Part shown: positions 1 to 39,931 of the stretch, one piece after another
Layout of the letters: the number at the start of each line of letters is the position of its first letter
How positions within the stretch are numbered: position 1 is the first letter of the stretch
Source of the DNA: an uncultured bacterium
GTDB lineage: Bacteria > Patescibacteriota > Minisyncoccia > Phycocordibacterales > PALSA-1337
DNA length: 39,931 bases
Reading direction: 5' to 3'
NCBI GenBank assembly: GCA_903837075.1
Contig: CAILTI010000010.1
Location: 1-39,931 of the forward strand
Notes under the pieces: generated by a model
Databases searched by the model: none
What the model saw: only the letters and a program-made list of their open reading frames with translations
What the model was told of the DNA's origin: nothing
Position numbers and translations under genes: made by a program

Positions 1-127
1 CCGTCAACCCAAGGGAGTCGGTGGTGCCCGAAATCTCGCCTCGTGCGGGCCTAAGGCAAAATCGATGACAGGGGGTAAGTCGTAACAAGGCACGGGTAGC
101 GGAAGCTGCTCGTGGAATATTTCAAAG
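1..127 (+). rRNA. rrs: 3'-terminal ~127 nt of a 16S rRNA gene (helix 44 descending strand, helix 45, 3' tail). The gene starts upstream of the window.
   Basis: CCGTCA at 1-6 matches the universal 1399-1404 block. AAGTCGTAACAAGG at 77-90 matches the universal 1492 block. Helix 45 is CACGGGTAGC (91-100), GGAA loop, GCTGCTCGTG (105-114). The mature 3' end is only approximate. Confidence 0.85.
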
Positions 128-325
128 AATCAACCGTTTTTTATCCATTCTTCGGAATGGGTAAATAAACTTATAGTCGATCGCTTCGACGTAAAGTCGG
201 AGTGGAGCCATGACTCTTGTGTGCTCTAAACACGAGTCCTTAACCGGGGAAGATTCCCGGACCACATGGGAGATATCAATTGAATCTCTCATGGGTGAAC
301 GGAACAAAATAGAGAGCTAAAACAA
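128..325 (+). ncRNA. Structured 16S 3' trailer (ETS-like), function unknown
   Basis: A chain of hairpins: 142-163 (9 bp, UUCG loop), 176-190 (GTCGA/TCGAC), 244-260 (CCGGG/CCCGG), 265-293 (10 bp). No convincing ORF; the 122..307 minus ORF is rejected. Confidence 0.4.
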
Positions 326-351
326 AAAACACCTTTAACTGGGTGTTTTTT
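326..351 (+). terminator. Rho-independent terminator ending the 16S transcription unit
   Basis: AAAACACC (326-333), 8-nt loop, GGTGTTTT (342-349), running into a T tract. Confidence 0.7.
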
Positions 352-471
352 GTTTATATAAGGGGTATATTTGAGCTGTGCAAAACCCTATCATTTATGC
401 TACAATAGTACATATGTACGAGTGTGATTAGGCCAAAGTTATTCATTAATTAGGGCCTATTATATTATTTT

Positions 472-2949
472 ATGGCCAAGAAGTCAGACAAACCCACCAC
501 AGGAGAACCGGTACCAGTCCGCGAAGGGAACGGTATTGTTGCTCGCTCCATCACTACAGAGATGCGTGAGTCATTTTTGGACTATGCCATGTCTGTTATC
601 ACGGATCGTGCGCTTCCAGATGTTCGTGATGGATTGAAACCTGTGCATCGCCGCATACTATATGCTATGCATGAAAAGGGTCTGACAGCGTCATCAAAAT
701 TCCGCAAATCAGCCGTCGTCGTTGGAGACACTATGGGTTCATATCACCCACACGGTGACGTCGCTATATATGACTCGATGGTCAAGATGGCACAACCATT
801 CACCATGCGCTATATGTTGGTACATGGTCAAGGAAACTTCGGAACAGTTGACGGTGATCCACCAGCTGCTATGCGTTATACAGAAGCCAAGATGTCACGT
901 ATCGCGAGTGAGCTACTCCGTGATATGGACAAGAACACGGTTGATTTCCGACCGAACTATGACGGATCAAAGAAAGAGCCAACAGTTTTGCCGACCACAG
1001 TGCCCAATCTCCTATTGAATGGTACGCTCGGTATCGCCGTTGGTATGGCCACAAATATCGCACCACACAATCTTCGCGAAGTTGTCGATGCTACAGTCTA
1101 TCTACTCGAGAACAAGGACGCCACGACTGAGGACTTGTTCCAGTTCATCAAAGGTCCTGATTTTCCAACTGGCGCTGTCATGTATGGCGAGAAAGACATA
1201 CATCATGCCTATGCTACCGGGCGTGGCGGTGTTACCGTACGTGGCGAAGCAGAGATCGTCGAGGACAAGAAAGGCCAATTCCAGATCATCATCACTTCCA
1301 TCCCTTATCGTGTCAACAAGTCCGAGCTCATCATCAAGATCGCCGATCTCGTTCGTGAGAAGATCATCGAGGGTGTAAAGGGTCTCCGTGATGAGTCAGA
1401 CAAGGATATCCGCATCGCCATAGACTTGAAACAAGGTTCATATCCGGAAAAAATACTAAATCTCCTCTACAAGCATACTCAGCTAGAAGAGGCTTTTCAT
1501 TTCAATACTGTCGCTCTAGTCCACGGAGTTCCGCAAACGCTTTCATTAAAATCCATCCTACAGGAATTCGTCGTGCACAGGATAGATGTCATACGACGTC
1601 GCACACAGTTCGATCTCACTAGGGCTCTAGACCGTGAGCATATCCTCCTAGGACTGAAGAAAGCCCTAGATCATATAGATGAGATCATCACCATGATCCG
1701 TGCTTCCAAGGACGCTGTAGAGGCTCATGCGGCCCTCATGAAGAAGTTCAAGTTCAGTGAAAAACAGGCAACTGCTATCCTGGAAATGAAACTGCAGAGA
1801 CTGGCAGGACTAGAGCGCAAGAAAGTTTTGGATGAATTGGCTGAAGTGCAGGCATTGATAGGGGAACTCAGATCTATCTTGGGCAGTGATAAACTCGTCC
1901 GCGGCATCATCAAGACCGAGCTCACTGATGTGAAGGCTCGATATGGTGACGATCGTCGCACGAGGATCGTGAAGCATGGCGTCAAAGATTTCAATCCTGA
2001 GGACCTGATAGCTGATGAGGAGTCAGTACTCGTCCTTACGAAAGGTGGCTATGTAAAGAGAACGGATCCAGACGAATACCGCAAACAGAAGCGCGGCGGT
2101 GTTGGAGTAGTCGATCTAGATACCAAAGAAGAGGACTTCATCTCACATCTCATATTTGCCTCGACGCACAATGACCTACTATTTTTTACTGACAAAGGCA
2201 AAGCTTTCCAGATCAAGATGTATGACATACCGGAGGGAAAACGTGCCACCAAAGGCAAGTCAGTCATGAACTTCATCTCTCTCGCTGATGGTGAGCGGGT
2301 GACTTCTATATTGCCGATGCCAAAGAACAAGAAAGAGGCTGAAGGACTATCTCTCATGATGGTCACCAAGAATGGTACAGGCAAGAAGACATCCGCAGCA
2401 CATTTCAAGGACGTGAGACGTTCTGGACTGATCGCGATCACACTGGAAGACGGTGATGAACTCATCTCTGCTTCATTCGTGACGAAAAATGACGAGGTCG
2501 TCATCGCCACCAAGGAAGGCCAGTCGATCCATTTCAAGGAGTCTGATGTTCGTGAAATGGGTAGGAATGCTGCCGGCGTGCGTGTTATCAAGCTCGACAA
2601 AGTCGATGGTGTTATCTCTGCTGACGTCGTCTCCAAGGATGCCACGAATCCAGCTCTGTTCGTCATGAGTTCAAATGGATATGGCAAAAAGACCAAACTT
2701 TCTGAATACAAAGTCCAGAATCGCGGTGGTTCCGGCATTCTCACTATGAATATAACGGGGAAGACTGGCTCCCTCATCGCTGCCAAGGTTGTAACTGATG
2801 ACAACGAAGAGATCGTAGCTATGTCAAAGAAATCCCAAGTCATCCGTGTCGATCTCAAGGAGATTCCTGCTCTCTCTCGCGCCACCCAAGGTGTTCGTGT
2901 CATGAAGCTTCGTGATGGAGATACTCTGGCGAGTCTGATCTGTTTGTAA
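472..2949 (+). CDS. gyrA: DNA gyrase subunit A
   Basis: 825 aa. N-terminal [20 protein letters not shown] and the HPHGD/AIYD motifs are present, with a C-terminal beta-pinwheel repeat region. Confidence 0.97.
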
Positions 2950-2969
2950 ATATTTTGGTTCTTGGTCAT

Positions 2970-3168
2970 GTGATCAGTAGTGAAGAATGCCTCGAGTGAC
3001 CCTCCGCAAACTCACTCGTGTAATTGCAAGGACACAAAGCATCGGGAATCAATCAAGTCTCGACAAGCTCGACTTGTTGATTCCAACGACACTCGCTTTG
3101 TGTCTGCAATTACATACTCGCTCAAACAGGTGCGAGGGTCACTCGAGGCATTCTTCACTACTGTGCAC
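2970..3168. repeat. ~200-nt extended inverted repeat (rod-like hairpin, MITE-like or structured RNA)
   Basis: A perfect 30-nt arm at 2975-3004 is the exact reverse complement of 3134-3163. Inner complementary blocks are GTAATTGCA..ACACAAAGC (about 3019-3040) versus GCTTTGTGT..TGCAATTAC (about 3095-3113), and GGAATCAATCAAGTC versus GACTTGTTGATTCC around the centre at about 3067. Confidence 0.8.
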
Positions 3169-3205
3169 CTTTATTAGAACTTCCTCTACTGTCCCCAGGG
3201 GGCAC

Positions 3206-3234
3206 TTCATACTTCACCTTTTATAGCATATAAT
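3206..3234 (+). promoter_or_regulatory. Putative promoter giving a leaderless methyltransferase mRNA
   Basis: TTCATA (3206-3211), 17-nt spacer, TATAAT (3229-3234), then exactly 6 nt before the ATG at 3241. Confidence 0.4.
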
Positions 3235-3240
3235 GTAGTC

Positions 3241-3756
3241 ATGTTTTCTGACCCAGCCACAAATCTCAACAAGTTAGGTCTCGCGGACGGCATGAAGATA
3301 GTCGATATCGGTGCAGGCTCTGGATTCTATAGCATCGAGGCAGCGAAAAGGGTAGGCGCGACAGGCCGCGTCTATGCTGTGGATGTTCAGAAAGATCTGT
3401 TGGAAAGGCTACGTTCGGTCGCAGGATCACAAGGACTTCACAATATCGAGGTAGTTTGGGGAAATGCGGAGAAGATAGGTGGAACGAAGGTGCGTGAGTC
3501 GCTGGCTGATAGGGTGATCGCCTCCAATGTCCTGTTCCAGATAGAAAAGCCGGATGATTTTGCATTGGAAATGAAAAGGATAACCAAAGTAGGTGGTAAG
3601 GTATTGGTCGTGGACTGGAGTGATGTTTCGCCACTCAGTCCAAAAACACTCGTTTCGGCAGCAAAAGCACAGGCACTGTTCGAGAAGGCAGGCTTCAAGT
3701 TGGAACAGACTTTCGGAGCAGGGGACCATCATTACGGTCTTGTGTTTGTTAGATAA
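3241..3756 (+). CDS. Class I SAM-dependent methyltransferase
   Basis: 171 aa. Motif I is VDIGAGSGFYS, followed by an acidic post-I residue (YAVDV) and a Rossmann-type layout. Confidence 0.8.
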   Translation: MFSDPATNLNKLGLADGMKIVDIGAGSGFYSIEAAKRVGATGRVYAVDVQKDLLERLRSVAGSQGLHNIEVVWGNAEKIGGTKVRESLADRVIASNVLFQIEKPDDFALEMKRITKVGGKVLVVDWSDVSPLSPKTLVSAAKAQALFEKAGFKLEQTFGAGDHHYGLVFVR

Positions 3757-3872
3757 TGCAAAATATAAAAATCAAAATGAAAAATGACAATTTAAAATGC
3801 AAAATGTTTCTGAGATAAATTTTTATTTTTGCACTGTCATTTTCCATTTTTATATTCAAATTTTCAATTAAT

Positions 3873-5165
3873 ATGTCCAAATTCCAGATCATCACCCTAG
3901 CAGTCTTCGTTGTTTGCATCATCGGCGGTGTGATCGGTTTTGCGACATTCAAGGGTAGTTCGAGTAAAACTACGTTGTCACCGATAACAGTCTGGGGTAC
4001 GTTTCCAGCAGAAACATTTACTCAGTATCTTGGCAATATAAATAATGGCGCCGCGGAGCCTGTCAATGCGACTTATACACAGATCGCACCTGACCAGTTC
4101 AACGGTACCTTTATCGCCGCTCTAGCTCGCGGAACGGGACCAGATGTCGTACTTCTGCCAGTTGATATGATACTGCCACATCTCGACAAGATCACCTCTA
4201 TACCTTATACAGCCTTGCCACAGAGGACATTCATGGATACCTATATCCAGGAAGCCAATATCTATCTTTCTGCGAATGGCGCTCTAGCGATACCATTCAC
4301 TGTTGACCCACTCATCATGTACTGGAATAGGGACATGTTCAATGCGGCCGGTATAGCAACATATCCGAAATACTGGGATGAGACGGTCAAACTCATTCCC
4401 AAGCTCACAGTGAGAGATAGCAATGGTAATGTTACAAAATCAACCATGGCTATGGGAGATTTTACCAATACTACGAACGCGCGTGAAATATTCGGAACGC
4501 TCCTCATGCAACTCGGCAATCCAGTGACCGCATATGATGGTAAGGGACTATTGGGGACTACGATATCGAGCCAGAATGCCTCTGTCTCACAGGCAGTACT
4601 CAGTTTCTATACACAGTTCGTTGATCCATCGAGTCCGAACTATACCTGGAATAGGGGGATGCCCAATGACAAGACTGCATTCCTGTCTGGTATCACCGGG
4701 ACATATTTTGGCTTTGCTTCGGAACTCAAGGGCCTCCGTGCCAAGAATCCGAACTTGAACTTTGATGCTGCGCCACTGCCCCAAGTCAAAACTGGTGGCA
4801 CGAAAGCGACATATGGTCGGATGTATGGTTTCTCGATCCTGAAGAGTTCTGCCAATGTGAACAACGCCTATCAGATCATTTCTGCCTTGACATCCGCGGC
4901 AAATCTAGCCTCTCTATCCACAACATTGTATCTGCCTTCAGTGCGTAGAGATCTCATCGCCGCTGGTTCTAGTGATCCGTACCTGAGCGTGTTCGATACC
5001 ACAGCACTCATCACGAACACCTGGCTAGATGCAGATGTGTCCCAGTCACGAGCGCTCTTCGCTAACATGGTACAATCAGTGACGAGTGGCAAGAATACAG
5101 TTAGTGAAGCTATTCAGGATATAGAGAGTCAGTACAATCTGTTGTTGAGGAATACGACGCAATGA
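3873..5165 (+). CDS. Membrane-anchored extracellular solute-binding protein (ABC transporter family 1-like)
   Basis: 430 aa. It has an N-terminal TM anchor (IITLAVFVVCIIGGVIGFATF) and sugar-SBP-like motifs (PDVVLLPVD, MYWNRDMFNAAGI). No permease or ATPase gene is adjacent. Confidence 0.7.
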   Translation: MSKFQIITLAVFVVCIIGGVIGFATFKGSSSKTTLSPITVWGTFPAETFTQYLGNINNGAAEPVNATYTQIAPDQFNGTFIAALARGTGPDVVLLPVDMILPHLDKITSIPYTALPQRTFMDTYIQEANIYLSANGALAIPFTVDPLIMYWNRDMFNAAGIATYPKYWDETVKLIPKLTVRDSNGNVTKSTMAMGDFTNTTNAREIFGTLLMQLGNPVTAYDGKGLLGTTISSQNASVSQAVLSFYTQFVDPSSPNYTWNRGMPNDKTAFLSGITGTYFGFASELKGLRAKNPNLNFDAAPLPQVKTGGTKATYGRMYGFSILKSSANVNNAYQIISALTSAANLASLSTTLYLPSVRRDLIAAGSSDPYLSVFDTTALITNTWLDADVSQSRALFANMVQSVTSGKNTVSEAIQDIESQYNLLLRNTTQ

Positions 5166-5275
5166 TAGATAATGTAAAATTGAAACATCAAAATGGAAAA
5201 TTATAATGTAACATTAAAATTAACTGACTTCTCTATGAGAGATTTTCCATTTTAATTTTTACATTTTACACTCTT

Positions 5276-5809
5276 ATGAAACGAACCATCTTTACAACCA
5301 CCGTTCTAGTTATCATCGCGGCACAGCTTCCTTTTGTGACTATGGCCGCTACCTCGCAGACTATCAATATCACAGACCCAACATTCAAATTCGTGATGTG
5401 TGACGGACCGGATCTCAGCAAACTGCCACCAACTGAAACGATAACTATCAATCATGTAGAATATATTCCTGGGACGCGCAGTACGAAGATCACACCGTTT
5501 CCCTATACTGGTGGTTCAGCATATCCTGACTGGTACCATCCCTGCGACTTCAACGCCCTCGTAGATACCGCTCAGCGTCTCATTAATATCATCGTATCAG
5601 TCGGTGTATTCGCGGCTCTGGGTAGTTTTGTCTATATCGGCTTTCTATACATCGAAGGTACCGAAAAGGGTCGCACGAAGGTCAAGGACATGTTCCCAAA
5701 AATGTTCAAGGGGTTTATACTGATGTTGTCAGCTTGGTTCATCATTTATCAATTACTGGGTTGGCTGGGCGCCAGCGAAGGGTTCAGGTCACTATTAGGT
5801 AGTCCGTAA
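5276..5809 (+). CDS. TrbC/VirB2-like (T4SS-pilin-like) small membrane protein, paralog 1, with an extra Cys-containing N-terminal domain
   Basis: 177 aa with a signal peptide, then a C-terminal TM1 / short K,E-rich loop / TM2 module (IIVSVGVFAALGSFVYIGFLYI-EGTEKGRTKVK-..FILMLSAWFIIYQLLGWL). Confidence 0.55.
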   Translation: MKRTIFTTTVLVIIAAQLPFVTMAATSQTINITDPTFKFVMCDGPDLSKLPPTETITINHVEYIPGTRSTKITPFPYTGGSAYPDWYHPCDFNALVDTAQRLINIIVSVGVFAALGSFVYIGFLYIEGTEKGRTKVKDMFPKMFKGFILMLSAWFIIYQLLGWLGASEGFRSLLGSP

Positions 5810-5818
5810 TATATTTAT

Positions 5819-6292
5819 ATGAAAAAAATTCTTTATATCCTTCTTATATCACTAGCTTGCTCTGCTACATTTGTATCGGGAAATTCTTTTGCTCAAAATA
5901 ATAAAACGGATAGTAATGCCGTTCTAGATTCTAATAGTAAGACTGATTCAAATACACCTCAATCAACCGCTGCATCAACTCTCAAAAATCCACTCAAGGT
6001 TAATTCGATAGGTGACCTGGTAAAGTCTGTGCTCCAGGTGTTCAGCTACATCGCAGTACTCTTCGGGGTAGTTATGCTCATAGTTGTAGGTTTCAAATAC
6101 ATCCTCTCTCAAGGCAAGCCCGAAGAAATGAAAAAAGCTAGTAATGAACTCCTCTATATCGTCATAGGTCTAGCTATCGTGATCGGCGCCAGAGTAGCTG
6201 TCGATATCGTCATTAATACGATGAGTAGTACGGGTGTGATAGATCCGAATGTTATCCAAAGTGCCAAAGATGCCAATAAACAGAATTATTAA
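5819..6292 (+). CDS. TrbC/VirB2-like small membrane protein, paralog 2
   Basis: 157 aa with a signal peptide, a low-complexity N/S/T region, and TM1-QGKPEEMKK-TM2. Confidence 0.55.
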   Translation: MKKILYILLISLACSATFVSGNSFAQNNKTDSNAVLDSNSKTDSNTPQSTAASTLKNPLKVNSIGDLVKSVLQVFSYIAVLFGVVMLIVVGFKYILSQGKPEEMKKASNELLYIVIGLAIVIGARVAVDIVINTMSSTGVIDPNVIQSAKDANKQNY

Positions 6293-6310
6293 CTGAACTT
6301 ATCAATAAAT

Positions 6311-6682
6311 ATGAACAAGAAATATATAAAGTACGTGTTGTCATTTGGCGCCCTATCATTGCCTGTTATAACATTTGCCGCAGCGACGACCAAGACGTTG
6401 GTAGGACTCGTTCAAGTCATCATACCTTATCTGAATCTGGCCCTATATCTCATGATGTCCTTTGCAGTCATCATGTTCGTTTTCTATGTTATCAAGTATT
6501 TTGTTTTGCCGAATGAGAAAAGGGGAGAGGGGAACATGTACGTTATGTATAGCCTACTGGGTTTTTTTGTGATTCTATCATTCTGGGGATTGGTGAATAT
6601 ACTACTAAATAGCTTTGATCTGGCGAATAAGGACAATACTCCGAGCAATTGGGGCGCACTATCGAACATATTTCCGAAATAA
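6311..6682 (+). CDS. TrbC/VirB2-like small membrane protein, paralog 3
   Basis: 123 aa with a signal peptide and TM1-PNEKRGEG-TM2 (SFWGLVNILL). Confidence 0.55.
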   Translation: MNKKYIKYVLSFGALSLPVITFAAATTKTLVGLVQVIIPYLNLALYLMMSFAVIMFVFYVIKYFVLPNEKRGEGNMYVMYSLLGFFVILSFWGLVNILLNSFDLANKDNTPSNWGALSNIFPK

Positions 6683-6793
6683 TAGACAGGTTACATATCC
6701 ACAGCTCAGCCCTGTTATGCCAGCGTGATTCGTGTATAATTAACAGTACCTAATATAACAGTATTAGCATTTAATAATTATTAATAAAATAAT

Positions 6794-7192
6794 ATGAAAA
6801 AAATCATAGCAGCAGCACTCGCTTTCGCACCAGTAGTAGCTTTAGCACAGAACACAGTAGTACCAGTAGCAATAACAGATGCCAATACTCTGTCACAGAC
6901 GCTTATCAACCTAGGCAACATGTTTACTTATTTGTTGGTTGCTGTAGCAGTTATATTTATTATATGGAATGTTGTATGGTATATGGTCAAGGGTAATGAC
7001 CCTGAGGCACGTGGGAAAGCTGGCCAGTCGATCATGTGGGGCATAGTTGGATTGTTCATTATTCTATCTATCTGGGGACTAGTTGGTATTTTGACTGGTA
7101 CGTTTAGGACAAGAACACCAAGTACTGCCATACCTCAGATTCAGCAGGTAATTAATGGAAATATACCACCTCTTCCTGGTTTCCAGAGATAA
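6794..7192 (+). CDS. TrbC/VirB2-like small membrane protein, paralog 4
   Basis: 132 aa with a signal peptide (ALA-QN) and TM1-KGNDPEARGK-TM2 (SIWGLVGILT). Confidence 0.55.
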   Translation: MKKIIAAALAFAPVVALAQNTVVPVAITDANTLSQTLINLGNMFTYLLVAVAVIFIIWNVVWYMVKGNDPEARGKAGQSIMWGIVGLFIILSIWGLVGILTGTFRTRTPSTAIPQIQQVINGNIPPLPGFQR

Positions 7193-7199
7193 AATCGAT

Positions 7200-7484
7200 A
7201 TGTTGTCACCTTCCTCTCTTTTAGCTGCCGTAAGTCCAGATGATTTTGGTAAGGCGATATCTCCTATAATAGTACATATCGTCACTCCGGCGCTAGAGAT
7301 CTTGTTCGCTGTCGCTCTGCTCATATTCGCCTATAGCGTGGCACGTCTCATCTGGGGATCTGCTGAGGGTGAAGATCGAGCGAATGCAAAAAAAAGTATG
7401 TTGGGTGGCATCATCGGTATGTTCATCATGTTATCGGCGTGGGGGATAGTGTATGTCATCTCAAATACGGTCAAAACATTTTGA
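7200..7484 (+). CDS. TrbC/VirB2-like small membrane protein, paralog 5 (no obvious signal peptide)
   Basis: The start is placed at ATG 7200 (MLSPSS...) rather than 7155, which overlaps paralog 4. The module is TM1-GSAEGEDRANAKK-TM2 (SAWGIVYVIS). Confidence 0.5.
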   Translation: MLSPSSLLAAVSPDDFGKAISPIIVHIVTPALEILFAVALLIFAYSVARLIWGSAEGEDRANAKKSMLGGIIGMFIMLSAWGIVYVISNTVKTF

Positions 7485-7508
7485 GAGTTAGAGGATCAGT
7501 ATAAAAGG

Positions 7509-7544
7509 AAAAGGGCTGACGAAGTATTTCGTCAGCCCTTTTTT
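7509..7544. terminator. Bidirectional rho-independent terminator between convergent units
   Basis: AAAAGGGCTGACGAA (7509-7523), GTAT loop, TTCGTCAGCCCTTTT (7528-7542). A/T runs lie on both sides. Confidence 0.8.
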
Positions 7545-7557
7545 GATTCTAAAAGAA

Positions 7558-8127
7558 CTATTTGATGCCTTGCATCGCCCGAACGGCCTGCAGGCGCCAA
7601 TCGGATGGCGGCCTCGTTCCGTAATCATACAGGCAGTACACCAGCGTTTTACCCACTGACCGATCATTTGCCGCCTTCAAGGCGAATGCATATGTCTGTC
7701 CTTTGGCAACGTAGTTTGGCAAGTCGTTGTTCGTAAGGCTGAACTTTTCAAAGAACTCCTTATCGTTATTTGTCTTGTCGAAGACCTCGACGTCGTCGCC
7801 GGCGGTCTCGATGATGAAGTGTTCACCTTTGTCACTATTCACCGCCACAATTCCACTGTAGTCTTTCGACAACGTGATGTAACCGAACCGGTAGGGTTGA
7901 TGTACGACCTGAGCCGCTTGTTGCGGTTGTGGTGCTGTTGGGCCAGCTCCTCCTGGCGACTTTGCTTCCGAAACAATATACATGGTGAACGGGACCGCTG
8001 CTATGATGAGAAATATCACGATAACAGCTAAGATAATGATCCACCTCCAATGTTTGGAAGTGTCTGATTTTGGTTCTGTCGGATCCTTGTCTTCGGTTCC
8101 GGCAAATGTGCCTCCATTTATTGCCAT
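7558..8127 (-). CDS. Single-pass membrane protein with an extracytoplasmic ~110-aa domain (gene A of the block), translationally coupled to the upstream gene
   Basis: 189 aa. A TM helix (WIIILAVIVIFLIIAAVPFTMYIV) is followed by the Pro/Gln linker PQPQQAAQVVHQ. Its start overlaps the upstream stop as TAATG (8125-8129). Confidence 0.6.
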   Translation of the reverse strand: MAINGGTFAGTEDKDPTEPKSDTSKHWRWIIILAVIVIFLIIAAVPFTMYIVSEAKSPGGAGPTAPQPQQAAQVVHQPYRFGYITLSKDYSGIVAVNSDKGEHFIIETAGDDVEVFDKTNNDKEFFEKFSLTNNDLPNYVAKGQTYAFALKAANDRSVGKTLVYCLYDYGTRPPSDWRLQAVRAMQGIK

Positions 8128-9176
8128 TATTTTCCTTTCGTTTTTGCTGTTTGTGCCAGGAGCGTAGAAAGTATATTGGGGTCTACGTTCTTGCCGAGTC
8201 CGGTAACCATTATCGGATTCAGACCCTGGATCCTGCCTGCGATCGCCGCCGTCAGCATTAGCAAGACGTCTGGCGCCAAATCTTTGGCAGTTTCAACGTC
8301 AAGGCCACCTCGGAGTGCTGCCATTACTTTTGCCATATTGTCTGCGACTGCTACAGCTTGAACCGCTTCCTGATATGATTTTGTGCGCTGGATGTCGATG
8401 AGCTTTAGTTCCTTCGTGGAGACACCTATCTTCAGCTCTCGGTCATCTACGGTGTGATCGCCACCGAACAAGGTTTCGAAACGCTTTATGAGTATCATTT
8501 TTCCCTTGTCTTCTTCCTTTGCGTCCGGGCCATCTATTGTCTTGAAAACATCCTCTTCCTTCATACCTTTTATGGTTTGAATGAAGAATTGATCGACCTC
8601 GGCTTTGAGGTTTGATGTTATTGCATCTTCACTCTGACGTATCAGAGTGACGAGTTTTCCCGGTAACGGTGTAGCTGTCAATTGCCAATGTATAAGTAGC
8701 TCGATGTCCTCACCTTTTTGGGTATATACCATGAGTGGTTCTTTGCCAGTACCCACGATGATCTCGCTCTTCATATTGATGGGAGCGCCAACTTTGTACT
8801 CTGTTGGCCATTTTCCTCGCCAACCAGAGCCGATCTCTCTCATTGAGGCTATTTCGCCCACACTGAGACGTGAGTCCAGATCCTTCGTCATCTTGTCTCT
8901 CACTATTTGATTGGCTAGAACACGCCGGTGATTTGGTTGGGTGTATATGAACCACCAACCGAACATTGGGCTCTTGAATAGTATGAGCGCCCATCCGATG
9001 ATGCTGACACTGAGACATGTCAGCGTAGCCCAGAACCAACTTGCTCCGGAAAACACAACGATGGGCAAGCCGACGAACGTGCAGAGGATGCCGAACAAGA
9101 TGCCAGCACCTAGTACCTGGACTAGCACCGACAACCAGAAAAGTTCCTTCTCTGGTTGTATTTCATTTTCTTTCAT
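8127..9176 (-). CDS. Polytopic membrane protein with a tentative SPFH/band-7-like domain (gene B)
   Basis: 349 aa with N-terminal TM helices. The following region fits the general SPFH pattern (MVYTQKGEDIELLIHWQL; LKIGVSTKELKLIDIQRTKSYQEAVQAVAVADNMA) and ends in an Ala-rich tail. The assignment was made by eye only. Confidence 0.55.
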   Translation of the reverse strand: MKENEIQPEKELFWLSVLVQVLGAGILFGILCTFVGLPIVVFSGASWFWATLTCLSVSIIGWALILFKSPMFGWWFIYTQPNHRRVLANQIVRDKMTKDLDSRLSVGEIASMREIGSGWRGKWPTEYKVGAPINMKSEIIVGTGKEPLMVYTQKGEDIELLIHWQLTATPLPGKLVTLIRQSEDAITSNLKAEVDQFFIQTIKGMKEEDVFKTIDGPDAKEEDKGKMILIKRFETLFGGDHTVDDRELKIGVSTKELKLIDIQRTKSYQEAVQAVAVADNMAKVMAALRGGLDVETAKDLAPDVLLMLTAAIAGRIQGLNPIMVTGLGKNVDPNILSTLLAQTAKTKGK

Positions 9177-9279
9177 TTTTCTTCCTTTTCTTTCGGACCA
9201 CCCAAACAGGGAAGTCCATTTTTTTGTTTTTTATTTGATTGTCGATGAGCCTTCCTTGTGGTTCATCTACCTGTTATCT

Positions 9280-9308
9280 ATTATAGCATTTATAGACATC
9301 GATGTCAA
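9280..9308 (-). promoter_or_regulatory. Sigma-70-type promoter of genes B-A
   Basis: On the minus strand: TTGACA (9308-9303), 17-nt spacer, TATAAT (9285-9280). Confidence 0.65.
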
Positions 9309-9396
9309 GTTATTTTATGGCCCAGAATATAGCCCAAATTGGCATGATATCGATATAGTGGAGATCGGCCGCCGTTAAGTGGGGCTAATTTCATAT

Positions 9397-9418
9397 AAAA
9401 AAAGCACCCCATGGCGCT
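9397..9418 (-). terminator. Terminator of gene C (part of the 133-nt repeated 3' module)
   Basis: Minus-strand RNA reads AGCGCC-AUGG-GGUGCU followed by U7. Confidence 0.55.
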
Positions 9419-9471
9419 TTCTTCGTGAGTCCTTTGAGTGGAAACACTTGAAAGCACCACGTGGGTGTTTG

Positions 9472-10029
9472 CTAGCGGCGCTTGTCGCCATGCTGTCCAC
9501 CACCTTGTGGTGGTGAATTGTGCTGTGGGGGTCCCGATCGAGACCCGTTGTTGTTACCGCCGCTTTGGCGGTAACTGGAGTTGTGATGGTAAGTTGGTGA
9601 GCGCCCATTGTGTCCACCCCAATACCACGAGGGGTAACCGTAAGTGTAACCACCGTAGTATCCGCTGTATCCGTAACCTACACCATAAGCATAGGTTGGC
9701 GGAACATACGAGTACGTGATGTTGTGCTGGACCGGTTTGGCCGGTTCATCGAATGGTGCCGGTGAATAACTGATCGGCTTCGAACCAGCCCAGTCAGCTG
9801 TCGGTCCCGCCTGATGGACGGGAGCTGCTTCGGCTTGTGGAGCGGGAGCAGGGGCGGGTGCATCCAGCTGTTGAACCGTATCGCCATTATTGCTCCTGAC
9901 TGCGATTATTGTAACAGTGCAGGTTGAAACTCCAGTTTGCTCTGCGGTTAGACATGTACTAATCCCACCCACAAATAGAACTGTCATCAGTATTACTATG
10001 CTGTAGAATTTGCGACCGATTTTATTCAT
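9472..10029 (-). CDS. Secreted or lipid-anchored low-complexity Tyr/Gly-rich protein (gene C)
   Basis: The start is placed at ATG 10029 (MNKIGRKFYS...) because the GTG extension to 10053 would run through the conserved leader hairpin. It has a signal peptide ending ..GGISTC, the linker APAPAPQAEAAPVHQ, and then YAYGVGYGYSGYYGGYTYGYPSWYWGG. Confidence 0.6.
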   Translation of the reverse strand: MNKIGRKFYSIVILMTVLFVGGISTCLTAEQTGVSTCTVTIIAVRSNNGDTVQQLDAPAPAPAPQAEAAPVHQAGPTADWAGSKPISYSPAPFDEPAKPVQHNITYSYVPPTYAYGVGYGYSGYYGGYTYGYPSWYWGGHNGRSPTYHHNSSYRQSGGNNNGSRSGPPQHNSPPQGGGQHGDKRR

Positions 10030-10110
10030 TCCTATCCTTTCTTTGTGAGCCACCCAAAATAGGGAAGCTCGGTTGTTATTTTGTTGTCGGTGATCATTTA
10101 CCTGTGTGAA

Positions 10111-10139
10111 ATCATAGCACTTAAGGCAAGCTATGTCAA
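10111..10139 (-). promoter_or_regulatory. Sigma-70-type promoter of gene C
   Basis: On the minus strand: TTGACA (10139-10134), 17-nt spacer, TATGAT (10116-10111). Confidence 0.65.
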
Positions 10140-10308
10140 TATATGTGGGGGGTAGTGAGTTTGCATTCTAAATGTACATATAAAAAAAGCACCCCATGGC
10201 GCTTTCTTCGTGAATCCCTATAAAGAGAATCACTTGAAAGCACCACGTGGGTGTTTGTTAGCGGCGATTGCCGCCATGCTGTCCACCACCTTGTGGTGGC
10301 GAATTGTG

Positions 10309-11643
10309 CTATTGAGGTCCAGTGTGTCCGGAGCCTGCGGGGACTACATATGAACTGTTTACGTCTTGAGCGTATATAGTACCCAGGAGTTGTACAAAAT
10401 TCCCCTGAACAGTAGTGACGGATGAGAATCCGCCGGATGATGCAGAACTTTCTGGCATCTGATTCTTCGCCGGCGCCATAGTACTGGTCGGCGCGTTGCC
10501 AACCTGGTTAGCGACCGATTCCGTTTGATGGACGGGAGCTGCTTCGGCTTGTGGAGCGGGAGTAGGTGCGGGTGCATTCGTCGGCGCTTGTTGCGCTGGC
10601 GGAAGCGCTGGAGCACCTTGATGCGGCGGGCCCCGCAAGATCTGCGTCGGCGGAAGGTGAACGATCACCGGTTGCACCACTATGGTGTTCCCGACAGCAT
10701 TCCCTTTATTATTGTTGTTGCCTGTTCCAAAGTTTATTTGGACGTTACTCAGGTTGTTGAAGCAATTGCTGAGACCACTCAACCGATTGTCAACAATCAC
10801 CGTTTGCGCCTGAGTTGAGGACGACACGACGACGGCGTCGTTGTTAGTCGAGCCATCAGGATCGATCGTCGTCACTTTGCCAGTGATGACATTTTGAATG
10901 ATAACTCTCCTTGCCTTGGGGGCGGGAGCTGGTACCGGCGCTGGCGCTGGTGCTGGGATTGGTGCTGCTTGTGTGGGTGCACTGACATTTGGGGCGGCGC
11001 TCGCTGGGAGAGCGCCCGAAACGTTGTTAGTGAGTCCTGCAGCGGCCGCTCCACGAGGAGTTCCGCTGCATGTGCGGACTAGGACGATCGTCCCGAGTAC
11101 CGCGATGATGATCGCGGCTCGGAGCCATGGCCCCCATCTATTTTTACTTGTCGGTGCCGTAGGCCGAGAGAGAAGTGTCTCTACACCGGCACTGATCGCA
11201 GCAACCTCTGCAGTGGTCACTGCTGGACGGGCGAGAATGGTTTTGACATTCTCACAGATCGCCGTGACGTCGACAGGATTTACTGCCGGCCGATCAACGA
11301 GCGTCGTGATCTTGGTGCTGATCTCGTTCAGCGAGATCGTGTTCTGCCCAGTTCCGTTCGCAATGGATTGGAAGCTTCCCGCAGCTCCTAGGAGGGCGTC
11401 TTTTATGTCCGTATGAAGCGTGAACAATTTCTCCAACGATGTATTCATCGCATCAATATTGCCGACCACTTTGTTCATGTCGGGCTCACTTTTCGTTGCC
11501 TTGTCCGCCACTGAACCTGTGTTAGACGTCGCTTTGTCAGCTGGCGATACTGCGTCTGCTGCAGGCTCAATTTTCGTCTCCTTAGCAGCCTCTTCAGTTT
11601 GCAGCGTCGGCGGGGTCACGGGCACTTTGCTATCTTCTTCCAT
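10309..11643 (-). CDS. Bitopic membrane protein (gene D): acidic, repeat-containing N-terminal part, central TM helix, Pro/Ala-rich and beta-rich exterior part
   Basis: 444 aa. The TM helix is WLRAAIIIAVLGTIVLV. Internal repeats are RPAVNPVDVTAICENVKTIL / RPAVTTAEVAAISAGVETLL. It carries the linker PAPQAEAAPVHQ shared with gene C. The ORF ends at a TAG that interrupts the tail conserved in gene C. Confidence 0.6.
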   Translation of the reverse strand: MEEDSKVPVTPPTLQTEEAAKETKIEPAADAVSPADKATSNTGSVADKATKSEPDMNKVVGNIDAMNTSLEKLFTLHTDIKDALLGAAGSFQSIANGTGQNTISLNEISTKITTLVDRPAVNPVDVTAICENVKTILARPAVTTAEVAAISAGVETLLSRPTAPTSKNRWGPWLRAAIIIAVLGTIVLVRTCSGTPRGAAAAGLTNNVSGALPASAAPNVSAPTQAAPIPAPAPAPVPAPAPKARRVIIQNVITGKVTTIDPDGSTNNDAVVVSSSTQAQTVIVDNRLSGLSNCFNNLSNVQINFGTGNNNNKGNAVGNTIVVQPVIVHLPPTQILRGPPHQGAPALPPAQQAPTNAPAPTPAPQAEAAPVHQTESVANQVGNAPTSTMAPAKNQMPESSASSGGFSSVTTVQGNFVQLLGTIYAQDVNSSYVVPAGSGHTGPQ

Positions 11644-11748
11644 ATTTTTTTTCTTTCTTTTTGGTATTGGTTTATATAGCCAATACCGGGTTTTTTATTG
11701 AATTGTCGATGAGCCACGTTCTGTTGCGATCCATCGTTACTGGGGTGA

Positions 11749-11777
11749 ATAATAGCATTATAGAGCAAATCTGTCAA
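11749..11777 (-). promoter_or_regulatory. Sigma-70-type promoter of gene D
   Basis: On the minus strand: TTGACA (11777-11772), 17-nt spacer, TATTAT (11754-11749). Confidence 0.65.
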
Positions 11778-11803
11778 TAGCGGATAAATTCGCGATATGT
11801 CTA

Positions 11804-11832
11804 TTGACAATGATAGAGAAAGATGCCATAAT
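11804..11832 (+). promoter_or_regulatory. Divergent sigma-70-type promoter of the 467-aa orphan gene
   Basis: TTGACA (11804-11809), 17-nt spacer, CATAAT (11827-11832). It sits back to back with the gene D promoter, 26 bp away. Confidence 0.55.
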
Positions 11833-11931
11833 AGCCAAAGCTAAAGTTCATTGTAAATTCGTGATTGAACTGAGTGCTAAGTCAAACAACCCTGAGGCTT
11901 TTTGGCCTCAATACAGAAAGGGATAGAATAA

Positions 11932-13335
11932 ATGAGTGAGAAAAAGGCAGGCAAGTATAGTGTTAGTCAAATCGTACTGTCGGCCGGTTTCGGACTGGAG
12001 TGTGTGGCAGCACGTCTGCTACTCATGTGGTATGGATCAAAGAAGTTCATTGGCATCAGTGATGCCAAGGCAACATTCACTGAAGGTGAGGTGTGCGGTT
12101 CTGATCAAGAGTTGGAGGAAAAGGGTATCCTGCCCATCGGTTGCGGCCTGGGTCGTTATGGGCGCGAAGTCGAGCATCCGGCGTTACAAGTTGCCAACGA
12201 CCTTAATGTTGCGACGAGGACGTCGATCGTGCCACTTCTAGAGGTTTTTTCCTCGAAGAAGGGAAATGGTAGCCAGTTGCGGTTGGAGGTATTGATCAGC
12301 CCTGTTCGTCGTGGGTCGAAAAGCACAGGCCATAATGAAACGTTGTGGACAATGACGCTGTTGTTGAACGCCGTCATCTATCAACGTGAATTTTGTCAGG
12401 CCGCTATCCAGAAGGAAATCACACTTCAGGATATTTTCGACAGGATGAACTTTCCTGATCTAAGAATAAAGGCATTCATCTCCGCACAGGTGCAAAAAAG
12501 CATGGAGGCAGATCCTGATAAGGATGTGACCGAGCTTAGTTATGTGATAAGGGCACTGTTCCGATATCCGGACTCTAAAAATGTCGTGAGGTCGCCGTAC
12601 TCGGATGAAATGATCGTGAAGGCGGCGTACACGGAAGAGATGATCGTTAAGTGGGTATCAAATTTACTCAACGCCTTCTACGAGCAGCAGTGCGATTTCT
12701 GGAAGGCGGTCGACGAGGTTCGATCGATCAAGCCGATACGGGTACCGGCGCATATAGGGAATAACACTTCTCCTCTCATGTTGCTGGTCTGTACTAGCGA
12801 CAATGATCAGGTCAAAAGTGCAGCCATGTACAAACATGGCTACGAAGCAGATATCGTGCTTCAAAAGGAAAAAACATCTGGTCGGTATCATGTCTACTTT
12901 GATTCCAAAATTGCGGGTCTTTCCGGGAAAAACCTCGGCAAGATGATCGAGTGGTGGGAATCATCGGACGCTGTAAGATCAAAATTACGGTGGCTCGAAA
13001 TCGGTAAATTCGAAGACAAGGTATCAGGTGTTGGTTGGTGGTACTTTGACAAAAAAGGAAATCTCCACAACGGTTCCCGAAACTACCCCAAAAAGGTGTC
13101 ATCGTTGACGACCGACAACCTGGTCGCATTCATGAAGCACGCATTTGACCTCGGGCAACTGAAGGCGTGGTGTAAAGAATATGACATAACAATGTCAGAT
13201 GACGCTCATTCTGGCGCGAAGCCTACCAGCACACCCAAAGCCCCGATCATGACCGAAGAAACTAAAGTTAAGGCGGGTAATGGTATGGTGGATGCGCTGA
13301 TGTCCATCGATAGCAATCTGTTTGCTATCAAGTAG
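11932..13335 (+). CDS. Hypothetical cytoplasmic protein with no recognisable motif
   Basis: A 467-aa uninterrupted ORF with its own promoter and a strong terminator. It contains a short internal duplication (SDEMIVKAAYTEEMIVKW). Confidence 0.6.
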   Translation: MSEKKAGKYSVSQIVLSAGFGLECVAARLLLMWYGSKKFIGISDAKATFTEGEVCGSDQELEEKGILPIGCGLGRYGREVEHPALQVANDLNVATRTSIVPLLEVFSSKKGNGSQLRLEVLISPVRRGSKSTGHNETLWTMTLLLNAVIYQREFCQAAIQKEITLQDIFDRMNFPDLRIKAFISAQVQKSMEADPDKDVTELSYVIRALFRYPDSKNVVRSPYSDEMIVKAAYTEEMIVKWVSNLLNAFYEQQCDFWKAVDEVRSIKPIRVPAHIGNNTSPLMLLVCTSDNDQVKSAAMYKHGYEADIVLQKEKTSGRYHVYFDSKIAGLSGKNLGKMIEWWESSDAVRSKLRWLEIGKFEDKVSGVGWWYFDKKGNLHNGSRNYPKKVSSLTTDNLVAFMKHAFDLGQLKAWCKEYDITMSDDAHSGAKPTSTPKAPIMTEETKVKAGNGMVDALMSIDSNLFAIK

Positions 13336-13350
13336 CACATTCAATCACGA

Positions 13351-13387
13351 AAAGGGCCGCCAATAAAATGGTGGCCCTTTTCTTTTT
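13351..13387 (+). terminator. Rho-independent terminator of the 467-aa gene
   Basis: AAAGGGCCGCCA / loop ATAAAA / TGGTGGCCCTTT, followed by TTCTTTTT. Confidence 0.75.
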
Positions 13388-13417
13388 GCCTAAATATTAT
13401 GGGGTACAGATCATCAG

Positions 13418-13437
13418 TGCCGGGGAGAGGACTCGAA
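13418..13437 (-). repeat. Exact 20-nt duplicate of the tRNA-Leu(UAG) 3' end (att-like remnant)
   Basis: TGCCGGGGAGAGGACTCGAA at 13418-13437 is identical to 13578-13597 inside the tRNA. An imperfect inverted copy lies at 13517-13533. Confidence 0.7.
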
Positions 13438-13577
13438 GCCTACGGCTTCAGTACAGTCTTCGTATTTTTTCCCCTTCTCCGCTAAAGCTACGAAGTGTCA
13501 AAAATATACTCAGACTCTTCGAGTCCTCCCCGCAAGCCTGTCGGCTTGCTCCAGCACAAACTCGCTTCGCTCGTTTG

Positions 13578-13659
13578 TGCCGGGGAGAGGACTCGAACCT
13601 CCATGGATTGCTCCGCGTGGTCCTAAGCCACGTGCGTCTACCAATTTCGCCACCCCGGC
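13578..13659 (-). tRNA. tRNA-Leu, anticodon UAG
   Basis: The 82-nt reverse complement GCCGGGGTGGCGAAATTGGTAGACGCACGTGGCTTAGGACCACGCGGAGCAATCCATGGAGGTTCGAGTCCTCTCCCCGGCA folds as a cloverleaf with a long variable arm. The anticodon loop is CTTAGGA. No CCA is encoded. Confidence 0.9.
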
Positions 13660-13820
13660 GGGTTTCGTGATATCTACTTTATATTATTATTGTCATATTG
13701 TCTAACTTACCAAAACCTGTTAGAGTAATTTGCGAGGTGTCCACGTCTTTGTTTCGTTCGATATAGGCACTGCGCTCGGACGTAGAGTCCAAGCAAGCTT
13801 GTCCTCTAGCATCCTCACTC

Positions 13821-13893
13821 GCGCCCATAGCTCAGCTGGTAGAGCAGATCCCTCTTAAGGATAAGGTCGTAGGTTCGATCCCTACTGGGCGCA
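13821..13893 (+). tRNA. tRNA-Lys, anticodon CUU
   Basis: 73 nt: acceptor GCGCCCA/TGGGCGC, D arm GCTC..GAGC, anticodon loop CTCTTAA, T arm GTAGG-TTCGATC-CCTAC. Confidence 0.9.
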
Positions 13894-13965
13894 CAAAAAT
13901 TGCAAGGAGACTCTAGAGACGTATTCTAGTTGCAGAATTCAGCTATTTATGTAATACTATTGCCC

Positions 13966-14187
13966 ATGGTAAATCGAATGCGATCAACGCGGGCACACCG
14001 CAACAATAGGCGTTCACATCATGCACTCGACGCAGTGCGTCTAGCGAAGTGTGGCACATGCCAAGCTCTTCATCAGAGCCATATGATCTGTATGAATTGC
14101 GGCTCTTACAATGGTCGCAAGGTTATCGATCTAGCAGCAAAGGTTGCCAAGAAGGCCGCCAAGGCGAAAGCAGCTGCCAAGAAATAG
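13966..14187 (+). CDS. rpmF: 50S ribosomal protein L32
   Basis: The start is placed at ATG 13966 (MVNRMRSTRAHRNNRRSHHAL...). It has a CxxC...CxxC zinc ribbon (CGTC...CMNC) and a Lys/Ala tail. Confidence 0.85.
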   Translation: MVNRMRSTRAHRNNRRSHHALDAVRLAKCGTCQALHQSHMICMNCGSYNGRKVIDLAAKVAKKAAKAKAAAKK

Positions 14188-14379
14188 TCCTAGGTGCGAA
14201 ATTCGGTGCGACATTTGAAATCCTAAATACTAAACAAATCCGAAATCCGAAATCCGAAATCAGAAATTTGAATATTGAAATTTAGAATTTGTTTAGAGTT
14301 TGGGAATGAGGGTTCAGGTTTTATCGGTCAATTTGAAAATAAATTTGATAATAACGTACCAAAATGTTCTTTAACTAAC

Positions 14380-15291
14380 ATGGCAAACCGTCACTTATCC
14401 CGCTCCATCGTCCTCCAATCCCTATTCGAATGGGATAGTCGTGGTCAGCACGACGAAACTGCCGCCGCCATCATCGATCGCAATGCCAAGGAGTTTGCTC
14501 CAGGTATGGGTGATAACACTTTCATAATAGATCTTATGAAGGGTATTTTGGCAAAGAAAGAAGACCTGAAGGAGATCATCGAGAAGGCTGCGCCTGATTG
14601 GCCTATAGATAAGATCTCTCCAGTCGACCGCAATGTCCTACGTCTCGGACTTTATGAATTGTTATTCTCAGATAGGGGAGAAGTTCCAGCCAAGGTTGCT
14701 ATAAATGAAGCGATCGAGCTCGCCAAAACTTATGGCGGCGAAACTTCGGGAAGATTCGTCAATGGCGTGCTAGGAGCTGTCTACAAGGAACTCGGTGAAC
14801 CGGGTAAAGATGCCAGTCCTGTAAAAAAGAGGAAGCCAGCAGAAGTTCCATATGAAGAGATGCCCGTGCAACATCTAGGAGGTGCTGTCGTATATGCTCG
14901 TGATGGAGAAGATATCTACATGGCTTTCGTTCATGATGTTTTCGGGCATTGGACATTGTCGAAGGGCAAGATTCCAGAGGGGATCGAACCAGCACAGGGA
15001 ACGATCAATAAAGTGAAGGAAGAGATAGGTCTCGATGTAAAGATCAAAGCTGATCTCGGTACCAATGAATACATCGCCAATGATCCGGAAATAGGTAAGA
15101 TCAGGAAACAAGTTCATTACTATTTGACCGAGTCTGATTTTACTGAACTCACCTTGGCAAAGAAGCCTGGCCTCGATGATGCCAAATGGTTCAAGCTCGC
15201 TGACATTCTCGAACTGAATTTTTATAATGATATTTTGCCGATAGTGACGAAGGCGGTCACACTGTTGAGTGAGCAGAAGATCGGTGCTTAG
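14380..15291 (+). CDS. nusB: NusB antitermination factor fused to a C-terminal Nudix-like domain
   Basis: The start is placed at ATG 14380 (MANRHLSRSIVLQSLFEWD). NusB motifs are PVDRNVLRLGLYELLF, AINEAIELAK and RFVNGVLG. The C-terminal ~150 aa carries a degenerate Nudix box, GKIPEGIEPAQGTINKVKEEIGL. Confidence 0.75.
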   Translation: MANRHLSRSIVLQSLFEWDSRGQHDETAAAIIDRNAKEFAPGMGDNTFIIDLMKGILAKKEDLKEIIEKAAPDWPIDKISPVDRNVLRLGLYELLFSDRGEVPAKVAINEAIELAKTYGGETSGRFVNGVLGAVYKELGEPGKDASPVKKRKPAEVPYEEMPVQHLGGAVVYARDGEDIYMAFVHDVFGHWTLSKGKIPEGIEPAQGTINKVKEEIGLDVKIKADLGTNEYIANDPEIGKIRKQVHYYLTESDFTELTLAKKPGLDDAKWFKLADILELNFYNDILPIVTKAVTLLSEQKIGA

Positions 15292-15304
15292 GATTTAAAT
15301 AACC

Positions 15305-16006
15305 ATGAAACCCAAAACCATAGAGTCCTTAGCGAAACACATAGGTGTCGAATTCACCGACATCTCACTTTTGCGCATGGCATGTACTCATCGATCATTC
15401 CTGAATGAAAACAAGGGTTCTAGTAGTGAACACAATGAGCGACTCGAATTCTTGGGTGACGCTGTTCTCGAGCTCGTCGTCACGAGTTATCTGTTCAGAA
15501 AATATCCAAAGAAACAGGAAGGGGAATTGACCGCCTTCCGTTCTTCGATCGTGAATACGGTTAGCCTTACCAAGGTTGCGGAGAAGATCGGGCTGAATGA
15601 TTACATGCTCATGTCCAAAGGTGAATCCAAGGACAGTGGTCGTGCCCGTTCCGTCATTCTCGCCAATGCTGTCGAGGCAGTCATCGGTGCGATATATCTA
15701 GATGGTGGATACAACGCCGCGGCGAATTTTATTTCAGAAAGTATATTGAATACTATAGACATCGAGGAGATCGTCGCCAAGAAGACATGGATAGATGCCA
15801 AAAGTAAATTTCAGGAAAGGGCACAAGAGAAAGTCAGTATTACTCCGAATTACAAAACGCTCAAAGAAACTGGTCCTGACCATAACAAAGTATTCACTCT
15901 CGGTGTTTTCTTGGGTGATGTTCAGGTTGCTACAGGTTCAGGTTTATCAAAACAGGAAGCTGAGCAACAAGCGGCAGAGAAAGCTTTGCAGGTAAAGGGA
16001 TGGTAG
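15305..16006 (+). CDS. rnc: Ribonuclease III
   Basis: 233 aa with the signature ERLEFLGDAVLELVV and a C-terminal dsRBD (GPDHNKVFTLGVFL...GSGLSKQEAEQQAAEKAL). Confidence 0.95.
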   Translation: MKPKTIESLAKHIGVEFTDISLLRMACTHRSFLNENKGSSSEHNERLEFLGDAVLELVVTSYLFRKYPKKQEGELTAFRSSIVNTVSLTKVAEKIGLNDYMLMSKGESKDSGRARSVILANAVEAVIGAIYLDGGYNAAANFISESILNTIDIEEIVAKKTWIDAKSKFQERAQEKVSITPNYKTLKETGPDHNKVFTLGVFLGDVQVATGSGLSKQEAEQQAAEKALQVKGW

Positions 16007-16013
16007 GGGTAAT

Positions 16014-16087
16014 TAAATCCTAAACAAATTCTAATACCAATGTTTATCAATTTCAACCAATTGGTATTAGAATTTGTTTAGGATTTA
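16014..16087. repeat. Perfect 28-bp inverted repeat (hairpin) immediately downstream of rnc
   Basis: TAAATCCTAAACAAATTCTAATACCAAT (16014-16041) is the exact reverse complement of 16060-16087, with an 18-nt loop. Confidence 0.9.
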
Positions 16088-16140
16088 GATATTAGAATTT
16101 AGTATTTAACCAATTATGATACAATACATCTACTATCACT

Positions 16141-19100
16141 ATGCACCTGAAATCATTAGAAATTTCCGGATTCAAATCATTCGCAAAAAAGGCGAATCTA
16201 GAGTTCAATACCCCGATAACAGGCATAGTAGGCCCGAATGGATCCGGGAAGTGTGTTGATGGTGGAACATTGGTTCAACTGGAGGACGGGTCTATTAAAC
16301 CGATCAAAGAACTATTTGATATGGCTCAATCTCGAGCTCGAGCGGTTACGATGTTCGATGATGGAATGGCGGTTATCGATACCAATGTTTCATTTAACGT
16401 TGCTGCACTCAATTTATATACATTAAAAACAGATTGGCGTCACGTTACGGCTTTTGTCCGTCGAACGGCACCAGAGAAGATGCTGGAGATCAACACACGA
16501 TCAGGAAGAACGATCACAGCTACTCCATATCATCCATTGTTCGGGTGTGAAAATGGGACTGTTCATTCTGTTCGTGCCGACGCAGTAAAAACTGGTTTAC
16601 GTATCGCTACGCCAAGATCATTGCCAGTTGTTGGGAGGATGCAGCGCATAATGATGAAAGATGTCGCAGCCGCTTTCAAACCAGAAGATAACGTCTATGT
16701 CCCATACAGTCCGATTCTAGAAGAGCTTATGGATCTGCGAATGATAGAAAAGAGTGTGACGACGACGAGAGCGCTTGAGAGAGTCTCTGGTGTTGAGGAG
16801 TGTGTCTTTGCTCGTGTTCGAATGTCTCAAGCTATGCCTGTAACATATCTCCCGGCTTTGTGTGGTCCATACATATATACGTTTGGGAACCGCACATTGA
16901 AATCAAAGGGTGAGGGAACTATGAAGATACCTGAATATATCGATGAGGAAGTTGCCAGATTCCTTGGATACATCATAGCTGAAGGTAGGACATCTAGAAA
17001 TGGCCAGGTTTGGTATGTGAATGATGATCCAGCATCTGTAGCCGATTATGTTTCATGTGTTCGCAAATGCTTTGGTTTGGAAGCAAAAGTATTTTCTTAT
17101 AAAGGCGATACAAAAGATGTCATTACATTTTCCATAACGCTTGCCCGCGTATTGGACAAAATATTTGGCATGACGATCGAAGGACCATCTCGAACAAAGA
17201 AAGTGCCGCCACAGATATTCCAGTCTCGCGATCATGTAGTCGAGGCATTCCTCGGTGCTCTATATGATGGTGATGGACATTTCAGTTTCAAGATATCGAA
17301 AAGTAAGGGTAATAGGCAAGCCTACATCGAGTATACTTCTGCAAGTGAAGAGTTGGCGCGTGGCGTTTCGACTCTGCTACTTAGGTTGGGAATACTCTCA
17401 GACATACAAAAAAAAGAGAAGTGCGCCACGAACACGATTAAAAAGACGGTGCGACCATATTGGTCAGTTTATGTCTATGGTAATGCAAATATTCGTCGCT
17501 TTGTGGAAAGGATCCAACCGAAAGGGAGGAAATCAGCTACCGTAAGAGCTATGCTCGATATGGAGGCAAATCAGGGAAATCCCAATCATGATCTTATTCC
17601 TGGCATTATTGAGCCTTTACATGAACTTATAAAAGAGGCTGGTGTCAGTGTAAAAAAAGCTCGTAAAGAAAACTCGACACTAGCTGCGTATTATGAGAGA
17701 CGCTGTCTGCCTAGTCGAGGAGGAGTGGATAGAGTCATCGATTATCTAGAGTCAATTGTTCCTGAATCAAATACAGCATGGCGACAATGTGCGAACGAAC
17801 TTCGTAAGTTTGCAAGCTCAGATGTTTTGTGGGATGAGATCGTTTCGGTACGTGAGATTCCATCTGGAGAGTACGTTTACGATCTCACAGTTGATGAAGA
17901 CCATAATTTTATAGCCAATAATATATTTGCTCACAATAGTAATGTGGCTGAGGCCTTCAGATTCGTCCTGGGCGAGCAATCTATCAAGTCTCTGCGTGGC
18001 AAACGTGGTGAAGACATGATCTGGAATGGTGGTGGGGAGACTAGCGGAGGTTCAGGTAAAGGTAATAGAGCCAGCGTTAAACTGACTTTCGATAATTCCA
18101 GAAAGATATTTTCCTCGATCGACTTTGATGAGGTAGTGATCGAACGTGTCGTACATAGAGACAATGCAAATGAATATCTACTGAATGGCAGCCAGGTACG
18201 TCTCAAAGATATCATCGAGTTGTTAGCAACTGCACATATCGGCGCCAGTGGTCACCACATCATTTCGCAAGGAGAGGCCGATAGGATACTTTCGGCGTCG
18301 ATCCGTGAACGTAGGGAGATGGTTGAAGACGCATTGGGACTCAAACTCTACCAATGGAAGAAACTGGAAAGTCTGCACAAGCTAGAACGTACCGAAGAAA
18401 ACATGAAGCAGGTAGAGTCACTGCGCCGAGAGATCGCACCACATATCAGATTCTTGAAGAAACAGGTGGAGAAAGTCGAGAAAGCTGAGGAGCTCCGCAA
18501 AGAATTGATCGTGCTATACCAGGAATACTTCGCTAGCGAAGAATACTATCTGAACTCTGAAAAGAGCCGACTAGTAAAAGCACTGTCTGGTCCGCAACAG
18601 GAATTGTCAGACCTCGACCGCGCTTTGGAGAATGCCAAGAAGATCATTACTGATTCGAAATTCAAGGATTCGAAAAGTGACGCCGTCATCTCTGTCGAAA
18701 ATAGATTGGCGAAGGTGAGAGCAGACAAAGACTCCGTCGTGCGTGAGTTGGGTCGCATCGAAGGAGAGATTTCTGCAAACAGGAGAGCGATCGAAAAGGA
18801 GCATTCGCGAATGCAGGATGAAGAGTCAAAGACCGTCTATCTCCGAGATGTCGAGGAAGTAGTCAGGAATATTGAGAGATTGAATGATTCAAAGATCGAG
18901 GGACTGGACACGGCGGAGAAGGCCAGGAATTTCTTTCTCGAGATCATCTCCTCTCTCAAGTCATTTATTACCAAAAATAGATCCACGCACGAGTCTTCGT
19001 TCATCGGTGATGCCGAAAAGGAGATCGCCAACTTGACCGAGAAGAAGGTAGCATCAGACGCTACACTGCAAGCTTTGTCGAGAGACGAAGTGCAATTCCG

Positions 19101-20193
19101 TGCAGAATATGATTCGTTGAGAGACATTATAGAGAAAGAAAAAGATACCAACCGCGAGGCGGAGAAAGATGTATTCAAGATCATCGCCAGGCAGAACGAA
19201 GTCAGGGCGGTCGTGAACAATCTCACAGCGTCAAAGTTGACCGTAGGCCATGAGGAAGAAGCTTTCAAGAGGGAGATGGGTGAAGCTCATATGTTGGTTG
19301 GTCGCGATGCAGTGAATTGGGTTCCGATGGACATCATGTCCGTCGGATCCGTATCTGTTTCAACTAGACAACAGCAGGAGGAGCGCCGCAAGAAGATCGA
19401 GCGCAACAAAGTACGCCTGGAAGACTCTGGTGGCAGTGGTGGTGCAGAAGTTATGAAAGAATTTCGCGAGACAGAAGAGCGCGACGCTTTTTTGGCGAAG
19501 GAGTTGGAGGATCTGAAGAAGGCCGGAGAAGAACTCAGGAAACTGACGACCGAACTCGATGCACGAATAGATATGGAATTCAAAACGGGAATATTGAAGA
19601 TAAATAGCGAATTCAAGAAATACTTTTCTCTGATGTTCGGTGGCGGACACGCGGAGTTGACTGTCGTCAGAGAAGTTAGGCGCAAGAGGAAGGGCGATAT
19701 GGATGATCTCAGTGGACTGCTGAGAGGTGAGAGCGATGGAATGTTATCAGGAGAAATGTCAGCCCGCTTGGAAGGAGAAAGCTACTCCTCCCAAAAGGGA
19801 GCGATCGTTAATAATGAAAGTAATGAAGAACTATTGCCCGAAGGCTTGGACGTCAACGTCAGTCTCCCGAGGAAGAAGATCAAAGGCTTGATGATGCTCT
19901 CTGGCGGAGAGAGGGCACTGACGTCGATCGCTTTACTTTTCGCGATCTCTCAGGTAAATCCTCCACCATTCGTCATACTCGATGAAACAGATGCGGCACT
20001 AGACGAGGCAAATTCACGCAAGTATGGAGACATGATCGCAGATCTTTCGGAACATTCACAACTCATCCTGATCACGCACAATAGGGAAACCATGTCTCGT
20101 GCTGGAGTACTCTATGGCATAACGATGGGATCTGACGGTGCTTCACGACTGCTCTCTATCCAATTCGAAGAGGCGGTCAAAGTAGCGAAGTGA
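16141..20193 (+). CDS. smc: SMC-type chromosome condensation ATPase, interrupted by an intein. The spliced product would be about 788 aa.
   Basis: The N terminus is LEISGFKSFA..GIVGPNGSGK. After the intein come SNVAEAFRFVLGEQS, long coiled coils, the C-terminal signature LSGGERALTSIALLFAI, and Walker B PFVILDETDAALD. Confidence 0.9.
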   Translation: MHLKSLEISGFKSFAKKANLEFNTPITGIVGPNGSGKCVDGGTLVQLEDGSIKPIKELFDMAQSRARAVTMFDDGMAVIDTNVSFNVAALNLYTLKTDWRHVTAFVRRTAPEKMLEINTRSGRTITATPYHPLFGCENGTVHSVRADAVKTGLRIATPRSLPVVGRMQRIMMKDVAAAFKPEDNVYVPYSPILEELMDLRMIEKSVTTTRALERVSGVEECVFARVRMSQAMPVTYLPALCGPYIYTFGNRTLKSKGEGTMKIPEYIDEEVARFLGYIIAEGRTSRNGQVWYVNDDPASVADYVSCVRKCFGLEAKVFSYKGDTKDVITFSITLARVLDKIFGMTIEGPSRTKKVPPQIFQSRDHVVEAFLGALYDGDGHFSFKISKSKGNRQAYIEYTSASEELARGVSTLLLRLGILSDIQKKEKCATNTIKKTVRPYWSVYVYGNANIRRFVERIQPKGRKSATVRAMLDMEANQGNPNHDLIPGIIEPLHELIKEAGVSVKKARKENSTLAAYYERRCLPSRGGVDRVIDYLESIVPESNTAWRQCANELRKFASSDVLWDEIVSVREIPSGEYVYDLTVDEDHNFIANNIFAHNSNVAEAFRFVLGEQSIKSLRGKRGEDMIWNGGGETSGGSGKGNRASVKLTFDNSRKIFSSIDFDEVVIERVVHRDNANEYLLNGSQVRLKDIIELLATAHIGASGHHIISQGEADRILSASIRERREMVEDALGLKLYQWKKLESLHKLERTEENMKQVESLRREIAPHIRFLKKQVEKVEKAEELRKELIVLYQEYFASEEYYLNSEKSRLVKALSGPQQELSDLDRALENAKKIITDSKFKDSKSDAVISVENRLAKVRADKDSVVRELGRIEGEISANRRAIEKEHSRMQDEESKTVYLRDVEEVVRNIERLNDSKIEGLDTAEKARNFFLEIISSLKSFITKNRSTHESSFIGDAEKEIANLTEKKVASDATLQALSRDEVQFRAEYDSLRDIIEKEKDTNREAEKDVFKIIARQNEVRAVVNNLTASKLTVGHEEEAFKREMGEAHMLVGRDAVNWVPMDIMSVGSVSVSTRQQQEERRKKIERNKVRLEDSGGSGGAEVMKEFRETEERDAFLAKELEDLKKAGEELRKLTTELDARIDMEFKTGILKINSEFKKYFSLMFGGGHAELTVVREVRRKRKGDMDDLSGLLRGESDGMLSGEMSARLEGESYSSQKGAIVNNESNEELLPEGLDVNVSLPRKKIKGLMMLSGGERALTSIALLFAISQVNPPPFVILDETDAALDEANSRKYGDMIADLSEHSQLILITHNRETMSRAGVLYGITMGSDGASRLLSIQFEEAVKVAK
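16252..17937 (+). mobile_element. Full-length intein (562 aa) with a LAGLIDADG homing endonuclease domain, inserted in the SMC Walker A loop
   Basis: It starts with Cys (GSGK|CVDGGTLV). Block B is TATPYHPLF. The LAGLIDADG motifs are FLGYIIAEGRTS and FLGALYDGDGHFS. It ends ...VYDLTVDEDHNFIANNIFAHN|S with Ser at +1, and removing it restores GPNGSGKS. Confidence 0.9.
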
Positions 20194-20256
20194 TCACGTA
20201 GCAGTCATCCATTACAAAAAAGAGAATATTATAGAATTTAGATAAATTACAAAAAT

Positions 20257-21576
20257 ATGAAAATCAAAAAGAATCAAGAATTAATAATATTCATAGGTGT
20301 AATTCTGGTGGTATTGGCCATCAGTGCATTTTTTCTTTTTTCTAATACGAATATAGGAAGCTTATCAAAGAGTGCGCCCACGGATGAAACGTATGTGAAG
20401 TTCGACATGGAAGCATATGACAAGATCTTGAAAAATTACTGGATGCCAAAGAAGATGATGTCCGACACACAGCTCTCTGAAATATTCCGCCTCTCGGTGC
20501 AGAAAGTCACATCTGCCACGACAACATTGATCAATCGCGATGCGACGAGTACGGAGATCATGATCAGGAAGGCTATCGCAGTAGCAACATCGACTGCCGA
20601 CAAGAGAAGTATGGCATTGAATATCATCGCTGTAGTACTTTACAATCTCGAACCGATCGGGAGGAACGGACTTCATTCGGGAGATCAGGAACTGGCCTTC
20701 AGGCAAACAGTGAGCAATATCAGTTCGTCCACGGATCTATATGGAAATCTGAATATTCCGACAGGTTCAGATATCGATGCAGTTAACCAGGCATACAAGG
20801 AAAAAGCTGCGGAACTGGCTCGAGCTACGACAACAGAAGCAAAAGCAGAATTGAAACAGATAACATATGCTCATAAGGTGCTGACTGATACTGATACGAA
20901 GGCACTGTATGACGAGGCAAAGATCGAGCCGACAGTTTTCAAGAATATTTTCGGAAAGACATTGTATTTCAATCTAACTCGAGTTTCACCAACATCATTG
21001 CAAGAGTTTGGTCGTATGGTAGACAACGCGTCAACCACTTCGGGAATGGATAGTATGATCATAGACCTGCGAGGTAATATGGGTGGCGCCTTGGACTTTG
21101 TGACGGCCTTCCTGGGTATATTTATCGGTGAGAATCAATACGCATTTGATCTGTACCACCAAGGAGACATGCAAGTCCAGCGTACGACATTGGCGAAGTA
21201 TGATGAGCTCGGGCGCTACAAGGAGATAGCGATCCTAACTGACCGAAACTCTCTGTCATCAGCTGAACTCATGACTTCAACATTCAAACATTTCAAATTG
21301 GCACATTCTGTCGGTCAGACGACTGGCGGTTGGGGGACGGTCGAGAATACATATCCGATGGAAACTGTCATAGACTCTAGTCAGAGATATTTGCTATTGC
21401 TAGTGCACTCTCTCACGCTCCGAGGTGACAACAATCCGATAGAGGGGAATGGGGTAGAGCCGGATGTTAGTATCGACGATCCGAAATGGAAGAGTCTATT
21501 GGGCAATTACTTTGACTCACCGAGTCTCATCAAGGCACTCAAAGAGCACGCTAGCGTACCGCCAGTAACTATTTAG
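20257..21576 (+). CDS. Membrane-anchored S41 (tail-specific protease)-like protein, probably non-catalytic, with a J-domain-like helical segment lacking HPD
   Basis: 439 aa with an N-terminal TM. S41-like motifs are IIDLRGNMGG and AILTDRNSLSSAEL. TTGGWGTV sits where the S41 consensus has TFGKGTV. Confidence 0.6.
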   Translation: MKIKKNQELIIFIGVILVVLAISAFFLFSNTNIGSLSKSAPTDETYVKFDMEAYDKILKNYWMPKKMMSDTQLSEIFRLSVQKVTSATTTLINRDATSTEIMIRKAIAVATSTADKRSMALNIIAVVLYNLEPIGRNGLHSGDQELAFRQTVSNISSSTDLYGNLNIPTGSDIDAVNQAYKEKAAELARATTTEAKAELKQITYAHKVLTDTDTKALYDEAKIEPTVFKNIFGKTLYFNLTRVSPTSLQEFGRMVDNASTTSGMDSMIIDLRGNMGGALDFVTAFLGIFIGENQYAFDLYHQGDMQVQRTTLAKYDELGRYKEIAILTDRNSLSSAELMTSTFKHFKLAHSVGQTTGGWGTVENTYPMETVIDSSQRYLLLLVHSLTLRGDNNPIEGNGVEPDVSIDDPKWKSLLGNYFDSPSLIKALKEHASVPPVTI

Positions 21577-21715
21577 CATAGTTAGATATCGACGAGGCGA
21601 GGTCTTGCTGTATTTGACTACTGGTACCTTTCTGTATTAATATAAGTTAATAGTGAATCGTTCGTAGATGTGGCTATTACTAGCCCCCAATCACTAAACC
21701 CTATCCCCCAAATCT

Positions 21716-24418
21716 ATGCCTCCACTCAGCAAACTAACAACCAAGGCCCGCGAAGCATTGAAGAGAGCTCATGAGCTCGCTATCGAACGTGGTCAGAATC
21801 ATGTAAATCCAGTGCATCTACTTTGCGCACTCATACTGCAAGAAGAGAGTATGGTTGCTTCCATATTGGACCGATTGGAGATAGATACGCCGGTACTGAC
21901 CGACATAGTACTCGAGAGCATCGAGTCAACGGAGAATTCCAATGTGTTGTCACCTTCGTATCAGATATACCTCACGCCGGATCTGGCACAGACACTCGAT
22001 AACTCGATCCGAGTAGCTACGGCTCTCAAGGACGAGTTCATCTCAACGGAACATTTGTTCCTATCCATTTTCGATATTCCTAGTATTGCCAAAGACATCT
22101 TGGGTAGATTCAAGATCGACAAGGAGGCGGTCATAAAAGTCATCTCTGATCTCAAGACCAATCCCGCATCCAAGGACAATGAACCAAAGAAGTTTCGTGT
22201 TTTATACAAATACGCCAGATCTCTGACCAAGCTAGCCAAGGAAAACAAATTGGACCCAGTGATCGGTCGTGACGCGGAGATCATGCGCATCATACAGATC
22301 CTCTCTAGACGCACCAAGAACAATCCTATCCTGATCGGTGAAGCCGGTGTAGGCAAGACGGCCATCGTCGAAGGTTTGGCTCTCCGCATGTCACAAGGCG
22401 ACATACCAGAATCATTGAAGGACAAGGAGTTGGTCTCTCTCGATCTCGGATCCCTCATCGCTGGTACGAAATATCGCGGCGAGTTCGAGGAACGTTTGAA
22501 GAATATTCTGAAAGAAGTCGAGAAATCAGATGGCAAGATCATCCTCTTCATAGATGAGATACATACATTAGTCGGAGCTGGAGCTTCGGAAGGTTCCATG
22601 GATGCTTCCAATATGTTGAAGCCTGCACTGGCTCGAGGAGAACTCCGTGCGATCGGTGCAACTACTATCAAGGAGTATCAGAAATACATCGAGAGAGATC
22701 CTGCGCTCACGCGTCGATTCCAGCCAGTTTTCGTGAGTGAACCATCAGTCGATGATGCTATCGCCATCCTCCGTGGCCTCAAAGAGAAGTACGAACTATA
22801 TCATGGGGTCCGTATCACAGATGACGCCATCATTGCCGCAGTCAGTCTGGCTAGTCGATACATCACAGATAGGTTCTTGCCTGACAAGGTTGTCGATCTC
22901 ATAGACGAGGCTTCTTCATCATTGCGTATCTCGCTAGAGAATATGCCACCACAGCTAGAGGAAACTAGGAGGAAGATCATGCGCCTGGAGATCGAGAGGG
23001 AGGCTCTAAAGAAAGAGAAGAACAAGGAATCCAAAGAGCGCACAGTGAAGATCGAGGAAGATATCGCTGATCTCAAGGAGTCAACGTCAGAACTAGAACT
23101 GAAATGGAAGAATGAAAAGGAGACCATCGCTGATATAAAACGTATCAAGAAAGAGCTCGAGGTTCTGCGTATAGAGGGAGAGGCCGCGGAAGCTAGAACT
23201 GACTTGGCCAAAGCGGCAGAGATCCGCTATGGTCGTCTGCCTGCACTCGACAAGGAGCTCGAACAAAAGAACAAGCGACTAAAAAAGTTGCAGTCTTCAC
23301 GACGCATCCTGAAGGAAGAGATCAATGCCGAGGATATTGCCGCGGTTGTCTCTCGTTGGACGGGTATCCCGGTTGCTAGGATGATGGAATCTGAAGCCGT
23401 CAAGCTGACTCGCATGGAGGCAGATCTAGAGAAGAGGATAGTTGGTCAAGCCGAAGCCGTCACCAAGATCTCTGATACGATCCGTCGATCGAGGGCTGGC
23501 ATCGCTGATCCGAACAGACCGATCGGCTCATTCATCTTCCTCGGACCGACAGGTGTTGGGAAAACAGAACTTACCAAAGCTCTGGCAGAGTTGTTATTCA
23601 ATGATGAGAAATCCCTGATCCGCGTCGACATGTCAGAATTCATGGAGAAGCATTCCGTTTCAAAGTTGATCGGGGCACCTCCGGGATATGTTGGTTATGA
23701 TGAGGCCGGCGGACTCACTGAGACTGTGCGACATCGTCCTTACTCAGTTATCTTGTTCGATGAGATCGAGAAGGCCCATCCAGAAGTTTTCAATGTACTA
23801 TTGCAAGTTTTGGATAATGGTCGTCTGACGGACAGTAAAGGCCGCATAGTCAATTTCAGGAACACTGTTATCATCATGACCTCGAATATCGGAGCCCAAC
23901 ACATCGAGCGTATGGAGAAACTCGGATTCGCCAAGAATTCGACGAACAGAGAGAAGGAAAATTATGAAGAGGCCAAGACCAGGATCAACTCATCTCTCAA
24001 GGACTATTTCCGACCAGAGTTTTTGAATCGTATCGATGACATCATCATCTTTGACATTTTGGCACCTGAGGCTATCAGACAGATCGTCGATATACAGGTT
24101 GGTCAAGTCGTAAAACGTTTGAAGGAAAAGGGTATAGAGCTCACTCTAGATGTGGCAGTTTATGATCATCTAGCCAAGACCGGTTACAATCCTCAGTATG
24201 GTGCACGACCACTGAAGCGTCTCATACAAAATATGATCTTGACGCCAGTTGCCAACCTGCTCATAGGTCAGAAAGTTACGAAAGGTGGCACGATCAGCGT
24301 GCAGATACCTAGTGGTTCAGACAAGTTCACATTTGAAGTGAAGAACAAGAGGAAGGGAGAGAGTCCGATCATCACCAAAAATTTCGTTGGTAATGGTAGT
24401 GGGATGGTTAGTAAGTAA
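21716..24418 (+). CDS. clpB: ATP-dependent chaperone/disaggregase ClpB
   Basis: 900 aa with a Clp N domain, NBD1 [15 protein letters not shown], a coiled-coil middle domain, NBD2 [15 protein letters not shown], and the sensor region [10 protein letters not shown]. Confidence 0.95.
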
Positions 24419-24496
24419 ATGACAGTTTGGTCAAATACACAGATCAGTTTTGCCAATAAAGAGGAATTGTATTAGAATGACCGCACTGATCGATAT

Positions 24497-24579
24497 GCGC
24501 CGATCGGATAGCGGCTATTCCAGTGGACTGTAAATCCACGGCCCAATGGGCATCGGGGGTTCGAGTCCCTCTCGGCGCA
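24497..24579 (+). tRNA. tRNA-Tyr, anticodon GUA
   Basis: 83 nt: acceptor GCGCCGA/TCGGCGC, anticodon arm GTGGA-CTGTAAA-TCCAC, long variable arm, T arm GGGGG? (CGGGGGTTCGAGTCCCTC). The fold was done by hand. Confidence 0.85.
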
Positions 24580-24615
24580 CACGTTTATCAAGTTGAATCG
24601 TATAATTGTTATTCC

Positions 24616-24828
24616 ATGACTACAAAAGCATTTGAAAAATCAATTCAGAAACTCTCTTCCGAAATTTCGACACTTCGCAGTTTTGTGATTGAATCTGTAC
24701 GTAATGAAGATGATGAGGGTGAGTATAAGGGTTCTTTCCTAAAAAATGTCCGAAAAATGTTGAAACAACAACCAACACTGTCCTATTCTGGAAAGGGATC
24801 ACTACTTCGTCAGCTCAGGAGGCTATGA
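24616..24828 (+). CDS. Small antitoxin-like protein (tentative)
   Basis: 70 aa, starting at ATG 24616 after the tRNA. Its stop overlaps the next ATG as ATGA (24825-28), the typical toxin-antitoxin coupling. Confidence 0.4.
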   Translation: MTTKAFEKSIQKLSSEISTLRSFVIESVRNEDDEGEYKGSFLKNVRKMLKQQPTLSYSGKGSLLRQLRRL

Positions 24829-24968
24829 AGATCGTTTATTCTAAAGACTTCCTGAAACAAGTTGGTGCCTTGCCAACCAAGGTTCAGGAACAATTGGATA
24901 CTTTGGTTCACATATTATCTAACGACCCATTTTATCCAACCCTCCATAGGTTTATTGGCGTGTTATGA
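24825..24968 (+). pseudogene. Truncated RelE/ParE-family toxin (N-terminal 47 codons only)
   Basis: MKIVYSKDFLKQVGALPTKVQEQLDTLVHILSNDPFYPTLH matches the usual RelE/ParE N terminus. The ORF then stops before the catalytic C-terminal half. Confidence 0.55.
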
Positions 24969-25168
24969 AAAAACGTCTTATTGATGAAGGTTCAAATGAA
25001 ACCGTTACAAAGTGTAACGGGTTGAAAATGGTGGCTCCAGACGGCAAAATGCGCTTAACTGACGTTGCTGATACGGAGATAATGTTATACGGGTATGACT
25101 ACCAGAGAATACAAGAATTTAAAGGATCTGAAGAAGAAGGAGAATCTGCGCGACAATTGGAGAACTAG
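24965..25168 (+). pseudogene. Fragment of a DinD / Bro-N-like (DNA-damage-inducible protein D family) gene
   Basis: LKMVAPDGKMRLTDVADTE ... YQRIQEF resembles the conserved ..DGK..TD.ANTE...VGYERIQEIE region as I recall it. The N-terminal domain and an internal segment are missing. Confidence 0.4.
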
Positions 25169-25195
25169 AAAGAACAAATTAATTAAATGAAGAAA

Positions 25196-26386
25196 CTACC
25201 CCACCACCGTCCTTTTCAGTGTAGATGGGATGTGAACAGCTAGTTCATATGGTATGACGCCACCTTTCTTTGATAGAGAAACGATGGAGTTGTCGGCGGA
25301 GTTGATGTTGCTAAATACAGTTACTTCCATACCTTCCTCGACGTTCTGAACTTTTGAGATGTCTACAGCCGTCATATTCATACTGACGTTACCGATGATC
25401 GGGCAGGAGATATTGTCTCTACCAACGCCGACAAAACCATTATTAGAAAGTCGGCGATCGATACCTTCATAATATCCGACGGGAATAATGGCGATCGTCA
25501 TATCCCTGTCTGCTCGGAAGGTGCCACTATAGCCGACACTGTCATCTCTCTTCACCTTTTTGACCGAGGCGATCACCGTCTTCATGTGGAGAGCCGGGAT
25601 GAGGTTCAATTTCTGTGGAAAACTAGCACCATCGACTAGTCCATATAGTCCTAGGCCGAGTCTGGAAACGTTGGCGTCGATGTCTGGGGTAAATCGATGA
25701 CCATGAGTAGCACCGAGGTGAATATACTTCAGTGAAGGAAACTCATTTTTGAAATGGCTGACAGTTCTGTTCCAGATATTGATCTGACTTTCGGAATATG
25801 ATGGGTCGTCATTGTCTGCGTCAGATAGGTGAGAGCAGATACCTAGCAGAATGAGGTTAGTATTCTCTGCCAGTAGTTGTATGGCGGCCGGGATCTCTTC
25901 AGGCAGGATACCTTGTCTCCTCATACCAGTATCGATCTTCAAATGAATACCGATCGGGTGTTCGGTGTCTTCGAGCTCCTGTAATGATTCTAGACTACCT
26001 ATGGTGAAGGCGACATTGTTCAATGTGGAGGATAGGATACTCTCTGGTCGAGTGTAACCGATGACGAGTAGGGGAGTTTTGATACCTTGGGAGCGTAGGG
26101 CGACCGCTTCGAAATATGAATCAATAATGAAAAATGGAATAGTTCCGCTACCATTCGTATTCCTGGCATCTTTGGTACCGCGTCTATGATTTTCCAATAT
26201 TCTGGCGACATCGAAAAGACCATGACCGTAAGCATTGCTCTTCAATACTGGAGCGATACTATGGTGTGGTGCCAATTTGCGAAATTCATCTAGGTTGTTC
26301 GTCAATGCATGTCGAGATATCTCGATACTGATGAGTGGTTCATAGGGGAAACGCCTACGTGATAGCCATGTTAATGGGTTAACCAT
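25196..26386 (-). CDS. alr: Alanine racemase
   Basis: 396 aa with the PLP-lysine motif APVLKSNAYGHG and TIM-barrel plus beta-domain length. TACAAT lies 6 nt upstream of the ATG (26393-26398). Confidence 0.9.
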   Translation of the reverse strand: MVNPLTWLSRRRFPYEPLISIEISRHALTNNLDEFRKLAPHHSIAPVLKSNAYGHGLFDVARILENHRRGTKDARNTNGSGTIPFFIIDSYFEAVALRSQGIKTPLLVIGYTRPESILSSTLNNVAFTIGSLESLQELEDTEHPIGIHLKIDTGMRRQGILPEEIPAAIQLLAENTNLILLGICSHLSDADNDDPSYSESQINIWNRTVSHFKNEFPSLKYIHLGATHGHRFTPDIDANVSRLGLGLYGLVDGASFPQKLNLIPALHMKTVIASVKKVKRDDSVGYSGTFRADRDMTIAIIPVGYYEGIDRRLSNNGFVGVGRDNISCPIIGNVSMNMTAVDISKVQNVEEGMEVTVFSNINSADNSIVSLSKKGGVIPYELAVHIPSTLKRTVVG

Positions 26387-26421
26387 ATCGCTATTGTACT
26401 CGTCCTAAAGGGATTGACTAC

Positions 26422-26450
26422 TTGACAAAGAAAGTGGAAGGTGCTATAGT
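26422..26450 (+). promoter_or_regulatory. Sigma-70-type promoter with a ~130-nt structured leader
   Basis: TTGACA (26422-27), 17-nt spacer, TATAGT (26445-50). Leader hairpins are TGGGCC..GGCCCA and TTGCAC-GTGT-GTGCAA. Confidence 0.6.
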
Positions 26451-26587
26451 AATCAGGAATCTGGGCCACGACGGCCCATAAATGGCCTTTGAGAGCCACA
26501 TATAGCGATAAATACAGGCTTTTGCACGTGTGTGCAAGAGTACGTGGTTTAGTGTGTGGTTTTCGAAGCAAAAAGAAGGAGGAAGAT

Positions 26588-26794
26588 ATGAGAAAAAATA
26601 TGGCGATCATCACGGGGCTAGTCCTCGTGGTGGTCGTTGCGGTAATGGTCCTGGTACGCGATGCCAACCGTGTTGGCGCGCAGAACCGGGAAGTAGTAGT
26701 TTCCACTTCCACCGAGGCGCAAGCTGAGGTGGTGCGTGTAACGCAGCCAGTCCTTCATTTTGATGGGCTTCACGCCAATCCGAATGTCCAGTAA
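26588..26794 (+). CDS. Small single-pass membrane protein
   Basis: 68 aa (MRKNMAIITGLVLVVVVAVMVLV...). It is preceded by a canonical SD, AAGGAGG (26576-26582), 5 nt from the ATG. Confidence 0.5.
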   Translation: MRKNMAIITGLVLVVVVAVMVLVRDANRVGAQNREVVVSTSTEAQAEVVRVTQPVLHFDGLHANPNVQ

Positions 26795-26852
26795 ACAATT
26801 ACGGTAAACCAAACAAATAAACAGAAAAATTGCAGTTAACGTTAACTCGGTA

Positions 26853-27902
26853 ATGAAAGAAAAGATAGATATGAAAAGAACAATCGCACTGACACTCACG
26901 GCCGCCTTCGCACTCAATCTGAATGCGCAGGATCTGCCAATGCTTCGCTCGAAGGACGCTCTGCGTACCTACGCTCTGGAGCAATCGGCTAACGTCGCCG
27001 CCTCGATCAATGCCTCGCTTCCTGTCGGCAACAATTCCTATGGATATGTGCCGGTGGAAGAAGCAACGGCCTCTGGCATCAGTCACACCATCCGCGGCAT
27101 GAACTTGTCCGTGGATGTGGCCAATCCGAATGACTCGCTCTTCGTCTGGGCCGGCGCCTACAACGCTGACGGCGATCCGCTCTTCACCGGTTATCATCAG
27201 TTCAGTCTGGTGAACGGCAAAGGTGGCTACGCTCTGCCTCCCGATTACGGCGATGTTACCTTGACTCTGTTTGATAACATTCCGATCAAGGTCAACAACG
27301 CACGGTCGGCGATTCTCGCCATCCTCGGACCGGACGGCAAGACGCAGATGGAATACTCATTGAACGTTCAGAACGGCAAAGTGTATTTCCCTCGGCAACT
27401 TGCAGGAACAAATGCGCTGCTCGCCGTGTACACCTCTGGTGGCAAAGGCGACGCCTCAGGTTGGCTCTACTGGAATGTCGGCAACGGCACTTCCGTTCAG
27501 CCTGAGCACTTCAATGTGACGCTGAAGTCCACTATCCAAGGGGTCGTATCGGCTGTTGACCAAGGAGAGATCTTTGTCAGTGTTCCCACGACAAATAGCG
27601 TCGGATACAATCTGACGCTGGAGTTAAGGTCCACAAGTGTCGCAAGAACATTGAGCCTCGCTTCGTTCCAGACCACAGAAGGAAAATGGTTCCGTGGCGC
27701 CTGGATTCGGAAAGCCGGCACATCGGACTGGAGCTGGAATAATGCCCTACCCGATGTTTATCCGGGCGGAAAACAAGTGATGGCCGTCTATGTGTATCAA
27801 ACAACAGGCGTCTACTATGTTGTTCCTGTCTGGAACGATGGCGACCTCGCTGAACCCGCCGATCCCTGGTATCCGCCTTATTACGGCGGTGGCAAAGGTT
27901 AG
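26853..27902 (+). CDS. Secreted hypothetical protein
   Basis: 349 aa with a signal peptide (MKRTIALTLTAAFALNLNAQ, possibly starting at ATG 26871). It is beta-rich and has no recognisable motif. Confidence 0.6.
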   Translation: MKEKIDMKRTIALTLTAAFALNLNAQDLPMLRSKDALRTYALEQSANVAASINASLPVGNNSYGYVPVEEATASGISHTIRGMNLSVDVANPNDSLFVWAGAYNADGDPLFTGYHQFSLVNGKGGYALPPDYGDVTLTLFDNIPIKVNNARSAILAILGPDGKTQMEYSLNVQNGKVYFPRQLAGTNALLAVYTSGGKGDASGWLYWNVGNGTSVQPEHFNVTLKSTIQGVVSAVDQGEIFVSVPTTNSVGYNLTLELRSTSVARTLSLASFQTTEGKWFRGAWIRKAGTSDWSWNNALPDVYPGGKQVMAVYVYQTTGVYYVVPVWNDGDLAEPADPWYPPYYGGGKG

Positions 27903-27968
27903 TTCATCTGCGAACTAGATTCGTAGACTTGGCAAAGAACGCCAAGAAGTTCTTTTAGATCACAGAGC

Positions 27969-28002
27969 GCCGCATTTCCATCAGGGAAGTGCGGCCTCTT
28001 TT
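27969..28002 (+). terminator. Rho-independent terminator
   Basis: An 11-bp stem, GCCGCATTTCC / GGAAGTGCGGC, followed by CTCTTTT. Confidence 0.7.
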
Positions 28003-28191
28003 CGTATATGGAGATCTTGTAGGAGGGTGGACCTGGTTACATTACAAGGCCGCGCCTTTTCGTCTCCTCAAGTTCTAGTCTGAATCATTACACCCCTTAA
28101 ACACTTCCCGTCACATTGACACGTGGTGCACATAAGTTAATATCCATACCGGAGCGTTCCAATAAATGGTTTGAAAATTCGTCTATAAAAT

Positions 28192-28542
28192 ATGAAGAAG
28201 ATAGAAGCAGTCATCAGGCCTCACACGTTGGATGACGTTGTTATGGCCTTGGAGGACGGTGCGTGCATCTCTGGCCTCACAGTATATGAGGTACGGGGCT
28301 TCGGAATGATACATGGCCGCAGCAGACTTAGTCGAACACTAGAAAATGATCCAGAATACGTCGCGATGTTATGGGTCATCGTCGTTGTCGATGATGAGTT
28401 AGCCGAGGATGTGGTGAATATCATCCTGAGTAAGGCGTGGACGGGTCAGGCAGGTGATGGTCTCATCATTGTGTCAGATATCGAGGAACTCATTTCCATA
28501 CGAACAGTGAGAAAGTATCGAGAAATGTCCAATTGTGGTTAG
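28192..28542 (+). CDS. P-II (GlnB/GlnK) family signal protein with a divergent T-loop
   Basis: MKKIEAVIRPHTLDDV..TVYEVRGFG and the B-loop TGQAGDGLII are present. The T-loop reads GMIHGRSRLSRTLENDPEY, without the canonical YRGAEY. Confidence 0.75.
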   Translation: MKKIEAVIRPHTLDDVVMALEDGACISGLTVYEVRGFGMIHGRSRLSRTLENDPEYVAMLWVIVVVDDELAEDVVNIILSKAWTGQAGDGLIIVSDIEELISIRTVRKYREMSNCG

Positions 28543-28568
28543 GTTGTGACAAAATTTCAGTACTCATG

Positions 28569-28595
28569 GGTGTAGGACGGTTCTACACCTTTTTT
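28569..28595 (+). terminator. Rho-independent terminator of the P-II gene
   Basis: GGTGTAG / loop / CTACACC, followed by TTTTTT. Confidence 0.75.
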
Positions 28596-28620
28596 GACCA
28601 CTATTCGACAATGGTAGACG

Positions 28621-28649
28621 TTGTCAGCGCCGCGAATTTGCGCTAATAA
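28621..28649 (+). promoter_or_regulatory. Putative promoter of tuf and the ribosomal protein cluster
   Basis: TTGTCA, a 17-nt spacer (GCGCCGCGAATTTGCGC, itself palindromic), TAATAA. A ~150-nt structured leader follows. Confidence 0.4.
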
Positions 28650-28797
28650 TCAACCTATGTTAAGCTACTTCTTACGCGCCACGAGGGCGTATTTACAAGA
28701 CTATTAATAATTTATCCCCTGCATTTTGGAATTCTCGCTGGGATACGAGTTCAATCTCGTCGAGTATTCCAAAGAGTCGGGGCACTAAAACAATAAT

Positions 28798-29988
28798 ATG
28801 GCAACAGCAGAATTCAATCGCACAAAGCCCCATGTAAACGTGGGTACTATCGGTCACATCGACCACGGGAAGTCAACATTGACGGCCGCTATTTTGGCAG
28901 TTCAGTCAAAGAAGGGTCTAGCCAATGTCAAAGCTTACGCAGACATTACCAAGGGAGGTACAGTTCGTGATGCGACAAAGACCGTAACTATTTCTCTATC
29001 TCACGTAGAGTATGAGACAGCTACTCGTCACTATGCCCACATCGACTGTCCAGGACACGCCGACTTCATCAAGAACATGATCACTGGTGCCGCTCAGATG
29101 GACGGTGCTATCCTCGTCGTATCAGCAACAGATGGAGTGATGCCTCAGACACGTGAACACGTACTTTTGGCTTACCAGGTTGGTGTTCCAAAGATCGTAG
29201 TTTTTCTAAACAAGTGTGACCTCGTTCCAGAGCAGGATCTCATCGATCTAGTCGAGGAAGAGGTTCGTGAACTTCTAACAAAGAACAAATTTGATGGCAA
29301 GAATGTCCCGATCGTCCGCGGTTCAGCTTCCAATGCATTGAATGGCGACGCCACATGGTCACTAAAGATCGACGAGCTCATGAATGCTCTCGACACCTAT
29401 ATCCCAACTCCAGTTCGTGAAGTCGACAAGCCATTCCTCATGCCTATCGAAGACATCTTCTCTATCGAAGGACGCGGAACAGTCGTTACTGGCCGTATCG
29501 AGCGCGGTATCGTGAAGGTTGGTGAGGAATGCGAGATCATCGGATTCAAGGATACAGCCAAGACCGTTATCACAGGTATCGAGATGTTCAACAAGTCACT
29601 CAAGGAAGGTATGGCAGGTGACAACGCAGGACTACTTCTACGCGGTACAGGCAAGGATGATGTGTCACGTGGTCAAGTATTGGCCAAGCCAGGTTCAGTC
29701 AAGCCTCACACAGAGTTCGAGGCAGAAGTATACGTTTTGAAGAAAGAAGAGGGAGGTCGCCACACACCATTCTTCACTGGTTACAAGCCACAGTTCTATA
29801 TCAGAACGACGGACGTAACAGGCGAAGTAACATTGCCTGAGAAGGTTGAGATGGTCATGCCAGGTGATACAGTCACATTCAAAGTCAAACTCGTTGCCCC
29901 AGTCGCTCTCGAGGACAAGCAGCGTTTCGCAGTTCGTGAAGGCGGTAAGACAGTAGGCGCAGGAGTTGTTACGAAGGTGGTCGCGTAG
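28798..29988 (+). CDS. tuf: Elongation factor Tu
   Basis: 396 aa with [17 protein letters not shown] and NKCD. Confidence 0.98.
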
Positions 29989-30072
29989 ACAGGGACTAGT
30001 GTCTAGGGGATAGTGACTAGTAATAGCAGATAAAACTAACCACTAACAACTAGTCACTAATCACTAAATAAA

Positions 30073-30471
30073 ATGCCTAACAAAGATACAATAAATAACG
30101 AAGTAGTTTCCCAGCCTGTTGTAAAGAAGGCTCCACGCACGAGGAAACCGAAGGCCGTCGCGGAGACGCCACACCTCCGGATCCGAGTGAGAGCTTACGA
30201 ACACAAGATACTGGACTCTTCTTTGAAACAGATCATGGATACGGCCGCCAGATACGATGCGGAGATACATGGTCCAGTGCCTCTGCCAACAGAGATCAAG
30301 AAGTACACCGTTAACCGTTCCTCATTCATCGACAAGAATTCCAGAGAGCAGTTCGAGATGAGAGTACACAAGAGGCTGATAGATATAGTGAATCCAAATC
30401 CGAAAGTTATCGAAGCACTCACAAATCTAAGTCTGCCGTCAGGAGTGAATATCGATGTGAAGATGATGTAA
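30073..30471 (+). CDS. rpsJ: 30S ribosomal protein S10 (with a ~30-aa basic N-terminal extension)
   Basis: LRIRVRAYEHKILD...GPVPLPT... Confidence 0.93.
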   Translation: MPNKDTINNEVVSQPVVKKAPRTRKPKAVAETPHLRIRVRAYEHKILDSSLKQIMDTAARYDAEIHGPVPLPTEIKKYTVNRSSFIDKNSREQFEMRVHKRLIDIVNPNPKVIEALTNLSLPSGVNIDVKMM

Positions 30472-30612
30472 GGTTGACATACGAATCGAAGCATACAAAT
30501 ATGCGAATGGTACCAATATACGAATGTCTACGAATGTAGTAGACAACTGTTTGGTGACATTCGTATCCATTCGTTGATTCGTAAAATTCGTATATTCGTA
30601 TAACTATCCCCC

Positions 30613-31239
30613 ATGAAATTCATTTTAGGAAGAAAACTCAATATGACACAGATCTACGATGCTTCTGGCAGAGCTATTCCAGTTACAGCAGTAGAAGTCC
30701 GCGGGAACACTGTTGTTCAGATCAGAACCAAGGATGTAGATGGCTACGAGGCTGTACAGGTCGGTGAGGGAACACGCAACGTGAACCGCATCGCCAAGCC
30801 ACAGAAAGGCCATTTCAAGGACCTGGGTAATTTTGCCTCAGTCTGTGAGTTTCGTGCTACACCATATACGCTAAACCCGATGCCTTCGTTCAAAGTTGGT
30901 GACAAGGTTGAACTGGCCCAATTCAAGATCGGCGATGTCGTCGTGGTCAGTGCCACATCCAAAGGTAAAGGTTTCCAAGGTGTAGTCAAACGTCACGGAT
31001 TCCATGGAGGTCCTAGAACTCACGGTCAGAAACACTCCGAAAGGGAGCCAGGTTCGATCGGTGGAGGCTTGAGAACTCACGTACCAGTCGGTATGCGCAT
31101 GGCAGGCAGAATGGGTAGTGATCGAGTCACGGTGAAGAATCTGAAAGTCGCACATATTGACGTAGAGGATTCTGTAATGTATGTTTCTGGAGCAATACCA
31201 GGACGCCGAGGTTCGCTGGTGGAGATCGTAGGACAATAA
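30613..31239 (+). CDS. rplC: 50S ribosomal protein L3
   Basis: GRKLNMTQIYD...KGKGFQGVVKRHGF. Confidence 0.95.
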   Translation: MKFILGRKLNMTQIYDASGRAIPVTAVEVRGNTVVQIRTKDVDGYEAVQVGEGTRNVNRIAKPQKGHFKDLGNFASVCEFRATPYTLNPMPSFKVGDKVELAQFKIGDVVVVSATSKGKGFQGVVKRHGFHGGPRTHGQKHSEREPGSIGGGLRTHVPVGMRMAGRMGSDRVTVKNLKVAHIDVEDSVMYVSGAIPGRRGSLVEIVGQ

Positions 31240-31330
31240 GATTGAAAGATTGAAAATTGAGTGATTGAAAAATAGTAGTGAAAATGAATCATTCAATCCT
31301 TCAATATTCAATCATTCAATAAATAATACA

Positions 31331-32020
31331 ATGGAAGCAACAATATACAATCAAACAGGCAAACCAGTAGGAAAGACGAAACTTCCAGAAAGCATTTTTG
31401 GTGTGCCATGGAATGCAGACCTAGTTCACGAGGTTGTTAGGTTGATGAATTCCAATTCCAGGACGAATATCGCTCATACGAAGACTCGCGGAGAGGTTCG
31501 TGGTGGCGGTAAGAAGCCTTGGAAGCAGAAAGGTACTGGTAGAGCTCGTCACGGTTCCACTCGTTCTCCGATATGGGTAGGTGGAGGTGTCGCTCATGGT
31601 CCTAGGAATGACAAGAACTTTGATCGCAAGATCAACAAGAAAGCCCGAGCCAAGGCACTTTACACTATTCTTTCTCGTAAATTCAAAGAAGGCGAGATCC
31701 TATTTGTCGATAGTATGAACTTTGCAGTACCGAAAACCAAGGAAGCTATCACTATGATCAGCCAATTGGCATCTATCAAAGGATTTGAGAGGTTGTCAAC
31801 GAAGAAATCAAACACCGCCATCATCGCTCTGGATAGGAAGGTGAAGACCGTCGAGAAGAGTTTCCAAAACATTGGCAATATTTCCATAGAAGAGTTCCGC
31901 AACATCAATCCAGTTTCATTATTGAATCATGCTTTCCTCGTCGTCGTAAATCCTGAGGAATCATTGAAAGCATTGAACGCAAAGACTACGAAAGCTTCGG
32001 CTGTAGCCACAAAAAACTAA
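31331..32020 (+). CDS. rplD: 50S ribosomal protein L4
   Basis: The start is placed at ATG 31331 (MEATIYNQTGK...), since the upstream extension is just translated spacer repeat. KPWKQKGTGRARHGS is present. Confidence 0.92.
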   Translation: MEATIYNQTGKPVGKTKLPESIFGVPWNADLVHEVVRLMNSNSRTNIAHTKTRGEVRGGGKKPWKQKGTGRARHGSTRSPIWVGGGVAHGPRNDKNFDRKINKKARAKALYTILSRKFKEGEILFVDSMNFAVPKTKEAITMISQLASIKGFERLSTKKSNTAIIALDRKVKTVEKSFQNIGNISIEEFRNINPVSLLNHAFLVVVNPEESLKALNAKTTKASAVATKN

Positions 32021-32053
32021 CCCCTAATCACTATACCCTAACCCCTAACTACC

Positions 32054-32536
32054 ATGGCCATATTCGGATTCAAAAAGAGAAAAGACGACAAACTACAACA
32101 GTCAGCTGTTCAGACAAAAGCTGCGGCCGCAAAGGGCGCAAAGAAGCATGTTGTCGTCGCAAAGAAGCAGGAGTCCGAGAAGCATGAGAAGATCGTAGCA
32201 GCGGCCCCAGTCCTCATAACCAAGCCTTCCAAGGTTGTCGCAGTACCTCTCGAGAGTTTCTCCAATGTTTCGGAGGCCATCATACGACCTCGTGTTACGG
32301 AAAAGTCTGGGATACTCAGTCAGTCTGGCAGATACACATTCGAAGTCACTAGGAATGCCAACAAGCAGTCTATCGCGAATGCTGTGAACGCTCTCTACAA
32401 GGTACGACCGATCAAGGTTGCTGTGCTGAATACACCAGTCAAGAACGTCTTTGTGAAAGGTCGCCATGGAAAAGTTTCCGGTATTCGCAAGGCGATCGTG
32501 ACACTGAAGAAGGGGGAGAAGATAGATTTTGTGTAA
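32054..32536 (+). CDS. rplW: 50S ribosomal protein L23 (with a ~70-aa Lys/Ala-rich N-terminal extension)
   Basis: The C-terminal core is IIRPRVTEKS...YTFEV...KKGEKIDF. Confidence 0.88.
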   Translation: MAIFGFKKRKDDKLQQSAVQTKAAAAKGAKKHVVVAKKQESEKHEKIVAAAPVLITKPSKVVAVPLESFSNVSEAIIRPRVTEKSGILSQSGRYTFEVTRNANKQSIANAVNALYKVRPIKVAVLNTPVKNVFVKGRHGKVSGIRKAIVTLKKGEKIDFV

Positions 32537-32582
32537 TTTTCCATTTTAATTTTTCCATTTTCAATTATAATAATTAACTACA

Positions 32583-33437
32583 ATGAAGACTTACAGGCCA
32601 ACAAGCAAATCACGCCGACACATGACAGTCCTGCCATTCAAGGACTATGTCACTGTGAGCGAACCACACAAGGCTCTCACCGTCGGTTTTAAGCGCGACA
32701 TGGGACGCAATGCATTTGGTCGTATCACTGTTCGACACAAGGGAGGAGGTCACAAGAAGCTCTATCGTATGATCGACTTTATATATGACAAGAAGGACCA
32801 GATCGCAACAGTCAAGACTGTAGAATATGATCCATTCCGCACTGGTTACATCGGTATTGTGAATTACAAGGATGGAACGAAGCGTTACGTTTTGCTACCA
32901 AAGACGATGAAAGTCGGCAATTCATTCATCGTTTCAGAAAACGCACCTATCGAAACAGGCAATCGTCTACCTCTCAAAAAGATCCCAGTTGGTACATACA
33001 TTTTCAATGTCGAAGTAAAGCCAGGTAGTGGTGCAAAGCTCGTCCGTTCTGCCGGTTCATTCGGTCAGGTAGTTGCCAATGACGCTGGATATACACATAT
33101 CAAGATGCCTTCCACGGAAGTTCGCAAGATCCACGAAGATGCCTGGGCTTCTATAGGTGCAGTTTCGAACGAAGAGAATCGCCTAGTCAATATCGGTAAA
33201 GCTGGTCGTTCACGCTGGATGGGTATCCGCCCTACAGTTCGCGGTTCTGCTCAGAACCCAGTTGACCACCCATACGGTGGAGGTGAACAGAGGTCTGGTC
33301 GCGGTCTACGAAGACTAAAGACTCGCTGGGGCAAACCAGCAGGTAAAGGTCAGAAGACTCGCCGTCCAAAGAAATATTCGAACGTTTTCGTCGTTTCTCG
33401 TCGTATTCCTGGAAAGAATATGACAGCAGCTAGTTAG
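32583..33437 (+). CDS. rplB: 50S ribosomal protein L2
   Basis: GGGHKKLYR...NPVDHPYGGGE. Confidence 0.96.
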   Translation: MKTYRPTSKSRRHMTVLPFKDYVTVSEPHKALTVGFKRDMGRNAFGRITVRHKGGGHKKLYRMIDFIYDKKDQIATVKTVEYDPFRTGYIGIVNYKDGTKRYVLLPKTMKVGNSFIVSENAPIETGNRLPLKKIPVGTYIFNVEVKPGSGAKLVRSAGSFGQVVANDAGYTHIKMPSTEVRKIHEDAWASIGAVSNEENRLVNIGKAGRSRWMGIRPTVRGSAQNPVDHPYGGGEQRSGRGLRRLKTRWGKPAGKGQKTRRPKKYSNVFVVSRRIPGKNMTAAS

Positions 33438-33593
33438 TTGCGAGGATTTAGGGTTTAGTAGGCGCGATTTCTATACCCTATACCCTAGCCCCTAGAACCT
33501 AACCCATAATCTAGATGTACAAACTATTTGTAAAAATAGGCAAGAGCACGATCGTATTCATGATGACATTGATCCAGGGCAAGTGAGAGTCGC

Positions 33594-34394
33594 TCATTTG
33601 CCCTTTGCGAGTGGTAGTGTGACAGTACAGGTTGTACCGGTGCCTGCACCTGCAGAATAGACATCGATACGGCCGCCTAGTCGTTTCAATATAGATCTAG
33701 TCAGATATAGACTCACACCGAAGCCTTCGGTATCCATACGGGAGGCATTCTTGGCGCGGAAGAATTTCGTGAATATATGTGACTGATCAGCATTCTCGAT
33801 GCCGATACCGTTGTCCTTGACGACGAATACAGCCTTGTTCTTGACCTTCCCGACGGCTACATCTACGTTCTTGCCTGGGCTGCTGTATATGAGAGCGTTT
33901 TCGAGTAATGACTGAATAACGAATTCGAGCTGGTTCTTGTCGACGTTGACGAGAACATCCTCTGATTCGCATGAAATCGAAATAAAGAGATTTTTCATGT
34001 GGAAATCTTCTTTCAGAGAGTCGACCATATTCTTGACTGATTCGAAGAGAGGGTAAATCTTGAAATCATATATCTGTGTCGACGCGTCATCTGATCCGGC
34101 CAGTTCTATCAATGTCCCCATTAGGTCAACCAGCAGTTTGTTTGAATGCTGGATGTCTAGGAGTTTCTCTTTCTTGAATGAATTGGTCTCACTTTGTGCG
34201 AGTTCATCAGATGTCCATTTGATATGCGTCAAAGGTGTACGGAACTTGTGAGCTACTATCGTGATGAATTCATTCTTTAGTTTTTCGTTCTCATTCATTT
34301 TTACCCAGTATTTACGGAGCGTGATGAATATAATTGATAAAATGATGACGACCACTACGGCCGTTTCGACTATCTGTATAGTTTCTGTGTCCAT
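33594..34394 (-). CDS. Minimal membrane-anchored histidine kinase (one TM, HisKA, HATPase_c), with no adjacent response regulator
   Basis: The H box is AHKFRTPLTHI, the N box LLENALIYS, G1 VKDNGIGI, F box FTKFFRA, and G2 GFGVSLYL. TATAAT (34406-34401 on the minus strand) lies 6 nt before the ATG. Confidence 0.88.
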   Translation of the reverse strand: MDTETIQIVETAVVVVIILSIIFITLRKYWVKMNENEKLKNEFITIVAHKFRTPLTHIKWTSDELAQSETNSFKKEKLLDIQHSNKLLVDLMGTLIELAGSDDASTQIYDFKIYPLFESVKNMVDSLKEDFHMKNLFISISCESEDVLVNVDKNQLEFVIQSLLENALIYSSPGKNVDVAVGKVKNKAVFVVKDNGIGIENADQSHIFTKFFRAKNASRMDTEGFGVSLYLTRSILKRLGGRIDVYSAGAGTGTTCTVTLPLAKGK

Positions 34395-34461
34395 GAGTGG
34401 ATTATATCATGACAGGGAATAGGTGTCGTCATTTAATTTATATAAATGCTATAATTGGTGC

Positions 34462-34896
34462 ATGTCTAGTAAAGTATCTACGGTAGACCGCTTACAGAAA
34501 GCTGGCTCGTTCAAGATGTGGCGAATAATAGTCAATTTCTGGACTCTGATATTTTTTACGGCGATCATCTTTGATTTCTATAATGACAACATGTTGTCGA
34601 AGGATGAGATCCTCCTCGGAGTTGCGGGGATATATGCTGCTGCCTTGGCTATATATAGTGCAGAGAAGGAATTTCGTCGTTGGCATCACATGCACAAATC
34701 TCTACATCCTGGTGAGCTTTACGTTATCATCTGGACCATCCTGATGCTGTTTCTCATCGTCGGCCCTGGTATATATGGATACTCGTATCATCTCCCATCT
34801 GAAGTCAGCGCTTCCTATATCGCTATGGTCAGTATCCTGGCCATTACTCGAGAATCCAAGAATTTTTACAAGAGAAAGGGGAAGATGAAGAGGTGA
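34462..34896 (+). CDS. Integral membrane protein (3-4 TM helices), function unknown
   Basis: The start is placed at ATG 34462, 6 nt after TATAAT (34450-55). The alternative is GTG 34423. TM segments include IIVNFWTLIFFTAIIFDF and LYVIIWTILMLFLIVG. Confidence 0.55.
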   Translation: MSSKVSTVDRLQKAGSFKMWRIIVNFWTLIFFTAIIFDFYNDNMLSKDEILLGVAGIYAAALAIYSAEKEFRRWHHMHKSLHPGELYVIIWTILMLFLIVGPGIYGYSYHLPSEVSASYIAMVSILAITRESKNFYKRKGKMKR

Positions 34897-34909
34897 TATC
34901 TAGCAACAC

Positions 34910-34938
34910 TTGACTTCAAACGGCGGCTCTGTTAACAT
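34910..34938 (+). promoter_or_regulatory. Putative internal promoter restarting the ribosomal protein operon at rpsS
   Basis: TTGACT (34910-15), 17-nt spacer, TAACAT (34933-38). Confidence 0.45.
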
Positions 34939-35044
34939 GGCTCATGAGCTCACAGGGGCTTATTTTATTCTAACAAGCGAGGATATTTGGTAGTTTACAG
35001 ACACAAAGTCCGAGTCAAAGCTAGAAATAACCCATTTCATTTTT

Positions 35045-35395
35045 ATGTCACGATCACTAAAGAAAGGTCCATATATCGAAGAGCGATTGCTAAGAAAGAT
35101 CGAGGGCAAAAAGCCTGCAACAGCTGGAACGATAAAGACATGGTCACGCCGATCACAGATTTCCCCAGAGATGGTTGGTTTCACTTTTGGCGTCCACAAC
35201 GGAAAGATACATGTGGACGTTTTCGTAACTGAGGACATGGTAGGACATCGCCTCGGTGAATTCTCACCTACACGCAAGTTCGTGCGCCATGGAGGTAAGA
35301 TGCAAAAGGAACTCGAAATGAAGGCCAAGGAAGCTGAGATGAATGCCGCCAAGTCCGCTAAGGAAGCTGCTACGACAGCCGTCGCAAAGAAGTAA
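35045..35395 (+). CDS. rpsS: 30S ribosomal protein S19 (with a ~25-aa C-terminal extension)
   Basis: [11 protein letters not shown]...TWSRRS...[21 protein letters not shown]. Confidence 0.95.
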
Positions 35396-35400
35396 TCTTT

Positions 35401-35440
35401 CAATCATTCAATCATTCAATCATTCAATCATTCAATTATC
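35401..35440 (+). repeat. Tandem 8-mer repeat (CAATCATT x4 plus one variant) in the rpsS-rplV spacer
   Basis: Direct reading: caatcatt caatcatt caatcatt caatcatt caattatc. Confidence 0.95.
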
Positions 35441-35447
35441 TATTCCC

Positions 35448-35840
35448 ATGATCACCGCCTCACTAAAAAATTACAGAATCTCTCCTCGCAAGGTCCGATT
35501 GGTCGCAAATATGATCCGCGGCAAGAGTGTTGTCCAGGCGGAAACTATCCTAGTCGGCGTAGTCAAGAAAGCTACGAGCCCTCTAGGTGACTTGCTCGCA
35601 TCAGCTGTCGCCAACGCTTCACATAACCACAAGATCGAGAAAGCGACCCTTTTTGTAAAGGAGATCCGTGTGGATCAGGGTTTCGTCTTGAAGCGCAGTC
35701 AGCCAATGGCGCGTGGATCAGCGTATCCGATAAAGAAGAGGACGAGTCACGTAACGATCATATTGGCACCGATAGAGGTGAAGGCAAAGAAGCAGGGAGT
35801 AAGAGGCAAGAAGACGGCAGTTAAGGCTGCAAAAAATTAA
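35448..35840 (+). CDS. rplV: 50S ribosomal protein L22
   Basis: The start is placed at ATG 35448 (MITASLKNYRISPRKVRLVANMIRGK). Confidence 0.93.
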   Translation: MITASLKNYRISPRKVRLVANMIRGKSVVQAETILVGVVKKATSPLGDLLASAVANASHNHKIEKATLFVKEIRVDQGFVLKRSQPMARGSAYPIKKRTSHVTIILAPIEVKAKKQGVRGKKTAVKAAKN

Positions 35841-35880
35841 TCATTCAATTTTCAATCTTTCAATCATTTAATCAACCACC

Positions 35881-36552
35881 ATGTCCCACACCGTTCATCC
35901 ATATTCACACAGACTAGGCATCATTCGCGATTGGAAGAGTCGCTGGTTTCTAGTAGACCGATCATATCGTACGGCTCTGAAAGGTGACCTCATCATTCGT
36001 GAGTTTTTGCAGAAGGAACTTCGCGCCAATTACATCGGCGGTCTCGACATCGAGCGCAGTCAGAAGGTTTTCCGAGTGATCATCAAGACATCACGTCCTG
36101 GAATGTTGATCGGCAAATCAGGTGATGGCGTTGTAAAGCTCCGCGAGAAGATCCTAAAGATCTTGCGCAAGAACAAGGTTGAGGTAAAGGGTCAGGAACT
36201 CAAGGTTGATATCGAAGAGGTTCGCAGTCCTGAGTCCAATGCTGCTATAGCTGCCATGATGGTCGCTGAGTCATTGGAGAAGCGTCTACCATTCCGACGT
36301 GTTATGAAGCAGACCATAGAGAAAGTCATGGCAAACAGGGAAGTAAAGGGTATTCGTGTTCGTCTCGGAGGTCGCCTAGGTGGCGCTGAGATCGCTCGCA
36401 CAGAAGAGCTGAAGAAAGGTCAGATCCCACTACAGACTCTACGTGCCGACATCGATTTTGCTCGTGAGAAGGCGCATATGACATACGGTGATATCGGTAT
36501 CAAAGTTTGGATATACAAGGGAGAGATATTTAAAAAAGATCAGACTAAATGA
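35881..36552 (+). CDS. rpsC: 30S ribosomal protein S3
   Basis: VHPYSHRLGI..DW.SRWF with a KH domain and C-terminal GRLGGAEIAR. Confidence 0.95.
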   Translation: MSHTVHPYSHRLGIIRDWKSRWFLVDRSYRTALKGDLIIREFLQKELRANYIGGLDIERSQKVFRVIIKTSRPGMLIGKSGDGVVKLREKILKILRKNKVEVKGQELKVDIEEVRSPESNAAIAAMMVAESLEKRLPFRRVMKQTIEKVMANREVKGIRVRLGGRLGGAEIARTEELKKGQIPLQTLRADIDFAREKAHMTYGDIGIKVWIYKGEIFKKDQTK

Positions 36553-36628
36553 CCAATATTCAATGAACAATATTCAATATAGTCACAAAGGTTGATCATT
36601 GGACATTGGAAATTGAAAATTAACTAAA

Positions 36629-37054
36629 ATGCTATTCCCTAAAAAAGTAAAACATCGCAAGTGGTTCACGATGCGCACACATCCAGACAAGGAGATGTCG
36701 CATGCTGATACACGTGGCGTCAAGATCGCTTTTGGTTCATATGGACTCAAAGCCATGAAGTATGCACGCATCACTTCGAACCAGATCGAGGCAGCCAGAA
36801 AAGTTATGGCTCGCTATGCTACGAAATCTGGTAAAGTATGGATCCGCATTTTCCCTGATCACCCATTCACACAGAAGCCGGCCGAAGTAAAAATGGGAAA
36901 AGGAAAAGGTGATCCAGTCGGATTCATCGCCGAGGTGAAACCTGGTCGTATCATGTTCGAGATCGACGGAGTTGATGCCGCGGTTGCTGCAGAAGCTCTC
37001 CGAAAGGCAGGAACGAAGTTGCCAGTAAAAACAAAGATCGTTGCCAGAATGTAA
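36629..37054 (+). CDS. rplP: 50S ribosomal protein L16
   Basis: MLFPKKVKHRK...GKGKGDP..FIAEVKPGRIMFE. Confidence 0.95.
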   Translation: MLFPKKVKHRKWFTMRTHPDKEMSHADTRGVKIAFGSYGLKAMKYARITSNQIEAARKVMARYATKSGKVWIRIFPDHPFTQKPAEVKMGKGKGDPVGFIAEVKPGRIMFEIDGVDAAVAAEALRKAGTKLPVKTKIVARM

Positions 37055-37126
37055 TCAAAAGATTGAAAATTGAAAGACTAAAAGATTAGAAACAAGCAAT
37101 TATTCAATCATTCAATAAATACAACC

Positions 37127-37321
37127 ATGAAAATGAAAGAAATAACAACTAAAACGACCTCAGACCTGTCTAGACTCATGGCTGAAAAAAAGGAGGCCCT
37201 ACGAGCGTTCCGTTTCGGTTCTGCTGGTGCCAAGACCAAGAATGTGAAGGAAGGCCGCGGACTGAGGAAGGATATAGCGAGGATAATGACGCAACTCGCA
37301 AGTGTAAAAGGGAAAAAGTAA
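37127..37321 (+). CDS. rpmC: 50S ribosomal protein L29
   Basis: 64 aa: ..DLSRLMAEKKEALRAFRF... Operon position supports the call. Confidence 0.85.
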   Translation: MKMKEITTKTTSDLSRLMAEKKEALRAFRFGSAGAKTKNVKEGRGLRKDIARIMTQLASVKGKK

Positions 37322-37398
37322 AAGTTAATATTTGCAACATTTTCCATTTTTCATTTCAGTAGACAAATCATTGAATATCAAGTAGTATCTAAAACCAC

Positions 37399-37656
37399 AT
37401 GACAACAACAGCAACAACCGAAAAAGTAGCAAAACGCCAGACATTCTCAGGTGTCGTTTCTTCTGACAAGATGAAGGATACATGTGCCGTGGTTGTGGAG
37501 AGATATGTCAAACACACGAAGTATCACAAGTTCATGACCAAGAGGACAAAGATATTGGCCCACGACCCAGGTAATACGAAGAAGATAGGGGATAAGGCAA
37601 CAGTAGAGGCCTGCAGACCGATCTCAAAGAGAAAGGCATTCAAGGTAATTGCATAG
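37399..37656 (+). CDS. rpsQ: 30S ribosomal protein S17
   Basis: FSGVVSSDKMKDTCAVVVERYVKH.KY.K. Confidence 0.92.
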   Translation: MTTTATTEKVAKRQTFSGVVSSDKMKDTCAVVVERYVKHTKYHKFMTKRTKILAHDPGNTKKIGDKATVEACRPISKRKAFKVIA

Positions 37657-37747
37657 TCATTAAAAGATTGAAAATTGAAAAATTGAAAGACAACATAGAA
37701 AGAAAATCCTTCAATTATTCAATCTTCAATCATTCAATATAAATTCC

Positions 37748-38119
37748 ATGATCCAACCACGTACAATAGTTAAAATAGCAGACAATTCCGGAGCAAAGAT
37801 CGGACGCATTTTCAAGGTGCTCGGTGCTACGCGCAAGCGTTATGCAGAGATCGGCGAGATCGTCGTTCTGTCCGTACAGAAAGCAGAGCCTAGAAAAGCT
37901 ATCAAGAAGAAGGACGTCTTGCACGCTGTTGTCGTTCGTCAGGTCAAGCCTACACGACGTAAGGATGGTTCATATGTACGTTTCGATGAGAATGCAGTTG
38001 TCATCATCGAGAAGGACAAGAAAGAGCCGATAGCTGGACGCATCTTTGGTCCTATCCCTCGTGAAGTCGCCGAGGCTGGATTCAAAACGATCGCCTCAAA
38101 GGCATCCGAGATCGTTTAG
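37748..38119 (+). CDS. rplN: 50S ribosomal protein L14
   Basis: MIQPRTIVKIADNSGAK... Confidence 0.96.
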   Translation: MIQPRTIVKIADNSGAKIGRIFKVLGATRKRYAEIGEIVVLSVQKAEPRKAIKKKDVLHAVVVRQVKPTRRKDGSYVRFDENAVVIIEKDKKEPIAGRIFGPIPREVAEAGFKTIASKASEIV

Positions 38120-38165
38120 AGCTTTATGGACATTAAGGACTTTATAGACTTTCAACTAAATTAAC

Positions 38166-38384
38166 ATGCATATCAAAAAAGGAGATACAATCAAGATGCT
38201 TTCAGGTGATGACAAGGGCAAGACCGGCAAGGTCGCCAAGGCTTTTCCTGCAACGAACAAGATCGTTGTCGAGGGGATCAACACTGTGAAGAAGCACGAG
38301 AGAGCTCGCAAGGAAGGGCAGAAGGGGCAGACAGTCGAGGTTGCTATGCCATTCAATGCGTCGAAAGCGATGAAGACTACATAA
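38166..38384 (+). CDS. rplX: 50S ribosomal protein L24 (short form, 72 aa)
   Basis: KOW motif IKKGDTIKMLSGDDKGKTGKV. Operon position supports the call. Confidence 0.88.
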   Translation: MHIKKGDTIKMLSGDDKGKTGKVAKAFPATNKIVVEGINTVKKHERARKEGQKGQTVEVAMPFNASKAMKTT

Positions 38385-38453
38385 ATAAAAAGGGTATAGG
38401 GTTTAGTAAATAAACACTAAACCCCAGCCCCTAGCCCCTAAACCCTAACTACC

Positions 38454-39017
38454 ATGTCATATAAATCCATATACGAACTAAATAAAGATTCATTCAAGGT
38501 ACTAAAGGAACCATTGAATTTGCAGAACCCGATGCAGACTCCACGACTAGTCAAGGTGGTCATTTCTAGTGGTTTCGGATCCGTGAAGGACAAGAAAAAG
38601 ATCGAAGTTATGGCAGATAGGTTGGCTCGTATCACTGGTCAGAAGCCAGCTGTCCGTGTCACCAAGAAGGCTATCGCAACATTCAAGACTCGTGTTGGTG
38701 ATCCGATCGGCTACCAGATCACTCTACGCGGCAAGCGCATGTGTGAGTTCCTCGATCGCCTAGTTCACATCTCACTTCCTCGTACCAAGGACTTCCGTGG
38801 ACTCTCTCGTACGTCTGTTGACGCTATGGGTAACTACACGATGGGTATAAAAGAACACACTATTTTTGCTGAGACATCTGACGAAGATCTCAAGGATGTT
38901 TTCGGATTTGCCATCACTATCGTCACTACTTCCAATGACAAGAAGGCCACCTTGGCTTTTCTAGAATATCTCGGTCTACCGCTCAAGAAAGAAGAAGCAA
39001 AAGGGGAGAAGAAATAG
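38454..39017 (+). CDS. rplE: 50S ribosomal protein L5
   Basis: ..NPMQTPRLVKVVIS.G.G....ITGQKP...KAIA.FK.R.G.PIG.. Confidence 0.94.
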   Translation: MSYKSIYELNKDSFKVLKEPLNLQNPMQTPRLVKVVISSGFGSVKDKKKIEVMADRLARITGQKPAVRVTKKAIATFKTRVGDPIGYQITLRGKRMCEFLDRLVHISLPRTKDFRGLSRTSVDAMGNYTMGIKEHTIFAETSDEDLKDVFGFAITIVTTSNDKKATLAFLEYLGLPLKKEEAKGEKK

Positions 39018-39115
39018 GTGATCATCAGTTAAACCGCCTACTCTAGGGTGGGTGGTGATTGATGATATTAAAATTTGGTATATAATGTACCGGATCAGTC
39101 TTTTAGTTGTACCCC

Positions 39116-39144
39116 TTGACAAGAATGGGGTAGTATGCTATACT
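39116..39144 (+). promoter_or_regulatory. Sigma-70-type promoter of a small membrane protein unit
   Basis: TTGACA (39116-21), 17-nt spacer, TATACT (39139-44). Confidence 0.6.
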
Positions 39145-39197
39145 GGTTAAGGTTCCTCATTCGGCGAGAAAAAAACAAAACAAAACAAAGTAATGTT

Positions 39198-39365
39198 ATG
39201 ACTCACCGAGTAAAACTGACGGAAAACGTCAAAACTGGGGTAATGATGATTGTAACCGCTATTATAGCGGTAATTATCATAGTAGCGTGGTTCAAGTTCT
39301 ACGTGGGTCCTAATGACCGCATGTTGCAAAGAACTTATGGTAACCACGTGTACCATCAGAATTGA
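39198..39365 (+). CDS. Small (55 aa) single-TM protein
   Basis: MTHRVKLTENVKTGVMMIVTAIIAVIIIVAWFKFY... It is bracketed by its own promoter and a strong terminator. Confidence 0.45.
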   Translation: MTHRVKLTENVKTGVMMIVTAIIAVIIIVAWFKFYVGPNDRMLQRTYGNHVYHQN

Positions 39366-39374
39366 AGTTTTCCA

Positions 39375-39410
39375 GGCACCAACATTTCAGATGTTGGTGC
39401 CGTTTCGTAT
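39375..39410 (+). terminator. Rho-independent terminator
   Basis: GGCACCAACAT / TTCAG / ATGTTGGTGCC, followed by a T-rich tail (GTTTCGTATTT). Confidence 0.75.
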
Positions 39411-39494
39411 TTCGATGTATTATCATATAGAATCTGTATGATTGAAACGAAGAGGAGTAAGGTATGTGAAGTGATCGAATGTTATTTGTAACGA

Positions 39495-39578
39495 GTCGGA
39501 GTGGTGAAATTGGCAAACACGCAGCGTTCAGAACGCTGTGAGCTCACGCTCTTGGGGGTTCAAGTCCCCCCTCCGGCA
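39495..39578 (+). tRNA. tRNA-Leu, anticodon CAG
   Basis: 84 nt: acceptor GTCGGAG/CTCCGGC (one G-U pair), anticodon arm CAGCG-TTCAGAA-CGCTG, long variable arm, T arm GGGGG-TTCAAGT-CCCCC. Confidence 0.88.
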
Positions 39579-39642
39579 CTGATATGTACCCCGTGCCCAC
39601 ATTCACATTGGAATTATTACTCACAAGGTATATGATATAGAC

Positions 39643-39924
39643 ATGGAAAATATACATAATCTAGGAGTTGATCCAGTGGAGGGTACACCAAAGATCGAGC
39701 CGAAGTCTTTCAAGAAGATAATTGAAATGCTCGATGATCCGAAGGTGGGCGAAGAAGTTTATGATGAATTGGAAAAGGCCGGTAACGTACCCGAAGATAT
39801 TAAAGTTGTTCCCGCGGAGTCGAAGCGCCTGAAAGAATTGCGCGAGAAGAAGACCGATCAACCGTTGAAACCTGTGAGCACTAGTCAATTCATGGATTCT
39901 TGGCAGAGGGAACAAGATCAATAG
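39643..39924 (+). CDS. Small acidic hypothetical protein
   Basis: A 93-aa ORF. TATGAT (39631-36) lies exactly 6 nt before the ATG. Confidence 0.4.
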   Translation: MENIHNLGVDPVEGTPKIEPKSFKKIIEMLDDPKVGEEVYDELEKAGNVPEDIKVVPAESKRLKELREKKTDQPLKPVSTSQFMDSWQREQDQ

Positions 39925-39931
39925 GGATTTC

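Follow-up and report, generated by a model that had tools for sequence, protein, structure and literature searches.

In E. coli and B. subtilis, the flanks of the mature 16S rRNA form a long helix, the RNase III stalk of the pre-16S rRNA, whose 3' strand lies a few tens of nucleotides after the 16S end. Mammalian mitochondrial mRNAs are largely leaderless. Actinobacteria and Deinococcus retain a canonical anti-Shine–Dalgarno (anti-SD) sequence and use SD motifs on leadered genes. Leaderless-rich bacteria such as Actinobacteria and Deinococcus were reportedly treated by Zheng et al. in 2011 and as ‘group C’ of GeneMarkS-2, leaderless-rich bacteria are also said to be the subject of Cortes et al. 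in 2013, and Lim et al. in 2012 reportedly dealt with taxa without a consensus anti-SD.

Loss of the anti-SD motif has been published for a uL1-lacking subgroup of Parcubacteria, with a motif detection rate of 48% in Parcubacteria in the accessible part of that paper (Tsurumaki et al. 2022, RNA 28:1041, PMC9297842). The available text of Amin et al. 2018 (PMC6107228) names Blattabacterium, Chryseobacterium, some Mycoplasma, and Carsonella as taxa without a consensus anti-SD. SD-blind Bacteroidia initiate without SD pairing on A-rich leaders, according to the accessible sections of PMC13000453, and the mammalian mitochondrial 12S rRNA has no anti-SD, according to those of an Era review (PMC10582724). 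The available part of Brewer et al. 2019 (10.1101/705046) names Patescibacteria as a clade with exclusively unlinked rRNA genes. As anti-SD loss and unlinked rRNA genes are both in print, the core finding at the present locus, anti-SD loss in this lineage, is already known. A preliminary description of the locus had presented the loss as uncommon and as defining how this organism would start translation; the loss itself holds, but according to the accessible part of PMC9297842 it has already been published for an entire subgroup of Parcubacteria and is not specific to this organism.

The 16S rRNA tail and its distribution

The window, i.e., the whole stretch of 39,931 nucleotides that was analysed, is a contig that begins within the single 16S rRNA gene of its MAG. 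The features considered here are as follows.

1..127, + strand: 3' end of the 16S rRNA gene (3' strand of h44, h45, and tail), from cmscan with RF00177
91..114, + strand: helix 45 with a GGAA loop, from the alignment to the RF00177 structure line
115..128, + strand: 16S 3' tail GGAAUAUUUCAAAG, with UUUCA in place of CCUCC and GAAUA in place of GAUCA
129..295, + strand: 3' external transcribed spacer, containing five hairpins (140-166, 181-205, 212-238, 244-260, and 265-293), from folds and genus alignments
about 296..317, + strand: putative 3' strand of the pre-16S processing stem, TGAACGGAACAAAATAGAGAGC, complementary to the leader of relatives
320..355, + strand: terminator-like hairpin with an A-tract, a GC core, and a U-tract, from its fold
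398..406, + strand: extended -10-like box TGCTACAAT, a candidate promoter of the downstream gene, read from the sequence
472..2949, + strand: gyrA, with no SD-like motif upstream, from the NCBIfam equivalog NF004043 (1108 bits)

Model positions 1394-1533 of RF00177 (SSU_rRNA_bacteria) were aligned by cmscan to positions 1-127 of the window with 75.3 bits (E 1.2e-19) against a gathering score of 50, which identifies the 3' strand of h44 and the h45 fold of the 3' minor domain; the tip of h44 is shorter than in the model. Helix 45 with its GGAA loop occupies the positions given for it in the preliminary description (91-114), and its sequence also occurs in 119 public Parcubacteria loci, labelled Parcubacteria/Paceibacterota, with some labelled ‘Saccharibacteria’ or other names. 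Over the 13-14 nt past helix 45, the window reads GGAAUAUUUCAAAG and the model GGAUCACCUCCUUU, the consensus counterpart of the window tail being GGAUcACCUCCUUu. Where a canonical single-stranded tail would carry the anti-SD as GAUCACCUCCUU, the window has GAAUAUUUCAAAG. Neither CCTCC nor GGAGG was found in positions 1-352. Motif scan and cmscan together uphold the earlier claim of a non-canonical tail without CCTCC in this interval, and the covariance-model alignment that had been proposed as a check likewise gave no CCUCC tail. The mature 16S 3' end probably lies near the end of the window tail.

CCTCC was absent from all 29 genuine 16S tails of the sampled order (from 29 of 41 genomes, one per genome), including that of a genome assembled into one contig (G017), and none of these 29 genomes, the one-contig genome among them, contained a second, canonical rrs copy. 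Among the public loci carrying the h45 of the window, 0 of 119 had CCTCC within 20 nt. The comparison with other rrs copies and relatives thus agrees with the preliminary proposal that the anti-SD is truly missing, with no spliced-in CCUCC and no second canonical copy in the 29 order genomes. In the class, genuine tails were obtained from 92 of 151 genomes; by hand count, 32 of the 92 carried CCTCC, 13 differed from it by one change (TCTCC or ACTCC), and 47 had at least two changes or nothing recognisable of CCTCC.

A search for the ribosomal protein uL1 (PF00687) gave no hit in any of the 41 order genomes, including the MAG to which the window belongs, and a hit in all 14 controls; 33 of the 41 were at least 90% complete. 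Full-length Era (TIGR00436) was detected in 1 of 151 class genomes, and bS21 gave sub-threshold matches only, in 11 of 41 genomes. The MAG itself is 77% complete and contains no 23S and no multi-domain bS1, absences that prove little at that completeness. By its sequences, the lineage of the window combines the traits of the subgroup of Tsurumaki et al. (no CCTCCT, no uL1, and Parcubacteria affiliation, the last indirectly through the labels of loci with the identical h45), which places the source organism in the uL1-lacking Parcubacteria/Paceibacteria (GTDB class Paceibacteria).

The 3' external spacer and the separate rrs unit

Positions 128-355 are a 3' external spacer that is kept across the genus with covarying hairpins: in alignments A1 and A3 of the genus, double changes preserve pairing in 24 of 37 predicted trailer pairs, and positions 168-181 hold the word AACTTATAGTCGAT, which is conserved and single-stranded. 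The hairpin with the UUCG loop, at 140-166, folded at -12.2 kcal/mol (z -5.6) and that at 262-298 at -15.7 kcal/mol (z -3.5), while 244-260 (-10.3 kcal/mol, z -1.7) is weak alone and covaries in relatives. Among the stacked hairpins described earlier, those at 142-163, 244-260, and 265-293 were recovered; that at 176-190 was weak (-6.3 kcal/mol, z -1.5), and the genus consensus favours pairing of 181-187 with 199-205 in its place.

The spacer ends in TGAACGGAACAAAATAGAGAGC, which is complementary to the leader GCGCTTTCTATTTTGTTCCGTTC just 5' of 16S in same-genus loci. The window strand at 296-317 paired with the leaders of four same-genus relatives at -38 to -48 kcal/mol, and 7 of the 8 relatives examined formed a leader–trailer duplex, with z from -5.3 to -9.2 and no equal among 100 shuffles, the stems differing in sequence between families. 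Since the 16S leader of the window is off the contig, its own processing stem is deduced from these relatives. An ungapped-helix scan to +170 missed the stem, and duplexfold of leader against trailer over long stretches gave sprawling, non-significant duplexes; a genus alignment, followed by a wider trailer window, revealed it. The window encodes rnc at 15305-16006 (TIGR02191, 242.6 bits), and RNase III may cleave the 296-317 stem.

The hairpin at 320-355 folded at -18.5 kcal/mol (z -6.75), with 0 of 200 shuffles as good. Its stem is largely A-tract:U-tract, and a consensus terminator scan returned 0 sites. The terminator placed at 326-351 in the preliminary description falls within this terminator-like hairpin. 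An Rfam search of positions 100-480 with E up to 10 gave only sub-threshold matches, all on this hairpin, and no family reached its gathering score in the trailer.

The rrs gene is probably a stand-alone transcription unit; the 23S gene is located elsewhere, and what follows the tail is no ITS. A cmscan search gave no LSU match anywhere in the 39.9 kb of the window, and no tRNA was found before position 13577. The 16S and 23S genes share a strand in four relatives (G017, G021, G001, and G027), at a distance of 9-35 kb, and are on different contigs in a fifth (G034). The window scan and the relatives are in accord with the earlier view that this rrs is not linked to tRNA-Ile/Ala or 23S, with no 23S within a few kb 3' of 16S. 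As also described, gyrA comes next after the putative terminator. The candidate promoter box TGCTACAAT is kept in one same-genus locus (L020) and in part in two others (L006 and L016), and TAnnnT boxes upstream of the gyrA start begin at -14, -11, and -9. Of 142 other loci, a single one had a GyrA N-terminus near its 16S tail, at a distance of 4.3 kb, which makes the 16S-gyrA junction species- or sub-genus-specific; the junction is seemingly shared by G018.

Signals upstream of genes

Gene starts were set by a crude rule, which kept non-overlapping ORFs of 100 aa or more and took the first ATG in each, leaving out GTG and TTG starts and short genes. SD-like 4-mers occurred at -20..-3 in 65 of 584 genes, compared with 83 of 584 at -70..-53 and 98 of 584 mid-gene. 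Canonical-tail genomes of the same class, tried as a positive control for SD use, showed no SD enrichment; E. coli K-12 was therefore taken as the control, and with the same script it gave 51 of 96 against 10 of 96 and 4 of 96. The genome-wide check suggested in the preliminary description thus detected no SD enrichment over 584 genes. Its statement that eight genes (gyrA, tuf, rpsJ, rplC, rplD, rnc, smc, and clpB) lack such motifs was correct as to gene identities and for seven of the eight, while rnc has one AGGA within -20..-3. CTAA-rich words are enriched upstream of tuf, rpsJ, and clpB, which may reflect non-coding composition.

Little or no SD enrichment was likewise seen in eight other Patescibacteria whose tails keep a canonical CCUCC. 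SD use is thus missing more widely than the anti-SD itself, and for the same reason the anti-SD loss looks like the end of a relaxation, and a new mode of initiation does not look like its consequence.

A different signal was concentrated at one position: TAnnnT started at -12 in 99 of 584 genes, against 15.9 per background position (Poisson 1e-44), and TATAAT did so in 25 genes, with at most 7 at any other position. TG was present at -15/-14 in 47 of the 99 boxed genes (6% in the background). When stop-like codons were removed, 59 boxes remained at -12, compared with 21, 13, and 10 at other in-frame positions. The -35 element was weak (TTG near -35 in 9 of 59 versus 50 of 525). A -10 box at a fixed distance of -12..-7 from the start codon in many genes is the hallmark of leaderless transcription, and a sigma-70-type box so placed is expected to start transcription at the start codon; leaderless mRNAs are accordingly predicted for about 17-26% of genes. 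A search of the openly searchable literature, i.e., outside subscription journals and supplements, found no such prediction for this lineage, and the available parts of PMC12641178, PMC12641261, and PMC6851277 do not treat leaderless mRNAs in CPR. The supplements of Tsurumaki et al. 2022 and Amin et al. 2018 may list the lineages concerned.

Across genomes, sampled at only about 100 kb each, the -12 peak recurred in the same-genus genome G017 (17 of 90 versus 1.9) and in three of four other anti-SD-less genomes of the class, being absent in G360 (4 versus 3.2). Moderate peaks were also found in genomes with a canonical tail (G082, ratio 5.6; G406, 3.4; G091, 3.2). A clean correlation of anti-SD state with the -12 box did not emerge, with exceptions in both directions.

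Explanations and comparison with known systems

We consider it quite probable that the locus combines tail erosion under relaxed constraint, SD-free starts, leaderless mRNAs for part of the genes, and a stand-alone rrs. What is observed is that the motif is missing throughout the clade, that SD motifs are not enriched, that the -10 box keeps a fixed position, and that the processing stem and covarying hairpins exist; the leaderless transcripts, the history of relaxed constraint, cleavage by RNase III, and the mature 3' end are inferred. The 16S tail of this Paceibacteria MAG would have lost both the anti-SD pentamer and the Era-binding GAUCA, mostly through C-to-U changes across many Paceibacteria lineages, because nothing in the lineage would read the tail sequence any more, mRNAs being without SD and Era, which binds GAUCACCUCC, not being found. 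Initiation would proceed without SD pairing. Where a sigma-70-type -10 box lies at -12..-7, often as TGnTAnnnT (about 17-26% of genes), transcription would start at the start codon and give leaderless mRNAs; the other genes would have A/U-rich, G-poor leaders or be tightly coupled to the preceding gene. Loading of the unboxed genes would probably rely on unstructured leaders and a four-domain bS1-like protein encoded by relatives, the route for these roughly three quarters of genes being only a guess. The rrs gene would be transcribed alone, its structured 3' external spacer ending in the 3' strand of the processing stem, followed by the terminator.

A stronger version, about as easily wrong as right, is that initiation was rebuilt on leaderless mRNAs with an extended -10 abutting the ATG, that SD docking was given up stepwise at the level of the phylum, SD use being lost first, Era next, and CCUCC last as GAUCACCUCC eroded via UCUCC and CUUCU intermediates, and that the tail is kept solely as an arm of a pre-rRNA hairpin. 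If it is true, the clade would offer a natural parallel among bacteria to initiation of the mitochondrial type, and a system in which to test how ribosomes start without any SD system.

The last element can also be taken by itself: the former anti-SD strand would pair with the first trailer nucleotides, and only this pairing would be selected as a processing hairpin. Arm and counter-arm covaried over 133 distinct tails (TTCA-TGAA in 49 of 74, CTCA-TGAG in 7 of 8, and TCCA-TGGA in 16 of 25, with cross-matches of 0-1), and degenerate class members, inspected by eye, have CTCC..GGAG, CTCT..AGAG, and TTTCT..AGAAA. However, the stems are just 4-5 bp and A/U-rich, they fold no better than shuffles (-1.22 versus -1.23 kcal/mol), and each arm type may be one clade, so that few independent events are possible; the window itself has no cognate TGAA, only a marginal AUUU/GAAU stem (-0.1 kcal/mol). 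We regard this possibility as tentative; it is compatible with tail erosion under relaxed constraint and not mutually exclusive with it.

Initiation could instead be mainly leadered and driven by bS1 on A/U-rich unstructured leaders, as in Bacteroidia and mycoplasmas, the -12 box then reflecting short leaders or mis-called starts. The positioned box is missing from about 74-83% of genes, the sequence upstream of genes is rich in A/T and poor in G, position -1 being T or C, and a four-domain bS1-like gene was found in relatives (40 of 40 at E <=1e-12 and 39 of 40 at E <=1e-20). Nevertheless, the box is phased to one nucleotide with a spacing that fits transcription from the A of the ATG, and it carries an independent TG extension; such single-nucleotide phasing is hard to obtain from short leaders or mis-called starts, which makes this account unlikely.

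It is highly improbable that the SD:anti-SD pair was re-tuned, with the new tail UUUCAAAG pairing with a new upstream motif. The core GGAWUNNUUCMA, kept across the order, suggests some remaining constraint, but upstream windows (-22..-1, the only interval tested) formed a mean duplex of -2.11 kcal/mol with the tail of the window, compared with -2.35 and -2.24 kcal/mol at control positions, and the words enriched upstream are those of the -10 box or rich in A/T and do not complement the tail; the available text of Amin et al. 2018 (PMC6107228) reports no variant-SD/variant-anti-SD pair in 128 taxa. Finally, the chance of an assembly chimera joining a 16S fragment to unrelated sequence in or just after helix 45 is negligible: the fragment does lie at the very start of a MAG contig, a common break point of rRNA assemblies, but independently assembled genomes of other species in the genus have the identical tail and trailer, similarity to G018 extends past the terminator as far as the promoter region of gyrA, the last strand of the trailer complements the 16S leaders of relatives, and CCTCC is missing from 29 of 29 order tails and 119 of 119 public loci, which excludes an artefact.

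The lineage has a bacterial ribosome without any anti-SD, which is rare outside a few reduced lineages and shows SD docking to be dispensable for a free-standing, if symbiotic, bacterium. In these genomes, gene prediction guided by SD motifs will put starts in the wrong place, and rules that annotate the 16S 3' end by CCUCC fail. Because the trait has already been published for the clade, nothing new in kind comes from the window; its contribution lies in the structure of the replacement tail and the stand-alone rrs unit, the observation that SD use is already missing in Patescibacteria still keeping CCUCC, and a testable prediction, namely leaderless mRNAs from -10 boxes fixed at -12.

The subgroup of Tsurumaki et al. 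is alike in having no CCTCCT at the 16S 3' end, no uL1, often no bS21, and a bS1 of 3-4 domains, whereas the replacement tail, mRNA-side SD usage, promoter-start spacing, and the trailer are not described in the accessible part of PMC9297842. The taxa of Amin et al. 2018 share the lost anti-SD and the lack of SD enrichment, with losses that cluster in clades, many with reduced genomes; the available text names no CPR lineage, and here the loss spans much of a class with intermediates visible. Bacteroidia keep CCUCC hidden under bS21, bS18, and bS6, according to the accessible sections of PMC13000453, whereas here the sequence itself is absent and not sequestered. The mammalian mitochondrion is an organelle of another domain that keeps an Era homologue, which is mostly missing here. 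The leaderless-rich Actinobacteria and Deinococcus resemble this lineage in a -10 box at a fixed short distance and in having no SD upstream of those genes; in contrast, no SD system is left here, and the leaderless state is predicted from sequence. The unlinking is substantively the same as that of Brewer et al. 2019, to which the processing stem, structured spacer, and putative terminator of a stand-alone rrs are added. Overall, the pre-16S unit is similar to the RNase III stalk of model bacteria in its leader–trailer helix (7 of 8 relatives; the window holds the 3' strand only) and in the presence of rnc, but here approximately 170 nt, containing four or five conserved hairpins, separate the 3' strand from the end of the 16S.

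The 16S rRNA tail and its distribution

Positions 1394–1533 of the bacterial SSU_rRNA model matched positions 1–127 of the window (cmscan, 75.3 bits, E = 1.2e-19), and the covariance-model alignment confirmed helix 45 where the preliminary description had placed it. This helix and the elements that follow it are listed below by window position.

Features of the 16S rRNA 3′ end and the adjoining spacer
91–114: helix 45, with a GGAA loop, from the covariance-model alignment
140–166: first spacer hairpin, with a UUCG loop; other hairpins stand at the same place in relatives
168–181: AACTTATAGTCGAT, nearly invariant in the genus
296–317: TGAACGGAACAAAATAGAGAGC, complementary to the same-genus leader GCGCTTTCTATTTTGTTCCGTTC directly 5′ of the 16S rRNA
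320–355: hairpin with an A-tract and a U-tract (−18.5 kcal/mol)

The 14 nt directly after helix 45 read GGAAUAUUUCAAAG, where the bacterial model has GGAUcACCUCCUUu; alignment to the model yielded a tail without the anti-Shine-Dalgarno (anti-SD) motif. A motif search of positions 1–352 found no CCTCC, as had been claimed, and likewise no GGAGG. At the helix 44 tip (1–70), the cmscan alignment showed 7- and 6-nt gaps relative to the bacterial model; this shortening agrees with the ‘16Gap5’ region that PMC9297842 describes in CPR. The window starts contig C10 of its MAG (730 kb, 60 contigs, 77% complete, 45% G+C), which contained this 16S tail only and no assembled 23S.

Relatives were compared at several taxonomic depths. 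Within the order (40 relatives and the own genome), a loose 16S-tail pattern matched in 30 genomes; after two chance matches were removed by eye, 29 genomes had exactly one genuine tail each, and CCTCC was found in none of these 29 tails, including that of the one-contig genome G017. The order consensus was GGA-W-U-N-N-U-U-C-M-A. Scanning one genome per species with the helix-45 sequence of the window gave at least 119 loci; among the matches listed, CCTCC was absent within 20 nt 3′ of helix 45 (0/119), and the titles named Parcubacteria/Paceibacterota (Nomura-, Taylor-, Kaiser-, Zambryski-, Lloyd- and Staskawiczbacteria) or, in many cases, generically ‘Saccharibacteria’. The odd tail is thus not an artefact and is clade-wide. 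Ribosomal protein uL1 was also found in none of the 41 genomes of the order (controls, 14/14).

Across the phylum, the canonical tail pattern occurred in 160 of 301 genomes drawn, with 0/5 in the order of the window and 3/11 in others of its class. In a class sample of 151 genomes, 92 had one genuine tail after removal of one chance match; by hand count, 32 kept CCTCC, 13 had one change (TCTCC, ACTCC), and in 47 the motif had at least two changes or could not be recognised. Together with the intermediate forms CUUCU, UCUCU, UAUCC and UUUCC, these counts suggest that the motif is eroding stepwise, mostly by C-to-U changes.

Among 133 distinct tails, the arm replacing the anti-SD covaried with a counter-arm that lies a few nucleotides 3′ of it (TTCA/TGAA 49/74; CTCA/TGAG 7/8; TCCA/TGGA 16/25; cross-matches 0–1), and canonical and degenerate class tails looked alike by eye (CUCC..GGAG, CUCU..AGAG). 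The stems are short, their folding energy was no different from that of shuffles, and the window has no cognate counter-arm; we regard this putative hairpin as a lead.

Spacer, probable processing stem and gene neighbourhood

In an alignment with four same-genus loci, the spacer was conserved to about position 318. The RNAalifold consensus of nine genus sequences contained hairpins at 181–205, 212–238, 244–260 and 265–293, and 24 of the 37 consensus pairs were preserved through double changes. Of the stacked hairpins in the preliminary description, those now placed at 140–166, 244–260 and 265–293 stood, while the one at 176–190 gives way to 181–205 in the genus consensus. No Rfam family matched the spacer. 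In two same-genus loci (L023:1963-2100 and L016:1282-1430), inserted repeats with CTAGTAAC/CCAGTAAC-like words lay between the conserved AACTTATAGTCGAT and the next hairpin.

In 7 of the 8 relatives having both flanks, the 3′-terminal 45 nt of the leader paired with the trailer at +139 to +251 in a long duplex (z −5.3 to −9.2; none of 100 shuffled leaders was as good), and the eighth, locus L001, had a perfect 14-bp helix (z −1.7). The duplex sequences differ between families; the leader–trailer helix therefore covaries. Given the presence of rnc in the window, it is probably the usual pre-16S processing stalk, though the structured 3′ spacer inside it is unusually long here.

The terminator proposed at about 326–351 is matched by the hairpin and U-tract at 320–355, although a terminator consensus scan did not flag it. 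An extended −10-like box, TGCTACAAT (398–406), lies right 3′ of the putative rrs terminator and is kept in same-genus relatives, even with a different downstream gene. Two other points of the preliminary description held: gyrA comes next after the putative terminator, and rrs is not linked to 23S, which in relatives either precedes 16S by 9–35 kb on its strand or is on a separate contig. Of 142 other tails, just one had gyrA in its vicinity, and genome G018 apparently has the same order as the window; tRNA-Ile(GAT) follows 16S by several hundred nucleotides in many loci of other families, and tRNA-Leu(CAG) takes its place in four same-genus loci (L004, L006, L016, L023). In several relatives (loci L007, L008, L010, L011 and others), 16S gave split model matches or was far longer than 1.5 kb, which suggests insertions or introns inside 16S, as are known for CPR. 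A large intein appears to interrupt the SMC gene (16141–20193, + strand, 1350 aa), judging from NCBIfam intein_Nterm at residues 38–134 and intein-containing families to about residue 600, where the SMC model resumes.

Readers of the tail and predicted leaderless mRNAs

The gene set comprised ORFs that did not overlap one another and encoded 100 aa or more, each read from its first ATG. SD-like 4-mers (GGAG, GAGG, AGGA) occurred at −20..−3 in 65/584 genes of the own genome, compared with 83/584 at −70..−53 and 98/584 mid-gene; 5-mers occurred in 18/584 versus 16 and 21. There was thus no genome-wide enrichment, whereas 100 kb of E. coli K-12 run through the identical script gave 51/96 versus 10/96 and 4/96 for 4-mers. 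Hybridisation energy to the canonical tail was worse upstream of starts than elsewhere, and no excess pairing with the tail of the window was found there (−2.11 vs −2.35 and −2.24 kcal/mol). Of eight genes previously named as lacking an SD-like motif, seven had no SD-like 4-mer and rnc had one AGGA. SD enrichment was weak or absent in eight other Patescibacteria that keep CCUCC (~100–160 kb sampled each), apart from G091 (5-mers 8/72 vs 1 and 0) and the G+C-rich G082 (slight excess); anti-SD loss therefore seems more recent and narrower in distribution than SD-independence.

The Era GTPase binds GAUCACCUCC adjoining h45 (review PMC10582724) and is reported missing from most CPR. Only one of the 151 class genomes gave a full-length Era match; 25 further matches were confined to the GTPase domain. 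This sole copy (G358:C11:16566-17372, 235 bits) is in a genome whose 16S tail is unassembled. A bS1-like protein with about four S1 domains was present in 40/40 relatives at E ≤1e-12 (39 at E ≤1e-20); the own MAG gave a single-domain match only.

The top enriched 6-mer at −20..−1 in the own genome was TATAAT (68 vs 8.6 expected). TAnnnT began exactly at −12 in 99/584 genes (background 15.9 per position; 43 and 12 at the positions beside it), and TATAAT did so in 25 (≤7 at any other position). TG, which was not in the selection, stood at −15/−14 in 47 of the 99 boxed genes (background 6%), which makes the element an extended −10. Position −12 shares the reading frame of the ATG, so a TA there might come from a stop codon upstream; with the pattern restricted to TA[CT]nnT, 59 genes remained at −12 versus 21, 13 and 10 at −15, −9 and −18, and of the 33 with TG only 14 read TGA. 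The −35 signal was weak: T was enriched at −35/−34, yet TTG occurred in 9/59 versus 50/525. The box was rarest before genes ≤15 nt behind the previous gene (5/76) and commonest before divergent or well-separated genes (16–29%). With the hexamer at −12..−7, the expected transcription start is the A of ATG, so that about 17% of genes under the strict criterion, and 26% with 1 nt slack either way, are predicted to have leaderless mRNAs.

The −12 peak recurred in same-genus G017 (17/90 vs 1.9), in three anti-SD-less genomes (G441, G354, G408) and in degenerate G410 (ratios 4.6–5.8). Since anti-SD-less G360 had no peak (ratio 1.2) and canonical-tail genomes ranged from 0.7 to 5.6 (E. coli, 0.8), the peak tends to go with tail state but does not follow it strictly, among kin that are not independent.

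The leaders of tuf, rpsJ and clpB (about 28750–28797, 30030–30072 and 21670–21715) carry repeated CACTAA/CTAAC words; genome-wide, ACTAA occurred at −40..−1 in 46/584 genes versus 6/584 mid-gene, which may point to an element of leaders or may simply reflect the composition of non-coding DNA. The rpsJ ORF (30073–30471, + strand) has ~32 additional N-terminal residues before the uS10 model and no internal Met, in agreement with the larger uS10 noted for CPR in the available text of PMC9297842.

Relation to published systems

Available portions of three studies bear on these results. Tsurumaki et al. 2022 (PMC9297842) detected the CCTCCT anti-SD in only 48% of Parcubacteria and suggest that no SD helix forms there; Amin et al. 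2018 (PMC6107228) reported 128 taxa without a consensus anti-SD, with SD motifs missing too, and the text available does not name CPR lineages among them; and Brewer et al. 2019 (10.1101/705046) counted Patescibacteria with the clades in which rRNA genes are always unlinked. At the clade level, then, neither half of the finding is new: anti-SD loss has been published as a characteristic trait of this Parcubacteria subgroup, and the phylum is known to have unlinked rrs. The earlier claim of a true loss was right in observation and interpretation; the trait it described had been published. Relative to this literature, what appears new is the proposed anatomy of the 16S tail and its spacer, evidence for the absence of both known readers of GAUCACCUCC from the class, and the leaderless initiation predicted from phased extended −10 boxes.

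Follow-up and report, generated by a model that had tools for sequence, protein, structure and literature searches.

The window analysed here, a stretch of 39,931 nucleotides from an uncultured bacterium, contains a block of four open reading frames (A–D) on the minus strand at 7558–11643, whereas every surrounding protein gene between 472 and 24418 lies on the plus strand. The host is an ultra-small member of the Paceibacteria/Parcubacteria (CPR). Its nearest relative carries the label Candidatus Taylorbacteria. Between gene A and an adjoining pilin array stands a bidirectional intrinsic-terminator-like hairpin without strand assignment (7509..7542), a perfect 15-bp inverted repeat (7509-7523 and 7528-7542) that encloses a 4-nt loop and is bordered by A/T runs at either end. 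At the far end lies a divergent pair of promoter-like sequences, one on the minus strand (11777..11749) and one on the plus strand (11804..11832), each scoring 11/12 with an extended -10. The plus-strand promoter and the conserved 467-aa gene that follows it (11932-13335; together 11804..13335, plus strand) bound a variable slot; family searches with this gene gave no match, homologues occupy the same position in loci L010 (24% identity, 6e-19) and L011, and a 486-aa gene takes that position in L021. The pilin array (5276..7484, plus strand) converges on the block and comprises five VirB2-like T4SS pilin genes, four of which exceed the 26.6-bit gathering score of PF18895 (T4SS_pilin; E 7.6e-10 to 2.6e-14, and 1.5e-6), while the first (5276-5809), at 25.2 bits and E 1.8e-5, falls just under it. 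The preliminary description had thus been accurate about the four minus-strand genes, their terminator and divergent promoters, and the placement of membrane or surface proteins beside a pilin array.

Gene B (8127..9176, minus strand, 349 aa) is, judging from its relatives and its AF2 model, a divergent SPFH/Band-7 scaffold protein. At the N-terminus of the protein is a two-helix membrane hairpin (aa 8-68); the SPFH domain (~76-264) comes next, followed by a coiled-coil helix (266-291). The B sequence on its own gives no significant Pfam match, lying under the Band_7 threshold; its family comprises 81 cluster representatives at E≤1e-3 (exhaustive search, 1.84 billion), and 18 of 59 family members match PF01145 Band_7, with a best E of 1e-10. 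The top Foldseek matches of the model (pLDDT 86.6) are prohibitin (8rrh), stomatin (9oh9), HflK/C (7vhq/9cz2), flotillin and QmcA (8z5g), at E 6e-8 to 2e-5 and probability 1.0. The earlier statement that none of the four proteins matches a confidently recognised family holds for C and D, but not for B.

Gene A (7558..8127, minus strand, 189 aa) starts within the stop codon of B (TAATG) behind the SD sequence AAAGGA, and B and A form a two-gene operon with translational coupling, in which A encodes a single-pass membrane protein with a very fast-evolving C-terminal domain. In this protein, the N-terminal tail is short, a single TM helix (aa ~23-51) leads into a Pro/Gln/Ala stalk, and the C-terminal domain is beta-rich and ends YC.Y....PP.DW; single-sequence AF2 (pLDDT 47.5) returned only the TM helix plus strands. 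The charge of the N-terminal tail of A, together with K/R residues ahead of the TM helix, is suggestive of an N-in/C-out topology. For B, mean N-terminal net charge in the charge-bias analysis is ~0 and favours neither topology; the SPFH domain, behind its two-helix hairpin, is more likely cytoplasmic.

The pairing of these genes is a general feature of the lineage. In every locus read, a small single-TM gene overlaps the B-like gene or follows it by 0-16 nt, and L017 carries two tandem SPFH-plus-partner pairs. The pair occupies one chromosomal position in at least 10 loci, with B identity of about 25-37%, and the surrounding order is conserved: gyrA, an MTase gene, an SBP gene and the T4SS pilin array, convergent with A, B and the variable gene(s), and then nusB-rnc-smc. 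The block is therefore lineage-wide and no imported island, in contrast to the earlier reading of an accessory, lineage-specific one.

The slot upstream of B is filled differently. In the window it holds C (9472..10053, minus strand), a 193-aa ORF whose protein is probably 185 aa from an ATG at 10029, and D (10309..11643, minus strand, 444 aa). In C, a signal/anchor segment is followed by a PAPQAEAAPVHQ stalk and then by low-complexity sequence rich in Tyr and Gly, and the tail is basic. D begins with a ~170-aa region that contains RPAV-type repeats. A TM helix spans ~aa 172-190; behind it come stretches rich in Pro/Ala and in Asn, the PAPQAEAAPVHQ stalk at residues 361-372 and finally a short C-terminal part. 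A post-anchor linker had been described as common to A (PQPQQAAQVVHQ), C and D; the sharing was borne out, but in D the linker lies ~170 aa past the anchor and does not adjoin it. Family searches with C gave no match, and D matched nothing in Pfam, NCBIfam, PADLOC or PDB; its one homologue (P0003, 86% identical) lies on a 1.9-kb contig. At the DNA level, the 51-nt block already reported as common to both genes (9812-9862 versus 10526-10576) has 2 mismatches, and a common 3′ tail and terminator (9392-9534 versus 10177-10320) are 91-98% identical. The terminator-like element after C (9392..9432, minus strand) recurs after D at 10177-10217 (98% identical), and with this second copy goes an untranslated remnant of the shared tail past the D stop (together 10177..10308, minus strand); where D has this stop, a TAG at 10309-10311, C has an aligned CAG codon, and 10258-10308 reads on in frame as HNSPPQGGGQHGGNRR*. 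The stalks of the sister-strain orthologues differ from these: PPAPVTPVHN in C and PAPQTQVAPIPQ in D. Hence, the two genes are partial paralogues and near-ORFans; they fill a variable slot, are monocistronic, encode low-complexity surface proteins and appear to have been homogenised recently through intragenomic recombination. In a sister strain, an IS66 transposase adjoins C. Other lineages have in the slot proteins that are unrelated, 132-1046 aa long, single-pass and rich in Pro/Ala, and those of L021, L023 and L029 have recurring G/Y/H-rich basic C-terminal tails.

The block had been described as GC-rich, and C and D do exceed their neighbours (GC 0.554 in D, 0.53 in C, 0.498 in A, 0.478 in B; 0.46 in the window and 0.39-0.47 in the pilins), although the computed mean of 0.527 for 60-nt lines in 9400-11650 is below the 55-60% of the hand count. 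The excess in C and D sits in GC1/GC2 and is explained by their content of Pro, Ala and Gly (together 31-32%); GC3, at 0.48-0.57, is within the 0.34-0.62 range of the window.

B, C and D each have a strong promoter of their own (9308..9280, 10139..10111 and 11777..11749, respectively), that of B scoring 12/12 with a TG, and each is followed by a structured 5′ leader on the minus strand. The promoter and leader of B (9177..9308), delineated by folding, CM and conservation, present in order hairpin 1 (~9241-9270), the box TCGACAATCAAA (9234-9245), an A-rich spacer, hairpin 2 (9195-9217; GGACTTCCC-TGTTT-GGGTGGTCC) and the SD, with a folding z of -2.8 and, as a training sequence, 67.6 bits in CM R1. 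In the promoter and leader of C (10027..10139), the leader is a shortened copy of the B type (56 bits, likewise a training sequence) in which hairpin 2, GAGCTTCCC-TATTTT-GGGTGGCTC, differs from that of B in two base pairs by compensatory changes. The assignment for D (11641..11777) draws on box, folding and CM: its box GGCTCATCGACAATTCAATAAAAAAC is common to B (2 matches versus 0 expected), GGTATTGG...CCAATACC takes the place of hairpin 2, folding z is -3.4, and the leader, which is outside the training set, scores 36.5 bits in CM R1 (E 1e-3).

Across the clade, the conserved leader element upstream of the SPFH gene is a TTGACAATTTAA-like box with a covarying hairpin. B-type leaders precede B-like genes in L007, L009, L010, L015, L017 (twice), L021, L023 and L029, and ten leaders share the same fold. 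A relaxed pattern matched 10 times, always upstream of B-like genes, versus ~0.45 in shuffles, and a pattern scan of GTDB genomes found two more CPR genomes with the same locus. For hairpin 2, scored on related sequences in an alignment that had been fitted to the structure of the model, the proportion of paired cells is 86% (shuffles, 72%), and compensatory changes occur in 8 of 9 pairs; this covariation was reached by 0/500 shuffles, and slid controls gave 26-64%. In L029 and L023, slot-gene leaders give weak CM matches (E 0.035 and 0.48) that are individually not significant, and the element matches no Rfam family. To judge from these sequence comparisons, the leader of B and C, and more weakly of D, is a previously undescribed structured element; since the same promoter-plus-leader cassette stands before B, C and (more weakly) D, the three genes are probably co-regulated.

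It is informative to compare the window with the corresponding sequence of a sister strain, in which the flanks are 97-99% identical. Strong divergence is confined to pilins 2-5, the ectodomain of A and the mature part of C. The pilin bins 5801-6000 and 6401-7300 are 0.37-0.86 identical, with flanks of at least 0.95. In A, a hypervariable segment (7601..7900, minus strand; ectodomain aa ~79-170) has a DNA identity of 0.44-0.58, with flanks and B at 0.94-1.00; the two A proteins are 66% identical overall, with differences concentrated in those residues. C is 70% identical to its orthologue in amino acids and 0.72-0.83 in DNA (9601-10000). We take this pattern to favour surface exposure of the A ectodomain, the mature part of C and pilins 2-5.

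Considered together, these observations make it probable that the block is a vertically inherited, SPFH-centred membrane or surface locus with a variable slot and leader-based co-regulation. By analogy with the SPFH family, B would oligomerise into a membrane ring or cage around a microdomain, and B and A may form a complex in which the TM helix and short tail of A lie inside the cage as a dedicated client, with the ectodomain, given the predicted topology, facing outward. C, D and perhaps the VirB2-like pilins would be further surface components under the same selection by contact with hosts or phages.

Any tie between the block and the pilus is putative, and it is possible, although unlikely, that B, A, C and D form an accessory module of the adjoining VirB2-like pilus, as organiser of the pilin pool, anchor or adhesins. 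Wherever a locus has enough flanking sequence, a T4SS-pilin array lies convergent beside the A-like gene; the segments that diverge strongly between strains are those of pilins 2-5, A and C alone; and VirB2-like arrays are widespread in Patescibacteria, with a report that one of them is essential (PMC12102498). However, this adjacency is inseparable from general synteny because every B-family locus found sits in the same gyrA...smc backbone. Furthermore, array and block are separate, convergent transcription units with a terminator between them, no VirB4, VirB6 or VirD4 gene was found in the window, the leader pattern was not found upstream of the pilin genes, and SPFH is absent from the paper on Patescibacteria T4SS (PMC12102498).

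We consider it improbable that the pair is a classical SPFH-NfeD operon, in which A would be a cryptic NfeD-type protein with its soluble domain caged on the SPFH side, as in QmcA-YbbJ. The operon order and translational coupling fit, the structure search with B picked up QmcA from the QmcA-YbbJ complex (8z5g), and A, a small membrane protein, has a C-terminal domain rich in beta structure. Nonetheless, at E≤0.1 none of 10 A-type partners matches a Pfam family, NfeD included, nor was there a PDB profile match; the suggested N-in/C-out topology of A places its domain opposite an SPFH domain that is more likely cytoplasmic; and the domain is hypervariable between strains in the manner of exposed pilin parts, which is unexpected if it were caged in the cytoplasm.

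A horizontally acquired, lineage-specific accessory surface module constituting an undescribed system, as first proposed, is very unlikely. C and D lack a family and D has a single close homologue, GC exceeds that of the neighbours, the slot content changes by lineage, and there is the IS66 transposase next to C in a sister strain; against this stand the ordinary GC3 with an excess explained by amino acids, the SPFH identity of B, the absence of mobility genes from the block in the window and the synteny of A-B and flanks across very divergent relatives. For A-B, acquisition is largely refuted by synteny at such low B identity. The preliminary description had held that conservation in relatives, composition-driven GC and known families would speak against it; this was largely found for A-B and not for C and D, such that its reading was only partly right. 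Least probable of all is programmed surface variation, with C, D and A diversified by a dedicated mechanism, for example a DGR, an invertase or gene conversion from cassettes: stalk and tail of C and D are alike within the strain and unlike those of the orthologues, divergence is mosaic, and the D stop corresponds to a CAG codon of C with the shared tail continuing in frame, but there are only two partial copies, the whole window has no template repeat for the A variable region, the ORFs scanned include neither a reverse transcriptase nor a recombinase, and ~270 nt of A stand at <60% identity, unlike adenine-targeted DGR mutagenesis.

It is also worth setting the locus beside known systems. 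Like bacterial SPFH-NfeD operons such as E. coli QmcA-YbbJ (8z5g), it has an SPFH gene followed by a tightly coupled gene for a small membrane protein; it differs in that the partner lacks an NfeD/OB-fold signature in all 10 members, in that A has one TM helix and a probably extracellular, strain-hypervariable domain, and in the two-helix N-terminal hairpin and short coiled coil of B. The full-length fold of B matches the cages of HflK/C-FtsH, prohibitin, stomatin, flotillin and erlin over 275-298 aligned columns (E 6e-8 to 1e-5, probability 1.0), and by analogy it may be expected to form a ring or cage around a membrane patch; sequence identity is only 10-15%, and no protease or channel partner is encoded near B. 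An anchor, a Pro/Ala stalk and repetitive low-complexity regions are typical of wall-spanning proteins. C and D, with an anchor or signal, a Pro/Ala stalk and repetitive Tyr/Gly- or Asn-rich regions, resemble stalked, Pro/Ala-rich surface proteins of monoderms, although the searches detected in them neither LPXTG nor S-layer-homology nor any other known domain for anchoring. Likewise, the tandem, highly divergent PF18895 pilin genes adjoining the block resemble the 441 VirB2-like arrays, each of 2-11 genes, described for Patescibacteria, in which paralogue variation has been discussed as a route to surface diversity; the SPFH gene, its partner and the leader are not mentioned there, and the block forms separate convergent units (PMC12102498). 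The conserved 5′ leader and the pattern of divergence between strains are new findings on this lineage-wide locus, in which an SPFH gene is coupled to a small, fast-evolving surface protein.

The window comes from the chromosome of a CPR bacterium, and the sole close relative of its gene B (97% identical) carries the NCBI label Candidatus Taylorbacteria. Its left part holds gyrA, a methyltransferase, a sugar-type solute-binding protein and five PF18895 T4SS-pilin genes, followed on the minus strand by A (7558–8127), B (8127–9176), C (9472–10053) and D (10309–11643). Beyond these lie a 467-aa gene, two tRNAs, a NusB-NUDIX fusion, RNase III and an intein-containing SMC; further genes encode ClpB, EF-Tu and ribosomal proteins. 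The layout of the four minus-strand genes given in the preliminary description agrees with ORF reading, and the features it had marked within and around them are all present: a 15-bp perfect hairpin at 7509–7542, a divergent promoter pair (11777..11749 and 11804..11832), three stalk peptides, and a 51-nt block with 2 mismatches between C and D. A near-consensus extended −10 promoter stands ahead of each of D, C and B, and because C and D each have their own terminator, we read the block as three transcription units (D, C and B-A).

Several other features of the window are recorded here in their own right. The SMC gene (16141–20193) contains an intein (Intein_splicing E 6e-26) that includes a LAGLIDADG homing-endonuclease domain; the SMC proteins of relatives are ~760 aa and lack an intein. 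A 349-aa ORF at 26853–27902, with the top GC of the window (0.54, GC3 0.62) and no Pfam match, overlaps a minus-strand ORF at 26799–27197. Several genes of the ribosomal-protein region are preceded by repeated AT-rich intergenic motifs (31241–31330, 35825–35875 and 37659–37748; 30018–30075, 31999–32056 and 38399–38456), in the form of GATTGAAAATTGA ... AATCATTCAATC and of CTAACCCCTAA-type runs that end at ATG, which may be shared leaders or hairpins.

Within the block, gene B belongs to a family that becomes visible through its relatives. Alone, B matched nothing in Pfam at E≤0.1, PF01145 included; PDB sequence searches with B and with the B-family profile gave nothing significant; and a word-indexed protein search yielded only near-identical relatives of B and D (one homologue for B), to which a profile search for B added only P0052, a homologous protein. 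Among 1.84 billion representatives, an exhaustive HMMER scan found 81 relatives of B at E≤1e-3, of which 39 reached E≤1e-10. Band_7 (PF01145) is matched by 18 of the 59 aligned family members (best E 1e-10), P0052 and the tandem B paralogue of the related locus L017 (E 4e-8) among them. An AF2 model built from the family alignment (pLDDT 86.6) has a two-helix N-terminal hairpin (helices 8–43 and 47–68), a mixed beta/alpha core and a helix at 266–291, a predicted architecture in the SPFH order of membrane anchor, alpha/beta fold and coiled-coil helix. When searched with Foldseek, this model returned full-length prohibitin, stomatin, HflK/C, erlin, flotillin and QmcA (E 6e-8 to 2e-5, probability 1.0). 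On the strength of the Band_7 matches within the family, the AF2 model and the Foldseek matches, B is a divergent SPFH protein. A literature search for SPFH proteins in CPR returned nothing relevant.

Gene A is the partner of this protein, with one TM helix, a Pro/Gln/Ala stalk and a beta-rich domain (pLDDT 47.5 for a single-sequence model). It shares with NfeD/STOPP partners their adjacency to an SPFH gene: the TAA of B overlaps the ATG of A as TAATG, with an AAAGGA Shine-Dalgarno sequence (SD) upstream, and the same arrangement occurs in all loci read. The NfeD domain itself (PF01957) had no match at E≤0.1 in A or nine positional homologues, none of these ten proteins matched any family, and a PDB profile search of the A family was also empty. 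Some of the partners are related to one another, as seen in a 14-sequence database for the window A and that of L015 (E 5e-9) and for those of L009 and L015 (E 6.5e-7), and these have in common a C-terminal YC.Y....PP.DW motif. B is tightly coupled to A, and the pair is ancient in the clade.

The preliminary description had taken the four genes for an accessory, GC-rich surface module. Part of what it saw is real: there is a GC excess, although it is below the hand count (D 0.554, C 0.53, A 0.498 and B 0.478, against 0.46 for the window). At synonymous sites no atypical composition was found, GC3 of A–D being 0.48–0.57 compared with 0.34–0.62 in 20 other window genes, and the first and second codon positions account for the extra GC of C and D. 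The GC island is only apparent, an artefact of composition, and similar scans should be read with that in mind. Gene order argues in the same direction. A search for related loci with a 3-sequence B alignment gave none in GTDB genomes and four in metagenomes, and contigs whose B relatives are only about 25–37% identical keep the order: gyrA, methyltransferase, solute-binding protein, 4 to 6 T4SS pilins, then A-like and B-like genes on the opposite strand, followed on that strand by at least one unrelated TM or Pro/Ala-rich protein (132–1046 aa) and, further on, by a 450–490-aa unknown, L32, NusB-NUDIX, RNase III and SMC. Neither mobility genes at the borders nor patchy presence was found for A-B, and the window block contains no mobility genes. 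With A-B in one position throughout the divergent loci, ordinary GC3 and an SPFH protein as B, import as an island does not hold. The preliminary description had itself stated that conservation in relatives, a merely compositional GC shift and known families would count against it; because gene order is kept in divergent relatives and GC3 is within range, this is what we find for A-B, while C and D sit in a truly variable slot, to whose contents the variation among relatives is limited. The original observation is real; its reading has to be revised, since the locus is a conserved one, built around an SPFH scaffold and accompanied by variable surface proteins, and did not arrive as a novel system from elsewhere.

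Two loci and one neighboring gene deserve mention beside this arrangement. At L017 (4297–7464) there are two tandem pairs of SPFH protein and small partner, each with its own copy of the box-hairpin leader considered below, and the small partners are clear paralogues of each other (E 1e-47). At L023 (2391–3873), in the Minisyncoccia MAG contig JBEKVT010000002.1, a well-conserved leader (55 bits) is followed at the equivalent position by a 335-aa membrane protein, then by a small partner and a pilin array. This protein is not recognisably SPFH by Pfam, and since hhalign against the B family was negative (probability 2%), it is only a positional analogue of B; here conservation appears to be stronger in the RNA element than in the protein. 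The 467-aa protein of the window (11932–13335) has no family match, and a PDB search with it gave nothing significant. It has homologues at the equivalent position in L010 (4418–5866; 24% identity, E 6e-19), L011 (3362–4792) and L021 (2639–4099), and represents a conserved, uncharacterised family at the edge of the variable slot.

The slot proteins C and D are of low complexity, with 31–32% Pro+Ala+Gly. None of A–D had a significant match in Pfam, NCBIfam, PHROGs or PADLOC, so that for C and D the earlier statement that they match no family stands; D gave nothing significant in a PDB sequence search, and its one homologue is 86% identical. C and D are local, partly paralogous proteins that share a stalk block (9769–9863 and 10483–10577) and their last ~17 codons, stop and terminator (9392–9534 and 10177–10320, 91–98% identical), and are diverged in between. 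The TAG that ends D aligns with a CAG (Gln) codon of C (window 10258–10311), and past it the frame reads HNSPPQGGGQHGGNRR*, which is the tail of C, 16 codons and a stop. Because the 86% homologue of D carries the same stop, the TAG is no sequencing error; D has either been truncated recently or undergoes read-through. The stalk is the same in C and D of the window strain and differs in each sister-strain orthologue, which suggests that gene conversion within the genome took place recently. Immediately upstream of the C orthologue in a sister strain is an IS66-family transposase (L001, 95–1522), and many relatives' contigs end just upstream of B or C (L003, L005, L006, L012 and L013); both fit repeat-driven assembly breaks and suggest that the slot is a hot spot of rearrangement or repeats. 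In several lineages, otherwise unrelated slot proteins carry basic, Gly/Tyr/His/Trp-rich low-complexity C-terminal tails (window 9472–10029; L021, end of 4626–7766; L023 5150–6181; L029 1373–2467), which could be a common wall-binding or sorting feature.

B, C and D resemble one another in their 5′ regions and share, D more weakly, one leader type. A 26-nt motif occurs solely upstream of B and D (2 matches, 0 expected), and B-like genes of very divergent loci are preceded by the same architecture, which runs from a strong promoter through a variable hairpin 1, a box (TTGACAATTTAA across loci, TCGACAATCAAA in the window), an A-rich spacer and hairpin 2 (..CTTCCC-loop-GGG..) to the SD. All ten leaders folded individually fold alike (z-scores from −1.0 to −5.3), and hairpin 2 has energies of −7.4 to −15.3 kcal/mol (n=11 sequences). 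In a MAFFT-only alignment the RNAalifold signal was weak because the 3′ arm was out of register, and an alignment based on a covariance model (CM) was used instead. In this model-fitted alignment, which leans towards structure, 86% of cells pair in hairpin 2 compared with 72% in shuffles; compensatory changes, in the same fitted alignment, occur in 8 of 9 pairs, with observed values reached by 0 of 500 shuffles and slid controls at 26–64%. The CM scores the D leader, which was outside its training set, at 36.5 bits (E 1e-3), and finds weak matches upstream of slot genes in L029 and L023.

The specificity of the element can be gauged from pattern scans. A relaxed pattern has 10 matches in the CPR loci, all upstream of B-like genes (shuffles ~0.45). 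The exact pattern has 8 matches in GTDB genomes; two fall in CPR genomes, one a Minisyncoccia MAG and the other a Candidatus Paceibacterota MAG, and the same locus is present in each, while the remaining six fit the ~12 estimated by chance. An Rfam 15 scan of 7000–14000 matched nothing in the leaders (9177–9279, 10030–10110 and 11644–11748); it returned two tRNAs and weak matches near 13296–13894 far below gathering scores. The idea that the box is a second −35 element was dropped, as no −10-like hexamer follows 16–18 nt after it in any locus. Competition for the SD is conceivable as speculation, since the CUUCCC arm is complementary to the downstream GGAAG-type SD. The leader is apparently a conserved, undescribed element that links the scaffold operon to variable surface proteins.

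Comparison with the sister strain shows where variation falls. The two strains are close overall (gyrA 99.2% and B 98% identical), and divergence is confined to four segments, given here as identity in 100-nt bins: pilin 2 (5801–6000, 0.37–0.54), pilins 3–5 (6401–7300, 0.47–0.86), the ectodomain of A (7601–7900, 0.44–0.58) and the mature part of C (9601–10000, 0.72–0.83). Over its whole length A is 66% identical, and its two ends are almost unchanged. The first pilin-like gene (5276–5809; 177 aa, with a larger N-terminal domain) is 95–100% conserved between strains, and the four downstream pilins (5819–7484) are strongly diverged. Four of the five genes of the array (5276–7484) score above the PF18895 gathering score of 26.6; the first is just under this cut-off (25.2 bits, E 1.8e-5). 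The pilin profiles PF18895 and PF04956 had no match in A–D. A DGR or template-repeat origin of the variability of A was considered and dropped: within the window there is no template repeat and, beyond the C/D blocks, no repeat of the variable regions of A, C or D, and no reverse transcriptase among the ORFs scanned. Pilins 2–5, the ectodomain of A and C appear to be under diversifying pressure and are therefore probably exposed; judged from sequence, the mosaic supports outward exposure of the diverged segments and a common selective pressure, and is no proof of physical interaction.

CPR bacteria, or Patescibacteria, are thought to live attached to host cells, and to our knowledge the molecules organizing their surface are mostly unknown. 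It is tempting, if improbable on present evidence, to see the SPFH cage, its hypervariable single-pass partner, the stalked slot proteins and the adjacent VirB2-like pilins as one host-contact apparatus of episymbiotic Paceibacteria, in which a novel class of 5′ leader RNA would control the non-pilin genes as a regulon, with a TTGACAATTTAA box and then, immediately before the Shine-Dalgarno sequence, a CUUCCC...GGG hairpin. The parts that merit follow-up are the undescribed leader and the hypervariable non-NfeD partner, and the locus offers a strain-level map of protein segments under diversifying pressure. Among known systems, VirB2-like pilus arrays have been described in Patescibacteria (PMC12102498). 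By analogy with structures of the SPFH family, B would form rings or cages enclosing a membrane patch, and A, made stoichiometrically, would be its client, with the ectodomain displayed outward. A further handle that the locus offers is a clade-specific SPFH scaffold whose partner is not NfeD.

What the first reader, a model, noticed from the sequence alone, without database searches (positions are those of the whole stretch)
31307..31333. Exact 14-mers at fixed distance upstream of ribosomal protein start codons
TTCAATCATTCAAT occurs exactly at four places. At 31307-31320 it lies 10 nt before the rplD ATG. At 35423-35436 it is the last unit of the 8-mer tandem, 11 nt before rplV. At 37103-37116 it lies 10 nt before rpmC. 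At 37725-37738 it lies 9 nt before rplN. A close variant precedes rpsC. Independently, rplW and rplE share the exact start context CCCTAACTACCATG (32043-32056 and 38443-38456). Identical 14-mers at a constant 9-11 nt from the ATG of several genes are unlikely by chance. They sit where an SD would be, in an organism that seems to have none. They could be an alternative ribosome- or S1-loading element, or operator sites for autogenous control. I could not find convincing complementarity to the 16S 3' tail at 115-127.
Basis: seen in the sequence. Interest (0 to 1): 0.6.

Follow-up and report, generated by a model that had tools for sequence, protein, structure and literature searches.

The report
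G-free repeat leaders before start codons
The repeated 14-letter word is real, but it is a piece of fast-changing short tandem repeats that fill the gaps between ribosomal protein genes in a tiny bacterium whose ribosome has lost the usual docking sequence; next to start codons these repeats avoid the letter G, which is a clue to how such bacteria start translation, while the word itself is not a conserved signal.

Summary
TTCAATCATTCAAT lies 9-11 nt before the ATGs of L4, L22, L29 and L14, and 8 nt before S8 on another contig.

It is two units of an 8-nt tandem repeat. That repeat is one of at least five 7-8-nt repeat families in the spacers of this 0.73 Mb Paceibacteria ('Taylorbacteria'-like) genome. 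A repeat either fills a spacer that folds into nothing, or it forms the 3' arm of a hairpin running from the stop codon to about 10 nt before the ATG.

The 16S rRNA has no CCUCC anti-SD, and genes have no SD. A -10 box sits exactly 6 nt before 56 ATGs, the arrangement expected of leaderless mRNAs. Repeats beside starts are G-poor: G<C in 27 arrays, G>C in 3.

The 14-mer occurs in 0 of 297 orthologous upstream regions. Its copy number varies between strains, and other spacers are swapped whole. It shows no pairing with the real 16S tail.

My reading is a sequence-nonspecific, structure-free and start-codon-free leader for SD-independent initiation at internal cistrons, not an operator or an alternative SD. 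The function is inferred. The closest known analogue is the TAACTGA heptamer repeat class.

The parts
31307..31320 (+). The flagged exact 14-mer. It is the last two units of the 3' arm of the rplC-rplD hairpin and ends 10 nt before the L4 ATG.
   Evidence: (I3, I24)
31241..31320 (+). Stop-to-start inverted repeat. The 5' arm 31241-31269 is made of (GATTGAAA)-type units starting 1 nt after the L3 stop. The 3' arm 31292-31320 is made of G-free (TTCAATCA)-type units.
   Evidence: I3 (29 nt, 86% complementary); (dG -23.9, z -5.5, 0 of 200 shuffles as good)
31321..31330 (+). A-rich, G-free linker between the array and the L4 ATG (start context).
35394..35436 (+). (AATCATTC) x 5.4 tandem array with no partner arm. 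It fills the S19-L22 spacer, which is predicted unstructured. Three units (24 nt) are missing in related strains.
   Evidence: dG 0.0; 24 left out at 35399 in X2, X6, X9
35839..35874 (+). Degenerate array of the same family before S3; G-free and unstructured.
36555..36621 (+). Same repeat family in the opposite arrangement (TTCAAT-type arm first, ATTGRA-type arm second) in the S3-L16 spacer.
   Evidence: I7; (dG -16.3)
37069..37116 (+). L16-L29 spacer hairpin; the 14-mer at 37103-37116 is its 3' arm.
   Evidence: I21
37659..37738 (+). S17-L14 spacer hairpin; the 14-mer at 37725-37738 lies at the end of its 3' arm.
   Evidence: I2 (32 nt, 84%); (dG -17.5, z -4.0)
30493..30601 (+). S10-L3 spacer hairpin of another family (TACGAAT / ATTCGTA units). 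A related strain has a different 158-nt spacer here.
   Evidence: I1
29991..30066 (+). EF-Tu-S10 spacer hairpin of a third family (CTAGTGA / TCACTAA units).
   Evidence: I6, I14
32017..32056 (+). G-free (CTAACCC)-type array filling the L4-L23 spacer, ending in CCCTAACTACC before the ATG.
   Evidence: dG 0.0
32537..32582 (+). G-free (TTTTCCATTTT)-type array filling the L23-L2 spacer.
   Evidence: (dG 0.0)
33433..33505 (+). TAGGGT / ACCCTA hairpin after the L2 stop, between convergent genes. Related strains differ by 7-nt and 14-nt indels here.
   Evidence: I5, I10
38391..38456 (+). L24-L5 spacer: TAGGGT / ACCCTA hairpin plus a CCCTAA array, ending in CCCTAACTACC before the ATG. In related strains the whole spacer is replaced by a 32-nt TTTTCCATTTT-type tract.
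   Evidence: I22
114..125 (+). 16S rRNA 3' tail after helix 45 (GGAATATTTCAA), at the place where the anti-SD normally lies.

Best explanation
SHOWN. The 14-mer is two units of an 8-nt simple tandem repeat. It is one of at least five 7-8-nt repeat families (TTCAAT, CATTTT, CCCTAA, CACTAA, ATTCGTA types). These families populate the spacers between co-directional genes, above all in the ribosomal-protein operon. The genome is from a Paceibacteria lineage that has neither an anti-SD in its 16S rRNA nor SD sequences before its genes.

Next to a start codon almost only the G-poor orientation is found. The array stops about 2-13 nt before the ATG. There a conserved context begins: A at -6, T at -4, A at -3, C at -1, and almost no G from -7 to -1.

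Some spacers hold the G-free array alone and are predicted to have no structure. Others also hold the complementary G-bearing array directly after the upstream stop codon, so the spacer folds into one hairpin bridging stop and start. The sequences turn over quickly by unit gain and loss and by whole-spacer replacement.

INFERRED. What matters is not the word. It is a leader that cannot fold on itself and holds no AUG, GUG or UUG. On such a leader the 30S subunit, perhaps through the short S1 that relatives encode, can load and take the first AUG of an internal cistron. Promoter-proximal genes instead appear to be leaderless.

Exact 14-mers arise from recent slippage and from copying between neighbouring spacers. 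In the hairpin form, a ribosome terminating on the upstream stop codon would open the base of the stem and free the 14-mer. That would couple the two cistrons. RNase III could also cut the stem.
For: Repeat nature and families.

No SD and no anti-SD:
- G is 0.07-0.14 at -12..-1 in 588 genes.
- None of the 20 relatives of the order whose 16S end was found has GGATCACCTCC after helix 45. Twenty-seven of 151 genomes of the class do.
- A passage of PMC9297842 reports the loss of the anti-SD in part of the Parcubacteria.

Leaderless arrangement: a -10-like box lies exactly 6 nt before the ATG in 56 of 534 genes.

G-free tracts:
- A G-free run of 25 nt or more abuts the ATG in 67 of 581 genes. The C-free equivalent is 12 of 581, and the rate at 5000 random intergenic positions is 1.1%.
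- Without a -10 box, such runs occur in 32 of 169 genes behind a co-directional gap of 26-150 nt, against 7 of 148 divergent genes.

Arrays:
- Density is 4.0% of co-directional spacer bases, against 1.1% in divergent and 1.8% in convergent spacers.
- Of 31 arrays ending 15 nt or less before a start, 27 have G<C and 3 have G>C.
- Arrays just after stops show no such bias (11 G<C, 16 G>C).

Structure:
- Four ribosomal-protein spacers fold to dG 0.0.
- Hairpins reach z -5.5 and z -4.0.
- Of 14 array-bearing structured spacers, 13 start 9 nt or less after the stop and 13 end 21 nt or less before the ATG.

Start context: A-6 0.84, T-4 0.67, A-3 0.66, C-1 0.71, and G 0.03 or less from -7 to -1 (n=99).

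Replacement in kind: in related strains the L24-L5 spacer is replaced by another G-free repeat tract.

Candidate factors: an S1-like ORF in 29 of 30 relatives, RNase III in the window and a cold-shock-domain protein.
Against: - No expression or binding data exist. No RNA run holds the locus.
- The arrays are dispensable. Many orthologous spacers in the same genus are 3-25 nt long with no repeat.
- By a strict criterion only 6 of 99 same-genus upstream regions carry an array, against 5 of 14 in the window.
- Arrays occur at the same low rate in Paceibacteria that keep the anti-SD (9 of 133), and some of those contain G. Arrays therefore cannot be a specific replacement for the lost SD.
- Those anti-SD-bearing genomes also show few SD-like motifs (5 of 133).
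- A hairpin that sequesters the tract fits poorly with a simple landing-pad role.
- My gene calls are a crude ORF and codon-usage caller. Start codons outside the ribosomal-protein genes are not verified.
- S1 was not found in this 77%-complete genome itself.
Confidence: 0.5

Rival explanations
1. The arrays are non-adaptive simple-sequence repeats made by replication slippage and ectopic recombination. They have no positive role. Selection only removes copies that place G, start codons or structure next to a start codon, which leaves the observed orientation bias.
For: - Unit-number polymorphism and whole-spacer replacement between strains.
- No conservation at orthologous sites.
- Orthologous spacers are often short and repeat-free.
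- Arrays occur at 6-7% of ribosomal-protein upstream regions across the class, whether or not the anti-SD is present.
- Very long arrays lie elsewhere: 145 nt before a Mur ligase gene on C27, and 25+15 copies on C11.
- 84 of 167 arrays lie outside the spacers I called.
Against: - The genome is only 0.73 Mb, yet 40-140-nt spacers persist inside the ribosomal-protein operon.
- Array density is 2-4 times higher in co-directional spacers than in convergent or divergent ones.
- Replacement is in kind, one G-free repeat tract for another.
- Hairpin forms span stop to start in 13 of 14 cases.
Confidence: 0.3
2. The hairpins are the functional unit and the 14-mer is merely their 3' arm. They would be RNase III processing sites that cut the polycistronic mRNA into stable single-gene pieces. 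Alternatively they would be coupling devices that keep the downstream start closed until the upstream cistron is translated.
For: - Stems of 13-43 pairs with z from -3 to -11.
- Structured spacers are frequent after stop codons and rarer in divergent spacers: 36 of 164 co-directional, 13 of 35 convergent, 4 of 41 divergent.
- RNase III with a dsRNA-binding domain is encoded at 15305-16006.
- Stems begin 9 nt or less after the stop in 13 of 14 cases, which I recall to be within the footprint of a terminating ribosome.
- The three small indels seen in a related strain at 31272-31286 fall in the loop, not in the arms.
Against: - At L22 and S3 the same repeat stands alone with no partner arm, and the spacer folds to dG 0.0.
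- At the same spacer, congeners have a hairpin, a lone array or a short spacer interchangeably.
- Many of the structured spacers counted are ordinary GC-rich terminator-like hairpins. Only 14 of the 36 carry arrays.
- No cleavage data exist.
Confidence: 0.2
3. TTCAATCATTCAAT would be a sequence-specific site: an alternative SD pairing with rRNA, an S1 or ribosome loading word, or an operator for a ribosomal protein. One form of the operator idea is mimicry of the 16S tail, which also reads ..UUUCAA...
For: - Five of 8 genomic loci end 8-11 nt before ribosomal-protein ATGs.
- UUCAA is kept in the 16S tail of 19 of the 20 relatives (my reading of the printed sequences) and resembles the repeat unit in the same sense.
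Against: - The word occurs in 0 of 99, 0 of 65 and 0 of 133 orthologous upstream regions. The hexamer TTCAAT occurs in only 13 of 99 same-genus regions.
- The nearest relative uses the CATTTT family across the same operon.
- Unit number varies within the population.
- There is no trough of pairing energy with the real tail before 544 starts.
- The word has the same sense as the tail, not the complement.
- Other repeat families occupy the same position before other ribosomal-protein genes.
- No Rfam leader matches.
Confidence: 0.05

Closest known systems
TAACTGA heptamer direct repeats of marine Beggiatoaceae, some Cyanobacteria and Bacteroidetes (MacGregor 2015, PMC4679880; I read the abstract and sections 13, 16 and 23)
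   Same: - Short tandem direct repeats of 2-6 units, in forward orientation, within a few nucleotides upstream of start codons.
- They overlap the place of the ribosome-binding site, and few of the genes have an SD.
- They occur inside ribosomal-protein operons.
- The downstream gene functions show no clear pattern.
- S1, Csp or Csr proteins were proposed as binders, and the function is unproven.
   Different: - Here there is not one unit but several families of 7-8 nt, none of them TAACTGA.
- The units next to starts are G-free.
- Many arrays have a complementary partner array that makes a stop-to-start hairpin.
- The host has lost the anti-SD altogether, whereas the Beggiatoaceae keep the E. 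coli-type anti-SD.
- Turnover between strains is documented here.
Cyanobacterial STRR (short tandemly repeated repetitive) heptamers. This is recalled from memory (Mazel et al. 1990); no call retrieved it.
   Same: Tandem heptamers of several families in non-coding DNA, abundant and lineage-specific, with unknown function.
   Different: As far as I recall, no reported tie to start codons, to G-avoidance or to loss of the anti-SD.
SD-independent initiation on unstructured A/U-rich leaders, as in Bacteroidetes and chloroplasts.
   Same: - No SD use and G-poor upstream regions.
- A preferred at -3 and -6.
- Start choice by local absence of structure.
   Different: - As I recall, Bacteroidetes keep the anti-SD in the rRNA; here it is gone.
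- Here the unstructured leaders are often built from tandem repeats.
- Many first genes appear to be leaderless.
Intercistronic hairpins used for RNase III processing (phage T7 early region) or for translational coupling by hairpin melting (RNA phage coat-replicase). These are recalled textbook cases.
   Same: A hairpin between two cistrons whose base lies at the upstream stop codon and near the downstream start; an RNase III gene is present.
   Different: No cleavage or coupling is shown here. The stems are AU-rich with a mismatch at each repeat unit, and they are interchangeable with unstructured spacers.

Membership tests
Shine-Dalgarno type element (mRNA pairing with the 16S 3' tail) | Complementarity to the 3' tail of the organism's own 16S rRNA | tested here: not met
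   The tail reads GGAATATTTCAA (window 114-125). The motif has the same sense as the tail. Mean duplex energy with the tail is weakest (-2.0 against -2.5 kcal/mol) at -8..+4 in 544 genes.
Shine-Dalgarno type element (mRNA pairing with the 16S 3' tail) | The same motif enriched at a fixed distance before most genes of the genome | tested here: not met
   The hexamer TTCAAT shows no sharp positional peak over all genes and is not among the 40 most enriched upstream 6-mers. Only 5 of 8 loci of the 14-mer lie 8-11 nt before a start.
Ribosomal-protein autoregulatory leader or operator | Match to a described leader family | tested here: not met
   Rfam at gathering thresholds over the window finds only the rRNA end and tRNAs. 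An E<=1 search of 29900-39500 gives one sub-threshold miRNA-model hit on the hairpin.
Ribosomal-protein autoregulatory leader or operator | Conservation of sequence or structure at the orthologous site in relatives | tested here: not met
   The 14-mer occurs in 0 of 99, 0 of 65 and 0 of 133 orthologous regions. Relatives with 96-97% identical L2 have other elements at the rplC-rplD spacer.
Heptamer direct repeats abutting start codons (TAACTGA class, PMC4679880) | Tandem direct repeats of a 7-nt unit, 2-6 copies, in intergenic DNA | tested here: met
   TRF finds period 7 most common (112 arrays) and period 8 in 51. After merging there are 167 arrays of period 6-9 with at least 2.5 copies. The flagged array has period 8.
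Heptamer direct repeats abutting start codons (TAACTGA class, PMC4679880) | Forward orientation within several nucleotides upstream of start codons, without an SD, including sites internal to ribosomal-protein operons | tested here: met
   31 arrays end 15 nt or less before a start, 27 of them with G<C. Nine ribosomal-protein spacers of the window hold arrays. No SD is present.
Heptamer direct repeats abutting start codons (TAACTGA class, PMC4679880) | Unit sequence TAACTGA | tested here: not met
   The units next to starts are AATCATTC, ATTTTAC, ACTAACC, TAAACCC, ATTCGTAT and others. None is TAACTGA.
REP / MITE-like palindromic mobile element | Many near-identical full-length copies with conserved ends | tested here: inconclusive
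   Imperfect palindromes are present, but arms and loops differ between copies of one family (31241-31320 against 37659-37738). No conserved termini were seen. An associated transposase was not searched for.
Intrinsic transcription terminator | GC-rich stem followed by a run of T | tested here: not met
   The consensus scan of 29900-39100 lists none at the TTCAAT hairpins. Counts are 9 found against 7.2 expected. The stems are AU-rich and are followed by A-rich linkers.
Rho utilisation (rut) site: C-rich, G-poor unstructured RNA | Presence of Rho factor in the lineage | tested here: not met
   The Rho RNA-binding domain PF07497 was found in 0 of 31 genomes (25 of them at least 90% complete). 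The same search hit 9 of 14 control genomes.
RNase III processing hairpin | dsRNA stem of about two helical turns, and RNase III encoded | tested here: met
   Stems have 13-43 pairs. RNase III with a dsrm domain lies at 15305-16006.
RNase III processing hairpin | Staggered cleavage in the stem in vivo | not testable with these tools
   No RNA run holds the locus, and the one read-laying run showed DNA contigs only.

The most novel reading that the evidence does not exclude
In Paceibacteria that have lost the anti-SD, the tandem 7-8-mers would be a working part of translation. G-free arrays would be the ribosome or S1 landing pads that replace the SD at internal cistrons. The complementary arm after the upstream stop codon would make loading conditional on upstream translation or on RNase III cutting. 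Slippage in unit number would act as a fast-evolving dial that retunes ribosomal-protein and RNA-polymerase output between strains.
Probability: 0.15. Interest if true: 0.7.

Novelty: new variant of a known kind. Interest (0 to 1): 0.5.

Why it matters
It is published that part of the Parcubacteria has lost the anti-SD (passage of PMC9297842). How these bacteria then choose start codons is left open there.

This window gives a concrete and testable picture:
- a -10 box 6 nt before the ATG at first genes, implying leaderless mRNAs;
- a conserved A-6/A-3/C-1 context with no G;
- long G-free, repeat-built leaders or stop-to-start hairpins at internal cistrons.

The work also extends the unexplained TAACTGA-type 'repeats in front of start codons' class to the candidate phyla radiation. 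It shows these spacers to be the fastest-changing part of an otherwise conserved ribosomal-protein operon.

For annotation there is a practical lesson: SD-based start prediction will fail in these genomes.

Tried and rejected
- Alternative-SD pairing. Sliding 12-nt duplex energies of 544 upstream regions against the real 16S tail and against the canonical anti-SD show no trough before starts. Rejected.
- Known RNA families. Rfam at gathering thresholds and at E<=1 over the operon gave nothing relevant.
- Rho rut sites. Rejected, because Rho was not found in any of 31 genomes.
- Internal promoters in the TTCAAT spacers. The consensus scan gives 21 promoter-like sites against 15.6 +/- 4.1 expected. 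The only one in such a spacer is a weak 9-of-12 match inside the rplC-rplD hairpin. Not supported.
- Intrinsic terminators. Not supported.
- Arrays as a specific compensation for anti-SD loss. Weakened, because arrays occur at 6-7% of ribosomal-protein upstream regions in both anti-SD-less and anti-SD-bearing Paceibacteria. Only the G-versus-C skew is stronger in this genus. G/(G+C) is 0.10 in the window, 0.17-0.39 in 8 congeners, 0.24-0.58 in 6 other families of the order and 0.29-0.76 in 10 anti-SD-bearing genomes. Kin are not independent.
- Highly expressed genes only. Not supported. Long G-free repeat leaders also precede TrpRS, CysRS, a Mur ligase, a sugar-phosphate isomerase, an exonuclease-like gene, ClpB, a solute-binding protein and a pilin-like gene.
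- Expression data. No RNA holder is listed for the locus. The laid runs were DNA contigs.
- S1 in this genome. Only two single S1-domain hits were found. The genome is 77% complete, so nothing follows from this. Relatives have an S1-like ORF.
- DNA-uptake-sequence and integron attC readings were considered from memory and dropped without a test. The repeats belong to several families, are tandem, and sit in core operons.
- Literature. Searches found no paper describing such repeats in the candidate phyla radiation. In one search none of the 15 listed papers held 'heptamer', 'heptanucleotide' or 'intergenic repeat'. One search was uninformative.
- Supplements were closed. The supplementary tables of PMC9297842 (which lineages lack the anti-SD) and of PMC4679880 (repeat lists) were not seen and may bear on the comparison.
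- The papers 10.1101/755876, PMC4692102 and PMC12721329 were seen as search listings only.
Full report
**What is there.** One search finds the exact word TTCAATCATTCAAT at 31307, 35399, 35407, 35415, 35423, 37103 and 37725. All are on the + strand. With up to two mismatches there are 19 matches, where 0.68 are expected. The last copy at each locus ends 10, 11, 10 and 9 nt before an ATG. A one-mismatch copy ends 8 nt before a fifth ATG. Pfam identifies the five genes as L4, L22, L29, L14 and S3, inside an S10-spc type operon running from EF-Tu to L5. The second word, CCCTAACTACCATG, is exact before L23 and L5.

**What the word is part of.** TRF reads the sites as tandem arrays of an 8-nt unit (AATCATTC), with 2.5 to 5.4 copies. 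At three spacers a complementary array of GATTGAAA-type units lies directly after the upstream stop codon. These are L3-L4, L16-L29 and S17-L14. Each of these spacers folds into one hairpin (I3, I21, I2, dG -23.9, z -5.5, dG -17.5, z -4.0). At S19-L22 and L22-S3 the G-free array stands alone, and the spacer is predicted to have no structure at all (dG 0.0).

The other spacers of the operon have the same architecture but use other units:
- TACGAAT/ATTCGTA (S10-L3)
- CTAGTGA/TCACTAA (EF-Tu-S10)
- TAGGGT/ACCCTA (after L2, and L24-L5)
- CCCTAAC alone (L4-L23)
- TTTTCCATTTT alone (L23-L2)

The flagged word is thus one instance of a general feature.

**The organism.** The window is contig C10 of a 730,388-base, 60-contig genome with 45% GC and 77% completeness. 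The most similar public records are titled Candidatus Taylorbacteria, Paceibacterota or Parcubacteria.

The window begins with the last 127 bases of a 16S rRNA. After helix 45 it reads GGAATATTTCAA where the anti-SD should be. None of the 20 relatives of the order whose 16S end was found has GGATCACCTCC there, and 19 keep ..TTCAA. In a draw of 151 genomes of the class, 27 do have the canonical end; a missing match there can also mean an unassembled rRNA. A passage of Tsurumaki et al. 2022 (PMC9297842) already reports that the anti-SD motif is detected in only 48% of Parcubacteria. The loss itself is therefore known.

**How genes start here.**
- Before 588 ORF starts, G falls to 0.07-0.14 from -12 to -1, and A is enriched.
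- SD-like 4-mers precede 0 of 14 ribosomal-protein genes in the window and 2 of 99 in eight congeners.
- A TATAAT-like box lies exactly 6 nt before the ATG in 56 of 534 genes, and 7-9 nt before it in 50 more (TATAAT is the most enriched upstream 6-mer). That is the arrangement expected if transcription starts on the A of the ATG. I infer leaderless mRNAs; this is not shown.
- Before ribosomal-protein genes of the genus (n=99) the context is A-6 0.84, T-4 0.67, A-3 0.66, C-1 0.71, with G at 0.03 or less from -7 to -1.
- Pairing energy with the real 16S tail, and with the canonical anti-SD, is weakest around starts, not strongest.

**The constraint is G-avoidance, not a word.**
- A G-free run of at least 25 nt abuts the ATG in 67 of 581 genes. 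The figure is 12 of 581 for C-free runs, and 1.1% at random intergenic positions.
- Such runs without a -10 box are concentrated behind co-directional gaps of 26-150 nt (32 of 169) rather than at divergent genes (7 of 148).
- There are 167 arrays of period 6-9 with at least 2.5 copies. Of these, 83 lie in spacers I called. They cover 4.0% of co-directional spacer bases, against 1.1% of divergent and 1.8% of convergent spacer bases.
- Of 31 arrays ending within 15 nt of a start, 27 have G<C, 3 have G>C, and 25 have at most one G.
- Arrays just after stop codons show no such bias: 16 have G>C and 11 have G<C.
- A G-free tract cannot hold AUG, GUG or UUG and cannot form G-C or G-U pairs with itself. 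This follows from base-pairing rules.

The arrays stop 2-13 nt before the ATG, where the conserved context begins. That explains the 'fixed distance'.

**The word is not conserved.**
- The 14-mer occurs in none of 99 same-genus, 65 same-order and 133 same-class orthologous upstream regions.
- The nearest relative (L2 94% identical) uses CATTTT-type tracts across the same operon.
- Records with 96-97% identical L2 have, at the L3-L4 spacer, a different hairpin family or a 24-nt spacer.
- Among 78 L2 upstream regions the spacer runs from about 3 to over 60 nt. It is G-free for at least 20 nt in 26 of them.
- Contigs of four lake and freshwater DNA runs show related strains differing in four places. 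Three units (24 nt) are missing at 35399, in three of the four runs. There are 7-nt and 14-nt unit indels at 33470-33483. The whole L24-L5 spacer is replaced by a 32-nt TTTTCCATTTT-type tract. The S10-L3 spacer is replaced by 158 other letters.
- Within the genome, L4 and L29 share 19 letters, and L14 and S8 share 20 letters, up to the ATG-proximal linker. This suggests copying between spacers.

**The hairpins.** Structured spacers (z < -3 against mononucleotide shuffles) make up 36 of 164 co-directional, 13 of 35 convergent and 4 of 41 divergent spacers. Fourteen of the 36 hold arrays, and nine of those are in this window. In 13 of the 14 the stem starts at most 9 nt after the stop. In 13 of the 14 it ends at most 21 nt before the ATG. 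As I recall the footprint of a terminating ribosome, it would melt the base of such a stem and so free the 14-mer. That would be classical coupling by hairpin opening. RNase III, encoded at 15305-16006, could also cut it. Neither is shown. Lone arrays and short spacers replace hairpins at the same sites in relatives.

**Limits of the landing-pad reading.** Ten Paceibacteria that keep the anti-SD also show few SD-like motifs before ribosomal-protein genes (5 of 133). They carry arrays at a similar rate (9 of 133, against 6 of 99 and 4 of 65), and some of their arrays contain G. Arrays are therefore a class-wide habit and not a substitute for the SD. What is specific to this genus is the G-against-C skew before starts (related genomes are not independent). 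The window is unusually rich in arrays (5 of 14).

My gene starts outside the ribosomal-protein genes come from a crude caller that takes the first ATG of codon-usage-scored ORFs. Choosing the first ATG slightly favours ATG-free upstream sequence, but that cannot produce a tenfold excess over random positions.

**Candidate factors and exclusions.**
- Twenty-nine of 30 relatives encode an S1-like ORF matching about 330 positions of the rpsA model, below its cut-off. In this incomplete genome only single S1 domains were seen.
- A cold-shock-domain protein is present.
- Rho was found in none of 31 genomes, which removes the rut-site reading.
- No Rfam family, terminator or convincing internal promoter fits.

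**Comparison and verdict.** The nearest described thing is the TAACTGA heptamer direct-repeat class of Beggiatoaceae, Cyanobacteria and Bacteroidetes (PMC4679880). Those repeats are in forward orientation a few nucleotides before start codons, the genes have few SDs, and they occur inside ribosomal-protein operons. S1, Csp or Csr were proposed as binders and their function is unknown.

The present case shares the architecture but differs in four ways. It has several G-free unit families. It has partner arms that form stop-to-start hairpins. Its host has no anti-SD. Its turnover between strains is documented. My searches found no description of this in the candidate phyla radiation.

I file it as a new variant of a known kind. 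The sequence-nonspecific version is the best available explanation, at about even odds, with 'tolerated junk filtered by selection' as the main rival.

Noticed in passing
window 1-127 and 472-2949: The 16S rRNA end is followed 345 nt later by gyrA (Pfam). No tRNA or 23S follows, so the rRNA genes appear to be unlinked. The sequence about 50-60 nt after the 16S end (..ACTTATAGTCGAT..) is conserved across the genus.
   Followed up: partly
genome-wide; e.g. window 34426-34455: A TATAAT-like -10 box lies exactly 6 nt before the ATG in 56 of 534 genes. This suggests widespread leaderless mRNAs in this lineage.
   Followed up: partly
window 33438-35044; loci L021-L034: The S10-spc operon is interrupted between L2 and S19 by a histidine-kinase gene on the opposite strand (33594-34394) and a 144-aa ORF. 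In eight congeners the same junction holds 0.24 to 8.8 kb. The L3/L4 and L16/L29 junctions also carry inserts of 0.8-3.2 kb in some of them.
   Followed up: partly
window 34910-34938; L063, L069, L076, L082, L095, L097 upstream of rplD: After such inserts the operon resumes behind a conserved promoter-like module: TTGACT, 17 nt, then TAACAT/TAAGAT with TG before it. A short GC hairpin and a T-rich stretch follow before the ATG. This may be a restart promoter with its own leader.
   Followed up: no
window 16015-16086: A 27-28 bp perfect hairpin (dG -43, z about -8 to -11) lies directly after the RNase III gene and before SMC. It may be an RNase III target next to its own gene.
   Followed up: no
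window 16141-20193: The SMC-like gene carries an intein with a LAGLIDADG domain (Pfam).
   Followed up: no
genome contigs C27 about 6961-7105, C11 4528-4812, C44 10267-10489: Very long heptamer arrays occur. A G-free run of 145 nt, mostly CACTAAT-type units, precedes a Mur ligase gene. Paired arrays of 25+15 and 13+18 copies (AGACACT/TTAGTGA) also occur, one of them at a contig end, so such arrays may break the assembly.
   Followed up: no
genome C29 27592-27697, C5 1534-1624, C43 21791-21929; loci L061, L068, L086, L099: A different recurrent spacer element is seen in this genome and in relatives. It is a GC-rich hairpin (CCCGC..GCGGG type) followed by AATGACA.
   Followed up: no
31 genomes of the order: The Rho factor RNA-binding domain was not found in any of them, while the control search hit 9 of 14 well-known genomes.
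   Followed up: yes
locus L139 (an anti-SD-bearing Paceibacteria genome): Heptamer arrays containing G (CTGTAAC x4, GCTATCA x4) lie directly before GTG or TTG starts of L22, L14 and L16 as I called them. This shows the repeat habit outside the anti-SD-less order.
   Followed up: partly
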